Position numbers and translations under genes: made by a program. The notes beneath the pieces were generated by a model that saw only the letters and a list, made by a program, of their open reading frames with translations, did not search any database and had not been told where the DNA came from. A DNA stretch of 64,000 nt from Candidatus Hydrogenedens sp. (lineage in GTDB: Bacteria; Hydrogenedentota; Hydrogenedentia; Hydrogenedentales; Hydrogenedentaceae): contig JBMFRC010000008.1 in the NCBI GenBank assembly GCA_049968235.1, positions 64,001-128,000 on the forward strand, written 5' to 3'. Numbering within the stretch: the stretch's first letter is position 1; every line of letters starts with the position of its first letter. This document shows, piece after piece, positions 1 through 64,000 of the stretch.

Positions 1-1151
1 ACGATGATAATGATGGCGGTTATACAAATATGTATCTTGCAAGTTTATCACTTCAATACGCAGTTACAAAAGATGAAAAAGTCCAACAACGAGCGAAACA
101 TATCTTTCAAGCCATTTTATTTCTGGAAGAAGTAACAGGATTGCCCGGTTTCATTGCAAGAACAGTAGTCCCTGCGGATTGGACACAGGTGAACGACCCC
201 AATGAAGAAATAACCCCTCAACAAAAATCGCTGATGCGAGTATTAGACCCACGATATAAACCTGTTGAAACTCGCTGGCGCAAGTCCCATGATGGGAAAT
301 GGTTATGGAAAGGTGATACAAGTAGCGATGAGATTACTGCTCATTTCTTCGGCTGGGCAATTTATTATGATTTGTGTGCAGATGATGAAGATAAACAAAT
401 ATTAAAATCTCTCGTCTCTCGTGTGATGGATAAAATCATTGCAGATGGTTTTGTACTTAAAGATATCGACGGGACACATACACGCTGGGGTGTATGGTCT
501 CCTGAACTGCTCAAACATGACCCTCATTGGTCAAACGAAAGAGGAGTAAATGCCTTAGAAATTTTATCTTATTTAAAAGCCTCATACCACATTACAGGTA
601 ATGAAAAATATCAAAAGGAATATGAACATTTGTTGATAGATGAAGATTATGCTTCTCTCGCAAAAAAAGCAAAAAATTATGGTCCTTCATCACGGACTCA
701 TATAGATGACGAATTGTTAGCATTTTCCTATCCCGCTTTGTTCCGATATGAAAAAGATGAACAAGTATTAAAGATATACCGCGACAGTATTCAGCATTGG
801 TATAAAGGTATAGAAAACGAACATTGTCCATTGTTCAATTTTATTTATACGTGGTGTACGGGTAATAGTTCAAACATGGAAATGTCCGTAAAAACATTAA
901 GGGAAATTCCCTATGACCTTATTAATTGGACGATAGATAACAGGTCCCGAGAAGACATTCGTCTGGTTCGTGAACCTATTCTGGAAGTAATACAGACATC
1001 ACGACTTCTCCCCCCGGGGGAAACTGCTGTAATCCGCTGGGATAAGAATCGCTGGGAAGCCATTCAGGGAGATGGGGGAAGAACAGAAAGGGCACCTACT
1101 TTTTATCTATTTCCTTACTGGTTGGGAAAATATTTAGGGCTAATTGAGTGA
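1..1151 (+). CDS. Conserved hypothetical protein, 5'-truncated by the window edge; paralog of the gene at 44227..45566
   Basis: The frame is open from position 3 (first ATG at 30) and ends at TGA 1149-1151. The protein aligns along its length with the 44227 product (e.g. WKGDTSSDEITAHFFGWAIYYDL vs WRGDVSSDQVDGVMFGFSWAYETV; C-terminal FYLFPYWLGKYLG vs DYLLGYWLGRHYD). No family was recognised. Confidence 0.5.
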   Translation, partial: DDNDGGYTNMYLASLSLQYAVTKDEKVQQRAKHIFQAILFLEEVTGLPGFIARTVVPADWTQVNDPNEEITPQQKSLMRVLDPRYKPVETRWRKSHDGKWLWKGDTSSDEITAHFFGWAIYYDLCADDEDKQILKSLVSRVMDKIIADGFVLKDIDGTHTRWGVWSPELLKHDPHWSNERGVNALEILSYLKASYHITGNEKYQKEYEHLLIDEDYASLAKKAKNYGPSSRTHIDDELLAFSYPALFRYEKDEQVLKIYRDSIQHWYKGIENEHCPLFNFIYTWCTGNSSNMEMSVKTLREIPYDLINWTIDNRSREDIRLVREPILEVIQTSRLLPPGETAVIRWDKNRWEAIQGDGGRTERAPTFYLFPYWLGKYLGLIE

Positions 1152-1322
1152 ATATTTCTATACATAGGTTCGTATCAATTAGTATCTTTCTATTAGATTC
1201 CTGAGAAATAGTTTTCTCATTTATCATGCAAGTTTTAATACTCTCTTTGCTTTTATTTAGAATACAAACATATCCTTGTTCTCTTTCCTATTATTTAGAT
1301 ATTATTTCAAAGGTGTTACTAC

Positions 1323-2009
1323 ATGATAGATTTTTATAATTGGGATTTTATCTGGCAATTAGTTGGCATTACAGGTGCCGTCATTTTTTTTGGACGATTT
1401 TATATACAGTGGATATGGTCCGAAAAATTGGGACGTAGTGTTATCCCCATCATATTCTGGTATATGAGTTCTGTGGGTTCTATCCTACTTTTGGGATATG
1501 GGGTATATATTCTTTCACCTGTGGGTGTAGTCAGTTACGGCTTCAATCTACTGGTATATGCCCGCAATTTAATTCATATCTGGCGAAAACAAAATAAACT
1601 TACCCCTTTCCGTTATTATTTTATACATGGGCTTGTCCTCCTTGCTTTTATTGTATCCACAGTTGTTGTTTGTTATGTTTTCTATCAGAAATTTTTCAAT
1701 GTCCGTGAAATGGCAAAAACCCATGCAGTCCGTTATAGTTTATGGATTTTTCTCGGATTAATAGGGCAGATACTCTTTGCTTTTCGCTTCTTAATTCAAT
1801 GGATAGCAACAGAAGTAAAAAAACAAAGTTTCATCCCATCAATATTCTGGTACCTTAGCCTTTTGGCTTCATTCTTGCAAATTATTTCCTATTCATTTCA
1901 AAAAGAGTGGCTATATGCCATCGGACTATTTACAACCCTTTTCATATACTTCCGAAATATATGGCTACTCAAAAAAGGCGAAAAACTTTCCCCCACTAAC
2001 GGAGAATAA
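1323..2009 (+). CDS. Polytopic membrane protein with two tandem lipid-A-disaccharide synthase N-terminal-like (LAB_N) repeats
   Basis: Internal duplication: FFGRFYIQWIWSEK...IPIIFWYMS...LLVYARNL versus FAFRFLIQWIATEV...IPSIFWYLS...LFIYFRNI. The R-x-x-x-QW and IFWY pattern matches what I recall of the LAB_N domain. Confidence 0.5.
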   Translation: MIDFYNWDFIWQLVGITGAVIFFGRFYIQWIWSEKLGRSVIPIIFWYMSSVGSILLLGYGVYILSPVGVVSYGFNLLVYARNLIHIWRKQNKLTPFRYYFIHGLVLLAFIVSTVVVCYVFYQKFFNVREMAKTHAVRYSLWIFLGLIGQILFAFRFLIQWIATEVKKQSFIPSIFWYLSLLASFLQIISYSFQKEWLYAIGLFTTLFIYFRNIWLLKKGEKLSPTNGE

Positions 2010-2312
2010 AAACATATTCCTTTATACTATTAAAACATTGAAAAAAAATAAATACTTACTACATAATGAACTAAAAGGAAAACTACTCAAAAATGATACA
2101 GAAAAATAGGATATTAAAATAACAGAGAGGCATAATTTTGATGTTTTGATATTTTATATAAAGGTATTTTAAAAAGTGTGATAGAATACATTTTGAATCC
2201 CCTATTGTTCAGATAGATAAACATAAATTGGACAAATTTGAGAAGGGATTCCATTATAAAAACATAAAAATTTAATTTTATTAATTTCTGAATAATTCCC
2301 CCAAAAAAAGAA

Positions 2313-2388
2313 TGGTGGAGTCGAGGAGGATCGAACTCCCGACCTCATGACTGCCAGTCATGCGCTCTCCCAACTGAGCTACGACCCC
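2313..2388 (-). tRNA. tRNA-Ala (anticodon GGC)
   Basis: Reverse complement reads GGGGTCGTAGCTCAGTTGGGAGAGCGCATGACTGGCAGTCATGAGGTCGGGAGTTCGATCCTCCTCGACTCCACCA. The cloverleaf is complete, with D-loop AGCTCAGTTGGGAGAGC, a 5-bp anticodon stem CATGA/TCATG, loop CTGGCAG (anticodon GGC), T-loop TTCGATC and encoded CCA. The G3:U70 pair is the alanine identity element. Confidence 0.85.
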
Positions 2389-2473
2389 ACATATATTGTT
2401 ATTATAAACCAAATTACCTGTTATTGTAAAACAGAAAAATGAATTAGAATTCCATAATCTATTAGAATTATAG

Positions 2474-3895
2474 ATGGTTTTCTCAAAATTGAAGGGATTA
2501 GTTCACATGAATAAATATTTTTTGAAAATGCAAAGCATCGCTTCCATTATTTTTTCACTGTTCCTGATATGTTTTGTTTCCCTCTTTTCCTACGCACAGT
2601 CAGGTAAAAAAGATGATGCTACAGTTACCCTGAGACCACCATATTTATTAGACGAACAAGGACGAATTACTATTTACCATGGAATTACCGTTTCCAATTC
2701 CGCAAAAAGTGCAGAGGATTTTCTCCCATGGCAAAAAAAAGAGGACTTCGCAAGATTAAAAGATTGGGGATTTAATCTGGTACGATATTTAATTTTTTGG
2801 GAGGCTATAGAACCCGTTTCAGGTCAATACAATGATAAATATATGCGGAATACTTTAGAACGATTAAAGTGGTTAGAGGAATTGGGAATTGATGTTCTGC
2901 TATGTGTTCATCAAGACCTATTTCATCGTCGATTTGGAGGTAGTGGTTTTCCAGACTGGGCTGTACATGATGGAGGTTATTCTGTTACTCCTGTCTCGCC
3001 TCCTTATAAAAATTATTTTACAAAACCAGTAATGAGTTGTTTCGATTATTTCTGGCGGAGTGATTTATTAAAAAATAGTTATGTAGATATGCTTAAATAT
3101 GTCCTTTCCAATGTAGATAAACTTCCTAATTTGATAGGACTTGAAGTATTCGATGAACCCTGGCCTCATATAGGTCCCGGATTTGAAGCAACCATACTTT
3201 CAGATTTCTATCAGCGTATCGAGAAAATGAAAATAGCCAATAACTTTAAAACTACACTTTACTTCCAACCCATGTTAATTTCAAGTGTAGTTATTCCCAC
3301 AGGATTGCAATTTCAACCTACGGGGTTTGCTGTATACGCTGTTCGCTATTTTGACCCCTTTTATGAAAATGAAAACAGTACATACGGAAAAACAAATAAC
3401 TGGATTATGTCAACTACCATTTCTCAAAGAGTTCGTGAATCCCGCCGATGGGGAATTCCTATGTTGATAACCGATTTCGGTGTAGCATTGAATCCTGCTG
3501 AAACAATGCGGTTTTTAGATGATTGGTTCTTACTTATGGACCAGTACCATTTAGGTTGGGTATATAATTCTTATGACCGTGATACAATAAACCCTTATGG
3601 TATATTAGATAGTGAGGGAAATTCGAAGCCCGTATTAAGCAAATTAATTCAGACATATCCTCAAAAAATTGCAGGGAAAAACCCTACATGGTATACAAAG
3701 GGAAATATTTTCAAACTTAGTTATGAACCTGATGGAAATGTTGCTCCAACAGTTATTTTTATTCCCCGAAGTGATGTAGCAAGACAGGTTGTTGTAAATA
3801 CAAAGCCTTATCCTTATGACCCATTTAAAGATTTGCGTTTTGAATATAAAGCCAGTCCAAATGAAAAAACTGTAAATATTGTTGTCCAATGGTAG
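2474..3895 (+). CDS. Secreted glycoside hydrolase family 5 (cellulase/endoglycoceramidase-like)
   Basis: An N-terminal signal peptide is present (start may instead be the ATG at 2507, MNKYFLK...). GH5-like blocks are GFNLVRYLIFWEAIEP, and LIGLEVFDEPW with the catalytic Glu in an NEP-like context. Confidence 0.65.
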   Translation: MVFSKLKGLVHMNKYFLKMQSIASIIFSLFLICFVSLFSYAQSGKKDDATVTLRPPYLLDEQGRITIYHGITVSNSAKSAEDFLPWQKKEDFARLKDWGFNLVRYLIFWEAIEPVSGQYNDKYMRNTLERLKWLEELGIDVLLCVHQDLFHRRFGGSGFPDWAVHDGGYSVTPVSPPYKNYFTKPVMSCFDYFWRSDLLKNSYVDMLKYVLSNVDKLPNLIGLEVFDEPWPHIGPGFEATILSDFYQRIEKMKIANNFKTTLYFQPMLISSVVIPTGLQFQPTGFAVYAVRYFDPFYENENSTYGKTNNWIMSTTISQRVRESRRWGIPMLITDFGVALNPAETMRFLDDWFLLMDQYHLGWVYNSYDRDTINPYGILDSEGNSKPVLSKLIQTYPQKIAGKNPTWYTKGNIFKLSYEPDGNVAPTVIFIPRSDVARQVVVNTKPYPYDPFKDLRFEYKASPNEKTVNIVVQW

Positions 3896-3919
3896 ATACA
3901 GGAAAATTTATTTATAACT

Positions 3920-5347
3920 GTGTTTAACTGCAAATTACAGGATTATTTTCAAGAATATTCGTCATATCCTCTATTTCAAACCTGTGAAGGTGTTATTCGT
4001 TTTAGAGAGATATGGAAAAAGTCTGATAAATTTATTAAATATTTATCAAAACTGGAAGGAAAACGAATAGGTCTTATATCCGCAACTTCTCCAGATGCTT
4101 TAATACTTATATGTGCTTCAGTTAGATTAAACACCCAGATTGTTTTATTCTCTCCTTTTGACCCACCCTCATTGATTAATAGGTATATACAAGAAACTCA
4201 AATATCAATTCTTTTTTGTGAGGATAATTGCATTTATAAATATTCAGAATTTCCTATTCCTGTTGTATCTTATCAAAAAATTGAGGCTGTGGAACAGTTC
4301 AACATACCCAATATCTCAAACAGCCTTGCAATAGAAGAAAGTATATTCATCATAATGACCTCAGGGAGTTCTACTTCCCCCAAAAAAGTCGTTTTGACAT
4401 TAAGTAACTTATTACAAAATGCTCATTATAGCAATAGAAATTTAACCTTTCACTATGGAAATACCTGGCTTGCCTCTCTACCTTTGTTTCATGTTTCAGG
4501 CTTGTCCATTTTATTTCGTTCAATAGAAAGTGGAGGTAGTATCTATATTCCCTCCGGGAACACCCGTTGGTGGGAAACAGATTTACCACCCGAAGTAACA
4601 CATATTTCTGTAGTCAGCACAATTTTGAAAAGATTACTGGATAAGGAGAATTATTTTTCCGAGAAAAGTATAAAAGGGATATTGTTGGGCGGAGGACCTA
4701 TACCCCATGGGATAGTTCGTAAATGTTATGAAATGTCTCTGCCTCTATATACAACTTATGGCTTATCGGAAATGTCTTCCCAGGTAACAACAACAAGCAC
4801 CCATGATTCTTTATCTCATTTATTAACCTGTGGAAAACCTCTTATCCCCGATACAGTAAAAGTAGATAACGATGGGAATATTTTTGTCCGCGGTCCTTGC
4901 AGGTTTCTGGGATATCTACAAGGGAATACTATTGAACAACCCTTTGATGATGAAGGTTGGTTTGCTACTCAGGATATAGGAAAATGGACTTCAGATGGCT
5001 ATCTTCAAGTTTTGGGAAGGAAGGATAATATTTTTACATGTGGAGGAGAAAACATCCAACCGGAAGAAATTGAAAATCAAATTATGTCCAGTGGTTATGT
5101 TAACAAAGTTGTTATCGTTCCTATGAAGGATGAGGAATATGGATATATTCCTATTGCCTTTGTTGAATTCACTTACAACAAAAAGGAATCCGACCTAAAA
5201 AGATATTTAAAACAACAAATATCCAGCATAAAAATACCTAAATATTACTTTCCTTTTCCTGAAGAATTCGAAGGGAAAGGAATAAAAGTATCCCGAAAAA
5301 AATTAATGGAATGGGTGTGTAATAATATAAAACAAACTGGAATATAA
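3920..5347 (+). CDS. AMP-dependent synthetase/ligase (acyl-CoA synthetase, MenE-like size)
   Basis: AMP-binding motif IIMTSGSSTSPKKV (TSGSTGxPK-like), TYGLSEMS (YGxTE), GWFATQDIG (GWxxTGD), and a C-terminal conserved Lys region. Confidence 0.75.
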   Translation: MFNCKLQDYFQEYSSYPLFQTCEGVIRFREIWKKSDKFIKYLSKLEGKRIGLISATSPDALILICASVRLNTQIVLFSPFDPPSLINRYIQETQISILFCEDNCIYKYSEFPIPVVSYQKIEAVEQFNIPNISNSLAIEESIFIIMTSGSSTSPKKVVLTLSNLLQNAHYSNRNLTFHYGNTWLASLPLFHVSGLSILFRSIESGGSIYIPSGNTRWWETDLPPEVTHISVVSTILKRLLDKENYFSEKSIKGILLGGGPIPHGIVRKCYEMSLPLYTTYGLSEMSSQVTTTSTHDSLSHLLTCGKPLIPDTVKVDNDGNIFVRGPCRFLGYLQGNTIEQPFDDEGWFATQDIGKWTSDGYLQVLGRKDNIFTCGGENIQPEEIENQIMSSGYVNKVVIVPMKDEEYGYIPIAFVEFTYNKKESDLKRYLKQQISSIKIPKYYFPFPEEFEGKGIKVSRKKLMEWVCNNIKQTGI

Positions 5348-5348
5348 C

Positions 5349-6989
5349 ATGAAATTATTCAAGAAAACTGCTATCTTCTCCGCCTTTCTTGTTCTACTTC
5401 TCTCCTGCAATATTTTTTCTACAAAACGCTCTATAGAAATTCCTATGAGCGATGGGGTAAAACTCAAAGCAGAATTATGGCTTCCTAACTATACAGGCGA
5501 TTTTCCTGTTCTATTAGAACGGACTCCTTATAATCGTAAACAAATAATAAAAATGCATCAACATCTTGTTGATACAGGTTATGCAGTTTTGGTTCAAAAT
5601 CTACGCGGGACAGTAGGGTCTGAGGGGGAATGGGAAGTTTTTGGTAGTGATAGTTGGGGCGGTCCTGGTAAACAGGATGGAATAGATACAATCGAATGGA
5701 TAAAAAAACAAAAATGGTGCAATGGCAAAATTGGTCTAATAGGTTTTTCTGCCTCTGCCATATCTGCCCAATTATTATTAGCCTCCCGTCCCGAAGGAGT
5801 ACAGTGTGCATATCTGGTAGCCGGTTCTGATAACTTCTATGAAACAGTATTCCCGAACGGCTGTTATCGTAAAAATACAATAGAAGAATGGGGACCAGCA
5901 AAAGAATATCTACCGGAAATTATAAAACATCCCTCGTATGATGAATTCTGGGAACAACGCAATGCTCGTAAGCATGCAGAACGGGTCTATGTCCCTGTAT
6001 ATATCGTTGGAGGTTGGTTTGATTTATTTCAACGTAGTTCCACAGAATTTTTTAGATTACTACATACAAATACAACCTCTTCAACATTTGGAAAATGTAA
6101 ACTGGTTATGCTTCCTTTAGCCCATTCCGCAAATCCCGGAGAACTTGTTCTCGAAGACCGTAATAAAACAAACCTTGATGAGAAAGTGGGTAGTATGCAA
6201 GAATGGTTCAATTACTGGCTTAAAGGCATAGACAACGGTTTATATAAAAAATCTGCAATAGGAATGTTTATTATCGGCGACAACCAAAATCCCGGTGAAA
6301 TAGGAAACACATACCAATTTTATGATAATTTACCCTGGAGTTCTAATCCTGTTAAAATGTTTCTAATTTCAGGAGGAAATCTCTCCTTTACTGAACCCAG
6401 CGAAGAGGAACGTTTTTCTTCCTATACCTATGACCCACTTGACCCAACCCCATCAAAAGGGGGAAACAATCTTCTTCCACCCTCAGGTCCTTATGACCAG
6501 CGTGAAATTGAACAAAGAAATGATTTACTTTTATTCACTTCTCCACCCTTAAAAAAACATCTAACCTTAATAGGCCCCATAAAGGTAGTTTTATATGCTT
6601 CTACCAATGTAACAGATACCGATTTTGGAGCACGTTTTTGTGATGTCTATCCCGATGGCAGGTCCATGTTAATAAATGAAGGAATGGTTAAAACTCGCTA
6701 TAGGGAAAGTATTAGTCAGGAGAAATTAATTGAGCCGGGAAAAATTTATGAATACGAAATTGACCTATGGGACACGGCACTAGTTCTTGCTCCTGAACAC
6801 CGTATACGAATAACAATTATTTCTGCAAGTAATCCACGGTATGAGCCCAACCCGAACACAGGAGAACCTTTCCGTCAGCATACACAAACACGAAAAGCCA
6901 CCAACCAGATTTATCATGATAAATCACATTCTTCCTATATCCTTTTACCTTGCATTGATACCCATGATATATTACATGACTTATTTTAA
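5349..6989 (+). CDS. CocE/NonD family hydrolase (X-Pro dipeptidyl-peptidase S15-like), secreted
   Basis: Signal peptide, then LLERTPYNRK, the nucleophile elbow GLIGFSASA, and a long C-terminal beta-sandwich-like region typical of CocE/NonD. Confidence 0.7.
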   Translation: MKLFKKTAIFSAFLVLLLSCNIFSTKRSIEIPMSDGVKLKAELWLPNYTGDFPVLLERTPYNRKQIIKMHQHLVDTGYAVLVQNLRGTVGSEGEWEVFGSDSWGGPGKQDGIDTIEWIKKQKWCNGKIGLIGFSASAISAQLLLASRPEGVQCAYLVAGSDNFYETVFPNGCYRKNTIEEWGPAKEYLPEIIKHPSYDEFWEQRNARKHAERVYVPVYIVGGWFDLFQRSSTEFFRLLHTNTTSSTFGKCKLVMLPLAHSANPGELVLEDRNKTNLDEKVGSMQEWFNYWLKGIDNGLYKKSAIGMFIIGDNQNPGEIGNTYQFYDNLPWSSNPVKMFLISGGNLSFTEPSEEERFSSYTYDPLDPTPSKGGNNLLPPSGPYDQREIEQRNDLLLFTSPPLKKHLTLIGPIKVVLYASTNVTDTDFGARFCDVYPDGRSMLINEGMVKTRYRESISQEKLIEPGKIYEYEIDLWDTALVLAPEHRIRITIISASNPRYEPNPNTGEPFRQHTQTRKATNQIYHDKSHSSYILLPCIDTHDILHDLF

Positions 6990-7086
6990 TTTTTACTCTA
7001 ACAATTAGATATGTCGGGCAAAAATCAATTAATATAGTTAGCACAATGAAAATTAAATCTGAAATATATTTTTTGGAGAGAAAAAT

Positions 7087-9213
7087 ATGAAAAAGAATAT
7101 TTTTTGTTTATTGAGTTTTCTATCTTTGTTTCTTCTTATCTATTTTGCAGAGGGCACTGCATTAACAATATATGTTACCCCCGGCGAAGGAAAACATGGA
7201 AACGGAACAAAATTATCTCCATTTACTTCTTTATTACAGGTTAAAGACTATATACGAAACATAAAGCAAACGAAAGGACTCCCTGATGGAGGTATCGAAG
7301 TTATAATCAAAGAAGGAGAATATAAATTAAACGATACACTGGTTTTTACAAAAGAAGATAGTGGAACACCGACATCTCCCATCACTTATCGCGGAGAAGA
7401 AACTGCATATGTCGTTTTTAACGGAGGTATTCGATTAGAAGGATTCAAAAAGGTAACAGACGAACCCGGGTCTGAACGGCTTCGTGCAGATGTAAAGGAT
7501 AAAATCTATGTTATAGATTTAAGAAAGTATGGAATAAAAGAATTACCTCCTTTAGAATTGGCAGGTTTCGGGAGTGCAAAAGTTCGAGCAAAGGATAGAA
7601 GTTATAACAATTACAACACTTACCCCTGCCCTGAATTGTTTTTCAACAAACTCCCCATGACCTTATCCCGCTTTCCCAATGAAGGTTTTCTGAAAGTATC
7701 GGCTGTTCAGGGCGAGAAAGTAGAACCAGAAAATCCAAATGCTTATATTATGAAAAATGTCCGGTTGAAATTAGAGGGGTGTCCTTTATCAGAATGGGCA
7801 AATGAAACCAATATTTTACTTTATGGGTATTGGTATTATGATTGGGCGGATTCATATGAAACAGTCGTTTCCGTTGATAAAGAAAATGGCGAGGTACAAT
7901 TAGCAAGTCCAGGTTCGGCATATGGTTATCGAGAAGGAGCCCGATATTATGCCATTAATCTATTATGTGAGTTAGACCAACCCGGGGAATGGTACATGGA
8001 TAGGGAACATCTTTTCCTGTATTTTTATCCGCCTGCTTCTCTGGATGGTGCAATTGTAGAATTATCTTTATTTGATAAACCTATGGTTATATTTGATAAA
8101 ACAGAATACGTTTCTTTTGAACGAATTCATTTCCGCTTAGGTGCGAGCAATCTGGTACAGATATTTGATGGGGAAGCAATCCAGATATTAGGTTGTAGTT
8201 TTCGAGAATCAGCAGGTTACGGTTTAACCGTTAATATGGGCAAGAATCATCGGGTTCAGTCCTGCGATTTTCATTTTTTAGGAAAAGGGGGAATATATAT
8301 GAATGGTGGAGACCGCAAGACACTAACACCCAGCGGATTTAATGTTGATAATTGCTATTTTTCAAATATAGCACGTATTGACCATACTTACAACCCCGCA
8401 GTATACATGAATGGTGTAGGGCATAAAATCTCTCATAATTTAGTTCATCACATACCCAGTAGCGCCTTCAGAACAGATGTAAATGATTCTATTATTGAAT
8501 TTAACGAAGTATTTAATGTTCTATTAGAGTCCGATGACCAGGGCGGAGCAGATATGTGGGGAAATCCAACTTATCGAGGATTGATATTCCGTTATAATTA
8601 TTGGCACCATATCGGAAGTTGGCGAGAAGGGGCAGAACAACCCGGATGCGGTCAAGCAGGTATTCGATTAGATGATGCCATAAGCGGAGTTCATATTTAT
8701 GGAAATATTTTCTATCATAGTTCAGCAGGTAATTTCGGAGGTGTTCAGCTACATGGAGGCAAAGATAATATTATTGAAAACTGTATTTTTGCCCATTGCC
8801 GAACCGGAATCAGTTGTACCCCCTGGACACAGGACCGCTGGATTAGTTTTGTAAAAGATTTCCTTGATAATCCTGCAATAGATAAAGAATTATATCTAAA
8901 CCGTTACCCTGACTTAAAAAACCTTTTGGATAACAATAATAAAAATATCGCACAAAAAAATATATTCTGGAATTGTGGTCAATCTATTTTAAGAAAACCT
9001 TCTAATTTTATATCCGAAAATAACTTAGAAACAAAAGACCCCCAAATGTTCATCAAAATAGAACACGGAGATTTCACAACAAATTCAGAAATTTTAAAAA
9101 CTCTAAATTTTGAATTTGTTCCTATTCCATTTGAAAAAATTGGACTTTATATCGACCAATACCGTAAAGAATTACCCATGGATATTATTCAGTCAGGAAG
9201 GGCACAAAAATAA
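7087..9213 (+). CDS. Secreted right-handed parallel beta-helix repeat protein (pectate-lyase fold-like)
   Basis: Signal peptide followed by repetitive G/N-rich beta-helix-like repeats (GNIFYHSSAGNFGGVQLHGGKDNIIENCIF). The family call is by composition only. Confidence 0.45.
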   Translation: MKKNIFCLLSFLSLFLLIYFAEGTALTIYVTPGEGKHGNGTKLSPFTSLLQVKDYIRNIKQTKGLPDGGIEVIIKEGEYKLNDTLVFTKEDSGTPTSPITYRGEETAYVVFNGGIRLEGFKKVTDEPGSERLRADVKDKIYVIDLRKYGIKELPPLELAGFGSAKVRAKDRSYNNYNTYPCPELFFNKLPMTLSRFPNEGFLKVSAVQGEKVEPENPNAYIMKNVRLKLEGCPLSEWANETNILLYGYWYYDWADSYETVVSVDKENGEVQLASPGSAYGYREGARYYAINLLCELDQPGEWYMDREHLFLYFYPPASLDGAIVELSLFDKPMVIFDKTEYVSFERIHFRLGASNLVQIFDGEAIQILGCSFRESAGYGLTVNMGKNHRVQSCDFHFLGKGGIYMNGGDRKTLTPSGFNVDNCYFSNIARIDHTYNPAVYMNGVGHKISHNLVHHIPSSAFRTDVNDSIIEFNEVFNVLLESDDQGGADMWGNPTYRGLIFRYNYWHHIGSWREGAEQPGCGQAGIRLDDAISGVHIYGNIFYHSSAGNFGGVQLHGGKDNIIENCIFAHCRTGISCTPWTQDRWISFVKDFLDNPAIDKELYLNRYPDLKNLLDNNNKNIAQKNIFWNCGQSILRKPSNFISENNLETKDPQMFIKIEHGDFTTNSEILKTLNFEFVPIPFEKIGLYIDQYRKELPMDIIQSGRAQK

Positions 9214-9433
9214 GAACATACAATATATAGTAGTGCAACATTATATTTATCCTATTTCAAGTATATTCTCTTAAAATTTGATATCCAATCCTTAAAAAGA
9301 AAGTTTAAAAATCGGGGTGAATTATTTTTTTTAATCATAAAACATCTAATAATTGATTTTATAGTATTTTACCTATAATTAACAGAACTTATTTATGTTA
9401 TGGCAAAAAAAATAAATTTTTTTAAAATTTTTC

Positions 9434-9460
9434 TAAAGTTTTTTCTAAAGTTGCCGATAA
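9434..9460 (+). promoter_or_regulatory. Sigma-28 (FliA)-type promoter for the flagellin array
   Basis: TAAAGTTT (9434-9441), an 11-nt spacer, then GCCGATAA (9453-9460). This matches the enteric sigma-28 consensus TAAAGTTT-N11-GCCGATAA exactly, about 250 nt upstream of the first flagellin ATG. Confidence 0.7.
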
Positions 9461-9709
9461 AATAGATGTAAAGTGGTAAAGTAAACAGTTTAATATTGAA
9501 AACAAAAGGGTGTCCGAAGGCATCGAAAGGAGGTGACCCGGTAAATGTCAGTTCGGACCATATGTAGTAATAAAAGTTGAATATAAATGCATAGGTATGT
9601 TGTAGGGACGCAACATAAAACCGAAGCATATTCGTTGTTTTGATTAAGGGACAATCAAAACAACACAAGGCAAGGACGCAACAAACATTAACTCATGGAG
9701 GAATTTGTT

Positions 9710-10525
9710 ATGGGTCTTAGAATTAACACCAATGTACCGTCATTGAATGCGGCACGCGTTCTACGGCGTTCAACGCTGGATTTGAACAAAACATTGGAAC
9801 GGCTTTCAAGTGGGTTGAGAATCAACCGTGCAGCCGATGATGCAGCAGGTCTTGCTATTGCAGAAGCGTTTCGTTCAATTGTTCGTGGTTCAAATGTAGC
9901 TCAACGGAATGCACAGGACGGTATTAGTCTGGTACAGACCGCAGAAGGTGCATTAAGCGAAACCACAAATATTTTGCAACGAATTCGCGAATTGGCAGTA
10001 CAAGCAGCAAACGGCACTCAGAGCGATACCAACCGCGCTGCAATTAACACAGAAGTTCAACAGTTATTACAACAAATCGACAAGATTGCCACCGACACCG
10101 AATTTAATGGAATCTATATATTGAGCGTCTCTCAAACAGTAAATTTACAGGTAGGTGCTTTCAGCGGGCAAGTAATGGCAATAACTGTTGGTGGGGCAAA
10201 AACGAATGACCTTTCTGTTGATATTGTAAATGTATCTACAATGGCAGGTGCGGTATCTGCATTGTCCTTAGTAGATAATGCTCTAAAGAGTGTAAATACA
10301 CTCCGCGCTACTCTGGGTGCTTATCAGAATCGTCTTGAATTTACAATTAACACACTGGCGATTCAGGAAGAAAATTCGGCTGCTTCGGAGAGTGCTATTC
10401 GTGATGCGGACATAGCACAAGAGACAATACGGTTTACCCGGAACCAGATATTGGTAAATGCAGGTACTTCCGTACTTGCCCAATCGAATGTCGTTCCACA
10501 AACTGCATTGCAGCTGTTAAGATAA
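9710..10525 (+). CDS. Flagellin (copy 1 of 4)
   Basis: The product MGLRINTN...LSSGLRINRAADDAAGLAIAE...QTALQLLR has conserved flagellin N- and C-terminal D0/D1 segments. The start at 9710 is preferred over the ORF-track start at 9695 because GGAGGAA lies 7 nt upstream and the other three copies begin at the same residue. Confidence 0.9.
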   Translation: MGLRINTNVPSLNAARVLRRSTLDLNKTLERLSSGLRINRAADDAAGLAIAEAFRSIVRGSNVAQRNAQDGISLVQTAEGALSETTNILQRIRELAVQAANGTQSDTNRAAINTEVQQLLQQIDKIATDTEFNGIYILSVSQTVNLQVGAFSGQVMAITVGGAKTNDLSVDIVNVSTMAGAVSALSLVDNALKSVNTLRATLGAYQNRLEFTINTLAIQEENSAASESAIRDADIAQETIRFTRNQILVNAGTSVLAQSNVVPQTALQLLR

Positions 10526-10615
10526 TAAAACTTTAACAGTAAAAGGTGTGTTCAAAATGAAACAATTAAGGGCAGGGAAAGCCCAAAGAAATAAGTAACT
10601 CAAGGAGGAATAACT

Positions 10616-11431
10616 ATGGGACTTCGTATTAACACAAATGTATCAGCGTTAAACGCTGCCCGTGTGTTACGCCGTAGCACACTGGATTTAAACAAATCCT
10701 TAGAGCAATTGTCCAGTGGTCTGAGAATTAACCGTGCTGCGGATGATGCAGCAGGACTGGCTATTGCAGAGAGTTTCCGCGCTCAAGTTCGTGGTACACA
10801 GGTGGCTCAGCGAAATGTTCAGGATGGTATTAGTCTCGTTCAAACGGCAGAAGGAGCCTTGAGCGAAACGACAAACATCCTGCAACGAATTCGCGAATTA
10901 GCCGTGCAGGCAGCCAATGGAACCCAAAGTGATACCAACCGTGCCGCAATCCAGACCGAAGTAGGTGAATTGATTAGTCAAATTGATAAGATTGCTACGG
11001 ATACAGAGTTTAATGGTATCAAAGTTTTAACAGGGGCACAATCAGTTGTCATGCAAGCAGGTTATTTACAAGGGCAAACGCTAAGTTTAACAATTAGCGG
11101 TGCTACGGCAGCGATACTGAGTGTAAACAATCTGGCGGTATCCACTCGGTCTCTTGCAGAATCCGCCATTACACTGGTTGACAATGCTTTGAGATCTGTA
11201 AATACCTTGCGGGCGACATTGGGTGCTTATCAGAACCGTATGGAGTTCACAATTAATACCTTAGCCATTCAGCAAGAGAACTCCTCAGCCTCTGAAAGTG
11301 CTATTCGCGATGCGGATATTGCTCAGGTAACCATTCGGTTCACCCGTAACCAGATACTTGTAAACGCAGGAACTTCCGTATTAGCTCAAGCCAATGTCGT
11401 CCCACAAACAGCATTACAATTATTAAGATAA
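10616..11431 (+). CDS. Flagellin (copy 2 of 4)
   Basis: Same conserved flagellin termini, 271 aa, SD AAGGAGGAA. Confidence 0.9.
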   Translation: MGLRINTNVSALNAARVLRRSTLDLNKSLEQLSSGLRINRAADDAAGLAIAESFRAQVRGTQVAQRNVQDGISLVQTAEGALSETTNILQRIRELAVQAANGTQSDTNRAAIQTEVGELISQIDKIATDTEFNGIKVLTGAQSVVMQAGYLQGQTLSLTISGATAAILSVNNLAVSTRSLAESAITLVDNALRSVNTLRATLGAYQNRMEFTINTLAIQQENSSASESAIRDADIAQVTIRFTRNQILVNAGTSVLAQANVVPQTALQLLR

Positions 11432-11524
11432 TTGATGGGAAACATAAGGTTTGATTAAAATTGAATTACTCTTGGACAAAAAACTCATGGATGGGATAAC
11501 AATAACTCATGGAGGAATTTAGTT

Positions 11525-12340
11525 ATGGGTTTAAGAATTAACACAAATATACCGGCAATAAATGCAAGCCGGGTACTCCGCAGAACAACAGCGGATTTGA
11601 ACAAAACGTTGGAACAATTATCCAGCGGTTTGCGTATCAATCGTGCTGCAGATGATGCGGCGGGCCTTGCTATCGCTGAAGCATTTCGTTCCCAGGTATT
11701 GGGAACAGGTGTAGCCCAGCGGAATGCCCAAGACGGTATCAGTCTTGTTCAAACAGCAGAAGGTGCTTTGAGCGAAACGACAAATATTCTGCAACGGATG
11801 CGTGAACTGGCTGTTCAAGCGGCAAATGGCACACAAAGTGATAGTAATCGTTCGGCAATACAAGGTGAAATCAATCAACTGATTCAACAAATTAATGCAA
11901 TTGCTACCGATACAGAATTCAACGGTATCACAGTTTTAAATACAACCAGTGCTATTCAAATTCAAGCAGGGGTATATTCCGGACAAACCCTTGCTTTGAG
12001 TATGGCTTCTGCAACAGCCGCTGCACTGGGTGTCAGTCTTGTCAGTGTTGTTTCTGCTGTGTTAGCCGCTTCCGCAATCAGTGTAATTGATGCGGCATTA
12101 GGCACTGTAAATACCCTGCGAGCAAGATTGGGTGCTTATCAGAATCGTCTGGAATTCACAATAAATACCCTCGCTATCCAGCAGGAAAATGCCTCCGCAT
12201 CAGAAAGCGCTATTCGCGATGCAGATATTGCTCAGGTGACGATACGCTTTACCCGAAACCAAATTTTGCTGAACGCAGGGACATCTGTATTGGCACAAGC
12301 TAATATTGTTCCCCAGACAGCATTGCAGTTGTTGAGGTAA
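11525..12340 (+). CDS. Flagellin (copy 3 of 4)
   Basis: Same conserved flagellin termini, 271 aa, SD GGAGGAA. Confidence 0.9.
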   Translation: MGLRINTNIPAINASRVLRRTTADLNKTLEQLSSGLRINRAADDAAGLAIAEAFRSQVLGTGVAQRNAQDGISLVQTAEGALSETTNILQRMRELAVQAANGTQSDSNRSAIQGEINQLIQQINAIATDTEFNGITVLNTTSAIQIQAGVYSGQTLALSMASATAAALGVSLVSVVSAVLAASAISVIDAALGTVNTLRARLGAYQNRLEFTINTLAIQQENASASESAIRDADIAQVTIRFTRNQILLNAGTSVLAQANIVPQTALQLLR

Positions 12341-12350
12341 AGTTACTCTC

Positions 12351-12376
12351 GAGGGCAGGGTATATCCCCTGCCCTC
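12351..12376 (+). terminator. GC-rich hairpin (perfect 10-bp stem, 6-nt loop) downstream of flagellin copy 3; no U-tract
   Basis: GAGGGCAGGG-TATATC-CCCTGCCCTC, 11 nt after the stop codon. Confidence 0.35.
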
Positions 12377-12501
12377 TGTCTGGAACATATATTATCAGTA
12401 TTAACCTTTTCAGGGATGGCGTGAAAGACCTGAAAGCATGTCTGATAATTAAAAGAAAGGGAATTCTGGATAAGTGTTAAACACTCAAGGAGGTAAGAAC
12501 T

Positions 12502-13317
12502 ATGGGACTTCGAATAAACACAAATATCCCGGCTTTAAATACCGCACGGGTTCTACGGAAGTCTACTCTTGACCTTAATAAAAGTCTGGAAAGGTTAAGT
12601 AGTGGTCTGCGTATTAACCGCGCTGCGGATGATGCAGCAGGGCTTGCCATCGCAGAAAGTTTCCGGGCTCAGGTTCGCGGGACAAATGTGGCTCAACGAA
12701 ATGCACAGGACGGTATCAGTCTGGTTCAAACAGCAGAAGGTGCATTGAGCGAAACAACAAATATCCTGCAACGGATTCGCGAACTTGCAGTTCAGGCAGC
12801 GAATGGAACACTAAGTAGCACAAATCGAAGTGCATTGAACACAGAAGCACAGGAGTTAATTTCGCAAATCGATAAGATTGCTAATGATACTGAGTTCAAT
12901 AGTTTACGGATATTAAGTGCTACCAACAGTGTTGTTCTTCAAGCAGGTCCTAATCAAGGACAAACACTGACTGTTTCCATTGATGCAGCAAATGCCAGTG
13001 TGTTAGGTGTAAGTGGGATTTCTCTGGCTTTTGCAGATTCTGCTGCTGCGGCTATCACAAAAGTTGACGATGCATTAAGAAGTGTAAATACTCTCCGAAG
13101 TAAATTAGGTGCTTATCAAAATCGGTTAGAGTTTACTATTAACACTCTTGCCATTCAAGAAGAAAATGCAGCATCTTCAGAAAGTGCTATCCGCGATGCA
13201 GATATTGCCCAGGAAACAATCCGGTTTACTCGCAATCAAATTCTGGTGAATGCGGGAACATCTGTGCTTGCACAAGCCAATATCGTTCCCCAGACAGCAT
13301 TAGCATTATTGAGATAA
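12502..13317 (+). CDS. Flagellin (copy 4 of 4)
   Basis: Same conserved flagellin termini, 271 aa, SD AAGGAGG. Confidence 0.9.
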   Translation: MGLRINTNIPALNTARVLRKSTLDLNKSLERLSSGLRINRAADDAAGLAIAESFRAQVRGTNVAQRNAQDGISLVQTAEGALSETTNILQRIRELAVQAANGTLSSTNRSALNTEAQELISQIDKIANDTEFNSLRILSATNSVVLQAGPNQGQTLTVSIDAANASVLGVSGISLAFADSAAAAITKVDDALRSVNTLRSKLGAYQNRLEFTINTLAIQEENAASSESAIRDADIAQETIRFTRNQILVNAGTSVLAQANIVPQTALALLR

Positions 13318-13337
13318 AATAGAGGAGGCGGAGCACT

Positions 13338-13745
13338 ATGGGTATGTCGCGTATTGATTTTCAGAATACCGCGGCTCTTCCTATGGTTATACATGGAGAA
13401 ACTCCGTTACCCGCTCCGCCTCGCATTCCTTCTTCACAAGGTTCAGGAGCAGAAAACCCAGTTGTTGTTTCTGACAGAACTGCTCCCGGCGAGGCGGAAC
13501 AAAGAGCCGAATTGCAAAAGGAAACTGTCGGGCAAATTACAACTGAACGAAATGAAATTCTGAAAAAATTAGAACTTCCCATGACAACTACGCGTTTAAA
13601 GGTAGATGAAGAAAATCAACGAATTGTTATTCAGATTTTAGATTCTCAAAATCAGGTTATCCGTCAAATACCACCGGAAGAATGGCTAAAATTTCTGTCA
13701 CGCTGGCAAAAAGTACAGGGCTTATTCTTTGATGAACAAGTATAA
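13338..13745 (+). CDS. flaG: FlaG family flagellar protein
   Basis: A small protein immediately after the flagellins. Its C-terminal block LKVDEENQRIVIQILDSQNQVIRQIPPEE is typical of FlaG. A GGAGG SD lies 8 nt upstream. Confidence 0.6.
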   Translation: MGMSRIDFQNTAALPMVIHGETPLPAPPRIPSSQGSGAENPVVVSDRTAPGEAEQRAELQKETVGQITTERNEILKKLELPMTTTRLKVDEENQRIVIQILDSQNQVIRQIPPEEWLKFLSRWQKVQGLFFDEQV

Positions 13746-13794
13746 ATAATCATTTTTAGGGGTTCAAGAAAAGAAACGGGAGGGGTGTTTTCTA

Positions 13795-14472
13795 TTATGG
13801 AATTATTATCCAGGCGCCAGGGATACATTTATCTCCTAATTTTTGGCCTAAAGAACTATTCTTTATCTTCTGGAAATCATCATTACCATCCGGTAATTGA
13901 ACTGTTTGTCCGGGTTTGGCTCTTTGAATACGTTCCAATGCGTAAATAGATTCTATTTTAGAGATAGACATGTCAGGAATATTTTTGTTTAGATTGGCAA
14001 TTTCCTTATATAAGGCTTTCCTATCTTTATTTTCATCAGAAAGTAATCTTTGAATCTCATTTTTCTTCTCCGCATCTTTCAAGGCATCACATTCTTTCAA
14101 TTCCAGATATCCCCTATTATTTTCCGCAAGACATCCTTGATTTTTTAATTGTTCAATTTGTTCGAACCGTTCACGCATACGGTCTGCAATTTCTTTTGCC
14201 AATGGAGAAACCGTCGCCAATGCTTCAGCATAAACAGGAGTAAATACATGGAAAGTTGAACCTAACCAACTGGTTTTGTTCTTGTTATCCTCTTCTTTAA
14301 CGGGTAATTCATCTGTTTTCTTCTCTACATAATCTAAAAGATTACCCGCTTGCTCCTGAACATGTCGAATATCAAGTGTGATATGTGCCTCAATAGTATG
14401 CTTGGTTTGTAGAACGCAATTGATACTTAGCAAAACGCCTATTACGAAAAAAACGGACGAAATTTTCTTCAT
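13795..14472 (-). CDS. Secreted coiled-coil protein with a C-terminal YdbL-like (DUF1318) segment
   Basis: Signal peptide. The motif NQGCLAENNRGYLEL...ENKDRKALYKEIANLN resembles the GxxGExxxGYL...DRxxLYxxIA pattern I recall for YdbL/DUF1318. Low certainty. Confidence 0.35.
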   Translation of the reverse strand: MKKISSVFFVIGVLLSINCVLQTKHTIEAHITLDIRHVQEQAGNLLDYVEKKTDELPVKEEDNKNKTSWLGSTFHVFTPVYAEALATVSPLAKEIADRMRERFEQIEQLKNQGCLAENNRGYLELKECDALKDAEKKNEIQRLLSDENKDRKALYKEIANLNKNIPDMSISKIESIYALERIQRAKPGQTVQLPDGNDDFQKIKNSSLGQKLGDKCIPGAWIIIP

Positions 14473-14670
14473 ATCACTTTTCCTTTTTTACAAATAACCA
14501 TCTATTTATTATACGAATTTATCCGTGATTTTATTTCATTATACAAATAAATTAAAAAAAAAAATAAATTTGTTTTCTTTATATAGTACTGTTCTATTTG
14601 CGTTTCTAATATTGATTTTCTTAATCTAATTACGACAAAAAATCCGAATTATTTACAACAGGAGATACGT

Positions 14671-15882
14671 ATGGGGAATATAAACGAACTTGCTATATTA
14701 GGAGGAGAACCTGTAAGACCTCCCGAAAAAAAGTGGCATTCCTGGCCTGTTTTTGACGAGCAAGAACGAAATGCTATTTTAGAAGTTCTCGAAAGTGGAA
14801 AATGGTTCTATGGTGAGAAAGTAAAACAATTTGAAGAAGTCTATTCTCAGTTTCAAAAAGCGAAATATTGTGTCTCTTGTAATAGCGGAACAACCGCACT
14901 TGAAATAACACTACAAGCAATAGGATTACAACACGGTGAAGAGGTCATAGTCCCCCCTTATACATTTATTGCAACCGCTTCTGCAGTTGTGCGTATGGGT
15001 GGAATTCCTATTTTTGTAGATGTAGACGAAACATGGTGTATGGACCCTGACATAATTGAATCTGCAATTACACCTCGAACAAAAGCCATAATCCCTGTTC
15101 ACTTCGGTGGGAAAATCTGCGATATGGATAAAATTAATGCAGTGGCACAGAAACATAATCTTGTTGTAATTGAAGATGCCTGTCATGCCTGGGGCGGAGC
15201 ATGGAAAGGGAAAGGAGCAGGAACATTAGGGCTTGGAGGTGTATTTAGTTTCCAGATGTCTAAAAATATTACTGCAGGTGAAGGTGGAGCCATTGTTACT
15301 GATGATGAAAATTTTGCGGATATATGTCGTTCTATAAGCAATTGTGGTCGCTCAAAAACGGGTCCCTGGTATTATCATGAACGAATTGGGACCAATGTGC
15401 GAATGAACGAGTTTACCGCAAATATCCTATTAGCACAGTTATCCCGAGCAGAAAAACAACTGCAAATTCGAGAAGCAAATGGTACTTATCTTACCCAGGC
15501 TTTAATGGATATACCCGGTATTTACCCCCAACCCTTAAGTAATCGCATTACACGAAGGGCATATCATCTTATTTGTATTCGAATCAAAGAGGAAGAGTTT
15601 GGTTGTTCTCGAGAATTGTTTGTAAAAGCAGTACATGCGGAAGGATTACCTATAACATCAGGTTATCCATATCCGATTTATAAACAGCCTGCATTCCAGA
15701 ATGCTAACTTTTATGATTATTCACAAACATACTGTCCTATAACAGAAGATTTATGCTATAAGAGTGGTACATGGTTACCCCATCATATTTTACTGGGGAA
15801 AGAAAAAGATATGGAAGACATTGTAAAAATTATCCGTAAAGTGCAGAAACATGCTCCGGAATTAAAAAAATTGAATGCTTAA
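14671..15882 (+). CDS. DegT/DnrJ/EryC1/StrS family PLP-dependent sugar aminotransferase
   Basis: The PLP-lysine region SFQMSKNITAGEGGAIVTDDE is characteristic, and the overall length and blocks match ArnB/PseC-type enzymes. Confidence 0.85.
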   Translation: MGNINELAILGGEPVRPPEKKWHSWPVFDEQERNAILEVLESGKWFYGEKVKQFEEVYSQFQKAKYCVSCNSGTTALEITLQAIGLQHGEEVIVPPYTFIATASAVVRMGGIPIFVDVDETWCMDPDIIESAITPRTKAIIPVHFGGKICDMDKINAVAQKHNLVVIEDACHAWGGAWKGKGAGTLGLGGVFSFQMSKNITAGEGGAIVTDDENFADICRSISNCGRSKTGPWYYHERIGTNVRMNEFTANILLAQLSRAEKQLQIREANGTYLTQALMDIPGIYPQPLSNRITRRAYHLICIRIKEEEFGCSRELFVKAVHAEGLPITSGYPYPIYKQPAFQNANFYDYSQTYCPITEDLCYKSGTWLPHHILLGKEKDMEDIVKIIRKVQKHAPELKKLNA

Positions 15883-15900
15883 AATGCCTATCGAACAATT

Positions 15901-15940
15901 CAGACCTGTCTGATATATTTGACTCGTCAGACTCGTCTGA
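15901..15940. promoter_or_regulatory. Pair of short inverted repeats (CAGAC-N2-GTCTG) upstream of the large GT-C/TPR gene; candidate operator
   Basis: CAGACCTGTCTG at 15901-15912 and TCAGACTCGTCTGA at 15927-15940. A direct repeat GACTCGTC occurs at 15921 and 15930. Confidence 0.3.
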
Positions 15941-16021
15941 TTTGTTCGACTCATCATAATTACAAGGAGAGGTCCTATTACGAAGCAATCTTTCTGGATA
16001 TTATTAATTCTTTTCTTAGGA

Positions 16022-19000
16022 TTGGGGTTAAGAGTCCTTTACCTTTCCGATGCAATAAAAAATCCGGATTTTTCAGCACCCCTACACGATGCGGAATTTA
16101 AAGATTACTGGGCAAGGGCTATCTTATCCGGTAATTATACACCTCCACGGAATGAAGGTAATCCATTTATGGAAGGTCATCCCCTTCCCAATCCACCGGG
16201 CTATCCCTTATTCCTTGCATTGATTTATTGGTTAACAGAAGGTAGTTATCTCGCCGTGCGATGGGTTCAAATTTGTATTGGACTTCTTAATATATTCCTT
16301 GTGTATCTATTAGGCAAAAACCTCTTTGATTATAAAGCCGGGCTTTTTTCTGCATTAGGAGTGGCTACCTACTGGGCGTTTGTCCACTATGATATGGAAC
16401 TTAATCAGGTTACCATCTTTATAACCATAAATTTATTATGTTTCAATTTACTTCTACAGGCATATAAAAAAAATAAATTAGGACTACTTTCCTTAGCAGG
16501 TCTTATATTCGGGATGGGGGCATGGTTCCGTGGCGAAGTGTTTATTCTCATTTTCCCGCTAACAATATTTGTTATGTTCCTTTTTTTTCATCCGGGACGG
16601 CTAAAAACTGTTTTTTACACAGGATTGTTATTCTTAGTTTCTGCACTACTATCTGTGCTTCCATTATCTTTATACAATTACTATCTTTGTGGTTCGTTTA
16701 CTTCAGGCTCACATAATAGCGAATGTAGTATCTCCATCGCTTTTCACCCGGACACACCCGAATACGGTTCATATACACCGGAGATGCTTCGATGGCTCAA
16801 TAAAACGCCTGAGGATACGGTGGAAATATTTGATCTGGACGGAATGACCCTTGGCTTAGGAAAACAATTAGGATTGGAACGAAGAGCAACTTATAAGGAA
16901 TGGAAAAATTATCTTATCTCCGGTGCTATACATAATATAAAAACATATCCATGGCTCAATCTTAAAAAATGCTTAAAACGATTTTTATGGACTTTTTCCC
17001 CACAAGAATTGGATGAAAATAAAGTGATTTATTATGAGCGAGAAGTTTCAACAGTACTAAAATACTTACCTCGTTTTCCTCTCGCAATGAGTTTATTCAC
17101 TTTAAGCCTTATTTTACTCGTTATCTCCTTGTCATCAAAAGGGGCTATACCGATAAAAATAAGCACTTGCTCCTGGAAATTCATATTCGTCTTGTTATTT
17201 TTTGTTGCAACAAATATCAGCATTTTTTCGCTTTTGATAGCAGGAAGTCGATATCGTATATCCCTTCTCCCCTATTTTTTTATTTTTGGTGGTATTGTTT
17301 TTTCGTCATTATGGGAAACGGTCTCGAACAAAAGATGGAATTGGGCTACTTTGATTATTTTTGGTTTCCTTATTCTTTTTTCGTTAGCCCATGTTCCATT
17401 TTTCGATTACCAGCCCAACCGCTCCCGATGGTTAGATGAACGGCGAAAATGTTATCAGAGAATTGGAAAGATAGCGGAAGGAGTACAATTCTTTGAAAAA
17501 TGGTTAGAAAAACATTCAGACGCAGATGCTCATTATCACGCGGGGGTCCTTTGTTATGAACTCAATGAACTAACAAAGGCAGAAGAACATTTTTATACTT
17601 GTCTCAAATTATCACCTGACCATCCATCCGCTCCTTATAATTTAGGTTTGATTTTTGCAAAAAGAGGTGATTGGGCAAAAGCAGGAAAATATTTTGAGGA
17701 AGCCGTAAAAAGAAATCCGAGCAAAGCGGATATGTGGTTCGCATTAGGTTGGGCAACTGAAAACAGTGGTGATTTATCTACTGCATTAGAGCATTACACA
17801 CATGCATTGAATATAAATCCACACCATACTCAGGCATTAAATCATAGTGCCGTAATTATGTTTCAAAAAGGGGAAGGAAAAACTGCAAAACAACATCTTG
17901 AACAGGCAATTCGCATTGACCCTAACTATGTAGATGCACGATTTAATTTGGGTCAAATTCTCTTAGCGGAACGGAAACCTGCAGATGCCTTGAAGCAATT
18001 CATGACTGTTAAAGGGAAGTATCAACCGGAACATGAATTATTAAAATGTATAGGATTATGTTATGTCCAGATGCTTGATTATAAGGAGGCACTAAATTAT
18101 CTCTTAAAAGCAAAGGGAATGAACCCCGAGAAATGGGATGCAGAAGATAGTCTTGCTGTCTGTTACGCAGGATTAGGCATGCGAGAAGAATGTATACGAA
18201 CAATTGAAATATTAGAGGATAAATTATCTAATTCAATACAGGTTTTTAATTTGGGGCATGCATGGGAATTACTGGGAGAATGGGATAAAGCAGAAACTTA
18301 TTATAAAACTGTTATTGAAAAAGATAAAAACAATGCAGATACATACGCAGGATTGGGAAATATTTCTTTAATTCGTGGGGACAAAAACTCCGCTTACATG
18401 TATTTCAAACAGGCATTGGAAATTAACCCACATCAAGTTGGGGCATGGTTCAATTTAATTTTATCATGGGTAGAAAATCGAGAATGGGAAAAAGCAAAAA
18501 CACAGTTAATAGAGTTTATAAATTATTATCCCGAACATATAGAGGCATACTATAATTTAGGGATTGTAAATGAAGCCTTAGGCAATATTGAGGATGCAAA
18601 AAAGTCGTATGAAAAAGTGTTAGAAAAGAAATCAGACCATTCAGGGGCTTTATTCTCCCGCGCTACTATTGCTTTATCGGAAATGGATTTAGAAAATGCA
18701 AAAGAACTATTTGAGAAACTTAAGCCTATTGAACCGTTTAAATCTTTATATCATTTAGGAATTGTTTATTCATTAAAGGAGGATTGGAACAATGCACATG
18801 ATTGTTTCTTAAATTCTTTTTTTATAAATCCTCAACCCTTTTATAATGATTATATATATGCGTTTAATATCGGTAGAAGTTATGACCATCTTGACTGCTT
18901 ATATGAGGCGGAGAAATTCTACCGTATTTCTTTTGAATTGAATAATAATTTCGTAGATGCGAAAGATGCCCTCTCTTTTCTTCTTTTTCAACAAGGAAAT

Positions 19001-20014
19001 ACAGAAGAAGCATATTTTTTGTTAAATTCTATATTCTTATATCAAAAACCTACGAACTGGTCATATTACCACTACTCCCTTGTCTGGGAACACATGAATG
19101 AACCCTCAATAGCGTTAAGTTTTGCAGAACAAGCCAATGCGATAATGCCGAATCAGTCGCCAATCCTTCATCAATTAGGGGGATTATATCGCAAATTGAA
19201 AAATTATAATCTCGCCGAACAATATTTAGAGCAGGCAATGACACTTAACCCTCATGACGCAACAATTACAAAAACATTAGCCTTTTTACATTCCGACCTT
19301 GAGCGGTATAAAGAAGCAAAAGAATTGTTCATAACTTGCACAAATTTGCTTCCTGACGACCCGGAGGTGTATGAAGGACTTGCTGATGTCTATATAAAGA
19401 CCGGCGAATTAAAAAAGGCAGAAGAAAACTATCGCAAAGCATTAGCAATCAAGGATACCCCCACAGTAATTAACAAGTTAGGATTATTACTTGCTGATTT
19501 AAATAAAATCTTTGAGAGTGTTGGACTATTGGAAATAGCCGTTAAATACTTTCCGAATGATGCCATCACACTTACACGACTTGCTGACTTGAAAGTGATT
19601 TTACACTCCGATATAGAAGCAAAAACACTTTATGAACGGGCATTGGCAATAGATACTCAAAATTATCTAACTCATAGAAACTATGCAGATTTGTTAGTCC
19701 GTTCCGGTGAATATGAACTTGCCGAAAAACATTACAAACTTGCCATAGAACTTCACCCCAAAGACCCAGTTGCACAAGCAGGACTGGGATTACTATATGC
19801 TCGTATAAATAAATATGAGGAAGCCAAAAAATATTTGATACCTCTGGCACAAGTGAAGACAGATTTACTTAATGTAAACCAACAACTGACTCAGATATTC
19901 CTTTCAGAAAATCAACCTGAAAAAGCCATTAAATACATCAAACGATGTATACTGGCACAACCAGACCGAAAAGAATTCCGTGAACTTCTTCAACAGGCTA
20001 CTCAGATGCGGTAA
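16022..20014 (+). CDS. GT-C fold (PMT/GT39-like) membrane glycosyltransferase fused to about 25 TPR repeats (eukaryotic TMTC-like architecture)
   Basis: The N-terminal ~450 aa are polytopic, with an acidic loop motif HDAEF followed by NPPGYPLFLALIYWL (resembling the hPPLgkLLiAlg block of PMTs). After that come continuous TPR-like repeats to the C-terminus. The annotated start is TTG. The frame is open upstream to 15941 and encodes a TM-like segment (SFWILLILFLGLG), so the real start probably lies upstream. Confidence 0.75.
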   Translation: MGLRVLYLSDAIKNPDFSAPLHDAEFKDYWARAILSGNYTPPRNEGNPFMEGHPLPNPPGYPLFLALIYWLTEGSYLAVRWVQICIGLLNIFLVYLLGKNLFDYKAGLFSALGVATYWAFVHYDMELNQVTIFITINLLCFNLLLQAYKKNKLGLLSLAGLIFGMGAWFRGEVFILIFPLTIFVMFLFFHPGRLKTVFYTGLLFLVSALLSVLPLSLYNYYLCGSFTSGSHNSECSISIAFHPDTPEYGSYTPEMLRWLNKTPEDTVEIFDLDGMTLGLGKQLGLERRATYKEWKNYLISGAIHNIKTYPWLNLKKCLKRFLWTFSPQELDENKVIYYEREVSTVLKYLPRFPLAMSLFTLSLILLVISLSSKGAIPIKISTCSWKFIFVLLFFVATNISIFSLLIAGSRYRISLLPYFFIFGGIVFSSLWETVSNKRWNWATLIIFGFLILFSLAHVPFFDYQPNRSRWLDERRKCYQRIGKIAEGVQFFEKWLEKHSDADAHYHAGVLCYELNELTKAEEHFYTCLKLSPDHPSAPYNLGLIFAKRGDWAKAGKYFEEAVKRNPSKADMWFALGWATENSGDLSTALEHYTHALNINPHHTQALNHSAVIMFQKGEGKTAKQHLEQAIRIDPNYVDARFNLGQILLAERKPADALKQFMTVKGKYQPEHELLKCIGLCYVQMLDYKEALNYLLKAKGMNPEKWDAEDSLAVCYAGLGMREECIRTIEILEDKLSNSIQVFNLGHAWELLGEWDKAETYYKTVIEKDKNNADTYAGLGNISLIRGDKNSAYMYFKQALEINPHQVGAWFNLILSWVENREWEKAKTQLIEFINYYPEHIEAYYNLGIVNEALGNIEDAKKSYEKVLEKKSDHSGALFSRATIALSEMDLENAKELFEKLKPIEPFKSLYHLGIVYSLKEDWNNAHDCFLNSFFINPQPFYNDYIYAFNIGRSYDHLDCLYEAEKFYRISFELNNNFVDAKDALSFLLFQQGNTEEAYFLLNSIFLYQKPTNWSYYHYSLVWEHMNEPSIALSFAEQANAIMPNQSPILHQLGGLYRKLKNYNLAEQYLEQAMTLNPHDATITKTLAFLHSDLERYKEAKELFITCTNLLPDDPEVYEGLADVYIKTGELKKAEENYRKALAIKDTPTVINKLGLLLADLNKIFESVGLLEIAVKYFPNDAITLTRLADLKVILHSDIEAKTLYERALAIDTQNYLTHRNYADLLVRSGEYELAEKHYKLAIELHPKDPVAQAGLGLLYARINKYEEAKKYLIPLAQVKTDLLNVNQQLTQIFLSENQPEKAIKYIKRCILAQPDRKEFRELLQQATQMR

Positions 20015-21578
20015 CAGTTTTCGGATGGCTTAAAACCCGCTCCAGATAAGGAATCAGAGTATCCGCCATAATTTTTGCTTTCAGTTTTACCCCTTCCTGA
20101 CGCATGTGACAAATATCACCGAAATATTTTGTGCCCGCAGGCATATTCTCCGCAACCGGAATATAAAGGAGCCCATTATTCTCACAATAATCTCGCAATT
20201 GTTGATTAAATCTCTTCATAACATCGGAATATTGCTGAAAAGAGGAATTCGCCCAGCCCCATTCCTTATCATAATAAAAATCATAATAATCACGTTCCTC
20301 CTTGTTTACTTTTTCACGGTAAGGGACACCAATACTGGAAATACACATATCTATACCCCTTGACAAAAAAGAATGAAGTATATAATCAATATATCTAAAA
20401 ATGTATTGATTGATATATTCATCTATCTCTTCTTGCGGATATTGTAAAACTGACCTTATTTGTCTTCGCATAAATAGAGAGAAAAGTAATGCAATACGTG
20501 TTATTACCCGTTTACTATCAAAAGCATGGGAAAATACTTCGTAAACTACATCGTTAATTCCTTCATATAAAATCACCATGTCAGGTTGAAAATATAAATA
20601 ATCCGGTAATTTCGCACAATGCTTCTTTAAAACCATACCAGAAATACCACAATTAAAGACTTCAATACGATTTTCTCCGAAATGTTTTTTCAATTCTTGC
20701 TCTAAGAATTTTGGATAGGTCTCTTGATTAGAAATACCCTCTTCCGTAGTAGACGCACCAATACACAGGATGCGGAAAACTCCTTCGGGTTTCGGAACCT
20801 TAAAATCTTTATCTCTATAACCAAAATTATTGATTCGAAATGCCATCTCTGTAGAGTTCCGATGAGGCATATAGGAGAAATAATTTATGTCCCATAAGTC
20901 ATTCACAGATAACTTTCCTACCCATGGATTGATAGAATCATTTTTCCCTCTATACGGTAGAGCAAACACATAGAAAGAGTAATTTTCAAGATTTTCGCGT
21001 AAAGGGTAGAAAAAAAATTTATATGGTTTTTCCTGCATCGTCTCATGCCATAAAAAAGCCCTATATGATTGAAACATATCCTTCGGAATTGTCTTTATAA
21101 TTTCTTGATATATCAACAGATTGTCATTAATCCCAAAAGCCTTATCTGTGGGAGAACACGTTATATCAAAACTTTTTTTATTAATGTTGAGTTTGAACTG
21201 CTTTATGTCATAAATAGTTCGGAAAGCCTCCTGAAAAGTTTCATCCTCATCAAAATAGAAGTTAAAACGATAACTCCACATTTCTAATGGGTCGGGCTCT
21301 GGCAGACACCATTCATCGCCAACATATAATTGTTGCAGAGAAAACAAATTTTTCCCCTCCCCATAATGAACTCCTTCTTCTTTACCCTCGTCCCATTCCT
21401 TTATTAACAATTCACCACGACGGATACGAACAAATTTGTTTGTCTTTTCGATATATTTCCACCTTAATCGTTCAAATAATTCTAGAGATAAACAGATGAC
21501 AATAAACCAGAATAAAATGAAAAAACAATAACCCAAGATATAAACAAATCTCTTCGTTTTTTTGTGCTTCAACTCCAT
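19998..21578 (-). CDS. Membrane-anchored SGNH/GDSL-family hydrolase or O-acyltransferase (paralog A)
   Basis: N-terminal TM anchor. The C-terminal SGNH blocks are FRILCIGASTTEEG (block I, Ser codon at 20751-20753), FNCGISG (II), YEGINDVVY (III) and GDICHMRQEG (V, DxxH). Confidence 0.65.
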   Translation of the reverse strand: MELKHKKTKRFVYILGYCFFILFWFIVICLSLELFERLRWKYIEKTNKFVRIRRGELLIKEWDEGKEEGVHYGEGKNLFSLQQLYVGDEWCLPEPDPLEMWSYRFNFYFDEDETFQEAFRTIYDIKQFKLNINKKSFDITCSPTDKAFGINDNLLIYQEIIKTIPKDMFQSYRAFLWHETMQEKPYKFFFYPLRENLENYSFYVFALPYRGKNDSINPWVGKLSVNDLWDINYFSYMPHRNSTEMAFRINNFGYRDKDFKVPKPEGVFRILCIGASTTEEGISNQETYPKFLEQELKKHFGENRIEVFNCGISGMVLKKHCAKLPDYLYFQPDMVILYEGINDVVYEVFSHAFDSKRVITRIALLFSLFMRRQIRSVLQYPQEEIDEYINQYIFRYIDYILHSFLSRGIDMCISSIGVPYREKVNKEERDYYDFYYDKEWGWANSSFQQYSDVMKRFNQQLRDYCENNGLLYIPVAENMPAGTKYFGDICHMRQEGVKLKAKIMADTLIPYLERVLSHPKTVTASE

Positions 21579-23056
21579 TAACTTTTTCCTGATTGTGCTT
21601 TAATATATTTCACCAAATATGGTGTCGCTAATTCTGATTTTTTTCGAATTCCTTGTAATTTTTGATGACATAAATCATTAAAATAGGATGGGGATTCGTT
21701 CTGAAACATTTCATACATCGGGATATATAGAACATTCTCATTATTAAACTTTTTGCTTAACAGTCTATTATATACATCCAGAACATGGCTATACATACGA
21801 TAGTTTACGAAATTACCTCCCCACCATCTTTTTGTAACAAACTGGAAATAATCTTTCTCCTGCCATGTCATCGAGGAATAATTGGGGGCTGGCATACTCA
21901 TTACTGCAAACAATATACCTTTCTGCTGAAGATAATTGTTTATTTTTTCTATCTGGCTTAATATATCTTTATTAATATCACTTTGTATTTGTATGTCGTT
22001 GGGAAGAAAGAATAGGGGAAAAATATTCCGGCATAAATTTGAATGGATAAGTATTTTTTTTATTCCGTTCAGATGATTTAACCAGTAAGGCAGTAAAATG
22101 TGGGTTATATCATTTGCCCCTTCACAATAGAGAACAAGATTTGGTTCCATCAACAGATAATCTGGTAATCTCAGCCATAATTTATGAGCAGAAATGCCCG
22201 GTATTCCAGCATTAATCACTTCAATTTTATATTGTTGCTGGAATTGTTCCAATAAAAGTTTTTCCATGATATTTGGATAGGTTTCTTGCTCTGTAGGACC
22301 CTCTTCTGTGGTCGAACCACCGATACATACAATTCGGAACACACCTAATGGTTTAGGAACTACCACATCCTCATCACGAAATCCAAAATTGTTCGTATGA
22401 AATTCATAAGAGTTCAATTGTGCATGTTTCTTATACTCAAAATAAGGTATTTCCCAGATTCCGTTTCTATCCTTTATATTTCGGGGATAATTATTATTAC
22501 CTGCTTTATACCAGCATACCATGACCCCACGATTTTTCGTGTCCATTTTATAATAAACAAAAAGGTCGGAAATACTTTCCTCACCTTTTGCAAAAGAATG
22601 ATAATATTTTGAATAAACTTCCTGGCTTTGAATTGGTATTTCCTTCTCTAATATATTTATCAGTTCTTCATCAAAGTAATTTTTCGTAGTGGGTTCAGGC
22701 AGGTATGTAATTATCTCTTTTTTATCCATATCTTTTACAAGGGTGGTTATTTGATAAAAAGAAGAAAACAATTGTCTGTCGGTTTCATCCAATTGTAAGA
22801 AAAACTTTGCCCGATTGGCATACCATTGAGACATATCAGGAGAGTGAAACTTTTCTACAGATTGCAGTGGTTTTTGCGACACAACTTCACTGTGGCTCCA
22901 TGGAGGTTTATCATTCAAAGAGGAGATGAGAGGATTCTTTTGTATAACAAGATATTCATATATACGCACTACACATTCAGCAACTGCAATTGCAACAATA
23001 ATCCAGAGAAAAAAAATCAATATTTTACCGATACTTTTTACGAAATGATATTTCAT
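21578..23056 (-). CDS. Membrane-anchored SGNH/GDSL-family hydrolase or O-acyltransferase (paralog B)
   Basis: N-terminal TM anchor, FRIVCIGGSTTEEG, INAGIPG, CEGANDITH and NDLCHQKLQG. It shares a 1-nt overlap with paralog A and a 4-nt ATGA overlap with the upstream GT-C gene. Confidence 0.65.
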   Translation of the reverse strand: MKYHFVKSIGKILIFFLWIIVAIAVAECVVRIYEYLVIQKNPLISSLNDKPPWSHSEVVSQKPLQSVEKFHSPDMSQWYANRAKFFLQLDETDRQLFSSFYQITTLVKDMDKKEIITYLPEPTTKNYFDEELINILEKEIPIQSQEVYSKYYHSFAKGEESISDLFVYYKMDTKNRGVMVCWYKAGNNNYPRNIKDRNGIWEIPYFEYKKHAQLNSYEFHTNNFGFRDEDVVVPKPLGVFRIVCIGGSTTEEGPTEQETYPNIMEKLLLEQFQQQYKIEVINAGIPGISAHKLWLRLPDYLLMEPNLVLYCEGANDITHILLPYWLNHLNGIKKILIHSNLCRNIFPLFFLPNDIQIQSDINKDILSQIEKINNYLQQKGILFAVMSMPAPNYSSMTWQEKDYFQFVTKRWWGGNFVNYRMYSHVLDVYNRLLSKKFNNENVLYIPMYEMFQNESPSYFNDLCHQKLQGIRKKSELATPYLVKYIKAQSGKS

Positions 23057-25269
23057 TGAGGTGCCGGGAAGGTTTGCTGAGGGTTATTTTTCAGTCGCTC
23101 CAATTCCGTGGCAGGACGAAGGTCTGTGGGGTCAAGTTCTATCGCTTTCTGAAAATATTCAATTGCTTTCTCATGATTTCCTAACCCTAAATATGCCCTA
23201 CCCATACAGGTATGAGCAAATGAATCATTGGGTAATAATTGAAATGCCTTTTCCAACGCTGAAATAGCTGATTCATATTGCCCTCGATTAATGTGAATAT
23301 CAGCAATATTAATCCAGTTCCATGGGTATTGTTCCGGTTTCAATTCAACAGCCTTTGTAAACGCTTCGATGGCAAGGTCCCATTCCTGTAATTCTTTATA
23401 GGACATTCCAAGATAGGAGTATGCCTGTGCATAACCGGGGTCAAGTTGAATCACATGTTTGCAGGTATCAACTGCAGACCAATAATCGTTAACTCGCCAG
23501 AATTCCAGAGCCATAGCACATAAATCTTCTAATAAGGCTACCGATTTCTTGTTGTACGTTTTCACAGAGTCCTGTAAAGAAAATATCTGGTGGTAAACAA
23601 CCACTCGCTGAATGCCAGCAAATTCCTCTGCTTTGTAAATAATCCCTTTTTCCTTTAAATATTTTTCAAAATGATAAAGCGGTGCAGACTCAAAATAATC
23701 CCCCTGAACAACAATCCATAATTTTGCATTGGGTCTTCGTACTGGCAACAGTTTTGTAATCAGAAATTCAGCAATTTCGGCAGTATTCTCAAACTGCGAA
23801 CCATAACAAACAACATTGGGCACAGGACCTAAATTGTATAGGAAAACACGCTTCCATAATTCATTGTTTACAAGGATAATGTCTTCCGCTTTTGCATTAT
23901 GCTTGATAAATACACCTGCATTCTTCCAATCGGTGTGTTGCGGTTTCCCGAGGATTAAACTACCCTGGTACAAATACAAAAGTAGAAATGCGGTAAAGAG
24001 CAGTCGTTTTACCCATTTCTTACTTTCCACGCTATTAATAGTATAGCCAATAATCAGATACAGGGCAATCGAACTATGGAGAGTATATCTTGGCATAATA
24101 CAGGGTCGCCATAAGTGCGAAATAAAGTATAAAAATAAAGGAGGAAATAGCCACCAGATACAATAGAGCAGGATAAAAGAATTATTTGTTTTTCCAATAT
24201 TATTCGACTTTAATTCCTTATTATCTTTTTCCCTGAAAAAATAAGTCCAGATAGCCCCGACAAGGCAAAAGACATATAAAACTGCCATTACCCCCCCTAT
24301 AAAATATTGCTGTGATACAATAATCCGTGCAGTTTCTTTGCTAAAAAAATGCATCCAGAAATCGGGTTCCGCACGAAGTTGGTAAGTCCAACCAATACAA
24401 TCATCGGCAACAAGGTCGCCTATAAATTCACGGAGTGTCGGTATCTTCATCCAGGAAGAGGTCATATCCGGCGACCAAAAATTAATAGTTAGAATATACA
24501 ACACAGAAGGTAGTGAAATAAGGAACAGAGGAATAGCCCATTTCATCAGAAAAAGGATTTCTTCCCTCAAATAATCTTTATAAAACCACTCATTCGGTCT
24601 CCCATTGCGGTATCTCCAGGCACGAATGAGCAATCGGTCTACCAGTAAATATACCCCCTGAACCATAACAACCAGAGTCGCAAAGGGATGTGTCCAGAGA
24701 AGGAGAAATGTGATGATAAGGTAATAGATAAATGTTCTTCGTCTCTGTTCGCGATACCAATATATAAAAAAAAGCATGGACAGAATAGATAGGAGGGTGA
24801 ACAAACTATACATTCGTATCTCCTGTGAAAACTGCCGATGTATAGGCGACAGAGCCACGAGAAGACAGGCAATAAGCCCCGTAGAAGCATTAAAACTTAT
24901 ATTTCCTAAAATGTATGTGCTATAAATAACCGTCAATCCAATAAAGACCGAAAGAAGACGGAGAGAATAATATGATTCATCAATATAGGTATGCCAAAAA
25001 TATTCAATAGAATAATATAAAGGCATGGTAGCAGGGTCCATAGAGCGATTCTTTATCAAGAAATGCAGGATATTCATTGAAGGTTCATAATGAACACCCT
25101 GAGCCCAACGCGTAAAATTCGGCGAAGATTCATACTCAGCCAGCGGTTTCAGGTGAACAACACTACTAAATTCGTCCCACCATATAGATTCGTAACTTAA
25201 ACCTACAGAACGATATAAATAACCTGCAAGTAAAATTAAAAATAAATATAGAAATACTTTTGAATTCAT
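23053..25269 (-). CDS. GT-C fold (PMT/ArnT-like) membrane glycosyltransferase with C-terminal TPR repeats
   Basis: About 12 predicted TM segments, with SIWWDEF (acidic loop motif) and DPATMPLYY. The C-terminal ~150 aa are TPR-like (AYSYLGMSYKELQEWDLAIEAFTKAVELKP...). Confidence 0.7.
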   Translation of the reverse strand: MNSKVFLYLFLILLAGYLYRSVGLSYESIWWDEFSSVVHLKPLAEYESSPNFTRWAQGVHYEPSMNILHFLIKNRSMDPATMPLYYSIEYFWHTYIDESYYSLRLLSVFIGLTVIYSTYILGNISFNASTGLIACLLVALSPIHRQFSQEIRMYSLFTLLSILSMLFFIYWYREQRRRTFIYYLIITFLLLWTHPFATLVVMVQGVYLLVDRLLIRAWRYRNGRPNEWFYKDYLREEILFLMKWAIPLFLISLPSVLYILTINFWSPDMTSSWMKIPTLREFIGDLVADDCIGWTYQLRAEPDFWMHFFSKETARIIVSQQYFIGGVMAVLYVFCLVGAIWTYFFREKDNKELKSNNIGKTNNSFILLYCIWWLFPPLFLYFISHLWRPCIMPRYTLHSSIALYLIIGYTINSVESKKWVKRLLFTAFLLLYLYQGSLILGKPQHTDWKNAGVFIKHNAKAEDIILVNNELWKRVFLYNLGPVPNVVCYGSQFENTAEIAEFLITKLLPVRRPNAKLWIVVQGDYFESAPLYHFEKYLKEKGIIYKAEEFAGIQRVVVYHQIFSLQDSVKTYNKKSVALLEDLCAMALEFWRVNDYWSAVDTCKHVIQLDPGYAQAYSYLGMSYKELQEWDLAIEAFTKAVELKPEQYPWNWINIADIHINRGQYESAISALEKAFQLLPNDSFAHTCMGRAYLGLGNHEKAIEYFQKAIELDPTDLRPATELERLKNNPQQTFPAPQ

Positions 25270-25405
25270 ACCTAAGTTTTCGTTATCGCTTTATAGCCAA
25301 ATCTTTTTATACCTCAAATTATTTATAATAACATATCATAATAAGGATTGAATATTTGATGAACGCATAATAGATGCTTTTTAATTAAACCTATGGAGTA
25401 CGCCG

Positions 25406-26623
25406 ATGCGATCGTTTTTAAAAAATATATTATTAGCATTAGGGTCAATACTTGTGGTTCTTATATTGACCATGGTATTGGACCGACTGTTAGGGAACAT
25501 CCTGCCCAAGCCATTTCCTGAAGGCACACATGATTTAATTTTTCCTCCCTTATCGCGACAGGAATTCGCCTCAGTTGATTTTAAATATGTGGTAGAAACT
25601 AATTCATTAGGGATTCGGGACCGAGAAATACAAAGACCTAAAAGCAGTAATAGTTACCGCATCATAGCAGTTGGTGATTCCTATACTTACGGTTGGGGCG
25701 TGAATATTGAGGAAACCTGGCTCCGTGGACTGGAACAAAAACTGTTATTGGAGAACAAACAGATTGAAACTGTGAATTTAGGCAAACCCGGGACAGGTCC
25801 TCCTTTCTATGCAGAAATTACCCGCACTATTGTCCCCTTACTTGAACCCGATTTGATACTGGTCGGAATTTTACAGGGAAACGATATTGCTTCTTCAGGA
25901 ACGGAAGGGTTAGAGCAAATGAGTTCGGGATTGGTCCGCTGGACAAAATTATTTTACCCAAACTTTGTCCGTACAGTAGAAATGATGCAATTGACGCGTT
26001 CTCTTGAAACGCGGACACAGGAGCGACCCCCAGAAAAAACAACCGCAGAAGACAACGCAAAATGGTCTGCCAATACCGCAAAGGATTTTTATGAAAAAAT
26101 GTCCGCAGAGGAAAAACAAAGATTTGATAATTTCGATGCCGAAGTAAAACAAGCATTTTTTGATGGGCTATTAAATCCTTATATGATTGACCTTGCATTG
26201 AAGAACAAACACATTTATACACTAACATTAAACCCTGATGACCCATGGATTCAGCAATGTATTGGGAATATGGCAAAAGCATTACAAATCATAAAATCGG
26301 TAGCAAGTCAAAACGATGCTCAAGTTGCTGTCGTTAGTATCCCGGATGGCCCGTATGTGAATGAGGTTGCATGGAAAAATATTCAGCGTGTTGGATTCGA
26401 TGTAGTTCCAGACATGCTAACTTCCGATGCACCCGATAAAGTTATTCAGATTGCTTGTGAAAAGGTAGGTATCCCCTGTTATACCGTCTCCTTTGCATTT
26501 CGCCAGAGAAAACAAGACCCCAACTTGTTCTTTACACTGGATGGGCATTTGACCGCTGAAGGACATAAATTATTAGCAGAGACGCTTGCTCCTCAACTAC
26601 AGAAGTGGCTAACCAAAAAATGA
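25406..26623 (+). CDS. Membrane-anchored SGNH/GDSL-family hydrolase or O-acyltransferase (paralog C)
   Basis: N-terminal TM anchor, YRIIAVGDSYTYGWG (block I, GDS at 25672-25680), VNLGKPGTG (II), GILQGNDIAS (III, GxND) and FTLDGHLTAEGH (V, DxxH). Confidence 0.7.
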   Translation: MRSFLKNILLALGSILVVLILTMVLDRLLGNILPKPFPEGTHDLIFPPLSRQEFASVDFKYVVETNSLGIRDREIQRPKSSNSYRIIAVGDSYTYGWGVNIEETWLRGLEQKLLLENKQIETVNLGKPGTGPPFYAEITRTIVPLLEPDLILVGILQGNDIASSGTEGLEQMSSGLVRWTKLFYPNFVRTVEMMQLTRSLETRTQERPPEKTTAEDNAKWSANTAKDFYEKMSAEEKQRFDNFDAEVKQAFFDGLLNPYMIDLALKNKHIYTLTLNPDDPWIQQCIGNMAKALQIIKSVASQNDAQVAVVSIPDGPYVNEVAWKNIQRVGFDVVPDMLTSDAPDKVIQIACEKVGIPCYTVSFAFRQRKQDPNLFFTLDGHLTAEGHKLLAETLAPQLQKWLTKK

Positions 26624-27774
26624 ATAAAACAACAATACAAAAAAATATAAGCAAGAAAAAAATTGTTCTATTTACCTTTTTACCCCTCGCTATCTTACTT
26701 TTTAGCCTGGAACTGATAGCACGAATCATAGAGATATGGCTTCCTCCTATGGTGACAGATATCGGTTTAGGTTTTACAGAAGATTCCCGATTATTTATCC
26801 CTGACCCTTATGACAGCCGATATTTGATAACACATCCCAATAAGACTGTTGCTTTTCAAAATCAACGATTTCTAAAAAACAAACCATCAGGAACTTTACG
26901 CATATTTTTTCTCGGAGGTTCCTCTGTAAATTATGTTAACTACGAATTGCCAAATTTATCCGAACGATTGGAAGAAACACTTAAACCAAGATACAAAGAA
27001 GTCGAGATTATTAATTGTGGGGGACTTTCGTACGGGACACATCGACTTGTATTGATTGCTCGTGAGATTGTGAACTATAACCCTGACCTTGTAATGATAT
27101 ATTCCGGACATAATGAATTTGAAGAAATTGAACAATTACATTTAGCACGAGTGCAAATAACGAAATTACAACGGGTTTTGTTCTCCTCCGCAATGATGCG
27201 ATTTATTCGCGACCGAATCGCAACCTACCAGATATCCCAATTGGAAAAAGAGCATAATCGCAGAATGTTGGCTCAATCATTACCCGATGCAGGTAAAGGA
27301 TGGAATCATATTTTCACACCCCAGGAAATTGCAGAACGAATGGAAAAATACAAAAATAATCTCAACGAAATTATACAGTTATGTAAAGAGAAAAATATAA
27401 AAGTCGTTATTGCAACCGTTCCTTCAAACTATATAAAGCCCAATTTAATAGGGAAAACTGCAGAAGAATATGAACAAGTGTTGCAGTTAATTAAAGAAGA
27501 GAAATATAAAAAAGCGTATGAATTAGGTAGGAAAATTATTCGTGAAACTTCGCCACGACATCAATCTTCCGACCTTGAAAATAACATTGTGCGAGAACTC
27601 GCAGAGAAACATCATATTCCTCTGGCTGATGTTTTATCTGCAGTAGAGCGGGCAGAACCCCACCACATTCCCGGTGAAACTTTGTTTAATGACCATTGTC
27701 ACTTAAATCCAGAAGGCAATAGTATTATGATACATACATTTGAGGAAAAAATCTTACAGGTATTGGCAGAATAA
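26620..27774 (+). CDS. Membrane-anchored SGNH-family hydrolase (paralog D)
   Basis: N-terminal TM anchor, RIFFLGGSSVNY (block I), INCGGLSYG (II) and FNDHCHLNPEGN (V). The ATG at 26620 gives an ATGA overlap with the upstream stop; the ORF-track alternative is a GTG at 26605. Confidence 0.6.
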   Translation: MNKTTIQKNISKKKIVLFTFLPLAILLFSLELIARIIEIWLPPMVTDIGLGFTEDSRLFIPDPYDSRYLITHPNKTVAFQNQRFLKNKPSGTLRIFFLGGSSVNYVNYELPNLSERLEETLKPRYKEVEIINCGGLSYGTHRLVLIAREIVNYNPDLVMIYSGHNEFEEIEQLHLARVQITKLQRVLFSSAMMRFIRDRIATYQISQLEKEHNRRMLAQSLPDAGKGWNHIFTPQEIAERMEKYKNNLNEIIQLCKEKNIKVVIATVPSNYIKPNLIGKTAEEYEQVLQLIKEEKYKKAYELGRKIIRETSPRHQSSDLENNIVRELAEKHHIPLADVLSAVERAEPHHIPGETLFNDHCHLNPEGNSIMIHTFEEKILQVLAE

Positions 27775-27833
27775 CAAACGATTTTAACCACCATATACTT
27801 ACAAGCAGAAGTGATTGAATGACAAGAAACTTT

Positions 27834-29840
27834 TTATTGGGGGGTAAGTTTTAATAAAGCGACACCATGACGGGGAATAGATGTGGAGAAACCTTTTTGG
27901 TAAACTCCCAAATCCTTTTGTCTCCATAAATCCCTGACTTTTTGATTTTCTACCAGTCCCAATTCCTTCCATTGTACGGCTACATTTTGTTCAATCTCAT
28001 CCAGATTAAACAAACCTATAGCAGTGGAACCATCGAAAAGTGACTTTAACCATATTTCATAACATTTTTCTTTATTAATAATTATAGGATGTCCTTGAAT
28101 ACCCTTTGAATCCTGATTAATTTCGATAACTTCAGGATTACAGAGCACATTTTTTGTAAATTCATCCAATCGAGTCATATCTCCACTATAAAAAAGAGGA
28201 GAAGCCATAAGACACCATAAAGACATGTAAGAATATTGTTCACTAGGAGTTAGGGGGCAGGATTTAGGCTCACCCATCACACTGGCATCTCCGCTATAAC
28301 CGATGAGAATATAATCTGGGTCATTCCATGCACCGGGACCTGCATATTCCCAGTATCGAGCGTTTCTGCGTGCGACCTCATGATATTGTAATAACTCAAA
28401 ACCGAGGTCGCCCGCTGTTCGCCAGCAATTTCCACCCACTTCTTTACCCCATTTCCAGACCTGTCCCATACCATACTGACACAAGTTAAAGACAATATCG
28501 CGGTCTAATTTCTTTAAGATAACTCCCATTTCTCTATAAGGTTTCTTTAGATTCTCAATTTTTTTTGGGGATAGGATATCTGTATAAGAACACCAGTCAT
28601 ATTTCAAAAAATCGAAACCCCAGTCTGCAAATTGTTTGGCATCTTGTTCCTCATGTCCATAGGTTCCTGTAAAGCCAGCACAGGTTTTAGGTCCCGGTGA
28701 GGTATATATGCCTGCACGAAGCCCTTTAGAATGAATATATGCCGTTAATCCCTTCATATCAGGAAAGTATTTGTTGGGTAGAATATTCCCACTATCATCT
28801 CGTGCAGGACCGACACGCATCGGGTCACGATGATTTTCTGCATTTGCCCAGCAATCGTCAATACTTACATACTGGTAACCTACATCTGCCATACCGGATG
28901 AAACCATCAGGTCCGCAGATTGTTTCATTATATCCTCCGTAATTCTATCGTAATGTGTATACCAATGATTCCAGCCCATTGGGGGTGTTAATGCCAGTGT
29001 ATCTCCAACCACAATATTTAAATAATTCTGGTCGCTACCATATTGGTTTTGTGCCACGATTTTAACTGTATAGTTCTTCGGTTCACGACTTATAATAGTC
29101 CCATGTATAATTCCATCCGGGTCCACCGTTAATCCTTCAGGTAAACCTTCTAATTGAAACTGTATAGGTCTTTCTCCTGTACAGGGAATACGGAATATAA
29201 AAGGAGAGCCTGGTCGAACACCCGTAACACGCGGGCTATTTATTCTCGGAGAACGAGCGGGTGTCGGAGTAAGAATATAAGTTTCCTCTTCTGGTTTCAT
29301 TACAAGTTCTGGTTTTCTCTCTGTCATTATAAAAACCGCTTCTGCTATATCGACATGGTCATAAGAAATATCATCATAAGCATCATTAATAGAAATAGTG
29401 AAATAGGATATTCCCCGTAAATCAATAGAAACTTTTTCGGGTTCTTCTCCTCCTTTAAAAGTTCGCGTTGCATATAACAATTTGTTATCACCAAAAAATC
29501 GGGCGATTATAGACCCATTCCCTTCTGTTTCATCATCAACTCCTATAATGGCTTCAAATTTTGATGCATAACCATTGAGTTGAACATAGAAAACCACATT
29601 TGCATGTGTGCCAACACCACGATTATATATTGTTCCATGTAATTTTATCGGATTTCCCTGACAGGATAGATTTTTTTTAGGATGTTCTGCCCAGCCTTGT
29701 TTAACAATTTTCAAGTTCAGGTCATCTAAATATGTTATAGCCTCCTCGCAGTAACTATTCCATATACAAAAAAACGCAATACAAATTACAGAGATGAATA
29801 CAAATAGATGGAACTTGAAATTTGATGGAGCAAAAAACAT
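27834..29840 (-). CDS. Secreted GH27 alpha-galactosidase/alpha-N-acetylgalactosaminidase with an N-terminal NPCBM-like domain
   Basis: Signal peptide. GH27 blocks are PPMGWNHWY, GYQYVSIDDCWA, LKYDWCS (nucleophile Asp) and AWNDPDYILIG (acid/base). The N-terminal ~200 aa resemble an NPCBM carbohydrate-binding module. Confidence 0.8.
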   Translation of the reverse strand: MFFAPSNFKFHLFVFISVICIAFFCIWNSYCEEAITYLDDLNLKIVKQGWAEHPKKNLSCQGNPIKLHGTIYNRGVGTHANVVFYVQLNGYASKFEAIIGVDDETEGNGSIIARFFGDNKLLYATRTFKGGEEPEKVSIDLRGISYFTISINDAYDDISYDHVDIAEAVFIMTERKPELVMKPEEETYILTPTPARSPRINSPRVTGVRPGSPFIFRIPCTGERPIQFQLEGLPEGLTVDPDGIIHGTIISREPKNYTVKIVAQNQYGSDQNYLNIVVGDTLALTPPMGWNHWYTHYDRITEDIMKQSADLMVSSGMADVGYQYVSIDDCWANAENHRDPMRVGPARDDSGNILPNKYFPDMKGLTAYIHSKGLRAGIYTSPGPKTCAGFTGTYGHEEQDAKQFADWGFDFLKYDWCSYTDILSPKKIENLKKPYREMGVILKKLDRDIVFNLCQYGMGQVWKWGKEVGGNCWRTAGDLGFELLQYHEVARRNARYWEYAGPGAWNDPDYILIGYSGDASVMGEPKSCPLTPSEQYSYMSLWCLMASPLFYSGDMTRLDEFTKNVLCNPEVIEINQDSKGIQGHPIIINKEKCYEIWLKSLFDGSTAIGLFNLDEIEQNVAVQWKELGLVENQKVRDLWRQKDLGVYQKGFSTSIPRHGVALLKLTPQ

Positions 29841-29866
29841 CTAATTTTCCTTTTATCTAAAAATAT

Positions 29867-30343
29867 TTATTTCGAATTGTTCTTACATGAAGTTCCTGTA
29901 TGTCCAAAACCACCGGGTCCACGATTGGATGATGGTAGCGTAGGAACAGGTTCCCATTGCACACGTGATACAGGTGCAACAATCATTTGGGCTATACGGT
30001 CTCCCCGCTTAATATGGAAAGGTTCCTGTCCCCAGTTTATGAGGATAACACAGATTTCTCCCCGATAGTCAGAATCAATGGTTCCGGGTGAATTCGGCAT
30101 GCCAATACCATATTTAATCGATAGACCGCTTCTTGGACGTATTTGTGCTTCATATCCCGGAGGAAGTGCTATTCTAATACCTGTCGGAATTAATTTCCGC
30201 TCCCCCGGCATAAGAACAATTTCTTCTTTTATGACTGCATGGAGGTCCATTCCTGCTGATTCTTCTGTTTGATACTCGGGCAAAGAAATATCTTCCGTGC
30301 CGGGTTCACGATAGATTTTTACCTTAACAATATTCTCTGACAT
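29867..30343 (-). CDS. dut: dUTP diphosphatase
   Basis: [26 protein letters not shown] and GDRIAQMI are the five dUTPase motifs. The start is set at the internal Met (codon 30341-30343), giving 158 aa; the longer ORF-track start at 30481 overlaps the upstream gene. Confidence 0.9.
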
Positions 30344-30417
30344 AGCAATACTTACTTTCGTTAAATGATTTTTTAACCGATTAATTTTAACATAAAAATT
30401 TTTTTCACATAGAAGTG

Positions 30418-31302
30418 TTAATTTTGTGTGCATTCGGATTCTAATTGAGCAATTCGGTCTGGATAATCCGATAATATCCAATCCACTTCCGAAAAAATAT
30501 ACTTTTTTATATCCTCAGATTTGTTTACCGTGAATACAAGGATTTGAATCCCCTTTTCTTTTATTTTTTTCATTTCTTCAGGGGTTATCTTAAAATTTTC
30601 TGCCATTTTTTCATTGATGGCTAACATTTGAGCAGGAGGTGTGTAATTTGACCAATTCTTACTTCGTAATGCAGACAAAAAACTAAGGGCATCAGAAACT
30701 GTAAAACAAGTTTTAATTTGAGGGTATTCTTTTCTTATTTTTTCAATTACTTGTGGATGAACCGATGCGAGATAAACTCTGTCCTGCATATTTCGACTGA
30801 TAATAGGTTCAACAATAGGTGCGAGGTCTTCTGTAAACGGTTTTATTTCAAACAAAAACATGTGCTCTGGAAATGCTTCCAATACTTCGTTCAGAGTTGG
30901 AACCGTAATTCCCTTACCACGAAATGGAAAAGTTTGCCCTCCATCATTAGAAAATCGGTATCCTGCATCTAACTCTTTAATTTCCTTCAAGGTTTTTTCT
31001 TTAACGGGACCCTGCCCATTGGTTGTACGGTCCACAGTAGTATCATGCATAAGAATAGCAACATTATCCGCTGTAATCTGAACATCTCCCTCTAACAAAA
31101 AATTCCTCCAACAAGAAACCGCTTGCTGATAAGCATAAAGAGTATTTTCAGGTAATAAAGCCTTACCCCCACGATGTGCAGCAACTTTTGTTTTACAGAA
31201 TTTATCCTGTGTAAGTTTTTCATCATTATTCCCAAAAGATACTATCGTATAAATACAAAGGAACAAAAGTGTTAAAAATAAAATAAGATGAGTTCTATTC
31301 AT
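30418..31302 (-). CDS. Glycerophosphodiester phosphodiesterase family protein, secreted
   Basis: Signal peptide, VAAHRGG...PENTL and [27 protein letters not shown] are GDPD signatures. Confidence 0.8.
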
Positions 31303-31410
31303 AATACAAAACCTCGTTTTTGATTATATTGACAAAAAAACCGTAAACTAAGTTTCATGATAAAATATATGTATACTAAGTGCAAATAACAAATTGGAAA
31401 GGAGTTTACT

Positions 31411-32235
31411 ATGGAACAGTGGTTCAGTAATCAGGTGGTAATTGTTACAGGTGCAGGAAGAGGGATTGGTTTTTCAACTGCTAAATTGTTCGCTCAATAT
31501 GGAGCCAGCGTGGTGATTAATGATTATGACGCAAACTGTGCCGATAATGCGGCTTGCGAACTCAAAAATGCAGGATACAAAGTATTGTCCGTTCCCGGAG
31601 ATGTAACCGACCCGCAATATCCAGACATGCTAATGAAAAAGACCGTAGAAACTTTTGGTAAGGTGAATGTAATTGTAAACAATGCGGGGTATACATGGGA
31701 TGGCATGATACATAAAATGAGTGATAAACAATACATGGCAATGTTAGAAATTCATAATGTTGCTCCCTTCCGTATCATACGAGCAGCTTCTCCTTATATG
31801 CGTGAAGTAGCCAAGCAAGAAAAAGCAGAAGGTAAAACACCAGAACCGAGAAGTATTGTCAATGTTTCTTCTCTTTCTGGCTTACATGGAAATACCGGGC
31901 AAGCCAATTATAGCACTGCTAAAAGCGGTATTGTGGGTTTAACAAAGACAGTAGCAAAGGAATGGGGACCATTTGGTATTCGTTGCAATGCAGTGGCGTT
32001 TGGTTTTATCGAGACGCGTTTAACCCAGGACCAGGAAAGTGGTGAACAAATAGAAGTAGAAGGTGAAAAAGTGCAATTGGGTATTCCATCGCATATGAAA
32101 GGAATGATAACCATGCTTATACCGTTAGGAAGACCCGGAACGCCAGACGAAGCAGCAGGAGCCATCGTTTTTCTTGCATCACCTCTGGCTTCATATATAA
32201 CAGGTATTTGTCTTGAAGTTACAGGAGGATTATAA
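31411..32235 (+). CDS. SDR family NAD(P)-dependent oxidoreductase (3-oxoacyl-ACP reductase-like)
   Basis: TGAGRGIG Rossmann motif, NNAG, and the YSTAKSG active-site YxxxK. Confidence 0.85.
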   Translation: MEQWFSNQVVIVTGAGRGIGFSTAKLFAQYGASVVINDYDANCADNAACELKNAGYKVLSVPGDVTDPQYPDMLMKKTVETFGKVNVIVNNAGYTWDGMIHKMSDKQYMAMLEIHNVAPFRIIRAASPYMREVAKQEKAEGKTPEPRSIVNVSSLSGLHGNTGQANYSTAKSGIVGLTKTVAKEWGPFGIRCNAVAFGFIETRLTQDQESGEQIEVEGEKVQLGIPSHMKGMITMLIPLGRPGTPDEAAGAIVFLASPLASYITGICLEVTGGL

Positions 32236-32243
32236 GTTTAATA

Positions 32244-34328
32244 ATGATTCTTCGTGACAACATACAACTGGTTCGAACTATTCCTGAACGGTGTCGTATT
32301 TGTTACACATGCGTTCGAGAATGTCCTGCTAAGGCTATTCGTGTGGTCCATGGACAGGCAGAAGTTATCCGTGAACGATGCATCGGTTGTGGAAATTGTG
32401 TAAAGGTCTGTAGTCAGCGTGCAAAAGAAATATATAGCCCGATTGAGAATGTTTTGCAATTATTAAAAGATAACAAACCATGTGTTGCGTTATTAGCACC
32501 GAGCTTCCCAGCAGAATTTACAGAGTGTTCTCCACATAAACTATGTTCTATCTTAAAACGATTTGGCTTTACCTATGTAGTAGAAGTAGGCTCAGGAGCC
32601 GACCTCGTTTCACGAGCCTACCGTCAATTATTAGCAGAAAATCCATCGCGTTCCTATATTGCCACGACCTGTCCTGCGGTTGTCGCATACATCGAACGAT
32701 ATTTTCCTCAATTAATTCCATTTTTAGCTCCGATAGTATCACCAATGGTGGCTACTGCAAGAGCAGTCCGACGCATGTATGGAACGAATTTGTCCGTTGT
32801 GTTCATTGGTCCATGTATTGCCAAAAAAGGTGAAGCCCAATCCGAAGCATTAAGTGATGAAGTAACAGAAGTCCTTACTTTTTCGGAAATGAGACAAATT
32901 TTAGATATGCACCTTCCGGAATGGGAACAGATTAATGAAGAACAAAACTTCGACCCACCCATTTCCGGTCCGGGAAGCCTATTCCCTATAAGTCGCGGTC
33001 TAATACAATCCGCTTCAATTCCTGAAGATTTAACAACAGATAATGTTATTGTTGCGGAAGGTAGGTCAGATTTTGTAGAAGCAATAAGGGAATTTGACGA
33101 AGGACAATGCCGTCCCAATCTTTTGGAGATTTTAGCCTGTGAAGGTTGTATTATGGGACCCGGCTATTCCCAAAAAGCAACACTATACCGTAGACGAACT
33201 TATGTAAGCCAGTATGTTCGTGATAAACTTAAACATATTGATTGGCAGTTATGGCGGCAACAAATAGCCCTATTAGCACAAATCAACATGTCTCGTAAAT
33301 ATATCCCTTATGCACAACGAACTCCCGAACCTACCCCTTCACAAATCGAAGATATTATGCATAATCTGGGTAAATTTAAACCTGAAGATGAATTGAATTG
33401 CGGTGCATGCGGTTATGACACTTGCATGGAACATGCTATTGCTATATATCACGGACTGGCACAAACAGAAATGTGTCTGCCTTTTACTATTCAACGGTTA
33501 AGAGAAACTATCCAGAATCTTGCAGAATCCAATGAAAAACTGGAAAAAACGCAGGAAACTCTTATGCAAACAGAAAAACTTGCAAGTATTGGACAACTTG
33601 CCGCAGGAATTGCTCATGAACTAAACAATCCGTTAGGTGTTGTGCTTATGTATGCACATCTTCTCCTGGATGAATATGGAACAGAAGAATCTTTGAAAGA
33701 AGATTTAAAGATGATTGCTACCCAGGCAGACCGCTGTAAGCGAATTGTCTCCGGACTACTTCATTTTGCAAGACAGAATAAAATCTCGATAGAAACAACA
33801 AATATACCCAGGTTGATAGAACATGCATGCAAGCTGGTTATTATTCCATCTAATATTCAGTTAAAAATAGCAGACCATATGCGAAATCCAATAGCAGAAT
33901 TGGATAAAGAACAAATTACGCAGGTACTTACAAATCTAATAACCAATGCAATACAGGCGATGCCCAATGGTGGAACCTTAACCTTAATTACCGAAGATGC
34001 ACCTGACGAAATTTATATAACTGTTGAAGATACCGGTACGGGTATCCCTAAGGAAAACCTGCCCAAAATATTTGAGCCATTCTTTACCACAAAAGAAATG
34101 GGAAAAGGAACCGGAATGGGGCTTGCGATTACTTATGGAATTATAAAGATGCATCGTGGACAAATTACCGTAGAATCCAATGATAATCCTAAAGATGGAC
34201 CTACGGGCACCCATTTCTACATTTCATTACCCCGATATGTAAGTTCTATCAATGGGATTAAGGAAGTCGACATTAAAGAATGGTTTCACGAAGCAGAAAT
34301 GATAGAGGATATGTCAAAACCTTCATAA
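32244..34328 (+). CDS. Sensor histidine kinase with an N-terminal sensory [FeFe]-hydrogenase-like (HydS-type) domain
   Basis: Two ferredoxin motifs ([23 protein letters not shown]). H-domain motifs are L1 ATTCP (Cys at 32670-32672), L2 GPCIAKKGE (32814) and L3 [13 protein letters not shown] (33138). A Cx2Cx4Cx16C motif lies at 33399-33476. Then His[12 protein letters not shown] and HATPase DTGTGIP...[10 protein letters not shown]. Confidence 0.75.
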
Positions 34329-34351
34329 ATAATTAAGCGAGCAAGTAGTGT

Positions 34352-35518
34352 ATGAAGCAAGAAGTATTTCGTGTACTGGTTGTTGATGATGAACCCGGCA
34401 TTCGTATTGGTGTCTCCCGTGTGCTCCAGAACTATTCCATTGAAATGCCAGAAGTAGAAACAAAAACATTATTTGAAGTAGAAGTTGTAGAAACCGCAGA
34501 AGAAGCTATCGAAAAAATTAAAGCAAAGCCTCCCCATATTCTACTGTTAGATAATAAACTTCCCGGAATGAGTGGGCTTGAAGCACTGGAAAAAATTGTT
34601 GCTATGAAACTATTGGAAACTTATACTGTTGTAATAACCGCATATGCCTCAATAGGAACCGCCGTTAAAGCCACAAAACATGGTGCCTATGATTTCTTAC
34701 CCAAACCTTTTACTCCAACAGACCTTAAAAATACGATTCATAAAGTAGTAAAACAATTAATCGTGGAACGCAAAGCGAGAGAATTAGCCAATGAGAAAAA
34801 ACGGATTCGGTTTGAATTTATATCATTACTTGCCCATGAACTTAAAGCCCCTATAAACGCAGTAGATGGTTATTTAAGAATTATAAAAGATATGAACATT
34901 GCGGATAATCCCCAACTCTGTCAGGACCTTGTAGAACGCTGTCTTATTCGAAATGAATATATGCGGAAAATGATTAATGACCTATTAGACTTAACAAGAA
35001 TTGAATCCGGACAAAAGGTAAGGAATATTGAAGAGGTCAATTTAAAAGATATCGCCCAAATGTCTATCGAAACATCGCAGGTAGAAGCACAAAAACGAAA
35101 TATTACTATGACCCTTCATGCGGACGGACCAATCATGATAAAAGCAGACCAAAATGAAATGGAGATTATCCTCAATAATCTGGTGTCCAATGCAGTGAAG
35201 TATAACAAAGACAACGGTAAAGTTGATGTCTTTTTATCCCGGGAAGGGGATAAGATTATATTACAGGTGAAGGACACCGGTATCGGAATGACTCCCGATG
35301 AATGTTCGCGTCTATTTCAGGATTTCGTCCGTATACGGAATAAAAAAACCGAGTCTATTTTAGGGAGTGGACTGGGCTTGTCTACAGTAAAAAAATTAGC
35401 ACAAATCTATGGAGGTGATGTATCTGTCCGTAGTACTCCTGATGAGGGAAGCACCTTTACTGTTGAATTACACGATTATGAAGAACCTGCGGAAAAACCT
35501 TCCATAATGGCAACTTAA
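34352..35518 (+). CDS. Hybrid response-regulator receiver/histidine kinase (REC-HisKA-HATPase_c)
   Basis: REC: VLVVDDEPGIR, phospho-acceptor D in LLLDNKLPGMSG, and TAYAS...KPF. HisKA: LLAHELKAPINAV. HATPase: DTGIGMTPDE...GSGLGLSTV. Confidence 0.8.
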   Translation: MKQEVFRVLVVDDEPGIRIGVSRVLQNYSIEMPEVETKTLFEVEVVETAEEAIEKIKAKPPHILLLDNKLPGMSGLEALEKIVAMKLLETYTVVITAYASIGTAVKATKHGAYDFLPKPFTPTDLKNTIHKVVKQLIVERKARELANEKKRIRFEFISLLAHELKAPINAVDGYLRIIKDMNIADNPQLCQDLVERCLIRNEYMRKMINDLLDLTRIESGQKVRNIEEVNLKDIAQMSIETSQVEAQKRNITMTLHADGPIMIKADQNEMEIILNNLVSNAVKYNKDNGKVDVFLSREGDKIILQVKDTGIGMTPDECSRLFQDFVRIRNKKTESILGSGLGLSTVKKLAQIYGGDVSVRSTPDEGSTFTVELHDYEEPAEKPSIMAT

Positions 35519-36255
35519 TACTTCTCTTTATTCTTTTGTCTTTGAACCAGATTCCTTATATAAGTAATTTCCGCAGGAGTTAAATACCGCCATTTCCCTG
35601 TACGTAAGTTTCCCAGGTTTATACCAGCAAAAGAGATTCTTTTCAGGGAGGTTAGGGGGAAACCCACTGAATCACACATTCTTTTTACTTCTCGTTTTCT
35701 TCCCTCATGAATGGTTAATTGAATGGTGGACGACTTCAAGTTTTGCCGTAAAACTTTCACTTGAGCAGGACTGGTTTTCCCATCTTCAAGCATAACACCT
35801 TGTTCCAACTTTTTTACAGCAATAGTCGTTATAAAACCTTTTACAACCACAATATAGGTTTTAGGAATTTCATTACTGGGATGTAGCAACTTATTTGCCA
35901 GTTCCCCATCATTTGTAAGGAGTAAAGCACCCTCAACATCCAGATCTAACCTTCCGACCGGGAATACTCTCACCTTCAGGTTTTTAATAAGGTCAATAAC
36001 CGTAGGTCTGCCAAATTCATCATTGGTGGTAGTTACATATCCCTTCGGTTTATTGAGCAAGATATATACTTTTTCGGGGATTTTTAAAGAAACAGGTTTA
36101 TTATCTAAAAAGACCCTATCCGTTTCAGGATTAATCTTTTGTCCCATAGAAGCGGGTAAACCGTTTACGGAAATTTTCCCTTCCTGAATAAAACGCTCAA
36201 TTACCCGTCGTGAACCGATACCACATTCCGCAAGATATTTCTGTAATCTGACCAA
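35515..36255 (-). CDS. rluB: RsuA/RluB-family 23S rRNA pseudouridine synthase (S4 domain plus catalytic domain)
   Basis: An S4 domain (LQKYLAECGIGSRR...GKISVNG) followed by the catalytic block VFPVGRLDLDVEGALLLTNDGELANKL. Confidence 0.8.
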   Translation of the reverse strand: MVRLQKYLAECGIGSRRVIERFIQEGKISVNGLPASMGQKINPETDRVFLDNKPVSLKIPEKVYILLNKPKGYVTTTNDEFGRPTVIDLIKNLKVRVFPVGRLDLDVEGALLLTNDGELANKLLHPSNEIPKTYIVVVKGFITTIAVKKLEQGVMLEDGKTSPAQVKVLRQNLKSSTIQLTIHEGRKREVKRMCDSVGFPLTSLKRISFAGINLGNLRTGKWRYLTPAEITYIRNLVQRQKNKEKY

Positions 36256-36259
36256 GGGA

Positions 36260-36895
36260 CTACCTGAACTCCTTTAATTCTTCGACATTAGGCAAATCCT
36301 GCAAACTATTTAGCCCGAACATAAGCAAGAATTCATCGGTGGTTCTGTAGAGTTTTGGTCTACCGGGAAGTTCGGATACACCACAAACGCGAATGAGATT
36401 GCGTTCCTGAAGTTGTTCAAAAGCGTGTGCAACAGATACTCCACGAATGGCTTCAACTTCAACACGAGTAATAGGTTGTTTATAGGCAATAATGGCTAAT
36501 GTTTCAAGTAATGCAGGAGACATTCGCCGTGTCTTTTTAACTTGCAGGAACTTACGGATAAACGGCGCAAATAAAGGACGCACAAGTAATTGGTAACCAC
36601 CAGCAATTTCTTTCAAAATATAAGGTAGATTGCTATCGTTTATCTCTGCTTTAATCTCTTCCAGCAAAGATTTTACCACTTCCGAATCTATATCCCCGAC
36701 TATTTCCGCAATACGACTGACACTTAACGGTTTATCACTAACAAAAAGCAGTGCATGTATGGCTTGTTTCGTCTGGTCTCGGTCAAGAGAAAAAAGGAGA
36801 ACTTCCTCCTCGTTCATTTCTTCTTCGGGAAAGGCATTTGCAGGAGAAATGTTATCTTCAAAAGGGTCATTATCAGCCCTTATTTCCATGTCCAT
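36260..36895 (-). CDS. scpB: Segregation and condensation protein B
   Basis: Winged-helix blocks AIHALLFVSDKPLSVSRIAEIVG and ALLETLAIIAYKQPITRVEVEAIRGV. Adjacency to rluB is a common arrangement. Confidence 0.8.
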   Translation of the reverse strand: MDMEIRADNDPFEDNISPANAFPEEEMNEEEVLLFSLDRDQTKQAIHALLFVSDKPLSVSRIAEIVGDIDSEVVKSLLEEIKAEINDSNLPYILKEIAGGYQLLVRPLFAPFIRKFLQVKKTRRMSPALLETLAIIAYKQPITRVEVEAIRGVSVAHAFEQLQERNLIRVCGVSELPGRPKLYRTTDEFLLMFGLNSLQDLPNVEELKEFR

Positions 36896-36931
36896 TTTGT
36901 TTATTTCTATCCTTAATTTCAGGGGGTTGTA

Positions 36932-37945
36932 TTATAGAGTCCTATCCATGATACCTACAAGCGGTTTTATTTCATTCATCAACTTTTCAAATGTTTCCAG
37001 TTTCAAAGATTGAGCACCATCCGACAACGCTTCTGCAGGATTGGGATGAACTTCTACAATAATACCATCCGCTCCTGCGGATACTGCCGCCCTTGACATT
37101 GGAATTACTAAATCCCATCTTCCACTGGCATGACTTGGGTCAATAACAACGGGTAAATGGGAGTATTTTTTTACCAGAGGAACAGCCTGAATATCAAGGG
37201 TATTCCGTGTTTCTGTTTCAAAGGTTCTAATTCCGCGTTCACACATAATTACATTAGGATTCCCTTCTGCAATAATATATTCAGCAGACATAAGCCACTC
37301 ATTAATTGTGGACATCATCCCCCGTTTTAACAATATCGGCTTAGTTAATTTGCCTACTGCCCGAAGAAGCCCATAATTCTGCATATTTCGAGCACCTATC
37401 TGTATAATATCCGCATAATCTGCTACTACAGGAACCTGTTCCACAGTCATGGCTTCCGTAACTACGGGCAGGTCATACTTTTCGGAAGCCTCTTTTAACA
37501 AACGTAACCCTTCCAGTTCCATACCCTGAAAACTATATGGTGATGTCCGGGGTTTATAAGCACCCCCTCGAAGAATATGGGCTCCACATTTCTTTACAAA
37601 CTCTGCAGTTTGCATAATCTGTTCACGGGACTCTACCGCACAGGGTCCTGCCATAATACAGAAAGATTTCGGTCCTATTCGGACTTTGCCAACTTGTATA
37701 ACACTATCTTCTTTTTTAACTTCGCGACTTGCTAATTTATAAGGTTTTAAGACAGGCATCACTTTTTCTACATGGGGTAATGCCTCTAATGCTAAAACCC
37801 CCTGTAGAATCCGCTCATCACCAATTACTGCTATAACTGTTTTTTCAACACCCTCAAGAACATGGGGTTTTAGCCCTAATTCTTCGACACGGGTTACAAC
37901 ATAAGATACATCTTCGGGTTTTCTACTTGCCATTACTATAATCAT
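36932..37945 (-). CDS. 3-deoxy-7-phosphoheptulonate (DAHP) synthase, class I-beta, with an N-terminal ferredoxin-like regulatory domain
   Basis: GPCAVES...[18 protein letters not shown] and [11 protein letters not shown] are the KDO8PS/DAHPS I-beta core blocks. A ~70 aa ACT/ferredoxin-like N-terminal extension is present, as in Thermotoga-type enzymes. Confidence 0.8.
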
Positions 37946-38208
37946 GACTTGCTTCCTTCCAACTTGATTAACTAATTTAACTATATCAAATATATTTCCG
38001 GGGGTCTATATTTCTGTCCCAATTTGGGATTATATAATACCTTTTTTAAGGTTTAATCTTCAATATCCAATTCTATAAAGCACTGTTATTTTCAACCCAT
38101 TTACTCTTTTATATTTCTCTATTCCTCATAAAAAATACATCTTATAGATGACCTAAATGTCAATATTTAAAGGATAACTTCTTTTTCGTGTGTTTATATT
38201 TTGTATTA

Positions 38209-40377
38209 TTATTCAGGACGGGTAGGTGTTTCAGCGTGAATACGGACACGGTAAAAGTGGGCAAGAGCATTAATATAGAGAGCCAGAGTTTCAATGGAGA
38301 TTCCAGCAGAATTCATATCCGGGTTTGAAGAAGATAAGTCGAGATAAGGAGCATCTGAATTTTTAGAAGTAGCACGAATTCCAAAAGGGATTACACCTAC
38401 TAATTTTCTTGAATCTATGCCTGTTTTAACATAAGGATGAGCATAAACAGGTAGATTTTTCGATCCTAATCCTTCAATAAAGCAAATCCCATAAGGATTT
38501 ACCCCCAATACCCAGTTTATATGGTCAAAAAATAATCTCTTTGTTGTATCTTCGGGTATAAACCGAAATGCCTTCCCTGCTAATTGGGCAATTTGGAGGA
38601 TATATAAATTATTCCCTTTTACGCCTTCTTCACTTTTTGTGGTTATCCCGAAGAAATCCACTTCGGGTTTCCATTTCATTGGGCAAATTCCGAAAGGATT
38701 CTGATTTGCTTGTTCCGAATAAAGTTGAATTGCATTTTGCAAAGATTGAACTAATTCATAAGTTTTATTCTCGTAGGTAAAGGCATCATATCTGGGAATT
38801 GCTTCAGATACATTAAGAATATTCTCCGGCACACACGACTGTATAACAGATATGTTTTTCTCTATATTTTTTATTTCTTCAAGGTAAACAAGAGCAGAGA
38901 ACAAACCCCAATTTTTCTTCCCCTGTACTATCACAGATTGGGTCAATTTCTCTGCCTTGTTAATATAAGGGCTTTCAGGGTTTATCTTCGACGATAAATA
39001 AGCAACATTCCCGAGAGCAGATATAACAAACTCTTCATCAGATACAGTTTCTTCAATGGGTCTTTCGTCTGCTGTATTTAATTGATTATCTGTTTCTTCT
39101 TCAGGTTTCCTGATACTATTTTCTGGTTTTGAAAAGATATTGCCCAGTAGTGTACCATCCTCTTTGATACGGTGGACAATATATTCAGCACCCCAATCTA
39201 TCTCTTCACGCAACTTTGAAGCCAGGTCCTTATCCTTTAACAAACGCCACATGCAAATATTGTAACTCTCAGCAAGCAGGTTCAAACAAAGAGCAGACTT
39301 CGTTTTGCTGTATGTCTCTCCATCATGCCACCCTCCTTTAAGTGAGATACCTTCAAATGAATCATCTGCATGACAAAGTTCATGAATACCTTCTATTTTT
39401 GTGCCACAACGATGTAATCGAATTCCCTCCAATACTCTCGGAACCGTTTTTCCCCAGAGAAGGTCTTTGCCGATTAGAAAAGAGGGGCTGTAATACCTTT
39501 TTTCTCCAATAATTACCACAATCCGATAATTGCCTTCCTCGTTATAATCCGAAAAATCTGCACGACAGAACCATTTTCCCCAGTCCGATTTGTGAATACC
39601 AACAATTCGCGACGGCTCACCGAAATGTATTTCTCGTATTTCACGGTCAGAGTCCCCTAAAAGGTACGAAGTTAGCCCTTCAGGTTTAAAATTTGTCGCA
39701 AGAATACATGTTTTGGGATACAGTAGGTCATATCCTACTTGATTAACAAATATATCAATAGTTTTAGGTTTTTCAATAATACCTGTAAAATTGGCTTCAT
39801 CCCACCATACCGTCCCTGCCGTATTAAATTCGGTAATTAATCGGAATCGTACTGCAATTGTACCCGAAGGGACAAATGTCTCTGATAGCATAAATCGTTT
39901 CCATTCAGAACCCGCATTTTCTATTAATCGTAACTCTTTCTTTTCTATAGATTCTTTGTTATTTAGCCATTCTATAACGACCTTTGATGGGAATGTTCCT
40001 CGATAAAAAATGCTACCTGTAATAGATACCATACCTGCGGGAATAGGTATATCTTCTGTCTTAACACTTACCTCTCCGTTACCTTCAACACGAAGAGAAC
40101 TTTTACCGGAAAGATAAGTTTCATTATCCAGAGAAATTTTGTTTTCAGTATTGACGGAAGAACATTTCCAGTTATTTAATAGAGATACTGTATCCGTATC
40201 CTTCTCAAAAAGTTCAAAACCTCCATTGTAAACCAGGGGAACCGTTTCCCAGATAAAATCTTCATTATCATTTATAGGTGATGCGGATTCTCCACAAAGA
40301 GCAGGAAAAGCAGAGAATAATAGAGAACCTGCAATAAACAAAAAAAGAATTGATTTTTTTTCTAAAATCATGTTCAT
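38209..40377 (-). CDS. Secreted GH9-like protein with an N-terminal CBM-like module and an Ig-like (CelD_N) domain
   Basis: Signal peptide, then a CBM_4_9-like beta-sandwich. FVNQVGYDLLYPK is a CelD_N-like block. In the (alpha/alpha)6 region, GGWHDGETYSK aligns to the GH9 GGWYDAGDHxK signature. Confidence 0.6.
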   Translation of the reverse strand: MNMILEKKSILFLFIAGSLLFSAFPALCGESASPINDNEDFIWETVPLVYNGGFELFEKDTDTVSLLNNWKCSSVNTENKISLDNETYLSGKSSLRVEGNGEVSVKTEDIPIPAGMVSITGSIFYRGTFPSKVVIEWLNNKESIEKKELRLIENAGSEWKRFMLSETFVPSGTIAVRFRLITEFNTAGTVWWDEANFTGIIEKPKTIDIFVNQVGYDLLYPKTCILATNFKPEGLTSYLLGDSDREIREIHFGEPSRIVGIHKSDWGKWFCRADFSDYNEEGNYRIVVIIGEKRYYSPSFLIGKDLLWGKTVPRVLEGIRLHRCGTKIEGIHELCHADDSFEGISLKGGWHDGETYSKTKSALCLNLLAESYNICMWRLLKDKDLASKLREEIDWGAEYIVHRIKEDGTLLGNIFSKPENSIRKPEEETDNQLNTADERPIEETVSDEEFVISALGNVAYLSSKINPESPYINKAEKLTQSVIVQGKKNWGLFSALVYLEEIKNIEKNISVIQSCVPENILNVSEAIPRYDAFTYENKTYELVQSLQNAIQLYSEQANQNPFGICPMKWKPEVDFFGITTKSEEGVKGNNLYILQIAQLAGKAFRFIPEDTTKRLFFDHINWVLGVNPYGICFIEGLGSKNLPVYAHPYVKTGIDSRKLVGVIPFGIRATSKNSDAPYLDLSSSNPDMNSAGISIETLALYINALAHFYRVRIHAETPTRPE

Positions 40378-40405
40378 ATATATCTATCCTATATTACTAA
40401 TTATG

Positions 40406-41176
40406 TTATGTTATCTGAAATGGAGGTTCGTTTTGTATTTCTTGAAAGAGTTCATTTGCATAATCTTCTTGTTCTTCAGTTCCGGTAATAGCAAACCATA
40501 ATGCCCCTTCCGCACCACCAACTCCACCACCCCCTATTAATTCTGTATCAGCACCGGTGAGTAGTTTTATAGCATCTATTTCTGTGAAAACTTCACCCGG
40601 AACAGGGAAAAACCGAGGACCATTTCCAGAAGCATGATTTATTTTCAATGCAATTGTGTCAAGATTTCCAGAAATTCGTTTTTCAAGACCAACAGGGATA
40701 ATGAGTTTTACCCGACGCCCTATTACCGCTGGTATTGTAACGCCAATAGTTCCACCTTGAGGATGTGCAACAAAAATTCCAGCCCGTCGATTATTTATAT
40801 CTAGTGCATTTGCCCCTTTCAGAATAATATCAAATTTAGTTAATTGTTGAGCCACATCAAAAAGGTTCTTCCCTCGTTCCCAATTTCCTTTGACAATTAC
40901 AACATCACCGGGAAAAGTCGATTCATCGGGTAATCTTCCCATTTCTGTTAGTGAATAAAATGGAGGTAATGTAATACCCCTGAAAAAGCGTTTTTTCGGA
41001 AAGGGTTCATCATACCCTAAATATTTCAATATTTCCTCCGCGATATATCCATTTGTTGTTCCTGCAACAATAACTATCGTATGAGCATTTATTGCTCTCT
41101 GCACTTCCGGATGGCGAACTATTCCCCTTGCTATCAGCCGTTTACATGCAGACACTGTCAACGCTACTTGCAACAT
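40406..41176 (-). CDS. Hypothetical protein (Gly-rich, possibly nucleotide-binding); family not recognised
   Basis: Blocks IVIVAGTTNGYIAEE and LIGGGGVGGAEGALW are present, but no confident family assignment could be made. Confidence 0.4.
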   Translation of the reverse strand: MLQVALTVSACKRLIARGIVRHPEVQRAINAHTIVIVAGTTNGYIAEEILKYLGYDEPFPKKRFFRGITLPPFYSLTEMGRLPDESTFPGDVVIVKGNWERGKNLFDVAQQLTKFDIILKGANALDINNRRAGIFVAHPQGGTIGVTIPAVIGRRVKLIIPVGLEKRISGNLDTIALKINHASGNGPRFFPVPGEVFTEIDAIKLLTGADTELIGGGGVGGAEGALWFAITGTEEQEDYANELFQEIQNEPPFQIT

Positions 41177-41335
41177 AAAAAACTTCTCCTTTTACTAATT
41201 TTTTGAAACAGGAATAGGTAGTAGTATATTTTATCCTAATATAAGAGATTATAAAAGGTAAGCCTCTTACTCCTTAAATTTTAACATTTGTGTAGAAAAA
41301 AGAGAAACCACGTTTTCAATGCTTTACTGGTATAA

Positions 41336-42196
<861 letters not shown>

Positions 42197-42536
42197 AATT
42201 TAATTGAAAAAGGGTATATCAAAATTGGGGAGTTCTTATATTCCAAAGATGGTAAATACATCGCATGTGTTTTAGCAGATGTATCTATTCTTTACGATAA
42301 CATAGCAGGTTCCATTCATAAGATAAGTGCTAAAATATTAGGAAAAGAAAATAATAACGGCTGGACTTATTGGCATGTAAAAAGAGAAAATAAGATAATT
42401 TGTATTGACCAATTAAGATATGAATATGAAAAGAAATATCTTACGAGTTCTTTTGATTATGGTATTTTTGACTTTGAAAAAGAATCTTCACTAACAGTCA
42501 AGGATGAAAGTTTCTTATATGAAAATAATGGAATAT
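42197..42536 (+). other. 113 sense codons in frame immediately after the methyltransferase TGA stop, with no start codon; likely a nonsense-interrupted or read-through C-terminal extension of the methyltransferase
   Basis: Hand translation from 42197 reads NLIEKGYIKIGEFLYSKDGKYIACVLADVSILYDNIAGSIHKISAKILGKENNNGWTYWHVKRENKIICIDQLRYEYEKKYLTSSFDYGIFDFEKESSLTVKDESFLYENNGI, ending at TAA 42537-42539. No in-frame ATG, GTG or TTG is present. Confidence 0.4.
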
Positions 42537-43391
42537 AACGAATTTAAAATGATATTAAATAAAAACATATTCGAACGCTCAAAGGCGGACTTGCTTGAAA
42601 AAATTGCGAATTCTCCTTCAAGATATATTGGACTTTTTAGACCTACCAAACCAAAAGGTAAAATTCTTCAAGATATATTACAATCATACGAAATCCGTTT
42701 TGGAAATGCATTTGAGGAAGTTTTCGAAAAATATTTAGGATACATGGGATTTGAAATACTAAAAAAGGTATATGTTGACAAAAACAAAGGTATTAAAAAT
42801 ATATTGTGCGTAGACCAATGTTTCAGAAAAGAAGAGAAAGTATATTTCCTTGAACAAAAGGTTAGAGATGACCATGATTCTTCCAAAAAAAGAGGGCAAA
42901 TAAAAAATTTTGAGGAAAAATTAAATATAATGCTATCAAAATTTTCAGAAAAAGAACTCGTTGGTATTTTTTATTTCTTAGACCCTGAAATTGTTAAAAA
43001 TAAACTCTATTATGAAAATGAATTAGAGACAATGAAAAGGGACTACAATGTAGAAACACATTTATTCTATGGTGAAAAATTATTTGAATTTTTAGGCTAT
43101 CCCAGTGTATGGAACGAAATTCTTAACTACCTTTCCCAATGGAAAAGAGAAATACCAGACATGCCAGAAATCAATTTTGACATAGACTATGAAAACACTT
43201 TCAATGAAATTAAAGATTTAAAACCACTCATTTTTAGGAGTCTACTTACTGACGATACAATATACGATGAAATTATTTGCACATTATTTCCTGATGGGAG
43301 AACTTTTAAATTATTAAGACAATATTTTATGCTTAAAAAGGGTTCTATTTACGAAAGATTAGTTAATTTGATTGACAAACGTATAAAATAA
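42504..43391 (+). CDS. Hypothetical protein; candidate restriction endonuclease partner of the methyltransferase (possible PD-(D/E)xK-like motif)
   Basis: A very AT-rich gene lying directly after the methyltransferase. It carries VDQCF...EQK spacing compatible with D...ExK. The start may instead be the ATG at 42519 (AAGGA 10 nt upstream). Confidence 0.4.
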   Translation: MKVSYMKIMEYNEFKMILNKNIFERSKADLLEKIANSPSRYIGLFRPTKPKGKILQDILQSYEIRFGNAFEEVFEKYLGYMGFEILKKVYVDKNKGIKNILCVDQCFRKEEKVYFLEQKVRDDHDSSKKRGQIKNFEEKLNIMLSKFSEKELVGIFYFLDPEIVKNKLYYENELETMKRDYNVETHLFYGEKLFEFLGYPSVWNEILNYLSQWKREIPDMPEINFDIDYENTFNEIKDLKPLIFRSLLTDDTIYDEIICTLFPDGRTFKLLRQYFMLKKGSIYERLVNLIDKRIK

Positions 43392-43477
43392 ATCCTTTTT
43401 ATATATTTTTTGTTATATAACAATATTTAATATTAATTCTAACTCGTTTAAATGTAAAACGAAGAAAGGGATGAATT

Positions 43478-44221
43478 ATGTCAGGTTTGCGTATCACGGT
43501 TTGGAATGAAGGTGTTCATGAGAAAATTAGTGAAAAGGTGCAAAAGGTATATCCGAACTCTATTGGACAACAAATTGCTCAATATCTGGAAAAACAGTCA
43601 GGAATTGAAAGTGTTCGTGTTGTGCAATTGGATGACACGGACCAGGGATTATCTGATGAAATTTTGGAAAATACAGATGTAATGACATGGTGGGGACATC
43701 TGGCTCATGACAAAGTAACGGAAGAAAATGCAGAAAAAGTACAGAATCGTGTCTTGAATGGAATGGGGCTGGTTGTTTTACATTCCGGACACATGTCAAA
43801 ACCATTTCGTCGTCTTATGGGAACGGGATGTATGTTAAAATGGCGAGAATGGAAAGGCGAAGGAGAACGAGAACGTGTCTGGGTGGTTGACCCTGCACAT
43901 CCTATTGCAAATGGCATCCCTGAATATATCGAATTAGAACGCTCCGAAATGTATGGGGAACATTTTGATATACCTCAGCCAGACCAATTGGTCTTTATCA
44001 GTTGGTACCAAGGAGGTGAAGTATTTCGTAGTGGTTGTTGTTGGCATCGTGGATTGGGAAAGGTCTTTTACTTCAGCCCCGGGCATGAAACTTTACCGAT
44101 TTATTACAATGAGCATATCTTAAAAGTTATTTATAACGGCGTGTTATGGTCTGCACCTACAAGACCTGTGAATGGGGTACTTCGTGGGAATTTTGACCCA
44201 CCTATTGAAAAAATAGGATAA
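43478..44221 (+). CDS. ThuA-like (trehalose utilisation) class-I glutamine amidotransferase-like protein
   Basis: Blocks ITVWNEGVHE, VMTWWGHLAHDKV and GLVVLHSGH are characteristic of the ThuA family. Confidence 0.55.
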   Translation: MSGLRITVWNEGVHEKISEKVQKVYPNSIGQQIAQYLEKQSGIESVRVVQLDDTDQGLSDEILENTDVMTWWGHLAHDKVTEENAEKVQNRVLNGMGLVVLHSGHMSKPFRRLMGTGCMLKWREWKGEGERERVWVVDPAHPIANGIPEYIELERSEMYGEHFDIPQPDQLVFISWYQGGEVFRSGCCWHRGLGKVFYFSPGHETLPIYYNEHILKVIYNGVLWSAPTRPVNGVLRGNFDPPIEKIG

Positions 44222-44226
44222 ATATT

Positions 44227-45246
44227 ATGAACAAAAAAAGGCAAAATTGTTGGATAACTATATTACTATATATAGCCACCATCTGCTTATCTTCCTTTTC
44301 CTATGCAGATTCGACCAATCCACCAGGTTCACCCCCATTGTGGAAAAAAGCAGAGATTTTCCAGCAAGACATGGAAGAACGGTTTCTGCTGGATGGACAG
44401 GCACTCTGTAAATTAATTCTCCCACAAAAGGATAGAGGATTGAGTTATAACATGCCAGACAATGCCTATATGACAGGTATTTATGTAGGCACTTTGTCCA
44501 TGAAGTATTCCATAACAAAAAATGAAGAGGATAAAACAAAGTTAATTCTATCAATTAAAGCCCTAAATTTTCTGTGTCGTGCAAGTGGTATAGAAGGTTT
44601 ACTTGCTCGAGCAGTTATACCTTCAGATTCACCATGGCAAGATAACGGAATATGGAGACCTACTCCTGATGGTAAGCATAAATGGCGAGGTGATGTTAGC
44701 AGTGACCAGGTGGATGGTGTTATGTTCGGTTTTTCATGGGCATATGAAACTGTTAACGATGAATCTGTGCGGAAAGAAATAGCCAGGGATGTAACTGCAA
44801 TTGTAGAGCATATATTAAGGAACGATTTGAAAATTATAGATGCAGACGGTAAACCTACAACATGGGGAAAGTATTTTCCACAATATACAATGATAGAGCC
44901 GTTAAATGCTTTATTATGGTTACAAGCATTAAAAGTTGCACATCAAGTTTCCAATGATAATAAATATGCTGACCTATATAAAAAGTATGCTATAGAAATG
45001 GACTATGCAAAGCGGGCTATTCAGGCAAGAAGAAATCTCGACCCCACACGGAGAGGTTTTGTTAACCATTCTAATGATGTTCTTTTCTTTTTAGGTATTG
45101 AACCTCTTTTACGGTTGGAACAGGACCCACAGATACGAGAATATTACATCCAGTCCTTAAAACATGCTTGGGAAGGCTCACCTCCCTTCCCGGGATTAAA
45201 ACCTGAAGCAAACCTGCGTATTCATTTTTATCAGCAAAGTACTTGA
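44227..45246 (+). CDS. Secreted conserved hypothetical protein (paralog of 1..1151), N-terminal part of a frameshifted gene
   Basis: Signal peptide, and it aligns to the 1..1151 product. It ends at TGA 45244-45246, whereas the paralog continues for ~100 more residues. Confidence 0.55.
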   Translation: MNKKRQNCWITILLYIATICLSSFSYADSTNPPGSPPLWKKAEIFQQDMEERFLLDGQALCKLILPQKDRGLSYNMPDNAYMTGIYVGTLSMKYSITKNEEDKTKLILSIKALNFLCRASGIEGLLARAVIPSDSPWQDNGIWRPTPDGKHKWRGDVSSDQVDGVMFGFSWAYETVNDESVRKEIARDVTAIVEHILRNDLKIIDADGKPTTWGKYFPQYTMIEPLNALLWLQALKVAHQVSNDNKYADLYKKYAIEMDYAKRAIQARRNLDPTRRGFVNHSNDVLFFLGIEPLLRLEQDPQIREYYIQSLKHAWEGSPPFPGLKPEANLRIHFYQQST

Positions 45247-45566
45247 ATGATACATCTGAAATAGAGAATGCTATTAAAACACTGGAGTGGTTTCCTTTTT
45301 CTATTAAATGGAACAAAGATACCCTCGCAAAATATGAGCAACAACATAATATTCGATTAATTTGGGACACACAAAGTCCGGAGCCAGAAAAAGGGAAACC
45401 AATACCTATTGATAGACGAGAAAATACATGGTCAACATGGGTACAGGACCCATACCTCTCCCCGGGTGACCCTTTGGAAGATTTCTTTGTGGAATACAAT
45501 GGACATGACTATCTATTGGGGTATTGGCTGGGTAGACACTACGACTTTATTGATAAAAATAGGTAA
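45243..45566 (+). CDS. C-terminal part of the frameshifted paralog gene (continues 44227..45246 in the +1 frame)
   Basis: NDTSEIENAIKTLEWF...DYLLGYWLGRHYDFIDKN aligns to the C-terminus of the 1..1151 product (NMEMSVKTLREIPYD...FYLFPYWLGKYLGLIE). This frame is open from 45207. Confidence 0.5.
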   Translation: MNDTSEIENAIKTLEWFPFSIKWNKDTLAKYEQQHNIRLIWDTQSPEPEKGKPIPIDRRENTWSTWVQDPYLSPGDPLEDFFVEYNGHDYLLGYWLGRHYDFIDKNR

Positions 45567-45688
45567 GTAAAATTTCTTCTATCCGGTATTTCAAATAGTT
45601 TGTTTCTGTCGTTTATTACTTACAATATACATCAAAAAATATGATACTTATAAAGAAATACCTATATTAAATTCATCAGGACAGAAAA

Positions 45689-46660
45689 ATGTTTATTTTT
45701 TATCTTCTTACTCTATTCATTTATTCCGGCGATTCCTCAGATACACAAAATTCCTTCCAGCAGTTAGAAAGCAAGTATGCAATTATTTATTATGTGGATA
45801 CAGAAAGAACGGAAGCGGAAAAAGTGCAACGAGTAATTGAATCCGCATGGATTGAATTTAATCACTATCTTCCCATTTCAAATAACAAACCCGTTCAGGT
45901 GTGGATTGTCCACACACCGGAGGATTTTTCAAAACTGTCATCCGGGCGTTCTTCTTTCCTTTACGGAGGTATAGCCCGACCAGGGTCAGGAATAATTGTT
46001 GTTAAATCTCCCCGACTAAGAAGTTGGGGTGAAGATTTTGTAGGTACCCTAAGACATGAATTGGTACACATATTCTTAAATCGTGCTGGTTTAGATGAAC
46101 GCATCCCTCTTTGGTTTAATGAAGGGCTTGCAATGTTCCTTGCAAACGAATATTATTGGAGTGCTGGAATTCGCATGTCTCATATTGTACTGACAAACCG
46201 TCTAATTGATTACAAAGATTTAGACCGCGAATTAATGCTAACTACTTCTCCTGATAGAACAAGTAGCGCATATATTCAGTCCCTTTCAATGCTTCAATAT
46301 CTCTATAATAAATTGGGAGAGAAAAAATTCTGGGATATGGTAAGAGGTTGCAAAAATAAACGATTTGTCCAGTCATTGGAACAAATCGGAGGATTAAGTT
46401 TCGACAATTTCTGGCATGGTTACCGAAGGTCTTTATGGATAGTTACTTTAATGGGGGCATTAGCCACAGGTTCGATTTTTACACCCATAGCCATAATGGC
46501 TATTTTCGTTTTTCTATGGATATGGCGAAGAAATCGAAAAAAAATGAAGGCATGGGAAGAAGAAGAGGAGGAAGAGGAACGGTTGGGAATACGGACAATC
46601 CCATGGGAACACCTTACCCAGGAACCCTATGATTGGGAAATGCGAGACGACGATGATTGA
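45689..46660 (+). CDS. Peptidase MA-like zinc metalloprotease (HExxH) with a C-terminal TM anchor and an acidic tail
   Basis: LRHELVHIFLN (HExxH) followed by NEGLAMFLA (the third-ligand Glu region), which resembles the Peptidase_MA_2 pattern. A C-terminal TM segment is followed by a poly-E/D tail. Confidence 0.55.
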   Translation: MFIFYLLTLFIYSGDSSDTQNSFQQLESKYAIIYYVDTERTEAEKVQRVIESAWIEFNHYLPISNNKPVQVWIVHTPEDFSKLSSGRSSFLYGGIARPGSGIIVVKSPRLRSWGEDFVGTLRHELVHIFLNRAGLDERIPLWFNEGLAMFLANEYYWSAGIRMSHIVLTNRLIDYKDLDRELMLTTSPDRTSSAYIQSLSMLQYLYNKLGEKKFWDMVRGCKNKRFVQSLEQIGGLSFDNFWHGYRRSLWIVTLMGALATGSIFTPIAIMAIFVFLWIWRRNRKKMKAWEEEEEEEERLGIRTIPWEHLTQEPYDWEMRDDDD

Positions 46661-46709
46661 TTTGAATCCAACCTATCCGCCCCGTCTGTCTTGTCCGACT
46701 TAGCATACC

Positions 46710-47705
46710 CTAAAGTTGTAAAGGCTCCATTTCTTCAAGAGCAGTACGAATAGCATAAATATCTTTTTCATCTAAAACAATAGAACCCGCTTTTGCGTTT
46801 TCCTCAATCTGCAATTCGTCTCTTGCACCTACCAATGCAGTAGTAATCCCCGGTTGATGTACCGTCCATGCAATAAAAAGTTGTCCAAGCGTAATCCCAT
46901 ATTTTTTTGCAATAGGTTTCACTCTTTCCAACATATTCAGAACTCGACGACGATTTACAGGTGAAAACATCGATTTATCCCGACGTAAATCACCATGGGG
47001 AAATTCTCTATCCAATGTAACCTTACCGGTAAGCAATCCTTGAGCAATAGGACTATATGCCAGAACAGAAATGTTATTCTCACGACAGAACGGGAGTATT
47101 TCCGCTTCAATTTCACGTTCCAATGCATTATATTTGGGCTGATTACTCTCAATCTTTCCTTTTTTAAGACAGGTTCTCATCATTTCCACAGTAAAATTAC
47201 TAACCCCGATATATCGTATTTTCCCTTCTTTCTGCAATGAGAGCAGTGCATCCATCGTATAATCTAACGGGGTCGTTTTATCAGGCCAATGACACTGATA
47301 TAAATCAATTACATCTACTTTTAATCGACGCAGACTATTTTCACATTCTTTCCGTATAGATGCTGGACGAAGGTTTTTATAAACTTTTAGGGATTCCCCA
47401 TTACGGTCTACGGTATCAAAGAAAAATTCCCCTTCTTCTAAGTCCCATCGCAAACCACATTTTGTCGCAACAAAAACTTTATCTCTTCGTCCCTGAATGG
47501 CTTCACCTACAATCGTTTCACTATGTCCAAAACCATAGACAGGAGCGGTATCAATGCAAGTTACACCAAGGTCAATACCTTTCTGGATAGCCCGTTTTGC
47601 CTCTTCATCATCCGTCCCCCCCCAAAGCCATCCACCAATTGCCCATGCCCCAAAAGATACAACCGGTAATTTCACATTTGTCGTTCCCAGAGTCCTATAT
47701 TGCAT
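46710..47705 (-). CDS. Aldo/keto reductase
   Basis: The AKR N-terminal signature LGTTNVKLPVVSFGAWAIGG...CIDTAPVYGFGHSE. The length, 331 aa, is typical. Confidence 0.9.
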   Translation of the reverse strand: MQYRTLGTTNVKLPVVSFGAWAIGGWLWGGTDDEEAKRAIQKGIDLGVTCIDTAPVYGFGHSETIVGEAIQGRRDKVFVATKCGLRWDLEEGEFFFDTVDRNGESLKVYKNLRPASIRKECENSLRRLKVDVIDLYQCHWPDKTTPLDYTMDALLSLQKEGKIRYIGVSNFTVEMMRTCLKKGKIESNQPKYNALEREIEAEILPFCRENNISVLAYSPIAQGLLTGKVTLDREFPHGDLRRDKSMFSPVNRRRVLNMLERVKPIAKKYGITLGQLFIAWTVHQPGITTALVGARDELQIEENAKAGSIVLDEKDIYAIRTALEEMEPLQL

Positions 47706-47813
47706 GGTTATGCTCCTTTCATCACATCATTTCATTCTTATTATTTTAACGAATTGAATAAAAGATTATAAAATATTTTTGTATCAGAAAGGATAAAATC
47801 GGTATGATGTTAT

Positions 47814-48263
47814 ATGAAACTCTTTTGTCAGAAAAACTGTCATAAAGGAGAACAAAAAGTGCGAGATGTACTAATGAGTTTGCCTTTACTTTTTGTAGTT
47901 ATAACATCATTTTATCTAGCTTTGCGAGCAATTGGTAGCGTATGGGTCAATTACCGTGTCCGATTGGCTCTGTTAGAACGACTTGAGAATTCTCCCGAAC
48001 TGCTGGAAGATGTACCACAAATACGGGAATTATTTGAAGATGAGAACAAAGAGATTACAAAACGATACCCAATTGACTTTGTTTTTACAGGCGTTTTCCT
48101 TGTCATTTTAGGTCTGATTTGTGTTATTTTTGATTTCCTATTAGGTACAGGACAGGTGGCTGTAGGTGCCTATTGGGGAGGTGTAATTTGTTCCGGGTTG
48201 GGATTTATTATCACCCTTTTGGGATTATTCCTACGTTTCCTTTCCACACCCGTAAATATATAA
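47814..48263 (+). CDS. Small membrane protein, hypothetical (start more likely the ATG at 47874)
   Basis: Two or three hydrophobic helices; no recognisable family. Confidence 0.35.
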   Translation: MKLFCQKNCHKGEQKVRDVLMSLPLLFVVITSFYLALRAIGSVWVNYRVRLALLERLENSPELLEDVPQIRELFEDENKEITKRYPIDFVFTGVFLVILGLICVIFDFLLGTGQVAVGAYWGGVICSGLGFIITLLGLFLRFLSTPVNI

Positions 48264-48376
48264 AATCTTTATTTTGTATAAAATCACATAATTTAGTATA
48301 TTAATAGCCAGGTGGATGTTTATTATAATAATATTATTTTTATTAGTAAACATTTTTTCATACGAAAGGAGTTTTT

Positions 48377-49321
48377 ATGTTTGAAATGCGGTATTGGATA
48401 CTTATTACTCCGATGTTATGTTTCGGATGTGCTACGGGATTTGTTCCGGGAGCTCCTGAAGGCTGTATCGATGTTATTGCCCATCGTGGAGCCAGTGCCT
48501 ATGCCCCTGAAAATACATTGGCAGCTTTTAAAAAAGCGATAGAATTAAAAGCAGACTGGTTTGAATTGGATGTGCATCTTACCGCCGATGATAAGTTGGT
48601 TGTCATCCATGATGATGAATTAAAAAGAGTAACTGGAGTAGAAGGGAAAGTAACTGAGAAGAAATGGGAAGAGATAAAAGATTTATCTGCAGGTTCATGG
48701 TTCTCTCCTGAATATAGAAATGAAAAGTTGCCTTCTTTAGAAGATGCATTAAAAGTAGCAAAGGGGAAAATTGGTGTATATATTGAAATAAAAAGTAGTG
48801 ATAATGACAACCCTGTTCTTCCATTAATTATGATGAATATCACCGGTAAGGATAAAATGACACCTGAATTGAAAAAACAATTGGAAGATGTGATTTATGG
48901 AAGCAAATCACGAAACATTACATTAGCACGCGAAACCGTAAAGACCGTGCGAAAGATGAAGATGGAAAAACAGGTAGTATTACAGACCTTTTCTCCTGTG
49001 ATTTGTTTTACCTTAATTAATGAAGCACCAGATTTGCGAATAGAATTTTTAGGCGAAGAGTCAGAGGAACACCCGGAGTGGTGGAATTATTATGTCCTGT
49101 TTGGAAAATTACTGAATGTGGCAGGAATGAATGTCAATCGAAAACACCTCACAAAAGAACGGATAGACCAATTCCATGCAAATGGAGCAACTGTGTCAGT
49201 ATGGACCGTAGATGAAATCGAAGAAATGAAAAAATTTGCAGAATGGGGTGTGGATGGTATTATTACCAACAAACCTAATGTCGCACTGAAAGTTCTGAAA
49301 GAAATGGGTAAAACCAAATAG
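48377..49321 (+). CDS. Glycerophosphodiester phosphodiesterase, secreted or lipoprotein
   Basis: VIAHRGASAYAPENTL and ELDVHLTADDKLVVIHDDELKRVTG are GDPD signatures. Confidence 0.8.
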   Translation: MFEMRYWILITPMLCFGCATGFVPGAPEGCIDVIAHRGASAYAPENTLAAFKKAIELKADWFELDVHLTADDKLVVIHDDELKRVTGVEGKVTEKKWEEIKDLSAGSWFSPEYRNEKLPSLEDALKVAKGKIGVYIEIKSSDNDNPVLPLIMMNITGKDKMTPELKKQLEDVIYGSKSRNITLARETVKTVRKMKMEKQVVLQTFSPVICFTLINEAPDLRIEFLGEESEEHPEWWNYYVLFGKLLNVAGMNVNRKHLTKERIDQFHANGATVSVWTVDEIEEMKKFAEWGVDGIITNKPNVALKVLKEMGKTK

Positions 49322-49400
49322 CGAATAACAATGTCTTCAATTTATTCTTGCCTTAAGAAAAATATATTTAGATACATCCAATACACAAAGGAACCTTTTT

Positions 49401-50711
49401 ATGTCCATTGAGATAAAACCCTTAGGTCCAGAGTACCGGATCTGGCGATGGAAAATATTGACCACCACATATATTGCTTATATCGGATATTACATGACCC
49501 GTAAAATTTTTACAATTTGCAAAACAAGAATTGCAGAAGATTTCGGTTGGGAATTGGGAGATACTGCATATATCTGGGCTTCTTTTCTTATTGCTTATGC
49601 TATAGGACAATTCTTAAATAGTTTTATTGGGAGAAAATGGGGACCTCGTGTAATTTTGCTTGGAGGATTGGGAATTTCAATTATATGTAATACTATCTTC
49701 GGCTTTTCCAATTCGTTCCCAAACTTTATTTTGTTTATGTTTATTAATGGTCTGGCACAGGCTTCTGGCTGGCCTGGTTGCATCGGCGGTATTTCAAGGT
49801 GGCTTCGCAGTCATGAACGAGGTACCATTATGGGAATATGGACTACAAATCATATTGTCGCAAATATTATTTATAAGTCTATCGGCGGTTTCCTTTTAGC
49901 ATCCATGGGATGGCGTTGGTCCTTTTTCGGAATGACCTTTTTAACTTTATTTGTCTGGGCATTGATTCTAATATGGCAAAAAGACCGTCCCGAAGATGTC
50001 GGACTGGCACCTATTATAGATAAAGATGAAGACTACGGTCAGGCAATAAAAGCATCTCAAGAAGACCATATTTCACTATCCGAATATTTCCGTGTAGCGT
50101 TTAATCCATTGATTTTCATTATGGGAATTGCCTATTTTTCTGTAAAGTTTCTCCGCTATGCTCTGGACTCATGGCTACCTTCCTTCTTGAATATTCAAGG
50201 ATTACCTGTAGACCAGGCAAGTTATTATTCCATGATTTTTGATATTACGGGTGTTGTAGGAACTATCTTTGCCGGCTATGTACTTGACCGATGGTTTCGT
50301 GGAAATTGGGCAGGTGTCTGCTTTGTTTGTAGTATAGGCACAATTTTGGGGTATATTGCAGTACTGTATGCAGGGGTAAATCCTATTATGATTGCTTTCT
50401 GTTTCGGAATTGTCGGTTTTATGCTGTATGGTCCAGATAGTTTGTTAACAGGTGCTGCAGCTGTAGCAGTTGCTGGCGAGGCAAATGCAGTCGCTATTAC
50501 AGGAATTATTAACGGAATAGGAAGTATCGGACCCGTTATTCAAGAACTGGTTATAGGCAAGTTTATGAAAACTACTGATTTGCAAGTGGGTATAGACAGA
50601 ACAAATATGTTAGGACTTATTATGAGCATTGCCCTTGCAGTATCTACTGCAATTTTGACCTGGTATTTATACCGTATCCATAAAAAAAATAACAAACCTG
50701 TGGATAAATAA
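49401..50711 (+). CDS. MFS transporter, organophosphate:Pi antiporter family (GlpT/UhpC-like glycerol-3-phosphate or sugar-phosphate transporter)
   Basis: RIWRWKILTTTYIAYIGYYMTRKIF...FGWELGDTAYIWASFLIAYAIGQFLNSFIGRKWGPR matches the OPA-family N-terminal signature. The gene lies directly downstream of a GDPD gene, a glpQ-glpT-like pairing. Confidence 0.7.
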   Translation: MSIEIKPLGPEYRIWRWKILTTTYIAYIGYYMTRKIFTICKTRIAEDFGWELGDTAYIWASFLIAYAIGQFLNSFIGRKWGPRVILLGGLGISIICNTIFGFSNSFPNFILFMFINGLAQASGWPGCIGGISRWLRSHERGTIMGIWTTNHIVANIIYKSIGGFLLASMGWRWSFFGMTFLTLFVWALILIWQKDRPEDVGLAPIIDKDEDYGQAIKASQEDHISLSEYFRVAFNPLIFIMGIAYFSVKFLRYALDSWLPSFLNIQGLPVDQASYYSMIFDITGVVGTIFAGYVLDRWFRGNWAGVCFVCSIGTILGYIAVLYAGVNPIMIAFCFGIVGFMLYGPDSLLTGAAAVAVAGEANAVAITGIINGIGSIGPVIQELVIGKFMKTTDLQVGIDRTNMLGLIMSIALAVSTAILTWYLYRIHKKNNKPVDK

Positions 50712-50743
50712 ATTCATAAAAAAGAAATTAAAATATTTTAATT

Positions 50744-51757
50744 ATGCTCTCTTCTGTTCTAATTTTTGCTCCGAATTGGATTGGTGATGCGGTCATGGCA
50801 ACACCGTTATTCCGGGTAATAAAGAAACAGTACCCTCACATTTCCTTGAATGTGTTAGCTAAAAAATACATCTGTGAACTTCTTCAAGGATTGCAGTATA
50901 TTGATGAATTTATTGCTTTACCCAACAAATCTGTTCAACAGATATTATGTGCCCTAAAACTGAGAAAAAGACATTATTCTGCTGTGGTAATCTTACCTCA
51001 TTCCTTCCGTTCTGCTCTTTTATCCTTTATATCAGGAACAAACCTTCGAATAGGCTACAACTGTAATTCCCGTCGCTTTTTATTAACCCATCCTGTTCCT
51101 TTTCCCGTAGATGAATCAGGAAAGCGAAAAATTCAATATATGACCTACGAATATTTAAATTTATGTGAAATATTGGAGATTGTTCCGGACAACCAGGGAT
51201 TGGAATTAGTTGCTCCAGAAAAAGACGAAAGGGAATGGAAAAAAGAATTAGATAAACAAGAGATAAAAGGACCTATTATAGGAATAGCACCTGGCTCTTC
51301 ATTTGGACCGAGTAAACGGTGGAATATAGAACGATTTGCACAGGTTACAGATGAATTACAAAAAAAATATAATGCCTTCCCCGTCCTTATTACAGGACCG
51401 AACGAACAACCTATTCGCAAGCAATTTCTGAAACATTGTTCCGTAAAAGTTATAAACCCGTTTACACAATCGCACAACCTCTCTCGATTAAAAGCAGTAA
51501 TAAAGAACCTTGACCTATTAATATGTAATGATAGTGGACCGCGTCATATTGCTGTAGCATTTGGTGTTCCCACAGTATGTATTATGGGACCGACAAAACC
51601 CGAATATACAGATAGTCCATGGGAACGAGGTTCTGTTGTTCGGGTTCCAGTAGAATGCGGTCCATGTCAATTACCAGAATGTCCTATAGACCATCGTTGT
51701 ATGAAGTTGATTACTTCTCAAATGGTTTTAGAACAAGTAAGCAAAATTTTGCAATAG
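50744..51757 (+). CDS. GT9 ADP-heptose:LPS heptosyltransferase (WaaF/WaaC-like)
   Basis: The N-terminus LIFAPNWIGDAVMATPLFRVIKKQYP, typical of heptosyltransferases, and a C-terminal Rossmann domain. Confidence 0.8.
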   Translation: MLSSVLIFAPNWIGDAVMATPLFRVIKKQYPHISLNVLAKKYICELLQGLQYIDEFIALPNKSVQQILCALKLRKRHYSAVVILPHSFRSALLSFISGTNLRIGYNCNSRRFLLTHPVPFPVDESGKRKIQYMTYEYLNLCEILEIVPDNQGLELVAPEKDEREWKKELDKQEIKGPIIGIAPGSSFGPSKRWNIERFAQVTDELQKKYNAFPVLITGPNEQPIRKQFLKHCSVKVINPFTQSHNLSRLKAVIKNLDLLICNDSGPRHIAVAFGVPTVCIMGPTKPEYTDSPWERGSVVRVPVECGPCQLPECPIDHRCMKLITSQMVLEQVSKILQ

Positions 51758-51895
51758 GTATCATAATAACCATAGATCCCTTGATTTCCTCTATGGTATT
51801 ATAAAATGGAAATAATAACCCGTTTTGCAAATAAAAACTTGCTCTTTTGTGCTCAATTTGGTAAATTAATCTAATACAAAATAATACCTTTAACT

Positions 51896-52408
51896 ATGAG
51901 AGATACAAAGGTGCAAGAACGAAGAAAATTTATACGAAGACAGGCTGATAAAGACCTACTTCAGCGTTATCAGGCTCTACTTGCGAGAATGCAACAATTA
52001 GAAACAATGGCAAGTGCTGAAGAAAGCAGAGAACTTAGACATAAACGACGCAGAATAATACGCCACTTATGTCATGTGAGAATAGGTCTACCTATTAGTT
52101 TTCAATCCGGTAGAGATGATGTCTGGACAGTAGAACAATTACCCATTAAAGGTAGATTACTTGACCTGAGTGCTGAAGGATGTGCAATATTCACCCATCA
52201 GAGTTTTGATATAGGACAAAACATCAATTTCGATATTGAAGTAAGTGGAGGGAAACATATCAAAGCAATGGGGTCAGTTCGATGGACAAAACAATTACCG
52301 GAAAAAGGAGGCTTTGCCTCCGGTGTCCAATTCCAGAGGATGGGAGAAGATAGCCAGAAAGTCTTACATTACTTTTTAGATGAATTAGACCGAACAATAG
52401 GTTTATAG
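51896..52408 (+). CDS. PilZ domain protein (putative c-di-GMP receptor)
   Basis: An RxxxR motif (RRRIIRH), and ~40 aa downstream a D-x-S-x-x-G motif (DLSAEGC). Confidence 0.5.
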   Translation: MRDTKVQERRKFIRRQADKDLLQRYQALLARMQQLETMASAEESRELRHKRRRIIRHLCHVRIGLPISFQSGRDDVWTVEQLPIKGRLLDLSAEGCAIFTHQSFDIGQNINFDIEVSGGKHIKAMGSVRWTKQLPEKGGFASGVQFQRMGEDSQKVLHYFLDELDRTIGL

Positions 52409-52419
52409 GAATTATTTCT

Positions 52420-52695
52420 ATGAGAACAGTGTATGTTGTTACAATGTGGTCCGGCGGTAGACCTGCCAAAAAATGGAAATCCTTTGAATATCCAAATCTA
52501 TTACCTCAAGGGACAGGTGTAGAATTTGTTTGCTGTGAGACAAAACTCAAAGTTCAGGTAATTGGTAGTGTCTCGGTTGAAGAATACGAATCAGGCAAAG
52601 AAGACCTTGAAATGGGGCTATATCGTGAACTAAACAATGATAAACCAAATAATAAAGATATCCATTCTCCAAATAATATCGAACGCTTATTCTAA
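52420..52695 (+). CDS. Small hypothetical protein (91 aa) immediately downstream of the PilZ gene
   Basis: An ORF lying 12 nt after the PilZ stop codon; no recognisable family. Confidence 0.3.
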   Translation: MRTVYVVTMWSGGRPAKKWKSFEYPNLLPQGTGVEFVCCETKLKVQVIGSVSVEEYESGKEDLEMGLYRELNNDKPNNKDIHSPNNIERLF

Positions 52696-52749
52696 TCTAT
52701 TCATGAAAACAACAAACGATTTACCAATAAACAGAAGGAGTATGGCTTT

Positions 52750-54765
52750 ATGAAAAATATCCTGTTTCCGTTATTTATTGTCCTAACTTATTGTGCTTCT
52801 GCACAAACTCCAAATTGGCATGAAGATAGTTTCTTTGGTATCCACTTTGACCTGCATCCGAATGCTCACGACACAGAATTGGGCAAGGAGGTTGATGCAG
52901 AACAAATACGCCAATTTTTGATAAAGGTCAAGCCTGATTTTGTGCAATATGACTGTAAAGGGCATCCGGGCTATACAGGTTATCCCACAAAAATTGGGGC
53001 ACCCTCTCCAGGAATTGTTAACGATGCTCTTCGTGTTTGGAGAGATGTCACAAAAGAAATGAATATTCCCCTATCCATTCACTATTCCGGTGTCTGGGAT
53101 ACTCGTGCTATCGAATTAAACCCGGATTGGGGAAGAAAAAAACAGGATGGCTCATTAGACCCTAACAATACCTGCCGAACCAGCGATTACGACACAAAAT
53201 TAATGATACCTCAACTTCTGGAAATAATTCAGGAATATGACATTGATGGAATGTGGATTGATGGTGAAAACTGGGCAAGTTATCCCTGCTGGTGTGACCG
53301 TTGTAAACAAAAATTTACAGAAGCGACAGAAATTAAAGAAATTCCAACGAAAAAAGATGACCCCCACTGGGAAGAATGGACAGCATTCCATAGAGACTTA
53401 TTTACCCGTCATGTCCAGCGGGTCGTTGAAGCAGTGCATCAAGCTAAACCAACTTGTATGGTATGTAGTAATTGGTTATACACAATGAGGCAACCAGAAG
53501 CCATTGTTGCAAATGTAGACTATCTTAGCGGAGATTTTACACCTTCTTTTGGTTCTCAGGAAGCATGTTATGAAGCCCGTTTCCTCGCATCACGAGGTAA
53601 GCCATGGGATTTAATGGCATGGAGTTTTATTCATTCATCCAGTATTGGAAAAGTAATGAAAACAGTTCCTCATTTATGCCAGGAACTCTCAGAAGTGCTG
53701 GCACAGGGTGGGTCTGTATTTATTTATGATAATCCAAAACGGTCAGGGCGACTGGTAGATTGGCACACAGACCTCCTGGCAAAGACCGGAGAATTCTGCC
53801 GAGAGCGAAAAGAATGGTGTTTTAAGACAAAAACACTTCCTCAGATAGCAGTCCTTCATAGTGAAACAACATATTATAAAGAGAATGAAGCATTATACGG
53901 TAAATATGGAGCAGTTCTTCAGCCCGTAGAAGGAGCAGTAACAATACTACTGGAAACAGGATATTCTGTAGATATATTGAACGAAGAAACATTGATAAAA
54001 GTTATATCCCAATATGCCGTGGTTGTTATACCTGAACGTTCTACAATCCCCGAATCAGTATTATCTGTCATAAAAGAATATGTCCAGAAAGGAGGAAAAC
54101 TAATTCTTTCGGGCTCTTTTCTTGCCGAAAAATATGGAGAATGGTTGGGTATTGAACCTGTAGAAGGTAAAATAAAAGGTTGGTTACCCGTTCCCGGAGG
54201 AAGTGCGGTTCCTACTGCTGGAGAATATCAAAAAGTTCGTCCAATTACGGCAAGAGGAATTTTTACTATCTTGAACAATCAAGAACAAGGAAGAGACGAA
54301 ACAGAATTTCCTCCTGCCACATTAACAAAAAATGGTGAGGGAATTATCTTGGCTATCCATGGTCCTTTCTTTAAATACTACGATTCGCATCCTGTTCCTG
54401 CTTATCGTCAAATATTATCATTCTGGTTAAATGAATTAGGGACAGAAACCCTAATACATCATGAAGGACCATGGTATATAGAATTATCTGCACGACAACG
54501 CAATAATCAAATAGTGCTAAACTTCGTTAATCGTGGTGTTGAAGGATATTTAAGCCCCGAACGACACATGGTTGAAGGAGTTCCGATTGTTCAGGGGATT
54601 CGGGTGAATATCCCCAAAATTTGCATTCCCTCAGATAAAAAACCTGTAAGGGCTTATATTGCCCCCGCTCAGATTCCTATCAATATCATTGAAGATACGA
54701 ATCAATATACGATAGTTGTTCCTCAGGTGCATATTTATGATATAGGTGTAATTGAGTTAGAATAA
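52750..54765 (+). CDS. Secreted putative glycoside hydrolase: TIM-barrel-like N-terminal domain (GH29/GHL-like) plus a C-terminal GATase1-like domain as in GH42
   Basis: Signal peptide, and the blocks FGIHFDLH and DIDGMWIDGENW. The C-terminal block VVVIPERSTIPESVLSVIKEYVQKGGKLILSG resembles the GH42 trimerisation/GATase1-like fold. Family uncertain. Confidence 0.4.
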   Translation: MKNILFPLFIVLTYCASAQTPNWHEDSFFGIHFDLHPNAHDTELGKEVDAEQIRQFLIKVKPDFVQYDCKGHPGYTGYPTKIGAPSPGIVNDALRVWRDVTKEMNIPLSIHYSGVWDTRAIELNPDWGRKKQDGSLDPNNTCRTSDYDTKLMIPQLLEIIQEYDIDGMWIDGENWASYPCWCDRCKQKFTEATEIKEIPTKKDDPHWEEWTAFHRDLFTRHVQRVVEAVHQAKPTCMVCSNWLYTMRQPEAIVANVDYLSGDFTPSFGSQEACYEARFLASRGKPWDLMAWSFIHSSSIGKVMKTVPHLCQELSEVLAQGGSVFIYDNPKRSGRLVDWHTDLLAKTGEFCRERKEWCFKTKTLPQIAVLHSETTYYKENEALYGKYGAVLQPVEGAVTILLETGYSVDILNEETLIKVISQYAVVVIPERSTIPESVLSVIKEYVQKGGKLILSGSFLAEKYGEWLGIEPVEGKIKGWLPVPGGSAVPTAGEYQKVRPITARGIFTILNNQEQGRDETEFPPATLTKNGEGIILAIHGPFFKYYDSHPVPAYRQILSFWLNELGTETLIHHEGPWYIELSARQRNNQIVLNFVNRGVEGYLSPERHMVEGVPIVQGIRVNIPKICIPSDKKPVRAYIAPAQIPINIIEDTNQYTIVVPQVHIYDIGVIELE

Positions 54766-54806
54766 GATTATAGTTCTTTTTCGTGTAAACAAAAAGGAGA
54801 TGTCTT

Positions 54807-55352
54807 ATGACGGAACTCAAAATTGGAAATAGTGTTATACAGGTTGTTCAAGGTGATATAACCAAAGAAACAACGGATGCTATTGTTAATGCGGCAAACA
54901 AATCTCTTTTGGGAGGTGGTGGTGTTGATGGAGCCATTCATCGCGCAGGCGGTCCAGCCATTTTAGAGGAATGCAAAAAATTAGGTGGTTGCGAAACAGG
55001 TGATGCCAAAATAACCACTGGAGGAAGGTTATCTGCTAAATATGTAATTCATACTGTAGGTCCCGTATACCGTGATGGAAAGCACGGGGAACCAGAACTT
55101 TTAAAAAGTTGCTATATTCGTTCTCTGGAAGTGGCGGTTGAAAATAAAATTAAAACGGTTGCTTTTCCAGCAATTAGTTGTGGCGTTTATGGATATCCTA
55201 TACAGGAAGCCAGTAAGATTGCTATTTATGCTGTAAAAGAATTTTTAGAAAAACATCCAGACTGTGGCATTAAACTTATACGTTTTGTAATGTTCGGTAA
55301 TGATACCTACCTCTCCTTCAGTTCTACTCTTCGCGATTTAGGAGGGATGTAA
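54807..55352 (+). CDS. Macro domain protein (O-acetyl-ADP-ribose deacetylase, YmdB-like)
   Basis: [39 protein letters not shown] is the canonical macro domain signature. Confidence 0.9.
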
Positions 55353-55365
55353 TAAAAAGTTAAAT

Positions 55366-56445
55366 TTACTTTTTCTGCTTTCGCAATTTTTTCGCAGATT
55401 CAAGAATTAGAGTTTCAGTTTCTTCCCAACCGAGACAAGGGTCTGTAATACTGACACCATATTCAGGTTCTTTACCAGGAGGCGGAAAAGGCTGATTACC
55501 CGCCTTGATATTGCTTTCTAACATAGATCCCAAAAGGAAGGGATTCCCTTCTATGCGTTGCTGAACCACATCTCGCAAAACATGTGCCTGTAACGGGTAT
55601 CTTTTGCCACAATTTGCATGACTGCAATCCACTACAATACGAGGAGGAAGCCCTGCCTTTTGCATCTGCTCAATAGATTCAATAACACTTACAGGGTCGT
55701 AATTCGGTCTACCTCTACCACCTCGAAGAATAATATGTGACATAGAATTTCCGGCAGTTTCAATTACGCACGAGCGTCCATCTTCATCAATACCTAAAAA
55801 ATGGTGACTTCCTCGAGCAGAAATCATAGCGTCAATGGCAACCTGCAAATTTCCATCCGTACTGTTCTTAAAACCGATAGGCATCGAAAAACCACTTGCC
55901 ATCTCACGGTGCGTTTGAGACTCCGTTGTTCTTGCTCCAATCGAAGCCCAACACACAAGGTCAGAAATATATTGAGGGACAATCGGGTCCAATAGTTCTG
56001 TTCCTGTCGGCAAACCTATTTCTGCTATGTTTATTAATATCTCACGAGCAAGTTTCAGTCCTTTTATAATATTATGTGTATTATCTAAATCAGGGTCATA
56101 TATAAGTCCTTTCCAGCCCAAAGTAGTTCGTGGCTTTTCGAAATAAGTACGCATTATGACAAAGCATACATCATTAACCTGTTTTTGAAGTTTTAACAGG
56201 CGCTCTGCATAATCCAATGCCACTTCTTTATTGTGTATCGAGCATGGACCTACTATAAGAATAAATCGCGAGTCTTCACCTTCCAATATATTTCGAACCA
56301 CCTCGCGAGAACTGGCTATATGTTCTTTAAGGTTATCTGAAACAGGGTAGATTTCCTTCATCTCCCGCGGTGAAATCAGCGGAGTAAATGATAAAACATT
56401 AATATTTTCAATTGCTTTCAACATCTGCTTTCCCATGAATAACAC
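55366..56445 (-). CDS. aroG: 3-deoxy-7-phosphoheptulonate (DAHP) synthase, class I-alpha (AroG/AroF/AroH type)
   Basis: Near-collinear with what I recall of E. coli AroG: IVGPCSIH, MRTYFEKPRTTLGWKGLIYDP, WASIGARTTESQTHREMASG, GFKNSTDGNLQVAIDA, HIILRGG and VDCSHANCGK. Confidence 0.9.
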   Translation of the reverse strand: MLFMGKQMLKAIENINVLSFTPLISPREMKEIYPVSDNLKEHIASSREVVRNILEGEDSRFILIVGPCSIHNKEVALDYAERLLKLQKQVNDVCFVIMRTYFEKPRTTLGWKGLIYDPDLDNTHNIIKGLKLAREILINIAEIGLPTGTELLDPIVPQYISDLVCWASIGARTTESQTHREMASGFSMPIGFKNSTDGNLQVAIDAMISARGSHHFLGIDEDGRSCVIETAGNSMSHIILRGGRGRPNYDPVSVIESIEQMQKAGLPPRIVVDCSHANCGKRYPLQAHVLRDVVQQRIEGNPFLLGSMLESNIKAGNQPFPPPGKEPEYGVSITDPCLGWEETETLILESAKKLRKQKK

Positions 56446-56516
56446 TCCATTTGAACAATTATTGGAAATGACATAGTATATATTTTATCAAATTATAGGT
56501 ATATCTTTTTTATTCT

Positions 56517-57017
56517 TTACTCTCTTTCTAAACTATGTTCTATCTGGAGAAGTTTCTTTTTCCATTCCAAACCTGAGGAAAAACCACCTAAGGAACGGTT
56601 AGCGTTTAATACGCGATGGCAGGGAATAATAATTGGGATAGGATTCCTGTGTAAAGCCTGTCCCACAGCCCTTGCATATTTTGGAGATAAACCCGCTAAG
56701 TTTGCAAGTTCCGTATAAGTATATGTTTTTCCCCAGGGTACTTTTCGTAGAGCAGTCCACACCTTCTGTTGAAATTCTGTTCCACCCGATATGTCCAGAG
56801 GAACCTGCTTAAATTGCTCCGGTATCCCTGAAAAATATCTATCAAAAAGCATGGTCAAAAGCCTGCCCAGCAAAATATTTGGAGTTTCGTGGAGTACATA
56901 AGGTTTCGACAAGCCTTCATTAAAAAGTAATAATTTTTGCAATCCTTTGGAAGTAATATATCCGTAAATAGTGCCGATACTTTGCTTGTAAACAAAATTA
57001 GCGGAAGTTAATAACAC
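56517..57017 (-). CDS. ogt: Methylated-DNA--protein-cysteine methyltransferase
   Basis: The active site IPCHRV and HTH region (TYTELANLAG), 166 aa. Confidence 0.85.
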   Translation of the reverse strand: MLLTSANFVYKQSIGTIYGYITSKGLQKLLLFNEGLSKPYVLHETPNILLGRLLTMLFDRYFSGIPEQFKQVPLDISGGTEFQQKVWTALRKVPWGKTYTYTELANLAGLSPKYARAVGQALHRNPIPIIIPCHRVLNANRSLGGFSSGLEWKKKLLQIEHSLERE

Positions 57018-57092
57018 CTATTCGTTTCCTTCAATAGTTATAAACATATTACAATATATCCAAAATTATACCATGCATAGGAAAACGGCATC

Positions 57093-58553
57093 ATGGTTCC
57101 TATAATTCTTTCCACAATAACAGCCCGATATTCTCATTCTGCCTTTGGTTTGCGTTATTTGCATGCAAATCTTGGCAAATGGAAAGAACAATCGCAAATA
57201 AAAGAATTCCACCTAAAACAATCCCCCTTATTCATTGCCGAAAGCATTTTGCAGGATAAACCTAAAATTGTTGGAATAGGTGTTTATATATGGAATGTGC
57301 GTGAGATAACAGAGGTGGTTCAGATAATAAAAAAAGTATCTCCTCAAACTACTATTATAATTGGTGGACCGGAGGTAAGTTATGAATATGAGGATATGAC
57401 CATATTTAAAGAAGCCGATTATTTAATATGTGGTGAAGCGGAACATATTTTTCCTCAATTAGTTAAAATAATTATGTCGGGTCAATTACCCCCCCGAAAA
57501 GTATGGGAAGGAACCATTACGGATGTGAATTCTTTATTCCTACCCTATGAGGAATACACATATGAAGATATAGCACACCGAATTATTTATGTGGAGAGTT
57601 CTCGAGGTTGTCCTTTCCATTGTGAGTTTTGTTTATCAGCAATAAAACCCGGTGTCCGCTTCTTTGATAGGGTCCAGTTTTTGAACGAAATGGAAAAACT
57701 AATACAGCGGGGAGCAAAAAATTTTACTTTTGTTGACCGAACTTTTAATATTCGGGAAGAACACGCTTTAGAAATTCTTCGATTTTTTTTGAAACATATC
57801 AAAGAAGGTATGCGGATTCATTTTGAGATTGTTCCTGATAAATTAAGTGAAAAGATATTGACAGAATTCACAAAGTTTCCAAAAGGAATTTTACATCTGG
57901 AAGTAGGTTTGCAGACCGTAAATTTGAAAACACAGGAGTTGATTTCACGACGGCAAGATTTATCAAAAACTTTTGAAGTTTTACGCTTCTTGAAAGAAAA
58001 AACGGGAGCAAAGATACACGCAGACCTTGTTGCAGGTATGCCTGCAGAAACATGGGATAGTTTTCGCAAAGGGTTTAACTATCTTATCGAACTGGCTCCT
58101 CAGGAAATTCAATTAGGGATATTAAAACGACTACGCGGTGCTCATATTTCAAGACATATTAAAGAATATCAAATGGCTTTTGCCCCTTTCCCTCCTTATG
58201 AAATATTACAGACAAGCACTCTATCTTTTGAAAAACTACAGAAATTAAAAAGAATGGCTCGCTATCTCGAACTCTATTATAACCAAGGGAATTTTCCAAA
58301 CTCCTTAAAATTCTTATGGGAAACAGGGACTACCCCTTTTGATGCCTTTTCTGATTTCAGTGATTATATTTGGACAAAGACTGGAAAAACACATGAATTG
58401 TCTCTTTCCACTCTTGCTCATTTGTTGTTCTCTTATCTCCTTGCTATAAATAAGTTTCCACCCGATATTATTGAAAAAGCCATCCGTGAAGATTACAACC
58501 AAAAGCCAGGAAGAACTGAGAAACTAAATATATCAAAAAAAATCCCCAAATAA
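57093..58553 (+). CDS. B12-binding-domain radical SAM protein
   Basis: An N-terminal B12-binding-like Rossmann region (IVGIGVYIWN...IIIGGPEVS), then the radical SAM CxxxCxxC motif in SSRGCPFHCEFCLS. Confidence 0.8.
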   Translation: MVPIILSTITARYSHSAFGLRYLHANLGKWKEQSQIKEFHLKQSPLFIAESILQDKPKIVGIGVYIWNVREITEVVQIIKKVSPQTTIIIGGPEVSYEYEDMTIFKEADYLICGEAEHIFPQLVKIIMSGQLPPRKVWEGTITDVNSLFLPYEEYTYEDIAHRIIYVESSRGCPFHCEFCLSAIKPGVRFFDRVQFLNEMEKLIQRGAKNFTFVDRTFNIREEHALEILRFFLKHIKEGMRIHFEIVPDKLSEKILTEFTKFPKGILHLEVGLQTVNLKTQELISRRQDLSKTFEVLRFLKEKTGAKIHADLVAGMPAETWDSFRKGFNYLIELAPQEIQLGILKRLRGAHISRHIKEYQMAFAPFPPYEILQTSTLSFEKLQKLKRMARYLELYYNQGNFPNSLKFLWETGTTPFDAFSDFSDYIWTKTGKTHELSLSTLAHLLFSYLLAINKFPPDIIEKAIREDYNQKPGRTEKLNISKKIPK

Positions 58554-58646
58554 AATACATATTTCTCTATCGATAATAATGTAGAAAAAGAATTCATTTT
58601 AAATGTAAAATAACACTGAAAAATATAACGAATAAAGGAGAAATAT

Positions 58647-59150
58647 ATGACAGTTCCAGAAAGGAAACCCACAGTAAGTGTCATTATGGGAAGTGCATCG
58701 GATTGGGATGTTATGTCAGGTGCAACAAAAATATTGAAGGATTTTGGCATTCCCCATGAAGCCCGTGTTTTATCCGCACATCGCACCCCCGATATGTTAA
58801 GGGAATATGTAAAATTTGCGGAGGAACGCGGTGTAGAAATATTCATTGCAGGTGCTGGCATGGCTGCCGCTTTACCGGGTGTGGTTGCCTCCTGCACGAT
58901 ATTACCTGTATTAGGGGTTCCGATTCCTTCAGGTGCATTAAACGGATTAGATGCCCTCTACTCCATCGTGCAGATGCCCCCCGGTATCCCAGTAGGTTGC
59001 TTTGCAGTAGGAAAAGCCGGTGCTACCAATGCAGGGCTAATGGCGGTAGCCATCCTCTCTCAAAAATATCTGGAACTGAAAGAAAAATTAATAGAATATC
59101 GCGAAAAGCAGGCAAAGAAGATTTTAGAAACAAATCTTCCTGAGGAGTAA
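58647..59150 (+). CDS. purE: N5-carboxyaminoimidazole ribonucleotide mutase
   Basis: VSVIMGSASDWDVM, AHRTPD and FIAGAGMAAALPGVVA are the PurE signatures. Confidence 0.95.
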   Translation: MTVPERKPTVSVIMGSASDWDVMSGATKILKDFGIPHEARVLSAHRTPDMLREYVKFAEERGVEIFIAGAGMAAALPGVVASCTILPVLGVPIPSGALNGLDALYSIVQMPPGIPVGCFAVGKAGATNAGLMAVAILSQKYLELKEKLIEYREKQAKKILETNLPEE

Positions 59151-59176
59151 TTTTTCTACAAAATAGGAATCGTTTT

Positions 59177-59941
59177 TTGTTATCCACTGTGTTTGTCTTC
59201 TGTGCTTTCTTAATTGCAAGTTTTGTGCATGCAACAACAGGTTTTGGTTCTGCTTTAGTAGGTATGCCTATACTTGTTTTTGCAATTGGATTACAAATCT
59301 CCGCTCCCCTTTTGGCATTGTTAGGGCAGATTGTTAATTTAGGTGTGCTCTGGCAGAACTGGAAGAACCTTGACTGGAAACATGCTCTTCTATTGATTAT
59401 CCCTTCTATTTTTGGCGTCCCTATTGGTTTACTATTTCTTAAAGGGGGAAACGAAGCCCTCTTAAATGCCGTGTTAGGAATAATTCTCATAACTTACGGT
59501 ATCTATTCTTTCTTTTATGATGAAAAAAACGATAGCAGTAAAGGAATGTCAAATATACATTTCCCACATTTTTTTTGGGGAACAATTGCCGGTTTTTGTG
59601 CAGGTATATTAGGTGGAGCATACAATGCCAATGGTCCGCCAGTAATTATTTATGCAAGTATTACTCACAGAGATAAAGGCTCTTTCCGTTCTATATTACA
59701 GGCATTTTTCTTTATAAACGGTTTTATTATCATTGCAGGACATGCCTTTGCAGGTCTGATAACAAAAGAAGTTCTATATTATTCTTTATGGGGCTTACCC
59801 GGTCTTATTTTAGGGATGTGTCTGGGTTTCTATGTAGACCGTTTTATTACACCTCAGAGATTTCGGAAAATCATCATTGCGGGAATAGTTGTTTTGGGAG
59901 CAGGATTACTTATCCCCGTTTTTTATCCCTTGCTGTTCTAA
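59177..59941 (+). CDS. TauE/SafE family sulfite/anion exporter-like membrane protein
   Basis: An internally duplicated 4+4 TM layout with the TGFGSALVGMPIL and GGAYNANGPPVIIY blocks typical of TauE/SafE. Confidence 0.7.
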   Translation: MLSTVFVFCAFLIASFVHATTGFGSALVGMPILVFAIGLQISAPLLALLGQIVNLGVLWQNWKNLDWKHALLLIIPSIFGVPIGLLFLKGGNEALLNAVLGIILITYGIYSFFYDEKNDSSKGMSNIHFPHFFWGTIAGFCAGILGGAYNANGPPVIIYASITHRDKGSFRSILQAFFFINGFIIIAGHAFAGLITKEVLYYSLWGLPGLILGMCLGFYVDRFITPQRFRKIIIAGIVVLGAGLLIPVFYPLLF

Positions 59942-60255
59942 TCCATATGAAATACTTCGGGGATGGGTATAAAACGAGGCTTACTCCCCTCCGTTTCCAT
60001 CAGTAGATTTGTTTTTGCCCACCATTCTTTCATTATAGGTTCTTGAGCAATGCGTATAAAACAACCCTCCGGGTCTTCTGATTCAAAATAAGCAAACAAA
60101 TCCAATCCATGACGATATATAGAATAGTTCCGAAATCCGGCTCTTTGATGTGCCTCCAGTACCTCCTTGCCTATATTTTTATGTAATTGTTCATATTCTT
60201 CTAAAACACTTGCATCTTTAAGTCTCATCATAAATGCATATCGAAACATACTCAT
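59938..60255 (-). CDS. rhaM: L-rhamnose mutarotase
   Basis: At 105 aa it aligns along its length with what I recall of E. coli RhaM (FMMRLKD...EEYEQLH...NYSIY...WW...EVFHM). Confidence 0.8.
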   Translation of the reverse strand: MSMFRYAFMMRLKDASVLEEYEQLHKNIGKEVLEAHQRAGFRNYSIYRHGLDLFAYFESEDPEGCFIRIAQEPIMKEWWAKTNLLMETEGSKPRFIPIPEVFHMD

Positions 60256-60343
60256 CTCCTTCGTTTTACTTTTTTTATATCTTATAAATTTGTATAATTT
60301 TATCTGTTCTTTAACTTTAATGTAAACAGAAAAGGTTTGAATA

Positions 60344-61906
60344 ATGTCTATCCTATTGATACTTTTATTATTAACTACTGCTTTTTCACAAACAGAAAAA
60401 GAAACTCTTATACAAAATGCCTATCTTAATGGACAAGCCCTTCTTTTCTGTAGAAATGTTCTCAATGGATGGATGCAATTTGCGGACCCGGATATAGATT
60501 TATTCCCGCGAAATTTGAAAGGAGATACTTATTGGAATGCAAAAGATTGTTCTGCTGATAACTATCCGTTTCTCACTTTAACTGCTTATTTCACAGACCG
60601 TTATATATTTGACACACGAATGAAAAATATTCTTAAAAATGAACAAAAATTTTGCAACCGTATGGGCTGTCTTCCCGATGATTTTGACCTTATAAAAAAG
60701 GATTTCAGACAACCTGAAATGAAACTATCCGAAATTATTTTTGGTGCATCGGAATATATTAAGGATGGGCTTTTACCCTTAACAGAATATCTCGGACCAA
60801 CGGAATGGTCTGAACGAATGATAGGGCTTATGGATGATATTTGGAAAAATGCAAAAATAGAAACAGAAGTAGGGTTACTTCCAGATGTTTCCCATGAAGT
60901 CGGGGGAGATTTGTTACAAGGGTTATGTCGAATATATTGGTTAACAGGGGATGATAAATATAAAGAATGGGCATTTAAATTGGGGGATTATTTCCTCCTG
61001 TATCATCTGCCAACAGATAGCGAATATTTCCAACTGGATGACCATGGTTGTGAGGTTTTTGGGGGACTTTCTGAGGCATATCTGCTGTCCGCATATAAAG
61101 CCCCTGATAAAAGGGAACAATGGAAAGAACCCATGCATCGGATGATTCAGAAAATATTGAAAACAGGAAGGAACAAAGAGGGGCTATTTTTTGAGGCAAT
61201 CAATCCGAAAGAGGAGAAAGTAATTCGGGATACCCTGACGGATAATTGGGGCTATAACTATAATGCTATTGCTACTGTGGGGATTCTGGATAATCAGAAA
61301 GAGTATGTACAGGAAGTGCAAAATACTCTGGATAAGTTATGGGATTCACGGGATTATCCGTGGGAGAATGACGGGGCGGATGGATTGGCAGATTCGCTGG
61401 AAGGTTGCCTCAATTTAATAAATCGATTTCCATCTGTAAATGCGGAACGATGGGCTGATTATACCGCACAGCGTCTTTTAAAGAAACAAAGACCCTCTGG
61501 AATTGTGGAAGGTTGGCATGGAGATGGAAATACGACAAGAACTATGTTAATGTATGCTTTCTGGAAATCGCAAGGATGCTATGTTCTCCCATGGAACGCA
61601 GAAGTATTTGTCGGTTCCACAAAGAATGAAACAAATAAACTACAAATTATAGTAAAATCGAATTGGAAATGGAATGGGAAACTAATGTTTGATATACCAA
61701 GATATAGAGATTATTTCCATTTCCCTATAGATTATCCACGATTAAATCAATTCCCAGAATGGTTCACAGTTGATAAGGACAAAGAATACCTCGTTTATAT
61801 GGAAGAAAAAGATGAAATAAAGATGAAAGGGGAAGAATTGCAAAAAGGATTACCCCTCGTTCTTGCACCTAATTCTTCCATTCATATTTCAATATCCATT
61901 TTATAA
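60344..61906 (+). CDS. Secreted hypothetical protein (possibly an alpha/alpha-toroid glycoside hydrolase-like)
   Basis: Signal peptide; no confident motif match. Confidence 0.4.
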   Translation: MSILLILLLLTTAFSQTEKETLIQNAYLNGQALLFCRNVLNGWMQFADPDIDLFPRNLKGDTYWNAKDCSADNYPFLTLTAYFTDRYIFDTRMKNILKNEQKFCNRMGCLPDDFDLIKKDFRQPEMKLSEIIFGASEYIKDGLLPLTEYLGPTEWSERMIGLMDDIWKNAKIETEVGLLPDVSHEVGGDLLQGLCRIYWLTGDDKYKEWAFKLGDYFLLYHLPTDSEYFQLDDHGCEVFGGLSEAYLLSAYKAPDKREQWKEPMHRMIQKILKTGRNKEGLFFEAINPKEEKVIRDTLTDNWGYNYNAIATVGILDNQKEYVQEVQNTLDKLWDSRDYPWENDGADGLADSLEGCLNLINRFPSVNAERWADYTAQRLLKKQRPSGIVEGWHGDGNTTRTMLMYAFWKSQGCYVLPWNAEVFVGSTKNETNKLQIIVKSNWKWNGKLMFDIPRYRDYFHFPIDYPRLNQFPEWFTVDKDKEYLVYMEEKDEIKMKGEELQKGLPLVLAPNSSIHISISIL

Positions 61907-62701
61907 AATGGCACCCTCCAAATTATTGGATTTCATTTTACGAGCAATATGAACAATCAGCACCAATATTAAAAATGCAATAATAATCCCTATACCTTTA
62001 TATCCGACCTTTGATACGATAGACCAAATGGCACCAAAAGCAGACAAAGCAAAAGAAATACAAAGTAATATATTCCACAACCACCATTTGGCTCCCCGAG
62101 GCAAATCTTCCTTTAATAATTTTTCCTGATTTAACAATAGCCAGAAAGATAGATATGCCAGAGGCAATAAGGTCATACAGAATACAGATGTTGGAATAGC
62201 AAGCCACATCTGGGCATCTTTCCAGAATAAAACACCAATAAGGCTCAGTGATACCATTAACCCTCCGAAGAATTGTGTCCAGCCTCGTAATGGTCGGTTT
62301 AAAAGTTCACAAAAACATAGACTATTGATAAGCATTAACATTGTGGATGCTCCCAAACCCATTCCCAATACACCGATACCAAAGATATATTGGGCTATTT
62401 TAGAACCGGTTAAAGGTTTAAGTGCATCAGAAAGATTAAATGCATCACGACGAACCATCATTGCAGACAATTTTCGGTCGGATTCCGGTAAGTTTCTAAC
62501 TCTTTCTTCTTTTTCCTCATTGGATAAACTATTCCATACCTGTTCACCTATTTCGTAGATAACTCTTCCCTCCATAAGTTTTTGAAAACTTCCTATTAAA
62601 TTGGGGGCAGGTTGAATGATATTACCCTTTTCATCTCGTTCACCCAGGAAACCCGGTGCAGGTTTAGCATGGAACGTGCCGCAGAAGCAATTACTACGCA
62701 A
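61901..62701 (-). CDS. C-terminal part (last TM helices) of the same NRAMP-like transporter, in the +1 frame, overlapping the previous ORF by 106 nt
   Basis: A hydrophilic loop followed by four TM helices. This frame is open upstream to 62743 but reads non-membrane sequence there, whereas the other frame carries a TM helix. The frame switch is inferred near 62655-62670. Confidence 0.45.
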   Translation of the reverse strand: MRSNCFCGTFHAKPAPGFLGERDEKGNIIQPAPNLIGSFQKLMEGRVIYEIGEQVWNSLSNEEKEERVRNLPESDRKLSAMMVRRDAFNLSDALKPLTGSKIAQYIFGIGVLGMGLGASTMLMLINSLCFCELLNRPLRGWTQFFGGLMVSLSLIGVLFWKDAQMWLAIPTSVFCMTLLPLAYLSFWLLLNQEKLLKEDLPRGAKWWLWNILLCISFALSAFGAIWSIVSKVGYKGIGIIIAFLILVLIVHIARKMKSNNLEGAIL

Positions 62702-63657
62702 CTTGTAGCAAGGATAAATGGAAAAAATAGTCCTGTAGACAGGTCAAATATCGCTAATCCACGAAATTCACGGTCCCAACCTTTTCGTAACATAGAATAA
62801 GGTAACATAAAAGTCATGTTTATACCCACTGCTGTTGCAGCAGCACTTATCATTACATCGCGTTGTTGAGAGACGATTAGATTTGTCCAGTAAGAACGAA
62901 ATTTTTCAGGAACCTGTTCAATATAAGGTATCAAGTCTTTAGAGGGATGAAATAGTAATGAAAAATCCGGAATAAATCCTGCTAAATATTTTTGCCAATG
63001 AACCTGTCCTGTTACAGTTAATACGACAACAACACCGAAAAAGCATATAACAACAGAGCCTACCATTGTTTTGATAATTATTTCGAATATTTTTACACCT
63101 TTTCCTCCTACGGTATACATGGTAAGGAATGTTAGATTAATTCCTAACACAATGAGCCCTGCCATAACCTTACCTGTAAAAGGTTCTACCGTTGGAGGAC
63201 CAAAAACTTGAGGAAGTAAATTCTGTTGAAAGGAGGCGATGGCAATAGAATATTGAGGCATAGACCAAACCATGTTTGCCAACATGGAAGCGAACAACCA
63301 ACTCCAGCCTAATACAGGGCTTACAAACTCATTGATTGTTCGTACCGGTCTTCGTCCTGTGGATAGTGTTACATACGCAATAGCACTTAACATAATTATT
63401 CCAGCAATCATTGCCAGAGGTTGTAACCATAAAAGTCCAAAACCAACTAGTACACCTAAATACATACTGGATGATAAGGACCCACCTCCTAATGTTATTG
63501 CACTCTGAAGCCAACCCGGACCCGAAAGACGGACAAATGTTTTAAATAACTTCCCTTTCCCTCCTTTGCGGGACTGTATTATCATTTCCCGTTCTCTCTG
63601 TATATGGGGTGCGATAGATTTCATTTGCTCTAATACAGGGTCTTTGTATTCCGACAT
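62596..63657 (-). CDS. NRAMP-family-like metal ion transporter, N-terminal part (TM1-8) of a gene that appears frameshifted
   Basis: SGPGWLQSAITLGGGSLSSSMYLGVLVGFGLLW parallels the NRAMP TM1 region GPGFLMSIAYxDPGNxxTDxQAGA...LLW, with DPGN replaced by GGGS. It continues through several TM helices. Confidence 0.5.
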   Translation of the reverse strand: MSEYKDPVLEQMKSIAPHIQREREMIIQSRKGGKGKLFKTFVRLSGPGWLQSAITLGGGSLSSSMYLGVLVGFGLLWLQPLAMIAGIIMLSAIAYVTLSTGRRPVRTINEFVSPVLGWSWLFASMLANMVWSMPQYSIAIASFQQNLLPQVFGPPTVEPFTGKVMAGLIVLGINLTFLTMYTVGGKGVKIFEIIIKTMVGSVVICFFGVVVVLTVTGQVHWQKYLAGFIPDFSLLFHPSKDLIPYIEQVPEKFRSYWTNLIVSQQRDVMISAAATAVGINMTFMLPYSMLRKGWDREFRGLAIFDLSTGLFFPFILATSCVVIASAARSMLNLHRVSWVNEMKRVISFNLPPI

Positions 63658-63737
63658 AATATTTCCTTTTCTTTAAAATAAAGGGAATATCTTTTTTAAG
63701 GGTGTTCCCTGCATGGTAATTATTAAATTGTATATAA

Positions 63738-64000
63738 TCATCTTATATAATCATTGAGTATATTTTCCAATAATTCCTGACGACCACTTTGTAGTTTTGG
63801 TTCACCATGTTCTTCAGCATATTTTGCTAACTCGATGAAAGATACTTTTTTACTTTCAATTTTCTTACCTAAATCCTTGTTCCAGCCTGCGTACCGCTGT
63901 GCAATGGCGTTTTCGAATACCTTGTCCTTGAGGAGTTTTTCTGCTATTTTAAGCCCCCGAGCAAAAGCATCCATTGCACCAATATGCGCATAGAATAGGT
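63738..64000 (-). CDS. xylA: Xylose isomerase, C-terminal fragment (gene continues beyond the window end)
   Basis: HIGAMDAFARGLKIAEKLL...KVSFIELAKYAEEHGEPKLQSGRQELLENILNDYI matches the conserved XylA C-terminus. The frame is open to position 64000. Confidence 0.75.
   Translation of the reverse strand, partial: LFYAHIGAMDAFARGLKIAEKLLKDKVFENAIAQRYAGWNKDLGKKIESKKVSFIELAKYAEEHGEPKLQSGRQELLENILNDYIR

What the first reader, a model, noticed from the sequence alone, without database searches (positions are those of the whole stretch)
14671..27774. Mirrored cassette of two TMTC-like (PMT-type GT-C plus TPR) membrane glycosyltransferases, four membrane-anchored SGNH paralogs and a DegT aminotransferase: a candidate extracytoplasmic glycosylation and O-acyl editing system
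**Gene order seen in the sequence.**
- DegT-family sugar aminotransferase (14671..15882).
- A 1330-aa protein whose first ~450 aa form a polytopic GT-C domain with PMT-like loop motifs, followed by ~25 TPRs (16022..20014).
- Converging on it from the minus strand: GT-C/TPR (23053..25269), then SGNH-B (21578..23056), then SGNH-A (19998..21578), chained by 4-nt and 1-nt overlaps.
- Diverging on the plus strand: SGNH-C (25406..26623), then SGNH-D (26620..27774).

**Shared SGNH features.**
- All four SGNH proteins have a single N-terminal TM anchor, which predicts an extracytoplasmic catalytic domain.
- All four carry SGNH blocks I, II, III and V.
- The A/B pair shares the unusual block I sequence IGxSTTEEG and a ~250-aa middle domain I could not assign.

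**Established context.**
- PMT_2 plus TPR is the architecture of eukaryotic TMTC protein O-mannosyltransferases.
- A DegT-family aminotransferase next to a GT-C transferase parallels ArnB/ArnT.
- N-terminally anchored SGNH proteins such as AlgJ, DltD and the OatA C-domain are O-acyltransferases or esterases acting on extracytoplasmic polymers.

**Inference.** This locus glycosylates a periplasmic or surface protein or glycan from a polyprenyl-phosphate sugar donor, possibly an amino sugar. The product is then decorated or edited by the SGNH enzymes. The 2x(1 GT-C + 2 SGNH) organisation looks like a duplicated and diverged module. No MBOAT-type acyl donor partner is present. The target is unknown, and proximity to the flagellin array may or may not be meaningful.
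Basis: partly seen in the sequence, partly recalled or inferred. Interest (0 to 1): 0.75.

Follow-up and report, generated by a model that had tools for sequence, protein, structure and literature searches.

The report
Hydrogenedentota GT-C glycosyltransferase and SGNH esterase cassette
A seven-gene block in an uncultured Hydrogenedens bacterium pairs two membrane sugar-transferases with four membrane-anchored esterase-type enzymes; it recurs across the phylum and probably decorates an unidentified cell-envelope molecule.

Summary
All seven genes exist at the stated coordinates, and every domain call holds.
- The four smaller proteins are N-terminally anchored SGNH enzymes. Ser/Gly/Asp/His are invariant in all three families; the block III Asn is not conserved in the C family.

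The window comes from a Candidatus Hydrogenedens MAG. The cassette recurs as a unit in at least five further Hydrogenedentota lineages, with unrelated flanks. Flagellin adjacency is seen only in close relatives.

A four-gene core, SGNH-D, SGNH-C, GTC2 and an A-type SGNH, is kept in about a dozen more loci at 28–57% identity. In some of these a GT2–GtrA polyprenyl-phosphate glycosyltransferase or another DegT lies beside it. No MBOAT or AT3 gene occurs in any locus.

The "2×(1 GT-C + 2 SGNH)" reading fails. The cassette is a core (D, C, GTC2, B) joined to an accessory set (DegT, GTC1, A).

The most likely role is periplasmic glycosylation plus ester editing of one envelope glycoconjugate. The target is unknown. 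I class it as a new, phylum-restricted variant of GT-C extracytoplasmic glycosylation systems, of moderate interest.

The parts
14671..15882 (+). DegT/DnrJ/EryC1-family PLP sugar aminotransferase (403 aa). It is the first gene of the accessory pair DegT→GTC1.
   Evidence: - Pfam DegT_DnrJ_EryC1, E 9.5e-111.
- No NCBIfam equivalog cut-off is reached: PseC 245 bits vs 423, ArnB 203 vs 631.
- Closest solved relatives: AHBA synthase 241 bits, Gln:2-deoxy-scyllo-inosose aminotransferase 219, ArnB 176.
- It sits directly upstream of GTC1 in every locus that has GTC1, with a 4-nt overlap in L008.
15977..20014 (+). GTC1: a PMT_2-type GT-C membrane glycosyltransferase (about aa 1–470) fused to a very long TPR array (about aa 484–1323). 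Its probable start is ATT at 15977; the first canonical start, TTG at 16022, would delete TM1.
   Evidence: - Pfam PMT_2 at 56.7 bits (cut-off 26.1), plus many TPR families.
- D38 and D43 in the first loop are invariant in 10 homologues.
- The N-terminal profile matches the GTC2 profile by hhalign: 97% probability, E 6.5e-11.
19998..21578 (-). SGNH-A (526 aa): an N-terminal TM anchor, then linkers around a PAS-like α/β domain (about aa 97–208), then an SGNH catalytic domain (about aa 260–520). It converges on GTC1, and the two 3' ends overlap by 17 nt.
   Evidence: - Lipase_GDSL_2, E 3.2e-10.
- S276, G311, N342, D488 and H491 are invariant in 30 sequences.
- AlphaFold pLDDT 82, pTM 0.83.
- Secondary Foldseek hits to PAS domains: 7jl6, E 2.7e-3.
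- The A clade has 100% bootstrap support and is always next to GTC1.
21578..23056 (-). SGNH-B (492 aa): a paralogue of SGNH-A (30% identity) with the same architecture. It is translationally coupled to GTC2 by a 4-nt overlap and to SGNH-A by a 1-nt overlap.
   Evidence: - Lipase_GDSL_2, E 1.5e-7.
- It aligns with the A family and keeps all invariant catalytic residues.
- The B clade has 100% bootstrap support and always lies directly after GTC2.
23053..25269 (-). GTC2 (738 aa): a GT-C glycosyltransferase with 11 predicted TM helices, a periplasmic α/β domain (aa 448–564) and about 4–5 TPRs (aa 577–728). It is the hub of the conserved core.
   Evidence: - PMT_2 and PMT hits are only sub-threshold, but most orthologues carry PF13231.
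- The ESxWWDE motif after TM1 is invariant (D32, E33).
- AlphaFold pLDDT 92, pTM 0.89.
- It is present next to an A-type SGNH in all 20 loci chosen for carrying GTC2 next to an A-type SGNH.
25270..25405 (.). AT-rich 136-bp divergent intergenic region between GTC2 and SGNH-C. It is the presumed shared promoter region of the two core operons.
   Evidence: - Sequence read.
- The divergent arrangement is conserved in the orthologous loci.
- The consensus promoter scan gave nothing above shuffled controls.
25406..26623 (+). SGNH-C (405 aa): an N-terminal TM anchor and an SGNH domain with a long helical insertion.
   Evidence: - Lipase_GDSL_2, E 9.1e-8.
- G90-D91-S92, G126, D379 and H381 are invariant in 15 sequences.
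- The block III Asn159 is replaced by Asp/Glu in several members.
- Block V has D-x-H spacing.
- hhalign to the A family: 98.5% probability, E 1.5e-15.
26620..27774 (+). SGNH-D (384 aa from the ATG at 26620; the ORF tool's GTG at 26605 would give 389 aa): an N-terminal TM anchor and an SGNH domain with a helical insertion.
   Evidence: - Lipase_GDSL_2, E 5.2e-9.
- S106, G139/G140, N170, D363 and H366 are invariant in 13 sequences.
- hhalign to the A family: 99.4% probability, E 4.3e-21.
- 312 homologues were found. Every one that carries a source name is from Hydrogenedentes/Hydrogenedentota.

Best explanation
**What it is.** The cassette is a Hydrogenedentota-specific envelope-modification system made of two joined sub-modules.
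- **Core:** SGNH-D and SGNH-C on one strand, with GTC2 followed by SGNH-B on the other. GTC2 is an 11-TM GT-C glycosyltransferase. Its active-site loop (ESxWWDE), α/β domain and TPRs face the periplasm.
- **Accessory set:** DegT, then GTC1, with SGNH-A converging on GTC1.

**How it most likely works (inferred).**
- GTC2 takes a sugar from a polyprenyl-phosphate donor. That donor is made by a GT2–GtrA-type enzyme encoded elsewhere in this genome, and beside the core in other genomes.
- GTC2 transfers the sugar to an extracytoplasmic acceptor.
- The three co-conserved, membrane-tethered SGNH enzymes have intact catalytic residues, apart from the variable block III Asn of the C family. They act on ester-linked acyl groups of the same acceptor or donor at the outer face of the inner membrane. 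Hydrolysis is more likely than transfer, because no MBOAT or AT3 acyl shuttle is ever present.
- The TPRs may scaffold the SGNH enzymes or bind the acceptor.
- The accessory set adds a second decoration, possibly an amino sugar or aminocyclitol, with its own specialised esterase.
- The fast-evolving PAS-like ectodomains of A and B would read a variable ligand.

**Shown:** the folds, catalytic residues, predicted topology, synteny and phylum restriction.

**Inferred:** the donor type, the SGNH chemistry, physical coupling of the proteins, and the nature of the acceptor.
For: **Folds and catalytic motifs**
- GTC1: PMT_2 at 56.7 bits.
- GTC2 D32/E33 and GTC1 D38/D43 are invariant in the first loop.
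- The 11-helix count puts the C-terminal domains outside the cytoplasm.

**SGNH enzymes**
- Catalytic residues are invariant in all three families, except the block III Asn of the C family.
- The three families are profile-level homologues of one another.

**Synteny**
- The full cassette recurs in L001/L005, L003, L006, L007, L010 and L011, with different flanks.
- The core recurs in L004/L012, L014, L020, L021, L023, L024, L025, L051, L067 and L071 at 28–57% identity, often with overlapping start/stop codons.

**Donor and partners**
- GT2+GtrA_DPMS_TM lies beside the core in L004, L014 and L067. Other DegT genes lie beside it in L025 and L071.
- No other family, and no MBOAT or AT3, is conserved in the neighbourhood.

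**Pairing and evolutionary rates**
- The A clade co-occurs with GTC1+DegT in 8 of 8 loci, and the B clade with GTC2 in 7 of 7.
- In L050 a further 1320-aa GTC1-like protein sits next to an STTEE-SGNH paralogue.
- Between the window and L001, SGNH-A is 65% identical (N-domain 54%) and SGNH-B 75% (N-domain 63%). GTC2, C, D and DegT are 89–92% identical.
Against: - No biochemical or genetic data exist. All homologues come from uncultured MAGs.
- The window has no polyprenyl-phosphate glycosyltransferase or flippase gene.
- The acceptor is unknown.
- Sequence profiles of either GT-C domain find no solved structure. GT-C membership of GTC2 therefore rests on a predicted model, sub-threshold Pfam hits and transitive homology.
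- SGNH-C lacks a conserved block III Asn and has D-x-H spacing, so its activity is less certain.
- Physical interaction between the TPRs and the SGNH proteins was not tested.
- The STTEE-SGNH family is greatly expanded in other genomic contexts. One MAG has six loci, one of them with four tandem copies. Not all members therefore work with a GT-C.
Confidence: 0.55

Rival explanations
1. **LPS or lipid A remodelling island.** The GT-C enzymes act like ArnT and add a DegT-derived amino sugar to lipid A or core. The SGNH enzymes are lipid A or lipoglycan deacylases, comparable to acyloxyacyl hydrolase.
For: - A DegT gene is coupled to GTC1.
- The membrane anchors would place the active sites at the lipid surface.
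Against: - The best fold match is the protein O-mannosyltransferase Pmt4, not ArnT.
- The ArnB equivalog model scores 203 bits against a cut-off of 631. DegT is closer to AHBA synthase and inosose aminotransferases than to ArnB.
- No ArnA, ArnC, ArnD, ArnE or ArnF equivalents are in the window.
- ArnT has no TPR domain.
- The best SGNH matches are carbohydrate acetyl-esterases.
Confidence: 0.15
2. **Protein O-glycosylation system of PMT/TMTC type.** The TPR domains select periplasmic or envelope protein substrates, possibly the co-encoded SGNH enzymes themselves or the neighbouring flagellins. The SGNH enzymes are then substrates or unrelated lipases rather than glycan editors.
For: - The arrangement of 11 TM helices plus C-terminal TPRs mirrors that described for TMTC1–4 (PMC7801869).
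- Flagellin genes lie 1–5 kb upstream in the window.
Against: - Flagellin adjacency is lost in L003, L006, L007, L010 and L011.
- Flagellins leave the cell through the flagellar export channel without a periplasmic stage (established knowledge).
- There is no DUF1736 loop and no MIR domain.
- This reading does not explain why three catalytically intact SGNH families are co-inherited with GTC2 across the phylum.
- The linkers of SGNH-A are not Ser/Thr-rich.
Confidence: 0.15
3. **A new O-acylation route that needs no MBOAT or AT3.** The membrane-anchored SGNH enzymes act as transferases. They take acyl groups from outer-leaflet lipids, as GCAT-type SGNH acyltransferases do, and place them on the sugar installed by the GT-C.
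For: - No MBOAT or AT3 partner is found in any of about 20 loci.
- Residues at the periplasmic end of the anchor helix are invariant: E33 in A, D26 in C, E36 in D. The anchor is therefore more than a passive tether.
- SGNH acyltransferases such as PatB, OatA and 8zbc are among the fold matches.
Against: - Nothing in the sequences separates transferase from hydrolase activity.
- The best fold matches are esterases.
- The idea is purely inferential.
Confidence: 0.1
4. **Gene clustering with no shared function.** The genes are neighbours by descent only.
For: No direct functional evidence links the proteins.
Against: - Order, orientation and start/stop overlaps are kept down to 28–40% protein identity, in loci whose flanks are unrelated.
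- GT-C/TPR next to an STTEE-SGNH recurs in three different combinations.
Confidence: 0.05

Closest known systems
Three-component extracytoplasmic glycosylation systems: polyprenyl-phosphate GT2, a flippase and a GT-C. Examples are GtrABC, CsbB/GtcA/YfhO and the GT136 pentofuranose systems of Kelly et al. 2024 (PMC11127046).
   Same: - A GT-C enzyme has its catalytic loop outside the cytoplasm.
- In related genomes a GT2 fused to a GtrA/DPMS-type TM domain lies beside the core.
- As in the GT136 prototype, the GT-C carries an extra C-terminal extracytoplasmic domain.
   Different: - The window itself has no GT2 or flippase gene.
- The GT-C carries TPRs rather than a carbohydrate-binding module.
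- Three or four membrane-anchored SGNH enzymes are obligatory neighbours, which is not part of any described three-component system.
- The acceptor is unknown.
Eukaryotic TMTC1–4 (GT105) and PMT (GT39) protein O-mannosyltransferases
   Same: - A conserved acidic pair in the first loop.
- 11 predicted TM helices followed by luminal or periplasmic TPRs, as described for TMTCs.
   Different: - No DUF1736 loop, the TMTC hallmark, and no MIR domain, the PMT hallmark.
- An extra α/β periplasmic domain lies between the TM region and the TPRs in GTC2.
- The proteins are bacterial.
- Neither sugar nor acceptor is known.
Arn pathway (ArnB aminotransferase with ArnT GT-C transferase; lipid A L-Ara4N modification)
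   Same: - A DegT-family aminotransferase is encoded directly upstream of a GT-C transferase.
   Different: - DegT fails the ArnB equivalog cut-off (203 bits vs 631). It is closer to AHBA synthase and inosose aminotransferases.
- No ArnA, ArnC, ArnD, ArnE or ArnF.
- GTC1 has about 840 aa of TPRs.
Periplasmic SGNH O-acetyl enzymes of envelope polymers (PatB/Ape1, the OatA C-domain, AlgX/AlgJ, DltD)
   Same: - SGNH fold with a Ser-His-Asp triad.
- Extracytoplasmic location through an N-terminal anchor.
   Different: - All of those systems depend on an MBOAT or AT3 membrane partner. None is present here.
- There are no Pfam hits to the AlgX or DltD families.
- The best matches are CE3-like acetyl-xylan esterases.
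- A and B carry a PAS-like ectodomain and the unusual CIGxSTTEEG block I.
TPR scaffolds of synthase-dependent exopolysaccharide systems (PelB–PelA, PgaA–PgaB, AlgK, BcsC). Recalled from general knowledge, not tested here.
   Same: Periplasmic TPRs encoded together with polymer-modifying esterases or deacetylases. This suggests a docking role for the TPRs.
   Different: - In those systems the TPRs are fused to outer-membrane porins or lipoproteins, not to a GT-C enzyme.
- No synthase or porin gene is in the cassette.

Membership tests
GT-C glycosyltransferase superfamily (PMT_2 / GT39-83-like, GT-C_A fold) | Polytopic membrane domain of about 11–13 TM helices, with the first long loop on the extracytoplasmic side | tested here: met
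   - GTC2's AlphaFold model has 11 long helices. Loop 1 spans aa 22–99 and loop 4 spans aa 261–320.
- Hydropathy gives 9–11 segments in both proteins.
GT-C glycosyltransferase superfamily (PMT_2 / GT39-83-like, GT-C_A fold) | Conserved acidic catalytic motif (DE / DxD) in the first extracytoplasmic loop | tested here: met
   - GTC2: D32-E33 within ESxWWDE is invariant in 36 sequences.
- GTC1: D38 and D43 are invariant in 10 sequences.
GT-C glycosyltransferase superfamily (PMT_2 / GT39-83-like, GT-C_A fold) | Significant sequence or fold similarity to established GT-C enzymes | tested here: met
   - GTC1: PMT_2 at 56.7 bits against a cut-off of 26.1.
- hhalign of GTC2 against GTC1: 97% probability.
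- Sequence-profile searches of the PDB found nothing.
GT-C glycosyltransferase superfamily (PMT_2 / GT39-83-like, GT-C_A fold) | Uses a polyprenyl-phosphate-linked sugar donor | not testable with these tools
   The only support is indirect: GT2+GtrA_DPMS_TM genes lie beside the core in L004, L014 and L067.
TMTC (GT105) | DUF1736 (PF08409) loop between TM7 and TM8 | tested here: not met
   - No DUF1736 hit at E ≤ 0.01 among the families listed for either protein. Only the best 25 of 37 families were shown for GTC1, so this is less certain for GTC1.
- The feature is defined in PMC7801869.
TMTC (GT105) | 11 TM helices followed by C-terminal luminal or extracytoplasmic TPRs | tested here: met
   - GTC2's model has 11 TM helices, then an α/β domain, then TPRs at aa 577–728.
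- GTC1 has TPRs over about aa 484–1323.
PMT (GT39) protein O-mannosyltransferases | MIR β-trefoil domain in the large luminal loop | tested here: not met
   No MIR hit in Pfam. The predicted loops are short and helical.
Arn (L-Ara4N lipid A modification) pathway | ArnB-equivalog aminotransferase, plus ArnA, ArnC, ArnD and ArnE/F | tested here: not met
   - The ArnB model NF008658 scores 203 bits against a cut-off of 631.
- No formyltransferase, GT2 or deformylase is in the window.
SGNH/GDSL hydrolase superfamily | Block I Ser, block II Gly, block III Asn, block V Asp/His | tested here: met
   - A/B family: S276, G311, N342, D488 and H491 are invariant.
- D family: S106, G139/G140, N170, D363 and H366 are invariant.
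- C family: S92, G126, D379 and H381 are invariant, but the block III Asn is variable and block V has D-x-H spacing. The C family therefore meets this only in part.
SGNH/GDSL hydrolase superfamily | α/β/α SGNH fold | tested here: met
   - C and D were not modelled. They are linked to the A family by hhalign at 98.5% and 99.4% probability.
MBOAT/AT3-dependent O-acyltransferase systems (PatA/PatB, OatA, AlgI/AlgJ/AlgX, DltB/DltD) | A membrane acyl-translocating partner (MBOAT or AT3) encoded with, or fused to, the SGNH protein | tested here: not met
   - Clustering of neighbourhood ORFs in 20 loci shows only GTC2, the A/B, C and D SGNH families, GTC1, DegT and GT2 as recurrent families.
- The window cassette has no such gene.
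Three-component extracytoplasmic glycosylation systems | A polyprenyl-phosphate glycosyltransferase (GT2) and a flippase encoded with the GT-C | tested here: inconclusive
   - Absent from the window.
- A GT2 fused to a GtrA/DPMS TM domain lies beside the core in 3 of about 14 distant loci, and a GT2 without that domain in one more.

The most novel reading that the evidence does not exclude
The conserved core (GTC2 with the A-type, C and D SGNH enzymes) is a previously undescribed membrane machine. A GT-C glycosyltransferase and membrane-tethered SGNH enzymes jointly build an acylated envelope glycoconjugate with no MBOAT or AT3 acyl shuttle. The SGNH enzymes would take acyl groups directly from outer-leaflet lipids. 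The GT-C's TPRs would dock them, and the PAS-like ectodomains of A and B would select a strain-variable acceptor.
Probability: 0.12. Interest if true: 0.75.

Novelty: new variant of a known kind. Interest (0 to 1): 0.5.

Why it matters
**Why the organism matters.** Hydrogenedentota is a widespread phylum known only from metagenomes, and nothing is known about its envelope.

**What the cassette offers.** It is one of the phylum's most strongly co-inherited envelope gene sets. It combines two enzyme classes that have not been described as working together:
- a PMT/ArnT-like GT-C transferase with TPRs;
- multiple membrane-anchored SGNH enzymes.

**If the coupling is real, it would:**
- extend the repertoire of extracytoplasmic glycan modification beyond the GT2–flippase–GT-C scheme;
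- show what bacterial "TMTC-like" proteins do;
- possibly reveal an MBOAT-independent route of O-acyl editing.

**Practical value.** The invariant motifs give ready markers and mutagenesis targets:
- ESxWWDE in GTC2;
- CIGxSTTEEG in A/B;
- GGSSVNY, GHNEFEE and RHQSSD in D.

Tried and rejected
- **Exact-sequence look-up of SGNH-A** found no contig. The source was identified through homologues instead.
- **Full-length GTC2 profile against the PDB** was swamped by TPR proteins. The N-terminal-only profiles of GTC2 and GTC1 found no solved structure at E ≤ 10. Fold comparison of a predicted model was used instead.
- **Promoter and terminator consensus scans** gave no more sites than shuffled sequence.
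- **Pfam PAS assignment of the A/B ectodomain** is weak: PAS_4 in 1 of 30 members at E 0.0067. The PAS-like call rests on the model's secondary-structure order and on secondary Foldseek hits.
- **The AFDB50 fold library** was unavailable. I could not survey how common the GT-C plus α/β domain plus TPR architecture is outside this phylum.
- **A first bootstrap tree script** timed out and was rewritten.
- **A functional link to flagellin glycosylation** was considered and rejected. The adjacency is lost in five lineages, and flagellin does not pass through the periplasm.
- **Literature searches** found no paper on this gene set or on GT-C/SGNH coupling.

Full report

On the + strand lie 14671–15882, 16022–20014, 25406–26623 and 26605/26620–27774. 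On the − strand lie 19998–21578, 21578–23056 and 23053–25269.

Pfam confirms the domain calls:
- DegT_DnrJ_EryC1, E 9.5e-111.
- PMT_2 at 56.7 bits (cut-off 26.1), followed by many TPR families, in the 1330-aa protein (GTC1).
- Lipase_GDSL_2, E 1e-7 to 3e-10, in all four mid-sized proteins.
- TPRs, with only sub-threshold PMT_2 (21.6 bits) and PMT (19 bits), in the 738-aa protein (GTC2).

Each SGNH protein has a Lys/Arg-rich N-terminus followed by a hydrophobic anchor. Hydropathy gives one segment in A, B and C, and two overlapping peaks (aa 15–33 and 28–46) in D. By the positive-inside rule this places the catalytic domains outside the cytoplasm.

Upstream lie four tandem flagellin genes, flaG and a DUF1318 gene. 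Downstream lies an NPCBM α-galactosidase.

Two coordinates need correction:
- **GTC1.** The first canonical start (TTG at 16022) removes transmembrane helix 1. The frame is open upstream and encodes ITKQSFWILLILFLGLGLRV. A strong Shine-Dalgarno (AAGGAGAGG) lies 4 nt before an ATT at 15977. Orthologues with ATG starts carry this helix. The L007 orthologue has the same ATT-ACG-AAG arrangement, and the L006 orthologue also lacks a canonical start.
- **SGNH-D.** It most likely starts at the ATG at 26620, overlapping SGNH-C by 4 nt as in the orthologues.

**2. Where does the window come from, and is the cassette conserved?**

SGNH-A is 100% identical to a protein of a Candidatus Hydrogenedens sp. 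MAG. A scan of one genome per GTDB species with the block I motif C[IVA]G[AG]STTEE returned 67 loci. Most titles name Hydrogenedentota/Hydrogenedentes. The rest are labelled only as uncultured bacterium or uncultured Nitrospirales/Nitrospiraceae MAGs, and I did not check those labels.

I called ORFs in all loci and compared them with the window's proteins. The full seven-gene order, DegT→GTC1→ ←A←B←GTC2 C→D→, is kept in three groups:
- Ca. H. terephthalaticus (L001, L002, L005);
- L006 and L007 (about 65–85% identity);
- L003, L010 and L011 (about 41–77% identity).

Only the first group also has the flagellin array. In the others the flanks are unrelated:
- NrdR, ceramidase-like and GH28 genes;
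- MFS and GH9 genes;
- Cys/Met-metabolism and sulfur-transfer genes.

The cassette therefore moves as a unit. Its boundaries are DegT and SGNH-D, and the flagellin neighbourhood is incidental.

A smaller core persists much further. The arrangement ←D ←C | GTC2→ A-type SGNH→ occurs in the following loci, at 28–57% protein identity:
- L004/L012, a 5.1-Mb chromosome;
- L014, L020, L021, L023, L025, L051 and L071;
- L024 and L067, where SGNH-C but not SGNH-D is seen within the fetched stretch.

GTC2 followed directly by an A-type SGNH is also found in L013, L017, L018 and L029.

I then took 20 loci chosen for carrying GTC2 next to an A-type SGNH and clustered all their neighbourhood ORFs. The only recurrent real families were these:

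| Family | Loci (of 20) |
|---|---|
| GTC2 | 20 |
| A/B-type SGNH | 20 |
| SGNH-C | 16 |
| SGNH-D | 14 |
| GTC1-like | 8 |
| DegT | 8 |
| GT2 | 4 |

The other clusters were ORFs overlapping known genes on the opposite strand or in another frame.

Pfam identifies that GT2 in L004, L014 and L067 as Glycos_transf_2 fused to a GtrA_DPMS_TM domain. That is the architecture of polyprenyl-phosphate glycosyltransferases. L025 has a GT2 without the TM domain. L025 and L071 also have a different DegT next to the core. No MBOAT or AT3 gene appears anywhere.

**3. What are the parts?**

*GT-C enzymes*
- GTC2 orthologues keep an invariant ESxWWDE motif just after TM1, with D32 and E33 invariant in 36 sequences.
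- GTC1 homologues keep D38 and D43 in the same loop.
- The two N-terminal profiles are homologous: hhalign 97% probability, E 6.5e-11.
- Most GTC2 orthologues carry a precomputed PMT_2 hit.
- Sequence profiles found no solved structure.
- An AlphaFold model of GTC2 is confident (pLDDT 92, pTM 0.89). It shows 11 long helices, two helical extracytoplasmic loops, an α/β domain (aa 448–564) and TPRs (aa 577–728).

Both proteins are therefore GT-C enzymes of the PMT/ArnT/OST structural class, with C-terminal domains predicted to be periplasmic. They are not TMTC or PMT family members in the strict sense. The TMTC hallmark loop DUF1736 (PMC7801869) and the PMT MIR domain are both absent.

*SGNH enzymes*

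| Family | Sequences | Invariant residues |
|---|---|---|
| A/B | 30 | S276, G311, N342, D488, H491, and the CIGxSTTEEG block |
| D | 13 | S106, G139/G140, N170, D363, H366 |
| C | 15 | G90-D91-S92, G126, D379, H381 |

In the C family the block III Asn is replaced by Asp or Glu in several members, and block V reads D-x-H.

The three families are distant paralogues:
- A against D: hhalign 99.4% probability;
- A against C: 98.5%;
- C against D: 96.5%.

In the model, aa 97–208 form a confident αα-ββ-αα-βββ domain, flanked by low-confidence linkers. Foldseek lists PAS domains after the SGNH hits: SrrB 7jl6 (E 2.7e-3), 4ew7 and 4zr7. A few homologues have weak PAS_4 hits. I read it as a PAS-like ectodomain, with modest confidence.

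All families keep an invariant acidic residue at the outer end of the anchor helix: E33 in A, D26 in C and E36 in D. The anchor is thus more than a passive tether.

*DegT*

DegT reaches no NCBIfam equivalog cut-off: PseC scores 245 bits against 423, and ArnB 203 against 631. Its closest solved relatives are AHBA synthase (241 bits) and glutamine:2-deoxy-scyllo-inosose aminotransferases (about 219 bits). These rank ahead of perosamine synthetase, WbpE and ArnB (176 bits). The ArnB/ArnT parallel therefore holds only at family level.

**4. How is the cassette organised?**

In a neighbour-joining tree of A-type SGNH proteins, the A orthologues form one clade of 8 sequences and the B orthologues another of 7. 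Each has 100% bootstrap support.
- B always follows GTC2 directly.
- A always converges on GTC1.
- In L008, A sits with DegT–GTC1, and GTC2, B, C and D are absent from the fetched stretch.
- More distant genomes have a single A-type gene after GTC2.
- L050 shows yet another 1320-aa GTC1-like protein beside an STTEE-SGNH paralogue.

The window's cassette is thus a junction of two sets: a phylum-wide core (D, C, GTC2, B) and an accessory set (DegT, GTC1, A). The recurring rule is "one PMT_2/TPR GT-C with one STTEE-type SGNH".

Evolutionary rates differ sharply. Identities between the window and L001 are:

| Protein | Identity (%) |
|---|---|
| DegT | 92 |
| SGNH-D | 90 |
| GTC2 | 89 |
| SGNH-C | 89 |
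| GTC1 | 83 |
| SGNH-B | 75 (N-domain 63) |
| SGNH-A | 65 (N-domain 54) |

The PAS-like ectodomains are the fastest-changing part. This would suit recognition of a variable ligand.

**5. Most likely mechanism**

*Shown:*
- Two GT-C transferases with catalytic loops and TPRs predicted to be periplasmic.
- Four membrane-tethered, extracytoplasmic SGNH enzymes that keep their catalytic residues, apart from the variable block III Asn of SGNH-C.
- Tight co-inheritance, with translational coupling, across a phylum.

*Inferred:*
- GTC2 transfers a sugar from a polyprenyl-phosphate donor to an extracytoplasmic acceptor. The donor link is supported only by the GT2–GtrA genes beside the core in other genomes.
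- The SGNH enzymes act on ester-linked acyl groups of the same molecule at the membrane surface. Hydrolysis is more likely than transfer, because the periplasm lacks acyl-CoA and no MBOAT or AT3 shuttle is ever co-encoded.
- DegT, GTC1 and A add a second decoration, possibly amino-bearing.
- The TPRs may dock the SGNH enzymes or bind the acceptor.

I give this general picture a probability of about 0.55. The rivals are:
- an ArnT-like LPS or lipid A remodelling island (0.15);
- a PMT/TMTC-like protein O-glycosylation system (0.15);
- an MBOAT-independent lipid-to-glycan acyl transfer route (0.10), which is the most novel reading;
- clustering with no shared function (0.05).

Flagellin as the target is unlikely. 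The adjacency is not conserved, and flagellin is exported without a periplasmic stage.

**6. Comparison with known systems, and novelty**

The nearest framework is the three-component extracytoplasmic glycosylation scheme of GT2, flippase and GT-C (PMC11127046). This cassette differs from it in three ways:
- TPRs are fused to the GT-C.
- SGNH partners are obligatory.
- The donor-synthesis genes are usually detached.

It resembles TMTC and PMT in fold and architecture but fails their family hallmarks. It resembles Arn only in pairing an aminotransferase with a GT-C. It resembles the PatB, OatA and AlgX systems only in having a periplasmic SGNH, and it lacks their acyl shuttle.

Literature searches found nothing on this gene set. 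Sources annotate the proteins only generically.

I class it as a new, phylum-restricted variant of a known kind of system. Interest is moderate (0.5). The conservation and the unusual enzyme pairing are real, but function and target remain open, and the organisms are uncultured.

Noticed in passing
window 15977-16022 (also L007:15567-15620, L006:15546-15600): GTC1 appears to start at a non-canonical ATT codon, 4 nt after a strong AAGGAGAGG Shine-Dalgarno. The first canonical start would delete TM1. The L007 orthologue has the same ATT-ACG-AAG arrangement. The L006 orthologue also has no ATG/GTG/TTG before TM1. This may be a conserved low-efficiency start.
   Followed up: partly
window 19998-20014: The convergent genes GTC1 and SGNH-A overlap by 17 nt at their 3' ends, which leaves no room for terminators. 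By my ORF calls the overlap is kept in the orthologous loci: 20 nt in L001, L006 and L007, and 17 nt in L008.
   Followed up: partly
window 19998-23056; L001, L003, L006, L007, L011: SGNH-A and SGNH-B evolve much faster than their neighbours, above all in their PAS-like ectodomains. Against L001 those domains are 54% and 63% identical, while GTC2, C, D and DegT are 89–92% identical.
   Followed up: partly
L019, L023, L026, L030, L050, L069 (one MAG, CAIYET01); L026:3925-10488: The STTEE-type SGNH family is greatly expanded in Hydrogenedentota. One MAG has six separate loci, one of them with four copies side by side. Most copies lie outside GT-C contexts and resemble A/B only in the catalytic domain.
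   Followed up: no
window 19998-27774 (anchor helices): All the SGNH families keep an invariant acidic residue, followed closely by Arg, at the outer end of the N-terminal anchor helix: A has LELFER with E33, C has LDR with D26, D has LELIAR with E36. This suggests a shared membrane-embedded contact.
   Followed up: no
window 9695-13745: Four tandem flagellin paralogues (271–276 aa) and flaG lie in a stretch of higher G+C (0.43, against about 0.36 around it).
   Followed up: no
window 32244-35518: A fusion protein combines [FeFe]-hydrogenase large-subunit and Fe-S domains with HisKA/HATPase, and looks like a sensory hydrogenase histidine kinase. A hybrid response-regulator/histidine-kinase gene follows it.
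   Followed up: no
window 1323-2009: A small protein made of two LAB_N (lipid A biosynthesis N-terminal) domains, E 1e-39. Its function is unclear. It lies about 13 kb from the cassette.
   Followed up: no
L067:13526-15883; L004:1-577: TPRs are fused to other envelope-glycan enzymes in this phylum. L067 has a 785-aa protein with a weak SGNH hit plus TPRs. L004 has a 969-aa Wzy_C (O-antigen ligase/polymerase-like) protein with TPRs.
   Followed up: no
window 41369-44000: An N6/N4 DNA methylase gene (41369–42196) lies next to the lowest-G+C stretch of the window (0.313 at 42001–44000), which contains an ORF with no family match. This may be a restriction-modification or mobile remnant.
   Followed up: no
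window 36932-37945 and 55366-56445: The window carries two DAHP-synthase-family genes. One of them has an N-terminal ferredoxin-like domain.
   Followed up: no

What the first reader, a model, noticed from the sequence alone, without database searches (positions are those of the whole stretch)
32244..35518. Sensory [FeFe]-hydrogenase-like (HydS-type) domain fused directly to a histidine kinase, followed by a REC-HK hybrid: a putative H2/redox-sensing phosphorelay
**What the sequence shows (32244..34328).**
- Two ferredoxin-type Cx2Cx2Cx3C motifs.
- An H-domain with L2 (PCxxKxxE as GPCIAKKGE) and L3 (ExxACxGCxxG as [13 protein letters not shown]) intact.
- L1 reads TTCP instead of TSCCP, so the proton-relay Cys is replaced while the cluster-ligand Cys is kept.
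- A downstream Cx2Cx4Cx16C motif at nt 33399-33476.
- A HisKA/HATPase_c kinase core immediately after.

**Partner gene.** The next gene (34352..35518) is REC-HisKA-HATPase.

**Established knowledge.** Putative sensory group-C [FeFe] hydrogenases such as Thermotoga maritima HydS have this H-cluster domain plus a C-terminal four-Cys motif of exactly Cx2Cx4Cx16C spacing, and altered proton-transfer residues. They are normally fused to a PAS domain, not directly to a kinase.

**Inference.** This is a one-polypeptide hydrogen (or redox) sensor kinase feeding a hybrid kinase. No maturase genes (HydE/F/G) are in the window.
Basis: partly seen in the sequence, partly recalled or inferred. Interest (0 to 1): 0.6.

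Follow-up and report, generated by a model that had tools for sequence, protein, structure and literature searches.

The report
Hydrogenase-like sensor fused to histidine kinase
This gene encodes a hydrogenase-derived iron-sulfur sensor fused to a histidine kinase; it belongs to a very widespread, already catalogued but never biochemically tested family of putative hydrogen sensors, and this copy sits away from the hydrogenase genes it normally accompanies.

Summary
ORF 32244..34328 (694 aa) reads 2x[4Fe-4S] ferredoxin, [FeFe]-hydrogenase H-domain, Cx2Cx4Cx16C cluster domain, HisKA, HATPase_c. ORF 34352..35518 reads REC-HisKA-HATPase_c.

One correction: L3 is not canonical. It reads C-E-G-C, one residue shorter than the CxxGC of catalytic hydrogenases.

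The direct kinase fusion is not unusual:
- At least 523 GTDB species genomes in more than 12 phyla encode relatives.
- HydDB (2016) calls the class [FeFe] Group C1, "histidine kinase-linked (putative)".
- A 2024 Hydrogenedentota survey lists 53 such proteins.

In relatives of 57% identity or less:
- 56 of 62 loci place the gene directly after hydC-hydB-hydA.
- 65 of 66 have the same REC-kinase downstream.
- hydE/G/F often follow.

This supports a hydrogen-linked sensory role.

This window belongs to a Hydrogenedentota subclade (59-93% identity) in which the pair has left the hydrogenase operon. It lies beside an SDR gene and a GDPD gene instead. The 64 kb holds no hydrogenase, maturase or Rex gene. 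All 16 cluster cysteines and the phospho-acceptor His are invariant, and the H-domain is under strong purifying selection.

Verdict: a real, correctly read, uncharacterised member of a known kind. Whether it binds the diiron subcluster is untested.

The parts
32244..34328 (+). HydS-HK: 694-aa sensory [FeFe]-hydrogenase-like histidine kinase (whole ORF)
   Evidence: ORF. Pfam architecture. 93-49% identical full-length homologs. AF2 mean pLDDT 89.7. Foldseek matches [FeFe]-hydrogenases at E 1e-18 to 1e-21 and the ZraS kinase core at TMt 0.77.
32274..32420 (+). N-terminal 2x[4Fe-4S] ferredoxin domain (C17,C20,C23,C27; C46,C49,C52,C56)
   Evidence: Pfam Fer4_10/Fer4. All eight Cys invariant in 143 sequences.
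32475..33161 (+). H-domain (Fe_hyd_lg_C), residues 78-306
   Evidence: Pfam E 8e-45 over the full profile. HMMER alignment to solved hydrogenases.
32661..32675 (+). L1 variant ATTCP: T142 at the proton-relay Cys position, C143 is the [4Fe-4S]H ligand
   Evidence: Alignment. C143 and P144 invariant; position 142 is T in 74 and S in 49 of 143 sequences. Translation checked.
32808..32834 (+). L2 GPCIAKKGE: C191 ligand, K194 (= CpI K358), G189 in place of M353
   Evidence: Alignment. G189, P190, C191, E197 invariant; K194 in 140/143.
33126..33164 (+). L3 variant [13 protein letters not shown]: C299 and C302 separated by two residues, not three (one-residue deletion); L297 in place of M497
   Evidence: HMMER gap against three solved hydrogenases. 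C299, G301, C302, G305 invariant. The deletion marks the clade with kinase, sigma54 or GGDEF outputs.
33393..33482 (+). C-terminal cluster domain, Cx2Cx4Cx16C (C386,C389,C394,C411), PF04060
   Evidence: Pfam E 4e-09. All four Cys invariant. The motif is described for group C/D enzymes in PMC8163306.
33477..33677 (+). Predicted single 67-residue helix (412-478) running from just after C411 through the phospho-acceptor His458
   Evidence: AF2 secondary structure H412-478. No PAS or other domain found between residues 413 and 450.
33591..34235 (+). Kinase core: HisKA (H458 at nt 33615-33617) and HATPase_c (N568, G1 D596/G598/G600, G2 G624/G626)
   Evidence: Pfam. Best NCBIfam and PDB matches are AtoS/ZraS-type kinases. 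Catalytic residues invariant.
34352..35518 (+). REC-HK: receiver (D12,D13,D67,T96,K118) fused to HisKA (H162) and HATPase_c; starts 23 nt after the HydS-HK stop codon
   Evidence: Pfam. 52% identical to the gene in the same position in L005. Present just downstream in 65/66 related loci. Signature residues invariant in 76 orthologs.
31411..32235 (+). FabG-like SDR oxidoreductase; 8 nt separate its stop codon from the HydS-HK start, so it is probably co-transcribed. Linked only in the close Hydrogenedentota relatives.
   Evidence: Pfam and NCBIfam, below every equivalog cut-off. Same position in L001-L003 and L087. Absent in L006, L088 and in operon-type loci.
30418..31302 (-). Glycerophosphodiester phosphodiesterase (GDPD), divergently transcribed. 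Conserved neighbour in the 'orphan' clade; functional link unknown.
   Evidence: NCBIfam. GDPD upstream on the opposite strand in L001-L003, L087 and L088.

Best explanation
The gene encodes a soluble, cytoplasmic sensor histidine kinase whose input module is a complete group-C-type [FeFe]-hydrogenase: two N-terminal [4Fe-4S] clusters, an H-domain and a C-terminal [4Fe-4S] domain. It belongs to the class HydDB calls [FeFe] Group C1, 'histidine kinase-linked'.

Proposed mechanism, step by step:
1. Shown by sequence: all 16 cluster-ligand Cys, the residues that hold the diiron site in catalytic enzymes (A85-P86-S87, P167, K194), the H-box His458 and the ATP-binding motifs are present and invariant across the family.
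2. Inferred: the H-domain is matured by HydEFG to carry an H-cluster. That cluster has slow turnover because the proton relay is dismantled: C299 to T, S319 to A, and the E279/E282 segment deleted.
3. Inferred: H2 binding or oxidation changes the redox or conformational state of the sensor.
4. Inferred from the model: the change passes through the C-terminal cluster domain into one long helix. This helix starts right after the last cluster ligand (C411) and carries His458. It shifts the kinase/phosphatase balance of the dimer.
5. Inferred from synteny: the phosphoryl group goes to Asp67 of the adjacent REC-kinase. That protein's own kinase then acts on a target that is not encoded nearby.

In most lineages the module sits inside rex-hydCBA-hydS(HK)-REC-REC/HK-hydEG(F) and presumably tunes bifurcating-hydrogenase expression or activity to H2.

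In this Hydrogenedentota lineage the sensor/REC-kinase pair has moved out of that operon and lost the single-domain REC. It is kept under strong purifying selection next to an SDR and a GDPD gene, so its regulatory target here is unknown.
For: - Architecture and E-values.
- Fold: AF2 pLDDT 89.7, with helix 412-478. Foldseek matches DdH, CbA5H, TmHydA and CpI at E 1e-18 to 1e-21, and ZraS at TMt 0.77.
- Invariance of all cluster Cys, H458 and the G1/G2 boxes in 143 homologs. Diiron-pocket residues: A230, P231, S232, P324, K358, E361 conserved; M353 to G in 143/143, as in TmHydS (PMC10055695).
- Synteny in 80 species-level loci: HydA ends less than 3.5 kb upstream in 56/62; four of the remaining six have HydA elsewhere within the flanks fetched (up to 10 kb each side); REC-HK downstream in 65/66; single REC adjacent in 58/66; HydG in the locus in 26/47.
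- L014 has rex-hydS(HK)-REC/HK-hydE-hydG-aspA-hydF with no HydA in between.
- The same input module is fused to sigma54 AAA+/HTH, GGDEF or PAS in sister clusters.
- REC-HK signature residues are invariant in 76 orthologs.
- Purifying selection in the orphan clade: H-domain dN 0.069 against saturated dS, versus L007.
- Published classification and expectation: HydDB Table 1; Hydrogenedentota survey; properties of TmHydS and TamHydS.
Against: - No member of the kinase-fused clade has been purified, so nothing here shows a [2Fe] subcluster, H2 binding or H2-dependent phosphorylation.
- L3 is one residue shorter than in every characterised H-cluster protein.
- M497 is Leu. An M497L variant of a prototypical enzyme failed to integrate [2Fe] (PMC10055695), although TamHydS has Leu there naturally and does bind it.
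- Nar1/NARF-type proteins keep similar motifs while binding only [4Fe-4S] (my own knowledge, not tested here).
- In TamHydS the C-terminal cluster is not reduced by H2 (PMC13104023). This argues against a redox change of that cluster as the signal in step 4.
- The window holds no hydrogenase, maturase or Rex gene. Some Hydrogenedentota clades rarely encode hydrogenases (PMC11406978).
- Synteny with hydEFG is expected anyway, because HydA needs them.
- No response regulator with an output domain is conserved nearby.
Confidence: 0.68

Rival explanations
1. The H-domain here binds only the [4Fe-4S] cubane and no diiron subcluster. The protein would be a general redox, O2 or NO sensor kinase, working like Nar1/NARF-type or other Fe-S-based sensors. 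It would report the state of the ferredoxin/NAD(H) pool or oxidant exposure rather than H2.
For: - The L3 loop is shortened by one residue throughout the clade.
- M497 is Leu. An M497L variant of a prototypical enzyme lacked properly integrated [2Fe] (PMC10055695).
- The authors of PMC11406978 could not recognise P1-P3 and questioned H2 sensing.
- This copy, and all seven contexts examined at 59% identity or more, lack hydrogenase and maturase genes within the flanks fetched (up to 10 kb each side).
- Hydrogenedentota are described as facultative anaerobes.
Against: - Residues that hydrogen-bond the CN ligands or line the diiron pocket are invariant or nearly so: P86, S87, P167, K194. A cubane-only site would not obviously require them.
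- M353 to Gly and loss of C299 are the same changes seen in TmHydS, which does bind [2Fe].
- TamHydS has Leu at position 497 and binds [2Fe].
- Linkage to hydCBA and hydEGF is near-universal in the rest of the family, including loci where the sensor lies directly next to maturase genes with no HydA between.
Confidence: 0.22
2. The protein is a working, electron-transferring hydrogenase subunit of the HydABC/Bfu complex (a 'T' subunit) that happens to carry an ATPase domain, rather than a signalling kinase.
For: - It lies immediately after hydA in most loci.
- PMC11406978 treats neighbouring group C3 proteins as a BfuT subunit.
- PMC8542988 raises a metabolic role for a Group C1 enzyme.
Against: - A complete HisKA/HATPase_c core with invariant His458 and N, G1 and G2 boxes.
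- A conserved partner with an intact receiver domain.
- The proton-transfer pathway of catalytic enzymes is absent.
- The pair persists without any hydABC nearby in this lineage.
- Sister proteins carry sigma54 or GGDEF outputs.
Confidence: 0.05
3. The orphan copy is a decaying remnant left after the hydrogenase operon was lost, and no longer functions.
For: No hydrogenase genes in 64 kb. The single-domain REC found in 58/66 relatives is missing.
Against: - The reading frame is intact and every ligand and catalytic residue is retained.
- dN is 0.05-0.09 against saturated dS in comparisons with L007 and L001.
- The same gene pair and GDPD neighbour are kept across relatives down to about 61% identity.
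Confidence: 0.03

Closest known systems
[FeFe]-hydrogenase Group C1, 'histidine kinase-linked (putative)' (HydDB; Sondergaard, Pedersen & Greening 2016, PMC5037454). This includes the 53 HATPase_c-bearing Group C1 proteins reported in Hydrogenedentota (Zheng & Huang 2024, PMC11406978).
   Same: - Hydrogenase-like H-domain linked to histidine-kinase signalling.
- Predicted H2 sensing, with no biochemical data.
- Found in Hydrogenedentota. Only 21 of 53 lie next to group A3 hydrogenase genes, so orphan copies like this one were already seen.
- The closest named homolog (84% identity) is from Candidatus Hydrogenedentes.
   Different: Nothing essential. This work adds details not stated in those papers:
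- The one-residue-shorter L3 (CxGC) explains why the published signatures failed.
- The REC-kinase partner is nearly universal (65/66).
- Sister clusters carry sigma54 or GGDEF fusions.
- The kinase follows the C-terminal cluster domain directly, with no PAS domain.

The HydDB classifier itself could not be run here.
Thermotoga maritima HydS (group C, M2f; Chongdar et al. 2018; PMC10055695)
   Same: - N-terminal 2x[4Fe-4S], H-domain and C-terminal Cx2Cx4Cx16C cluster.
- Proton-relay Cys lost.
- M353 replaced by Gly.
- TmHydS binds a genuine H-cluster and has low turnover.
   Different: - TmHydS ends in a PAS domain and has no kinase.
- PAS-only proteins of about 570 aa with the TmHydS-like layout have canonical CxxGC L3 spacing (56 of 62 canonical-L3 representatives); the TmHydS sequence itself was not examined here.
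- Position 299 is Ala in TmHydS and Thr here. Position 497 is Ser in TmHydS and Leu here.
- Sequence identity of the sensor part to that clade is only about 33-38%.
Thermoanaerobacter mathranii HydS (group D, M2e; PMC8163306, PMC13104023)
   Same: - Same three accessory clusters.
- No PAS domain.
- Leu at position 497.
[quoted passage not shown]
   Different: - The kinase-like protein is a separate gene, not fused.
- M353 is Ser in TamHydS and Gly here.
- TamHydS has its own alternative proton pathway.
- Its C-terminal cluster was shown not to respond to H2. If that also holds here, it limits the proposed signalling step.
Regulatory [NiFe]-hydrogenase systems HoxBC-HoxJ-HoxA / HupUV-HupT-HupR (HydDB [NiFe] Group 2b, 'histidine kinase-linked')
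   Same: Works in the same way in outline: a low-activity hydrogenase reports H2 to a histidine kinase that controls hydrogenase expression (HydDB Table 1).
   Different: - Unrelated metal site and fold.
- Sensor and kinase are separate proteins joined through a PAS domain.
- The output is a known NtrC-type regulator, whereas no output regulator is identified here.
AtoS/ZraS/NtrB-type kinases, and Leptospira LvrB-type REC-kinase hybrids
   Same: - The kinase core of HydS-HK matches AtoS/ZraS best (NCBIfam 2e-60; PDB 9jfj, 7.5e-35).
- HydS-HK itself also hits LvrB: NCBIfam hybrid_RR_LvrB and PDB 8vc9_A.
- The partner gene has the N-terminal REC plus HisKA/HATPase layout that I recall for LvrB; the partner itself was not compared with LvrB here.
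   Different: Those kinases use periplasmic, PAS or other inputs. None carries a hydrogenase module.

Membership tests
[FeFe]-hydrogenase superfamily (H-domain proteins) | H-domain fold / PF02906 | tested here: met
   Pfam E 8e-45 over profile 1-245. Foldseek matches solved [FeFe]-hydrogenases at E 1e-18 to 1e-21.
[FeFe]-hydrogenase superfamily (H-domain proteins) | Four Cys ligands of the H-cluster (CpI C300, C355, C499, C503) | tested here: met
   C143, C191, C299 and C302 align to them and are invariant in 143 homologs.
[FeFe]-hydrogenase superfamily (H-domain proteins) | Canonical L3/P3 spacing, C-x-x-G-C | tested here: not met
   C-E-G-C, with a one-residue gap against TmHydA, TkHydA and DdH. 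This holds clade-wide.
[FeFe]-hydrogenase superfamily (H-domain proteins) | Bound [2Fe] subcluster with CO/CN ligands | not testable with these tools
   Needs FTIR/EPR on matured protein. The pocket residues P231, S232, P324 and K358 are conserved, but that is only consistent with a bound subcluster, not proof.
[FeFe]-hydrogenase superfamily (H-domain proteins) | HydE/HydF/HydG maturases in the same genome | tested here: inconclusive
   None in the 64-kb window, and the rest of the genome is unavailable. In relatives, hydE/G/F are adjacent in many loci.
Catalytic group A / group B [FeFe]-hydrogenases | Proton-transfer pathway (C299, S319, E279, E282) and NCBIfam group A/B models above cut-off | tested here: not met
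   T142, A162 and a four-residue deletion at the E279/E282 segment. TIGR02512 scores 95.8 bits against a cut-off of 405.95. TIGR04105 scores 184.7 against 450.
Putative sensory group C/D [FeFe]-hydrogenases | N-terminal 2x[4Fe-4S], plus C-terminal Cx2Cx4Cx16C cluster domain, plus loss of the relay Cys and of M353 | tested here: met
   The features are defined in PMC8163306 and PMC10055695.
Putative sensory group C/D [FeFe]-hydrogenases | C-terminal PAS domain (M2f, TmHydS type) | tested here: not met
   No PAS hit. A predicted continuous helix links the cluster domain to HisKA.
HydDB [FeFe] Group C1 (histidine kinase-linked) | Assignment by the HydDB k-NN classifier | not testable with these tools
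   The classifier is not available here. Indirect support: Hydrogenedentota proteins with HATPase_c were assigned to C1 by HydDB in PMC11406978, and the nearest named homologs are from Hydrogenedentes.
HydDB [FeFe] Group C1 (histidine kinase-linked) | Genetic or physical linkage to a histidine kinase | tested here: met
   Fused HisKA/HATPase_c and an adjacent REC-kinase.
Two-component sensor histidine kinase (HisKA class) | H-box His and N, G1, F, G2 boxes | tested here: met
   H458, N568, D596/G598/G600, F613 and G624/G626 are invariant. Match to the ZraS structure.
Multistep His-Asp-His-Asp phosphorelay | Hpt domain or protein, and a terminal response regulator with an output domain | tested here: not met
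   No Hpt or output regulator in the window or among conserved neighbours in 80 loci. The conserved elements are only a single-domain REC (absent from this window) and the REC-kinase.

The most novel reading that the evidence does not exclude
The sensor module with the shortened L3 (CxGC) could be a distinct, very widespread and biochemically untouched variant of the H-cluster site.

Alternatively it could be a hydrogenase-derived Fe-S sensor that no longer needs the diiron subcluster.

In this Hydrogenedentota lineage the module has been freed from the hydrogenase operon. It might use H2 or cellular redox state as a cue to control something other than hydrogenases, through a two-kinase cascade whose output is unknown. 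Candidates near some orphan copies are the conserved GDPD/SDR neighbours or motility genes.
Probability: 0.2. Interest if true: 0.6.

Novelty: new member of a known kind. Interest (0 to 1): 0.3.

Why it matters
No sensory [FeFe]-hydrogenase has yet been shown to signal. The two studied enzymes (TmHydS, TamHydS) have no enzymatic output domain, so 'sensing' cannot be assayed directly.

A protein in which the hydrogenase module is wired straight into a histidine kinase gives a simple readout: H2-dependent autophosphorylation and transfer to a defined partner. It could settle whether group C enzymes are true H2 sensors and how the signal leaves the H-domain.

The family is large, with at least 523 species in many anaerobic phyla, so it probably controls bifurcating-hydrogenase expression across much of the anoxic biosphere.

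This particular copy mainly serves as an example of the module surviving away from hydrogenase genes. It is not a new kind of system.

Tried and rejected
- **Maturase or hydrogenase genes in the window.** tblastn with HydA/B/C/E/F/G, Rex, AspA and single REC from locus L005 found only the two target genes. Pfam on about 45 further ORFs found none; the radical-SAM ORF at 57093-58553 is a B12-binding/DUF4080 type, not HydE/G.
- **Whether this organism has hydEFG elsewhere.** Not answerable. The supplementary sheets of PMC11406978 that list Group C1 contexts are cut off in the stored copy.
- **Promoter and terminator scan of 31100-35800.** No excess over shuffled sequence, so it says nothing about operon structure.
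- **Search for another conserved neighbour, such as an output response regulator.** All-against-all clustering of ORFs from 80 loci found only Rex, HydC, HydB, HydA, REC, REC-HK, HydE, HydG and HydF as recurrent real genes. The remaining clusters are antisense shadow ORFs.
- **dN/dS.** Synonymous sites are saturated even against the 91%-identical relative, so only an upper-bound statement of strong constraint is possible.
- **Pfam census of all 150 representatives in one call.** Replaced by jackhmmer with domain seeds taken from Pfam-annotated examples; PAS detection by this route is approximate.
- **Nar1/NARF identity.** Considered. Bacterial origin, the accessory clusters and hydABC/hydEFG synteny argue against it, but motif conservation alone cannot exclude a cubane-only site.

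Full report
**1. What is in the sequence**

ORF 32244..34328 (+) encodes 694 aa, and ORF 34352..35518 (+) encodes 388 aa, starting 23 nt after the first ORF's stop codon.

Pfam on the first protein:
- a two-cluster ferredoxin domain, residues 11-59;
- Fe_hyd_lg_C, residues 78-306, E 8e-45, full profile;
- PF04060 'putative Fe-S cluster', residues 384-413;
- HisKA, residues 450-511;
- HATPase_c, residues 554-664.

Pfam on the second protein: Response_reg 8-129, HisKA 155-220, HATPase_c 266-374.

The kinase core of the first protein is closest to AtoS/ZraS-type kinases (NCBIfam 2e-60, PDB 9jfj 7.5e-35). The group A and group B hydrogenase models match, but far below their cut-offs.

**2. The H-cluster motifs**

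HMMER alignment to solved hydrogenases shows:
- L1: ATTCP lies on TSCCP. Thr142 takes the place of the proton-relay Cys. Cys143 is the Cys before Pro, which is the cubane ligand (confirmed in PMC12138974).
- L2: GPCIAKKGE lies on MPCTAKKFE, giving C191 = C355, K194 = K358 and G189 = M353.
- L3: [11 protein letters not shown] aligns only with a one-residue gap to EVMACPGGCxxG.

The accepted P3 is ExMxCPGGCxxGxGQ (PMC11406978). Both Cys are present, but the loop between them is one residue shorter.

The segment that carries E279/E282 is deleted, and S319 is Ala. The proton pathway of catalytic enzymes is therefore absent, as in the studied sensory enzymes (PMC8163306).

**3. Conservation**

In an alignment of 143 homologs (34-93% identity), the following are invariant:
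- all eight ferredoxin Cys;
- C143, C191, C299 and C302;
- the four C-terminal Cys (C386, C389, C394, C411);
- His458 and the N/G1/G2 boxes.

Other positions:

| CpI position | Residue in the family |
|---|---|
| P231, P324, E361 | invariant |
| A230, S232, K358 | kept in at least 140 of 143 |
| M353 | Gly in all 143 |
| M497 | Leu in 137 |
| C299 | Thr in 74, Ser in 49 |

**4. Structure**

AlphaFold2 on this alignment gives mean pLDDT 89.7. It predicts one uninterrupted helix from residue 412, immediately after the last cluster ligand C411, to residue 478, running through His458. No PAS or other domain intervenes.

Foldseek matches the first ~430 residues to [FeFe]-hydrogenases (DdH, CbA5H, TmHydA, CpI; E 1e-18 to 1e-21). 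The C-terminal part matches the ZraS cytoplasmic domain (TMt 0.77).

**5. How common is it**

The word-indexed search returned 7,998 hits. The best 120 all share this architecture at 54-93% identity. Those that carry a source name are from Hydrogenedentes, Planctomycetota/Phycisphaerae, Verrucomicrobia, Lentisphaeria and KSB1.

The best 80 are full-length at 49-91% identity. They come from Planctomycetota, Hydrogenedentota, Bacteroidota, Myxococcota, Acidobacteriota, Fibrobacterota, Fermentibacterota, Calditrichota, Verrucomicrobiota, Lentisphaerota, Desulfobacterota, Thermoleophilia and Clostridia.

**6. Relatives of the sensor module**

An exhaustive search with residues 1-420 found 4,937 cluster representatives. 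The 150 nearest were aligned, and their output domains were identified from Pfam-annotated seeds. They fall into two sets.

| L3 type | Representatives | Output domains |
|---|---|---|
| Short, Cx2C | 84 | 44 histidine kinase, 14 sigma54 activator AAA+/HTH, 4 GGDEF, 6 PAS only, 16 none or fragments |
| Canonical, Cx3C | 62 | 56 PAS-only proteins of ~570 aa (the TmHydS type), 2 sigma54, 1 kinase+PAS, 3 none |

The four remaining representatives have fragmentary or degenerate L3 segments.

The hydrogenase module therefore behaves as a portable input domain, and the short L3 marks the clade fused directly to signalling outputs. I did not find this correlation stated in the papers I read. It probably explains why Zheng & Huang 'were hardly able to find' P1-P3 in their Group C1 proteins.

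**7. Genomic context of relatives**

Proteins of locus L005 were used as tblastn queries against the 80 species loci.

| Feature | Loci with it / loci with enough DNA to judge |
|---|---|
| Group A HydA ending less than 3.5 kb upstream on the same strand, preceded by HydB and HydC and usually Rex | 56 / 62 |
| Orthologous REC-kinase directly downstream | 65 / 66 |
| Single-domain REC adjacent | 58 / 66 |
| HydG homolog within the locus | 26 / 47 |

- Four of the six loci without an upstream HydA have HydA elsewhere in the locus.
- The typical order is rex-hydC-hydB-hydA-hydS(HK)-REC-REC/HK-hydE-hydG-(aspA)-hydF.
- L014 has the sensor pair next to hydE-hydG-aspA-hydF with no HydA in between.
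- Clustering of all ORFs in these loci found no other conserved gene, and in particular no response regulator with an output domain.
- The REC-kinase keeps D12, D13, D67, T96, K118, H162 and its ATP-binding boxes in all 76 orthologs aligned.

**8. This window is the exception**

tblastn and Pfam find no hydrogenase, maturase, Rex or single REC in the 64 kb. The arrangement here is GDPD (minus strand), then SDR, HydS-HK and REC-HK on the plus strand. Eight nt separate the SDR stop codon from the HydS-HK start.

Every context examined at 59% identity or more shows the same hydrogenase-free arrangement:
- L007 (91%): hydrogenase-free; its other neighbours were not annotated;
- L001-L003 (84%) and L087 (73%): with GDPD and SDR;
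- L088 (63%): with GDPD but without the SDR;
- L006 (60%): with neither.

Operon-linked Hydrogenedentota copies are about 53-55% identical (L017, L018, L029, L033). This matches the published count of 32 of 53 Hydrogenedentota Group C1 genes lying away from A3 hydrogenases.

Within the orphan clade the gene is under strong constraint. Against L007, H-domain dN is 0.069 while synonymous sites are saturated.

**9. What is already known**

[quoted passage not shown] - Genome papers have annotated such genes in Petrimonas, Cloacimonadota and Hydrogenedentota.
- The biochemical literature still describes group C as PAS-fused. [quoted passage not shown]
- For TamHydS, the C-terminal cluster is not reduced under H2. 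This argues against a redox change at that cluster being the signal.

**10. Interpretation**

The best-supported reading is an H-cluster-based H2 sensor kinase of the Group C1 kind. It passes its signal through the C-terminal cluster domain and a long helix into the DHp (the His458-bearing HisKA helices), then to the receiver of the neighbouring REC-kinase.

- Shown: architecture, residue conservation, fold, synteny, breadth.
- Inferred: presence of the diiron subcluster, H2 as the ligand, the direction of phosphotransfer, and the output.

The main rival is a cubane-only redox or oxidant sensor. The short L3, Leu at position 497 and the hydrogenase-free context of this lineage keep it alive.

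**11. Verdict**

The finding is real and essentially correctly read, but the fusion is not unusual or new. It is an additional member of a catalogued, uncharacterised family, in a lineage-specific orphan arrangement.

Its value is as a candidate for the first direct assay of hydrogenase-based signalling, not as a new type of system.

Noticed in passing
window 9695-13317 (+): Four tandem ORFs of 271-276 aa (9695-10525, 10616-11431, 11525-12340, 12502-13317) in a stretch of locally higher G+C (0.43 against about 0.37). The first two were scanned and are flagellins (Flagellin_N + Flagellin_C). The other two are inferred from equal length and tandem position.
   Followed up: partly
window 61901-62701 (-) and 62596-63657 (-): Two overlapping ORFs match the C-terminal (profile 238-352) and N-terminal (profile 7-155) parts of the Nramp metal transporter family. 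This looks like one gene split by a frameshift, so either a pseudogene or an assembly error.
   Followed up: no
window 19998-27774: Four ORFs with GDSL-like lipase/acylhydrolase domains (two on each strand), interleaved with a 738-aa TPR protein and next to a 1330-aa TPR/PMT_2 protein. Possibly a surface-polysaccharide or lipid modification cluster.
   Followed up: no
related loci L004, L005, L008-L086 (HydA gene just upstream of the sensor): The group A3 HydA encoded next to the sensor mostly has L1 = TSCSP (49 cases) rather than TSCCP (12). That puts Ser at the position before Pro, which is the cubane-ligand Cys in CpI and CpIII. PMC11406978 already notes the variable fifth position of P1, but the consequence for cluster ligation is not discussed there.
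   Followed up: partly
L005 19777-21369 (+); homologs in L033 (~4275, minus strand) and L053 (~394): After hydF lies a 530-aa protein. It has an N-terminal HATPase_c_2 (RsbW-like anti-sigma-factor kinase) domain, then a ferredoxin domain, a weakly matching H-domain with degenerate motifs (GCPAV, TCPSQR, CDEGC), and the PF04060 cluster domain. This is a second, different hydrogenase-derived signalling protein in the same cluster.
   Followed up: no
L088 6940-13645 (-), and window 9695-13317: In the 63%-identical orphan relative, a flagellar gene cluster (flagellin, FlgN, FlgI, FlgH, FlgA, rod proteins) begins 2.4 kb downstream of the sensor/REC-kinase pair. In the window, flagellin genes lie about 19 kb upstream. 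This may be coincidence, and no link was tested.
   Followed up: no
window 51896-52408 (+): A stand-alone PilZ-domain protein (c-di-GMP receptor family). Some sister sensors are fused to GGDEF domains, but no connection is shown.
   Followed up: no
window 57093-58553 (+): A B12-binding radical-SAM protein with DUF4080. It is the only radical-SAM ORF found in the window and is not a HydE/HydG homolog.
   Followed up: yes
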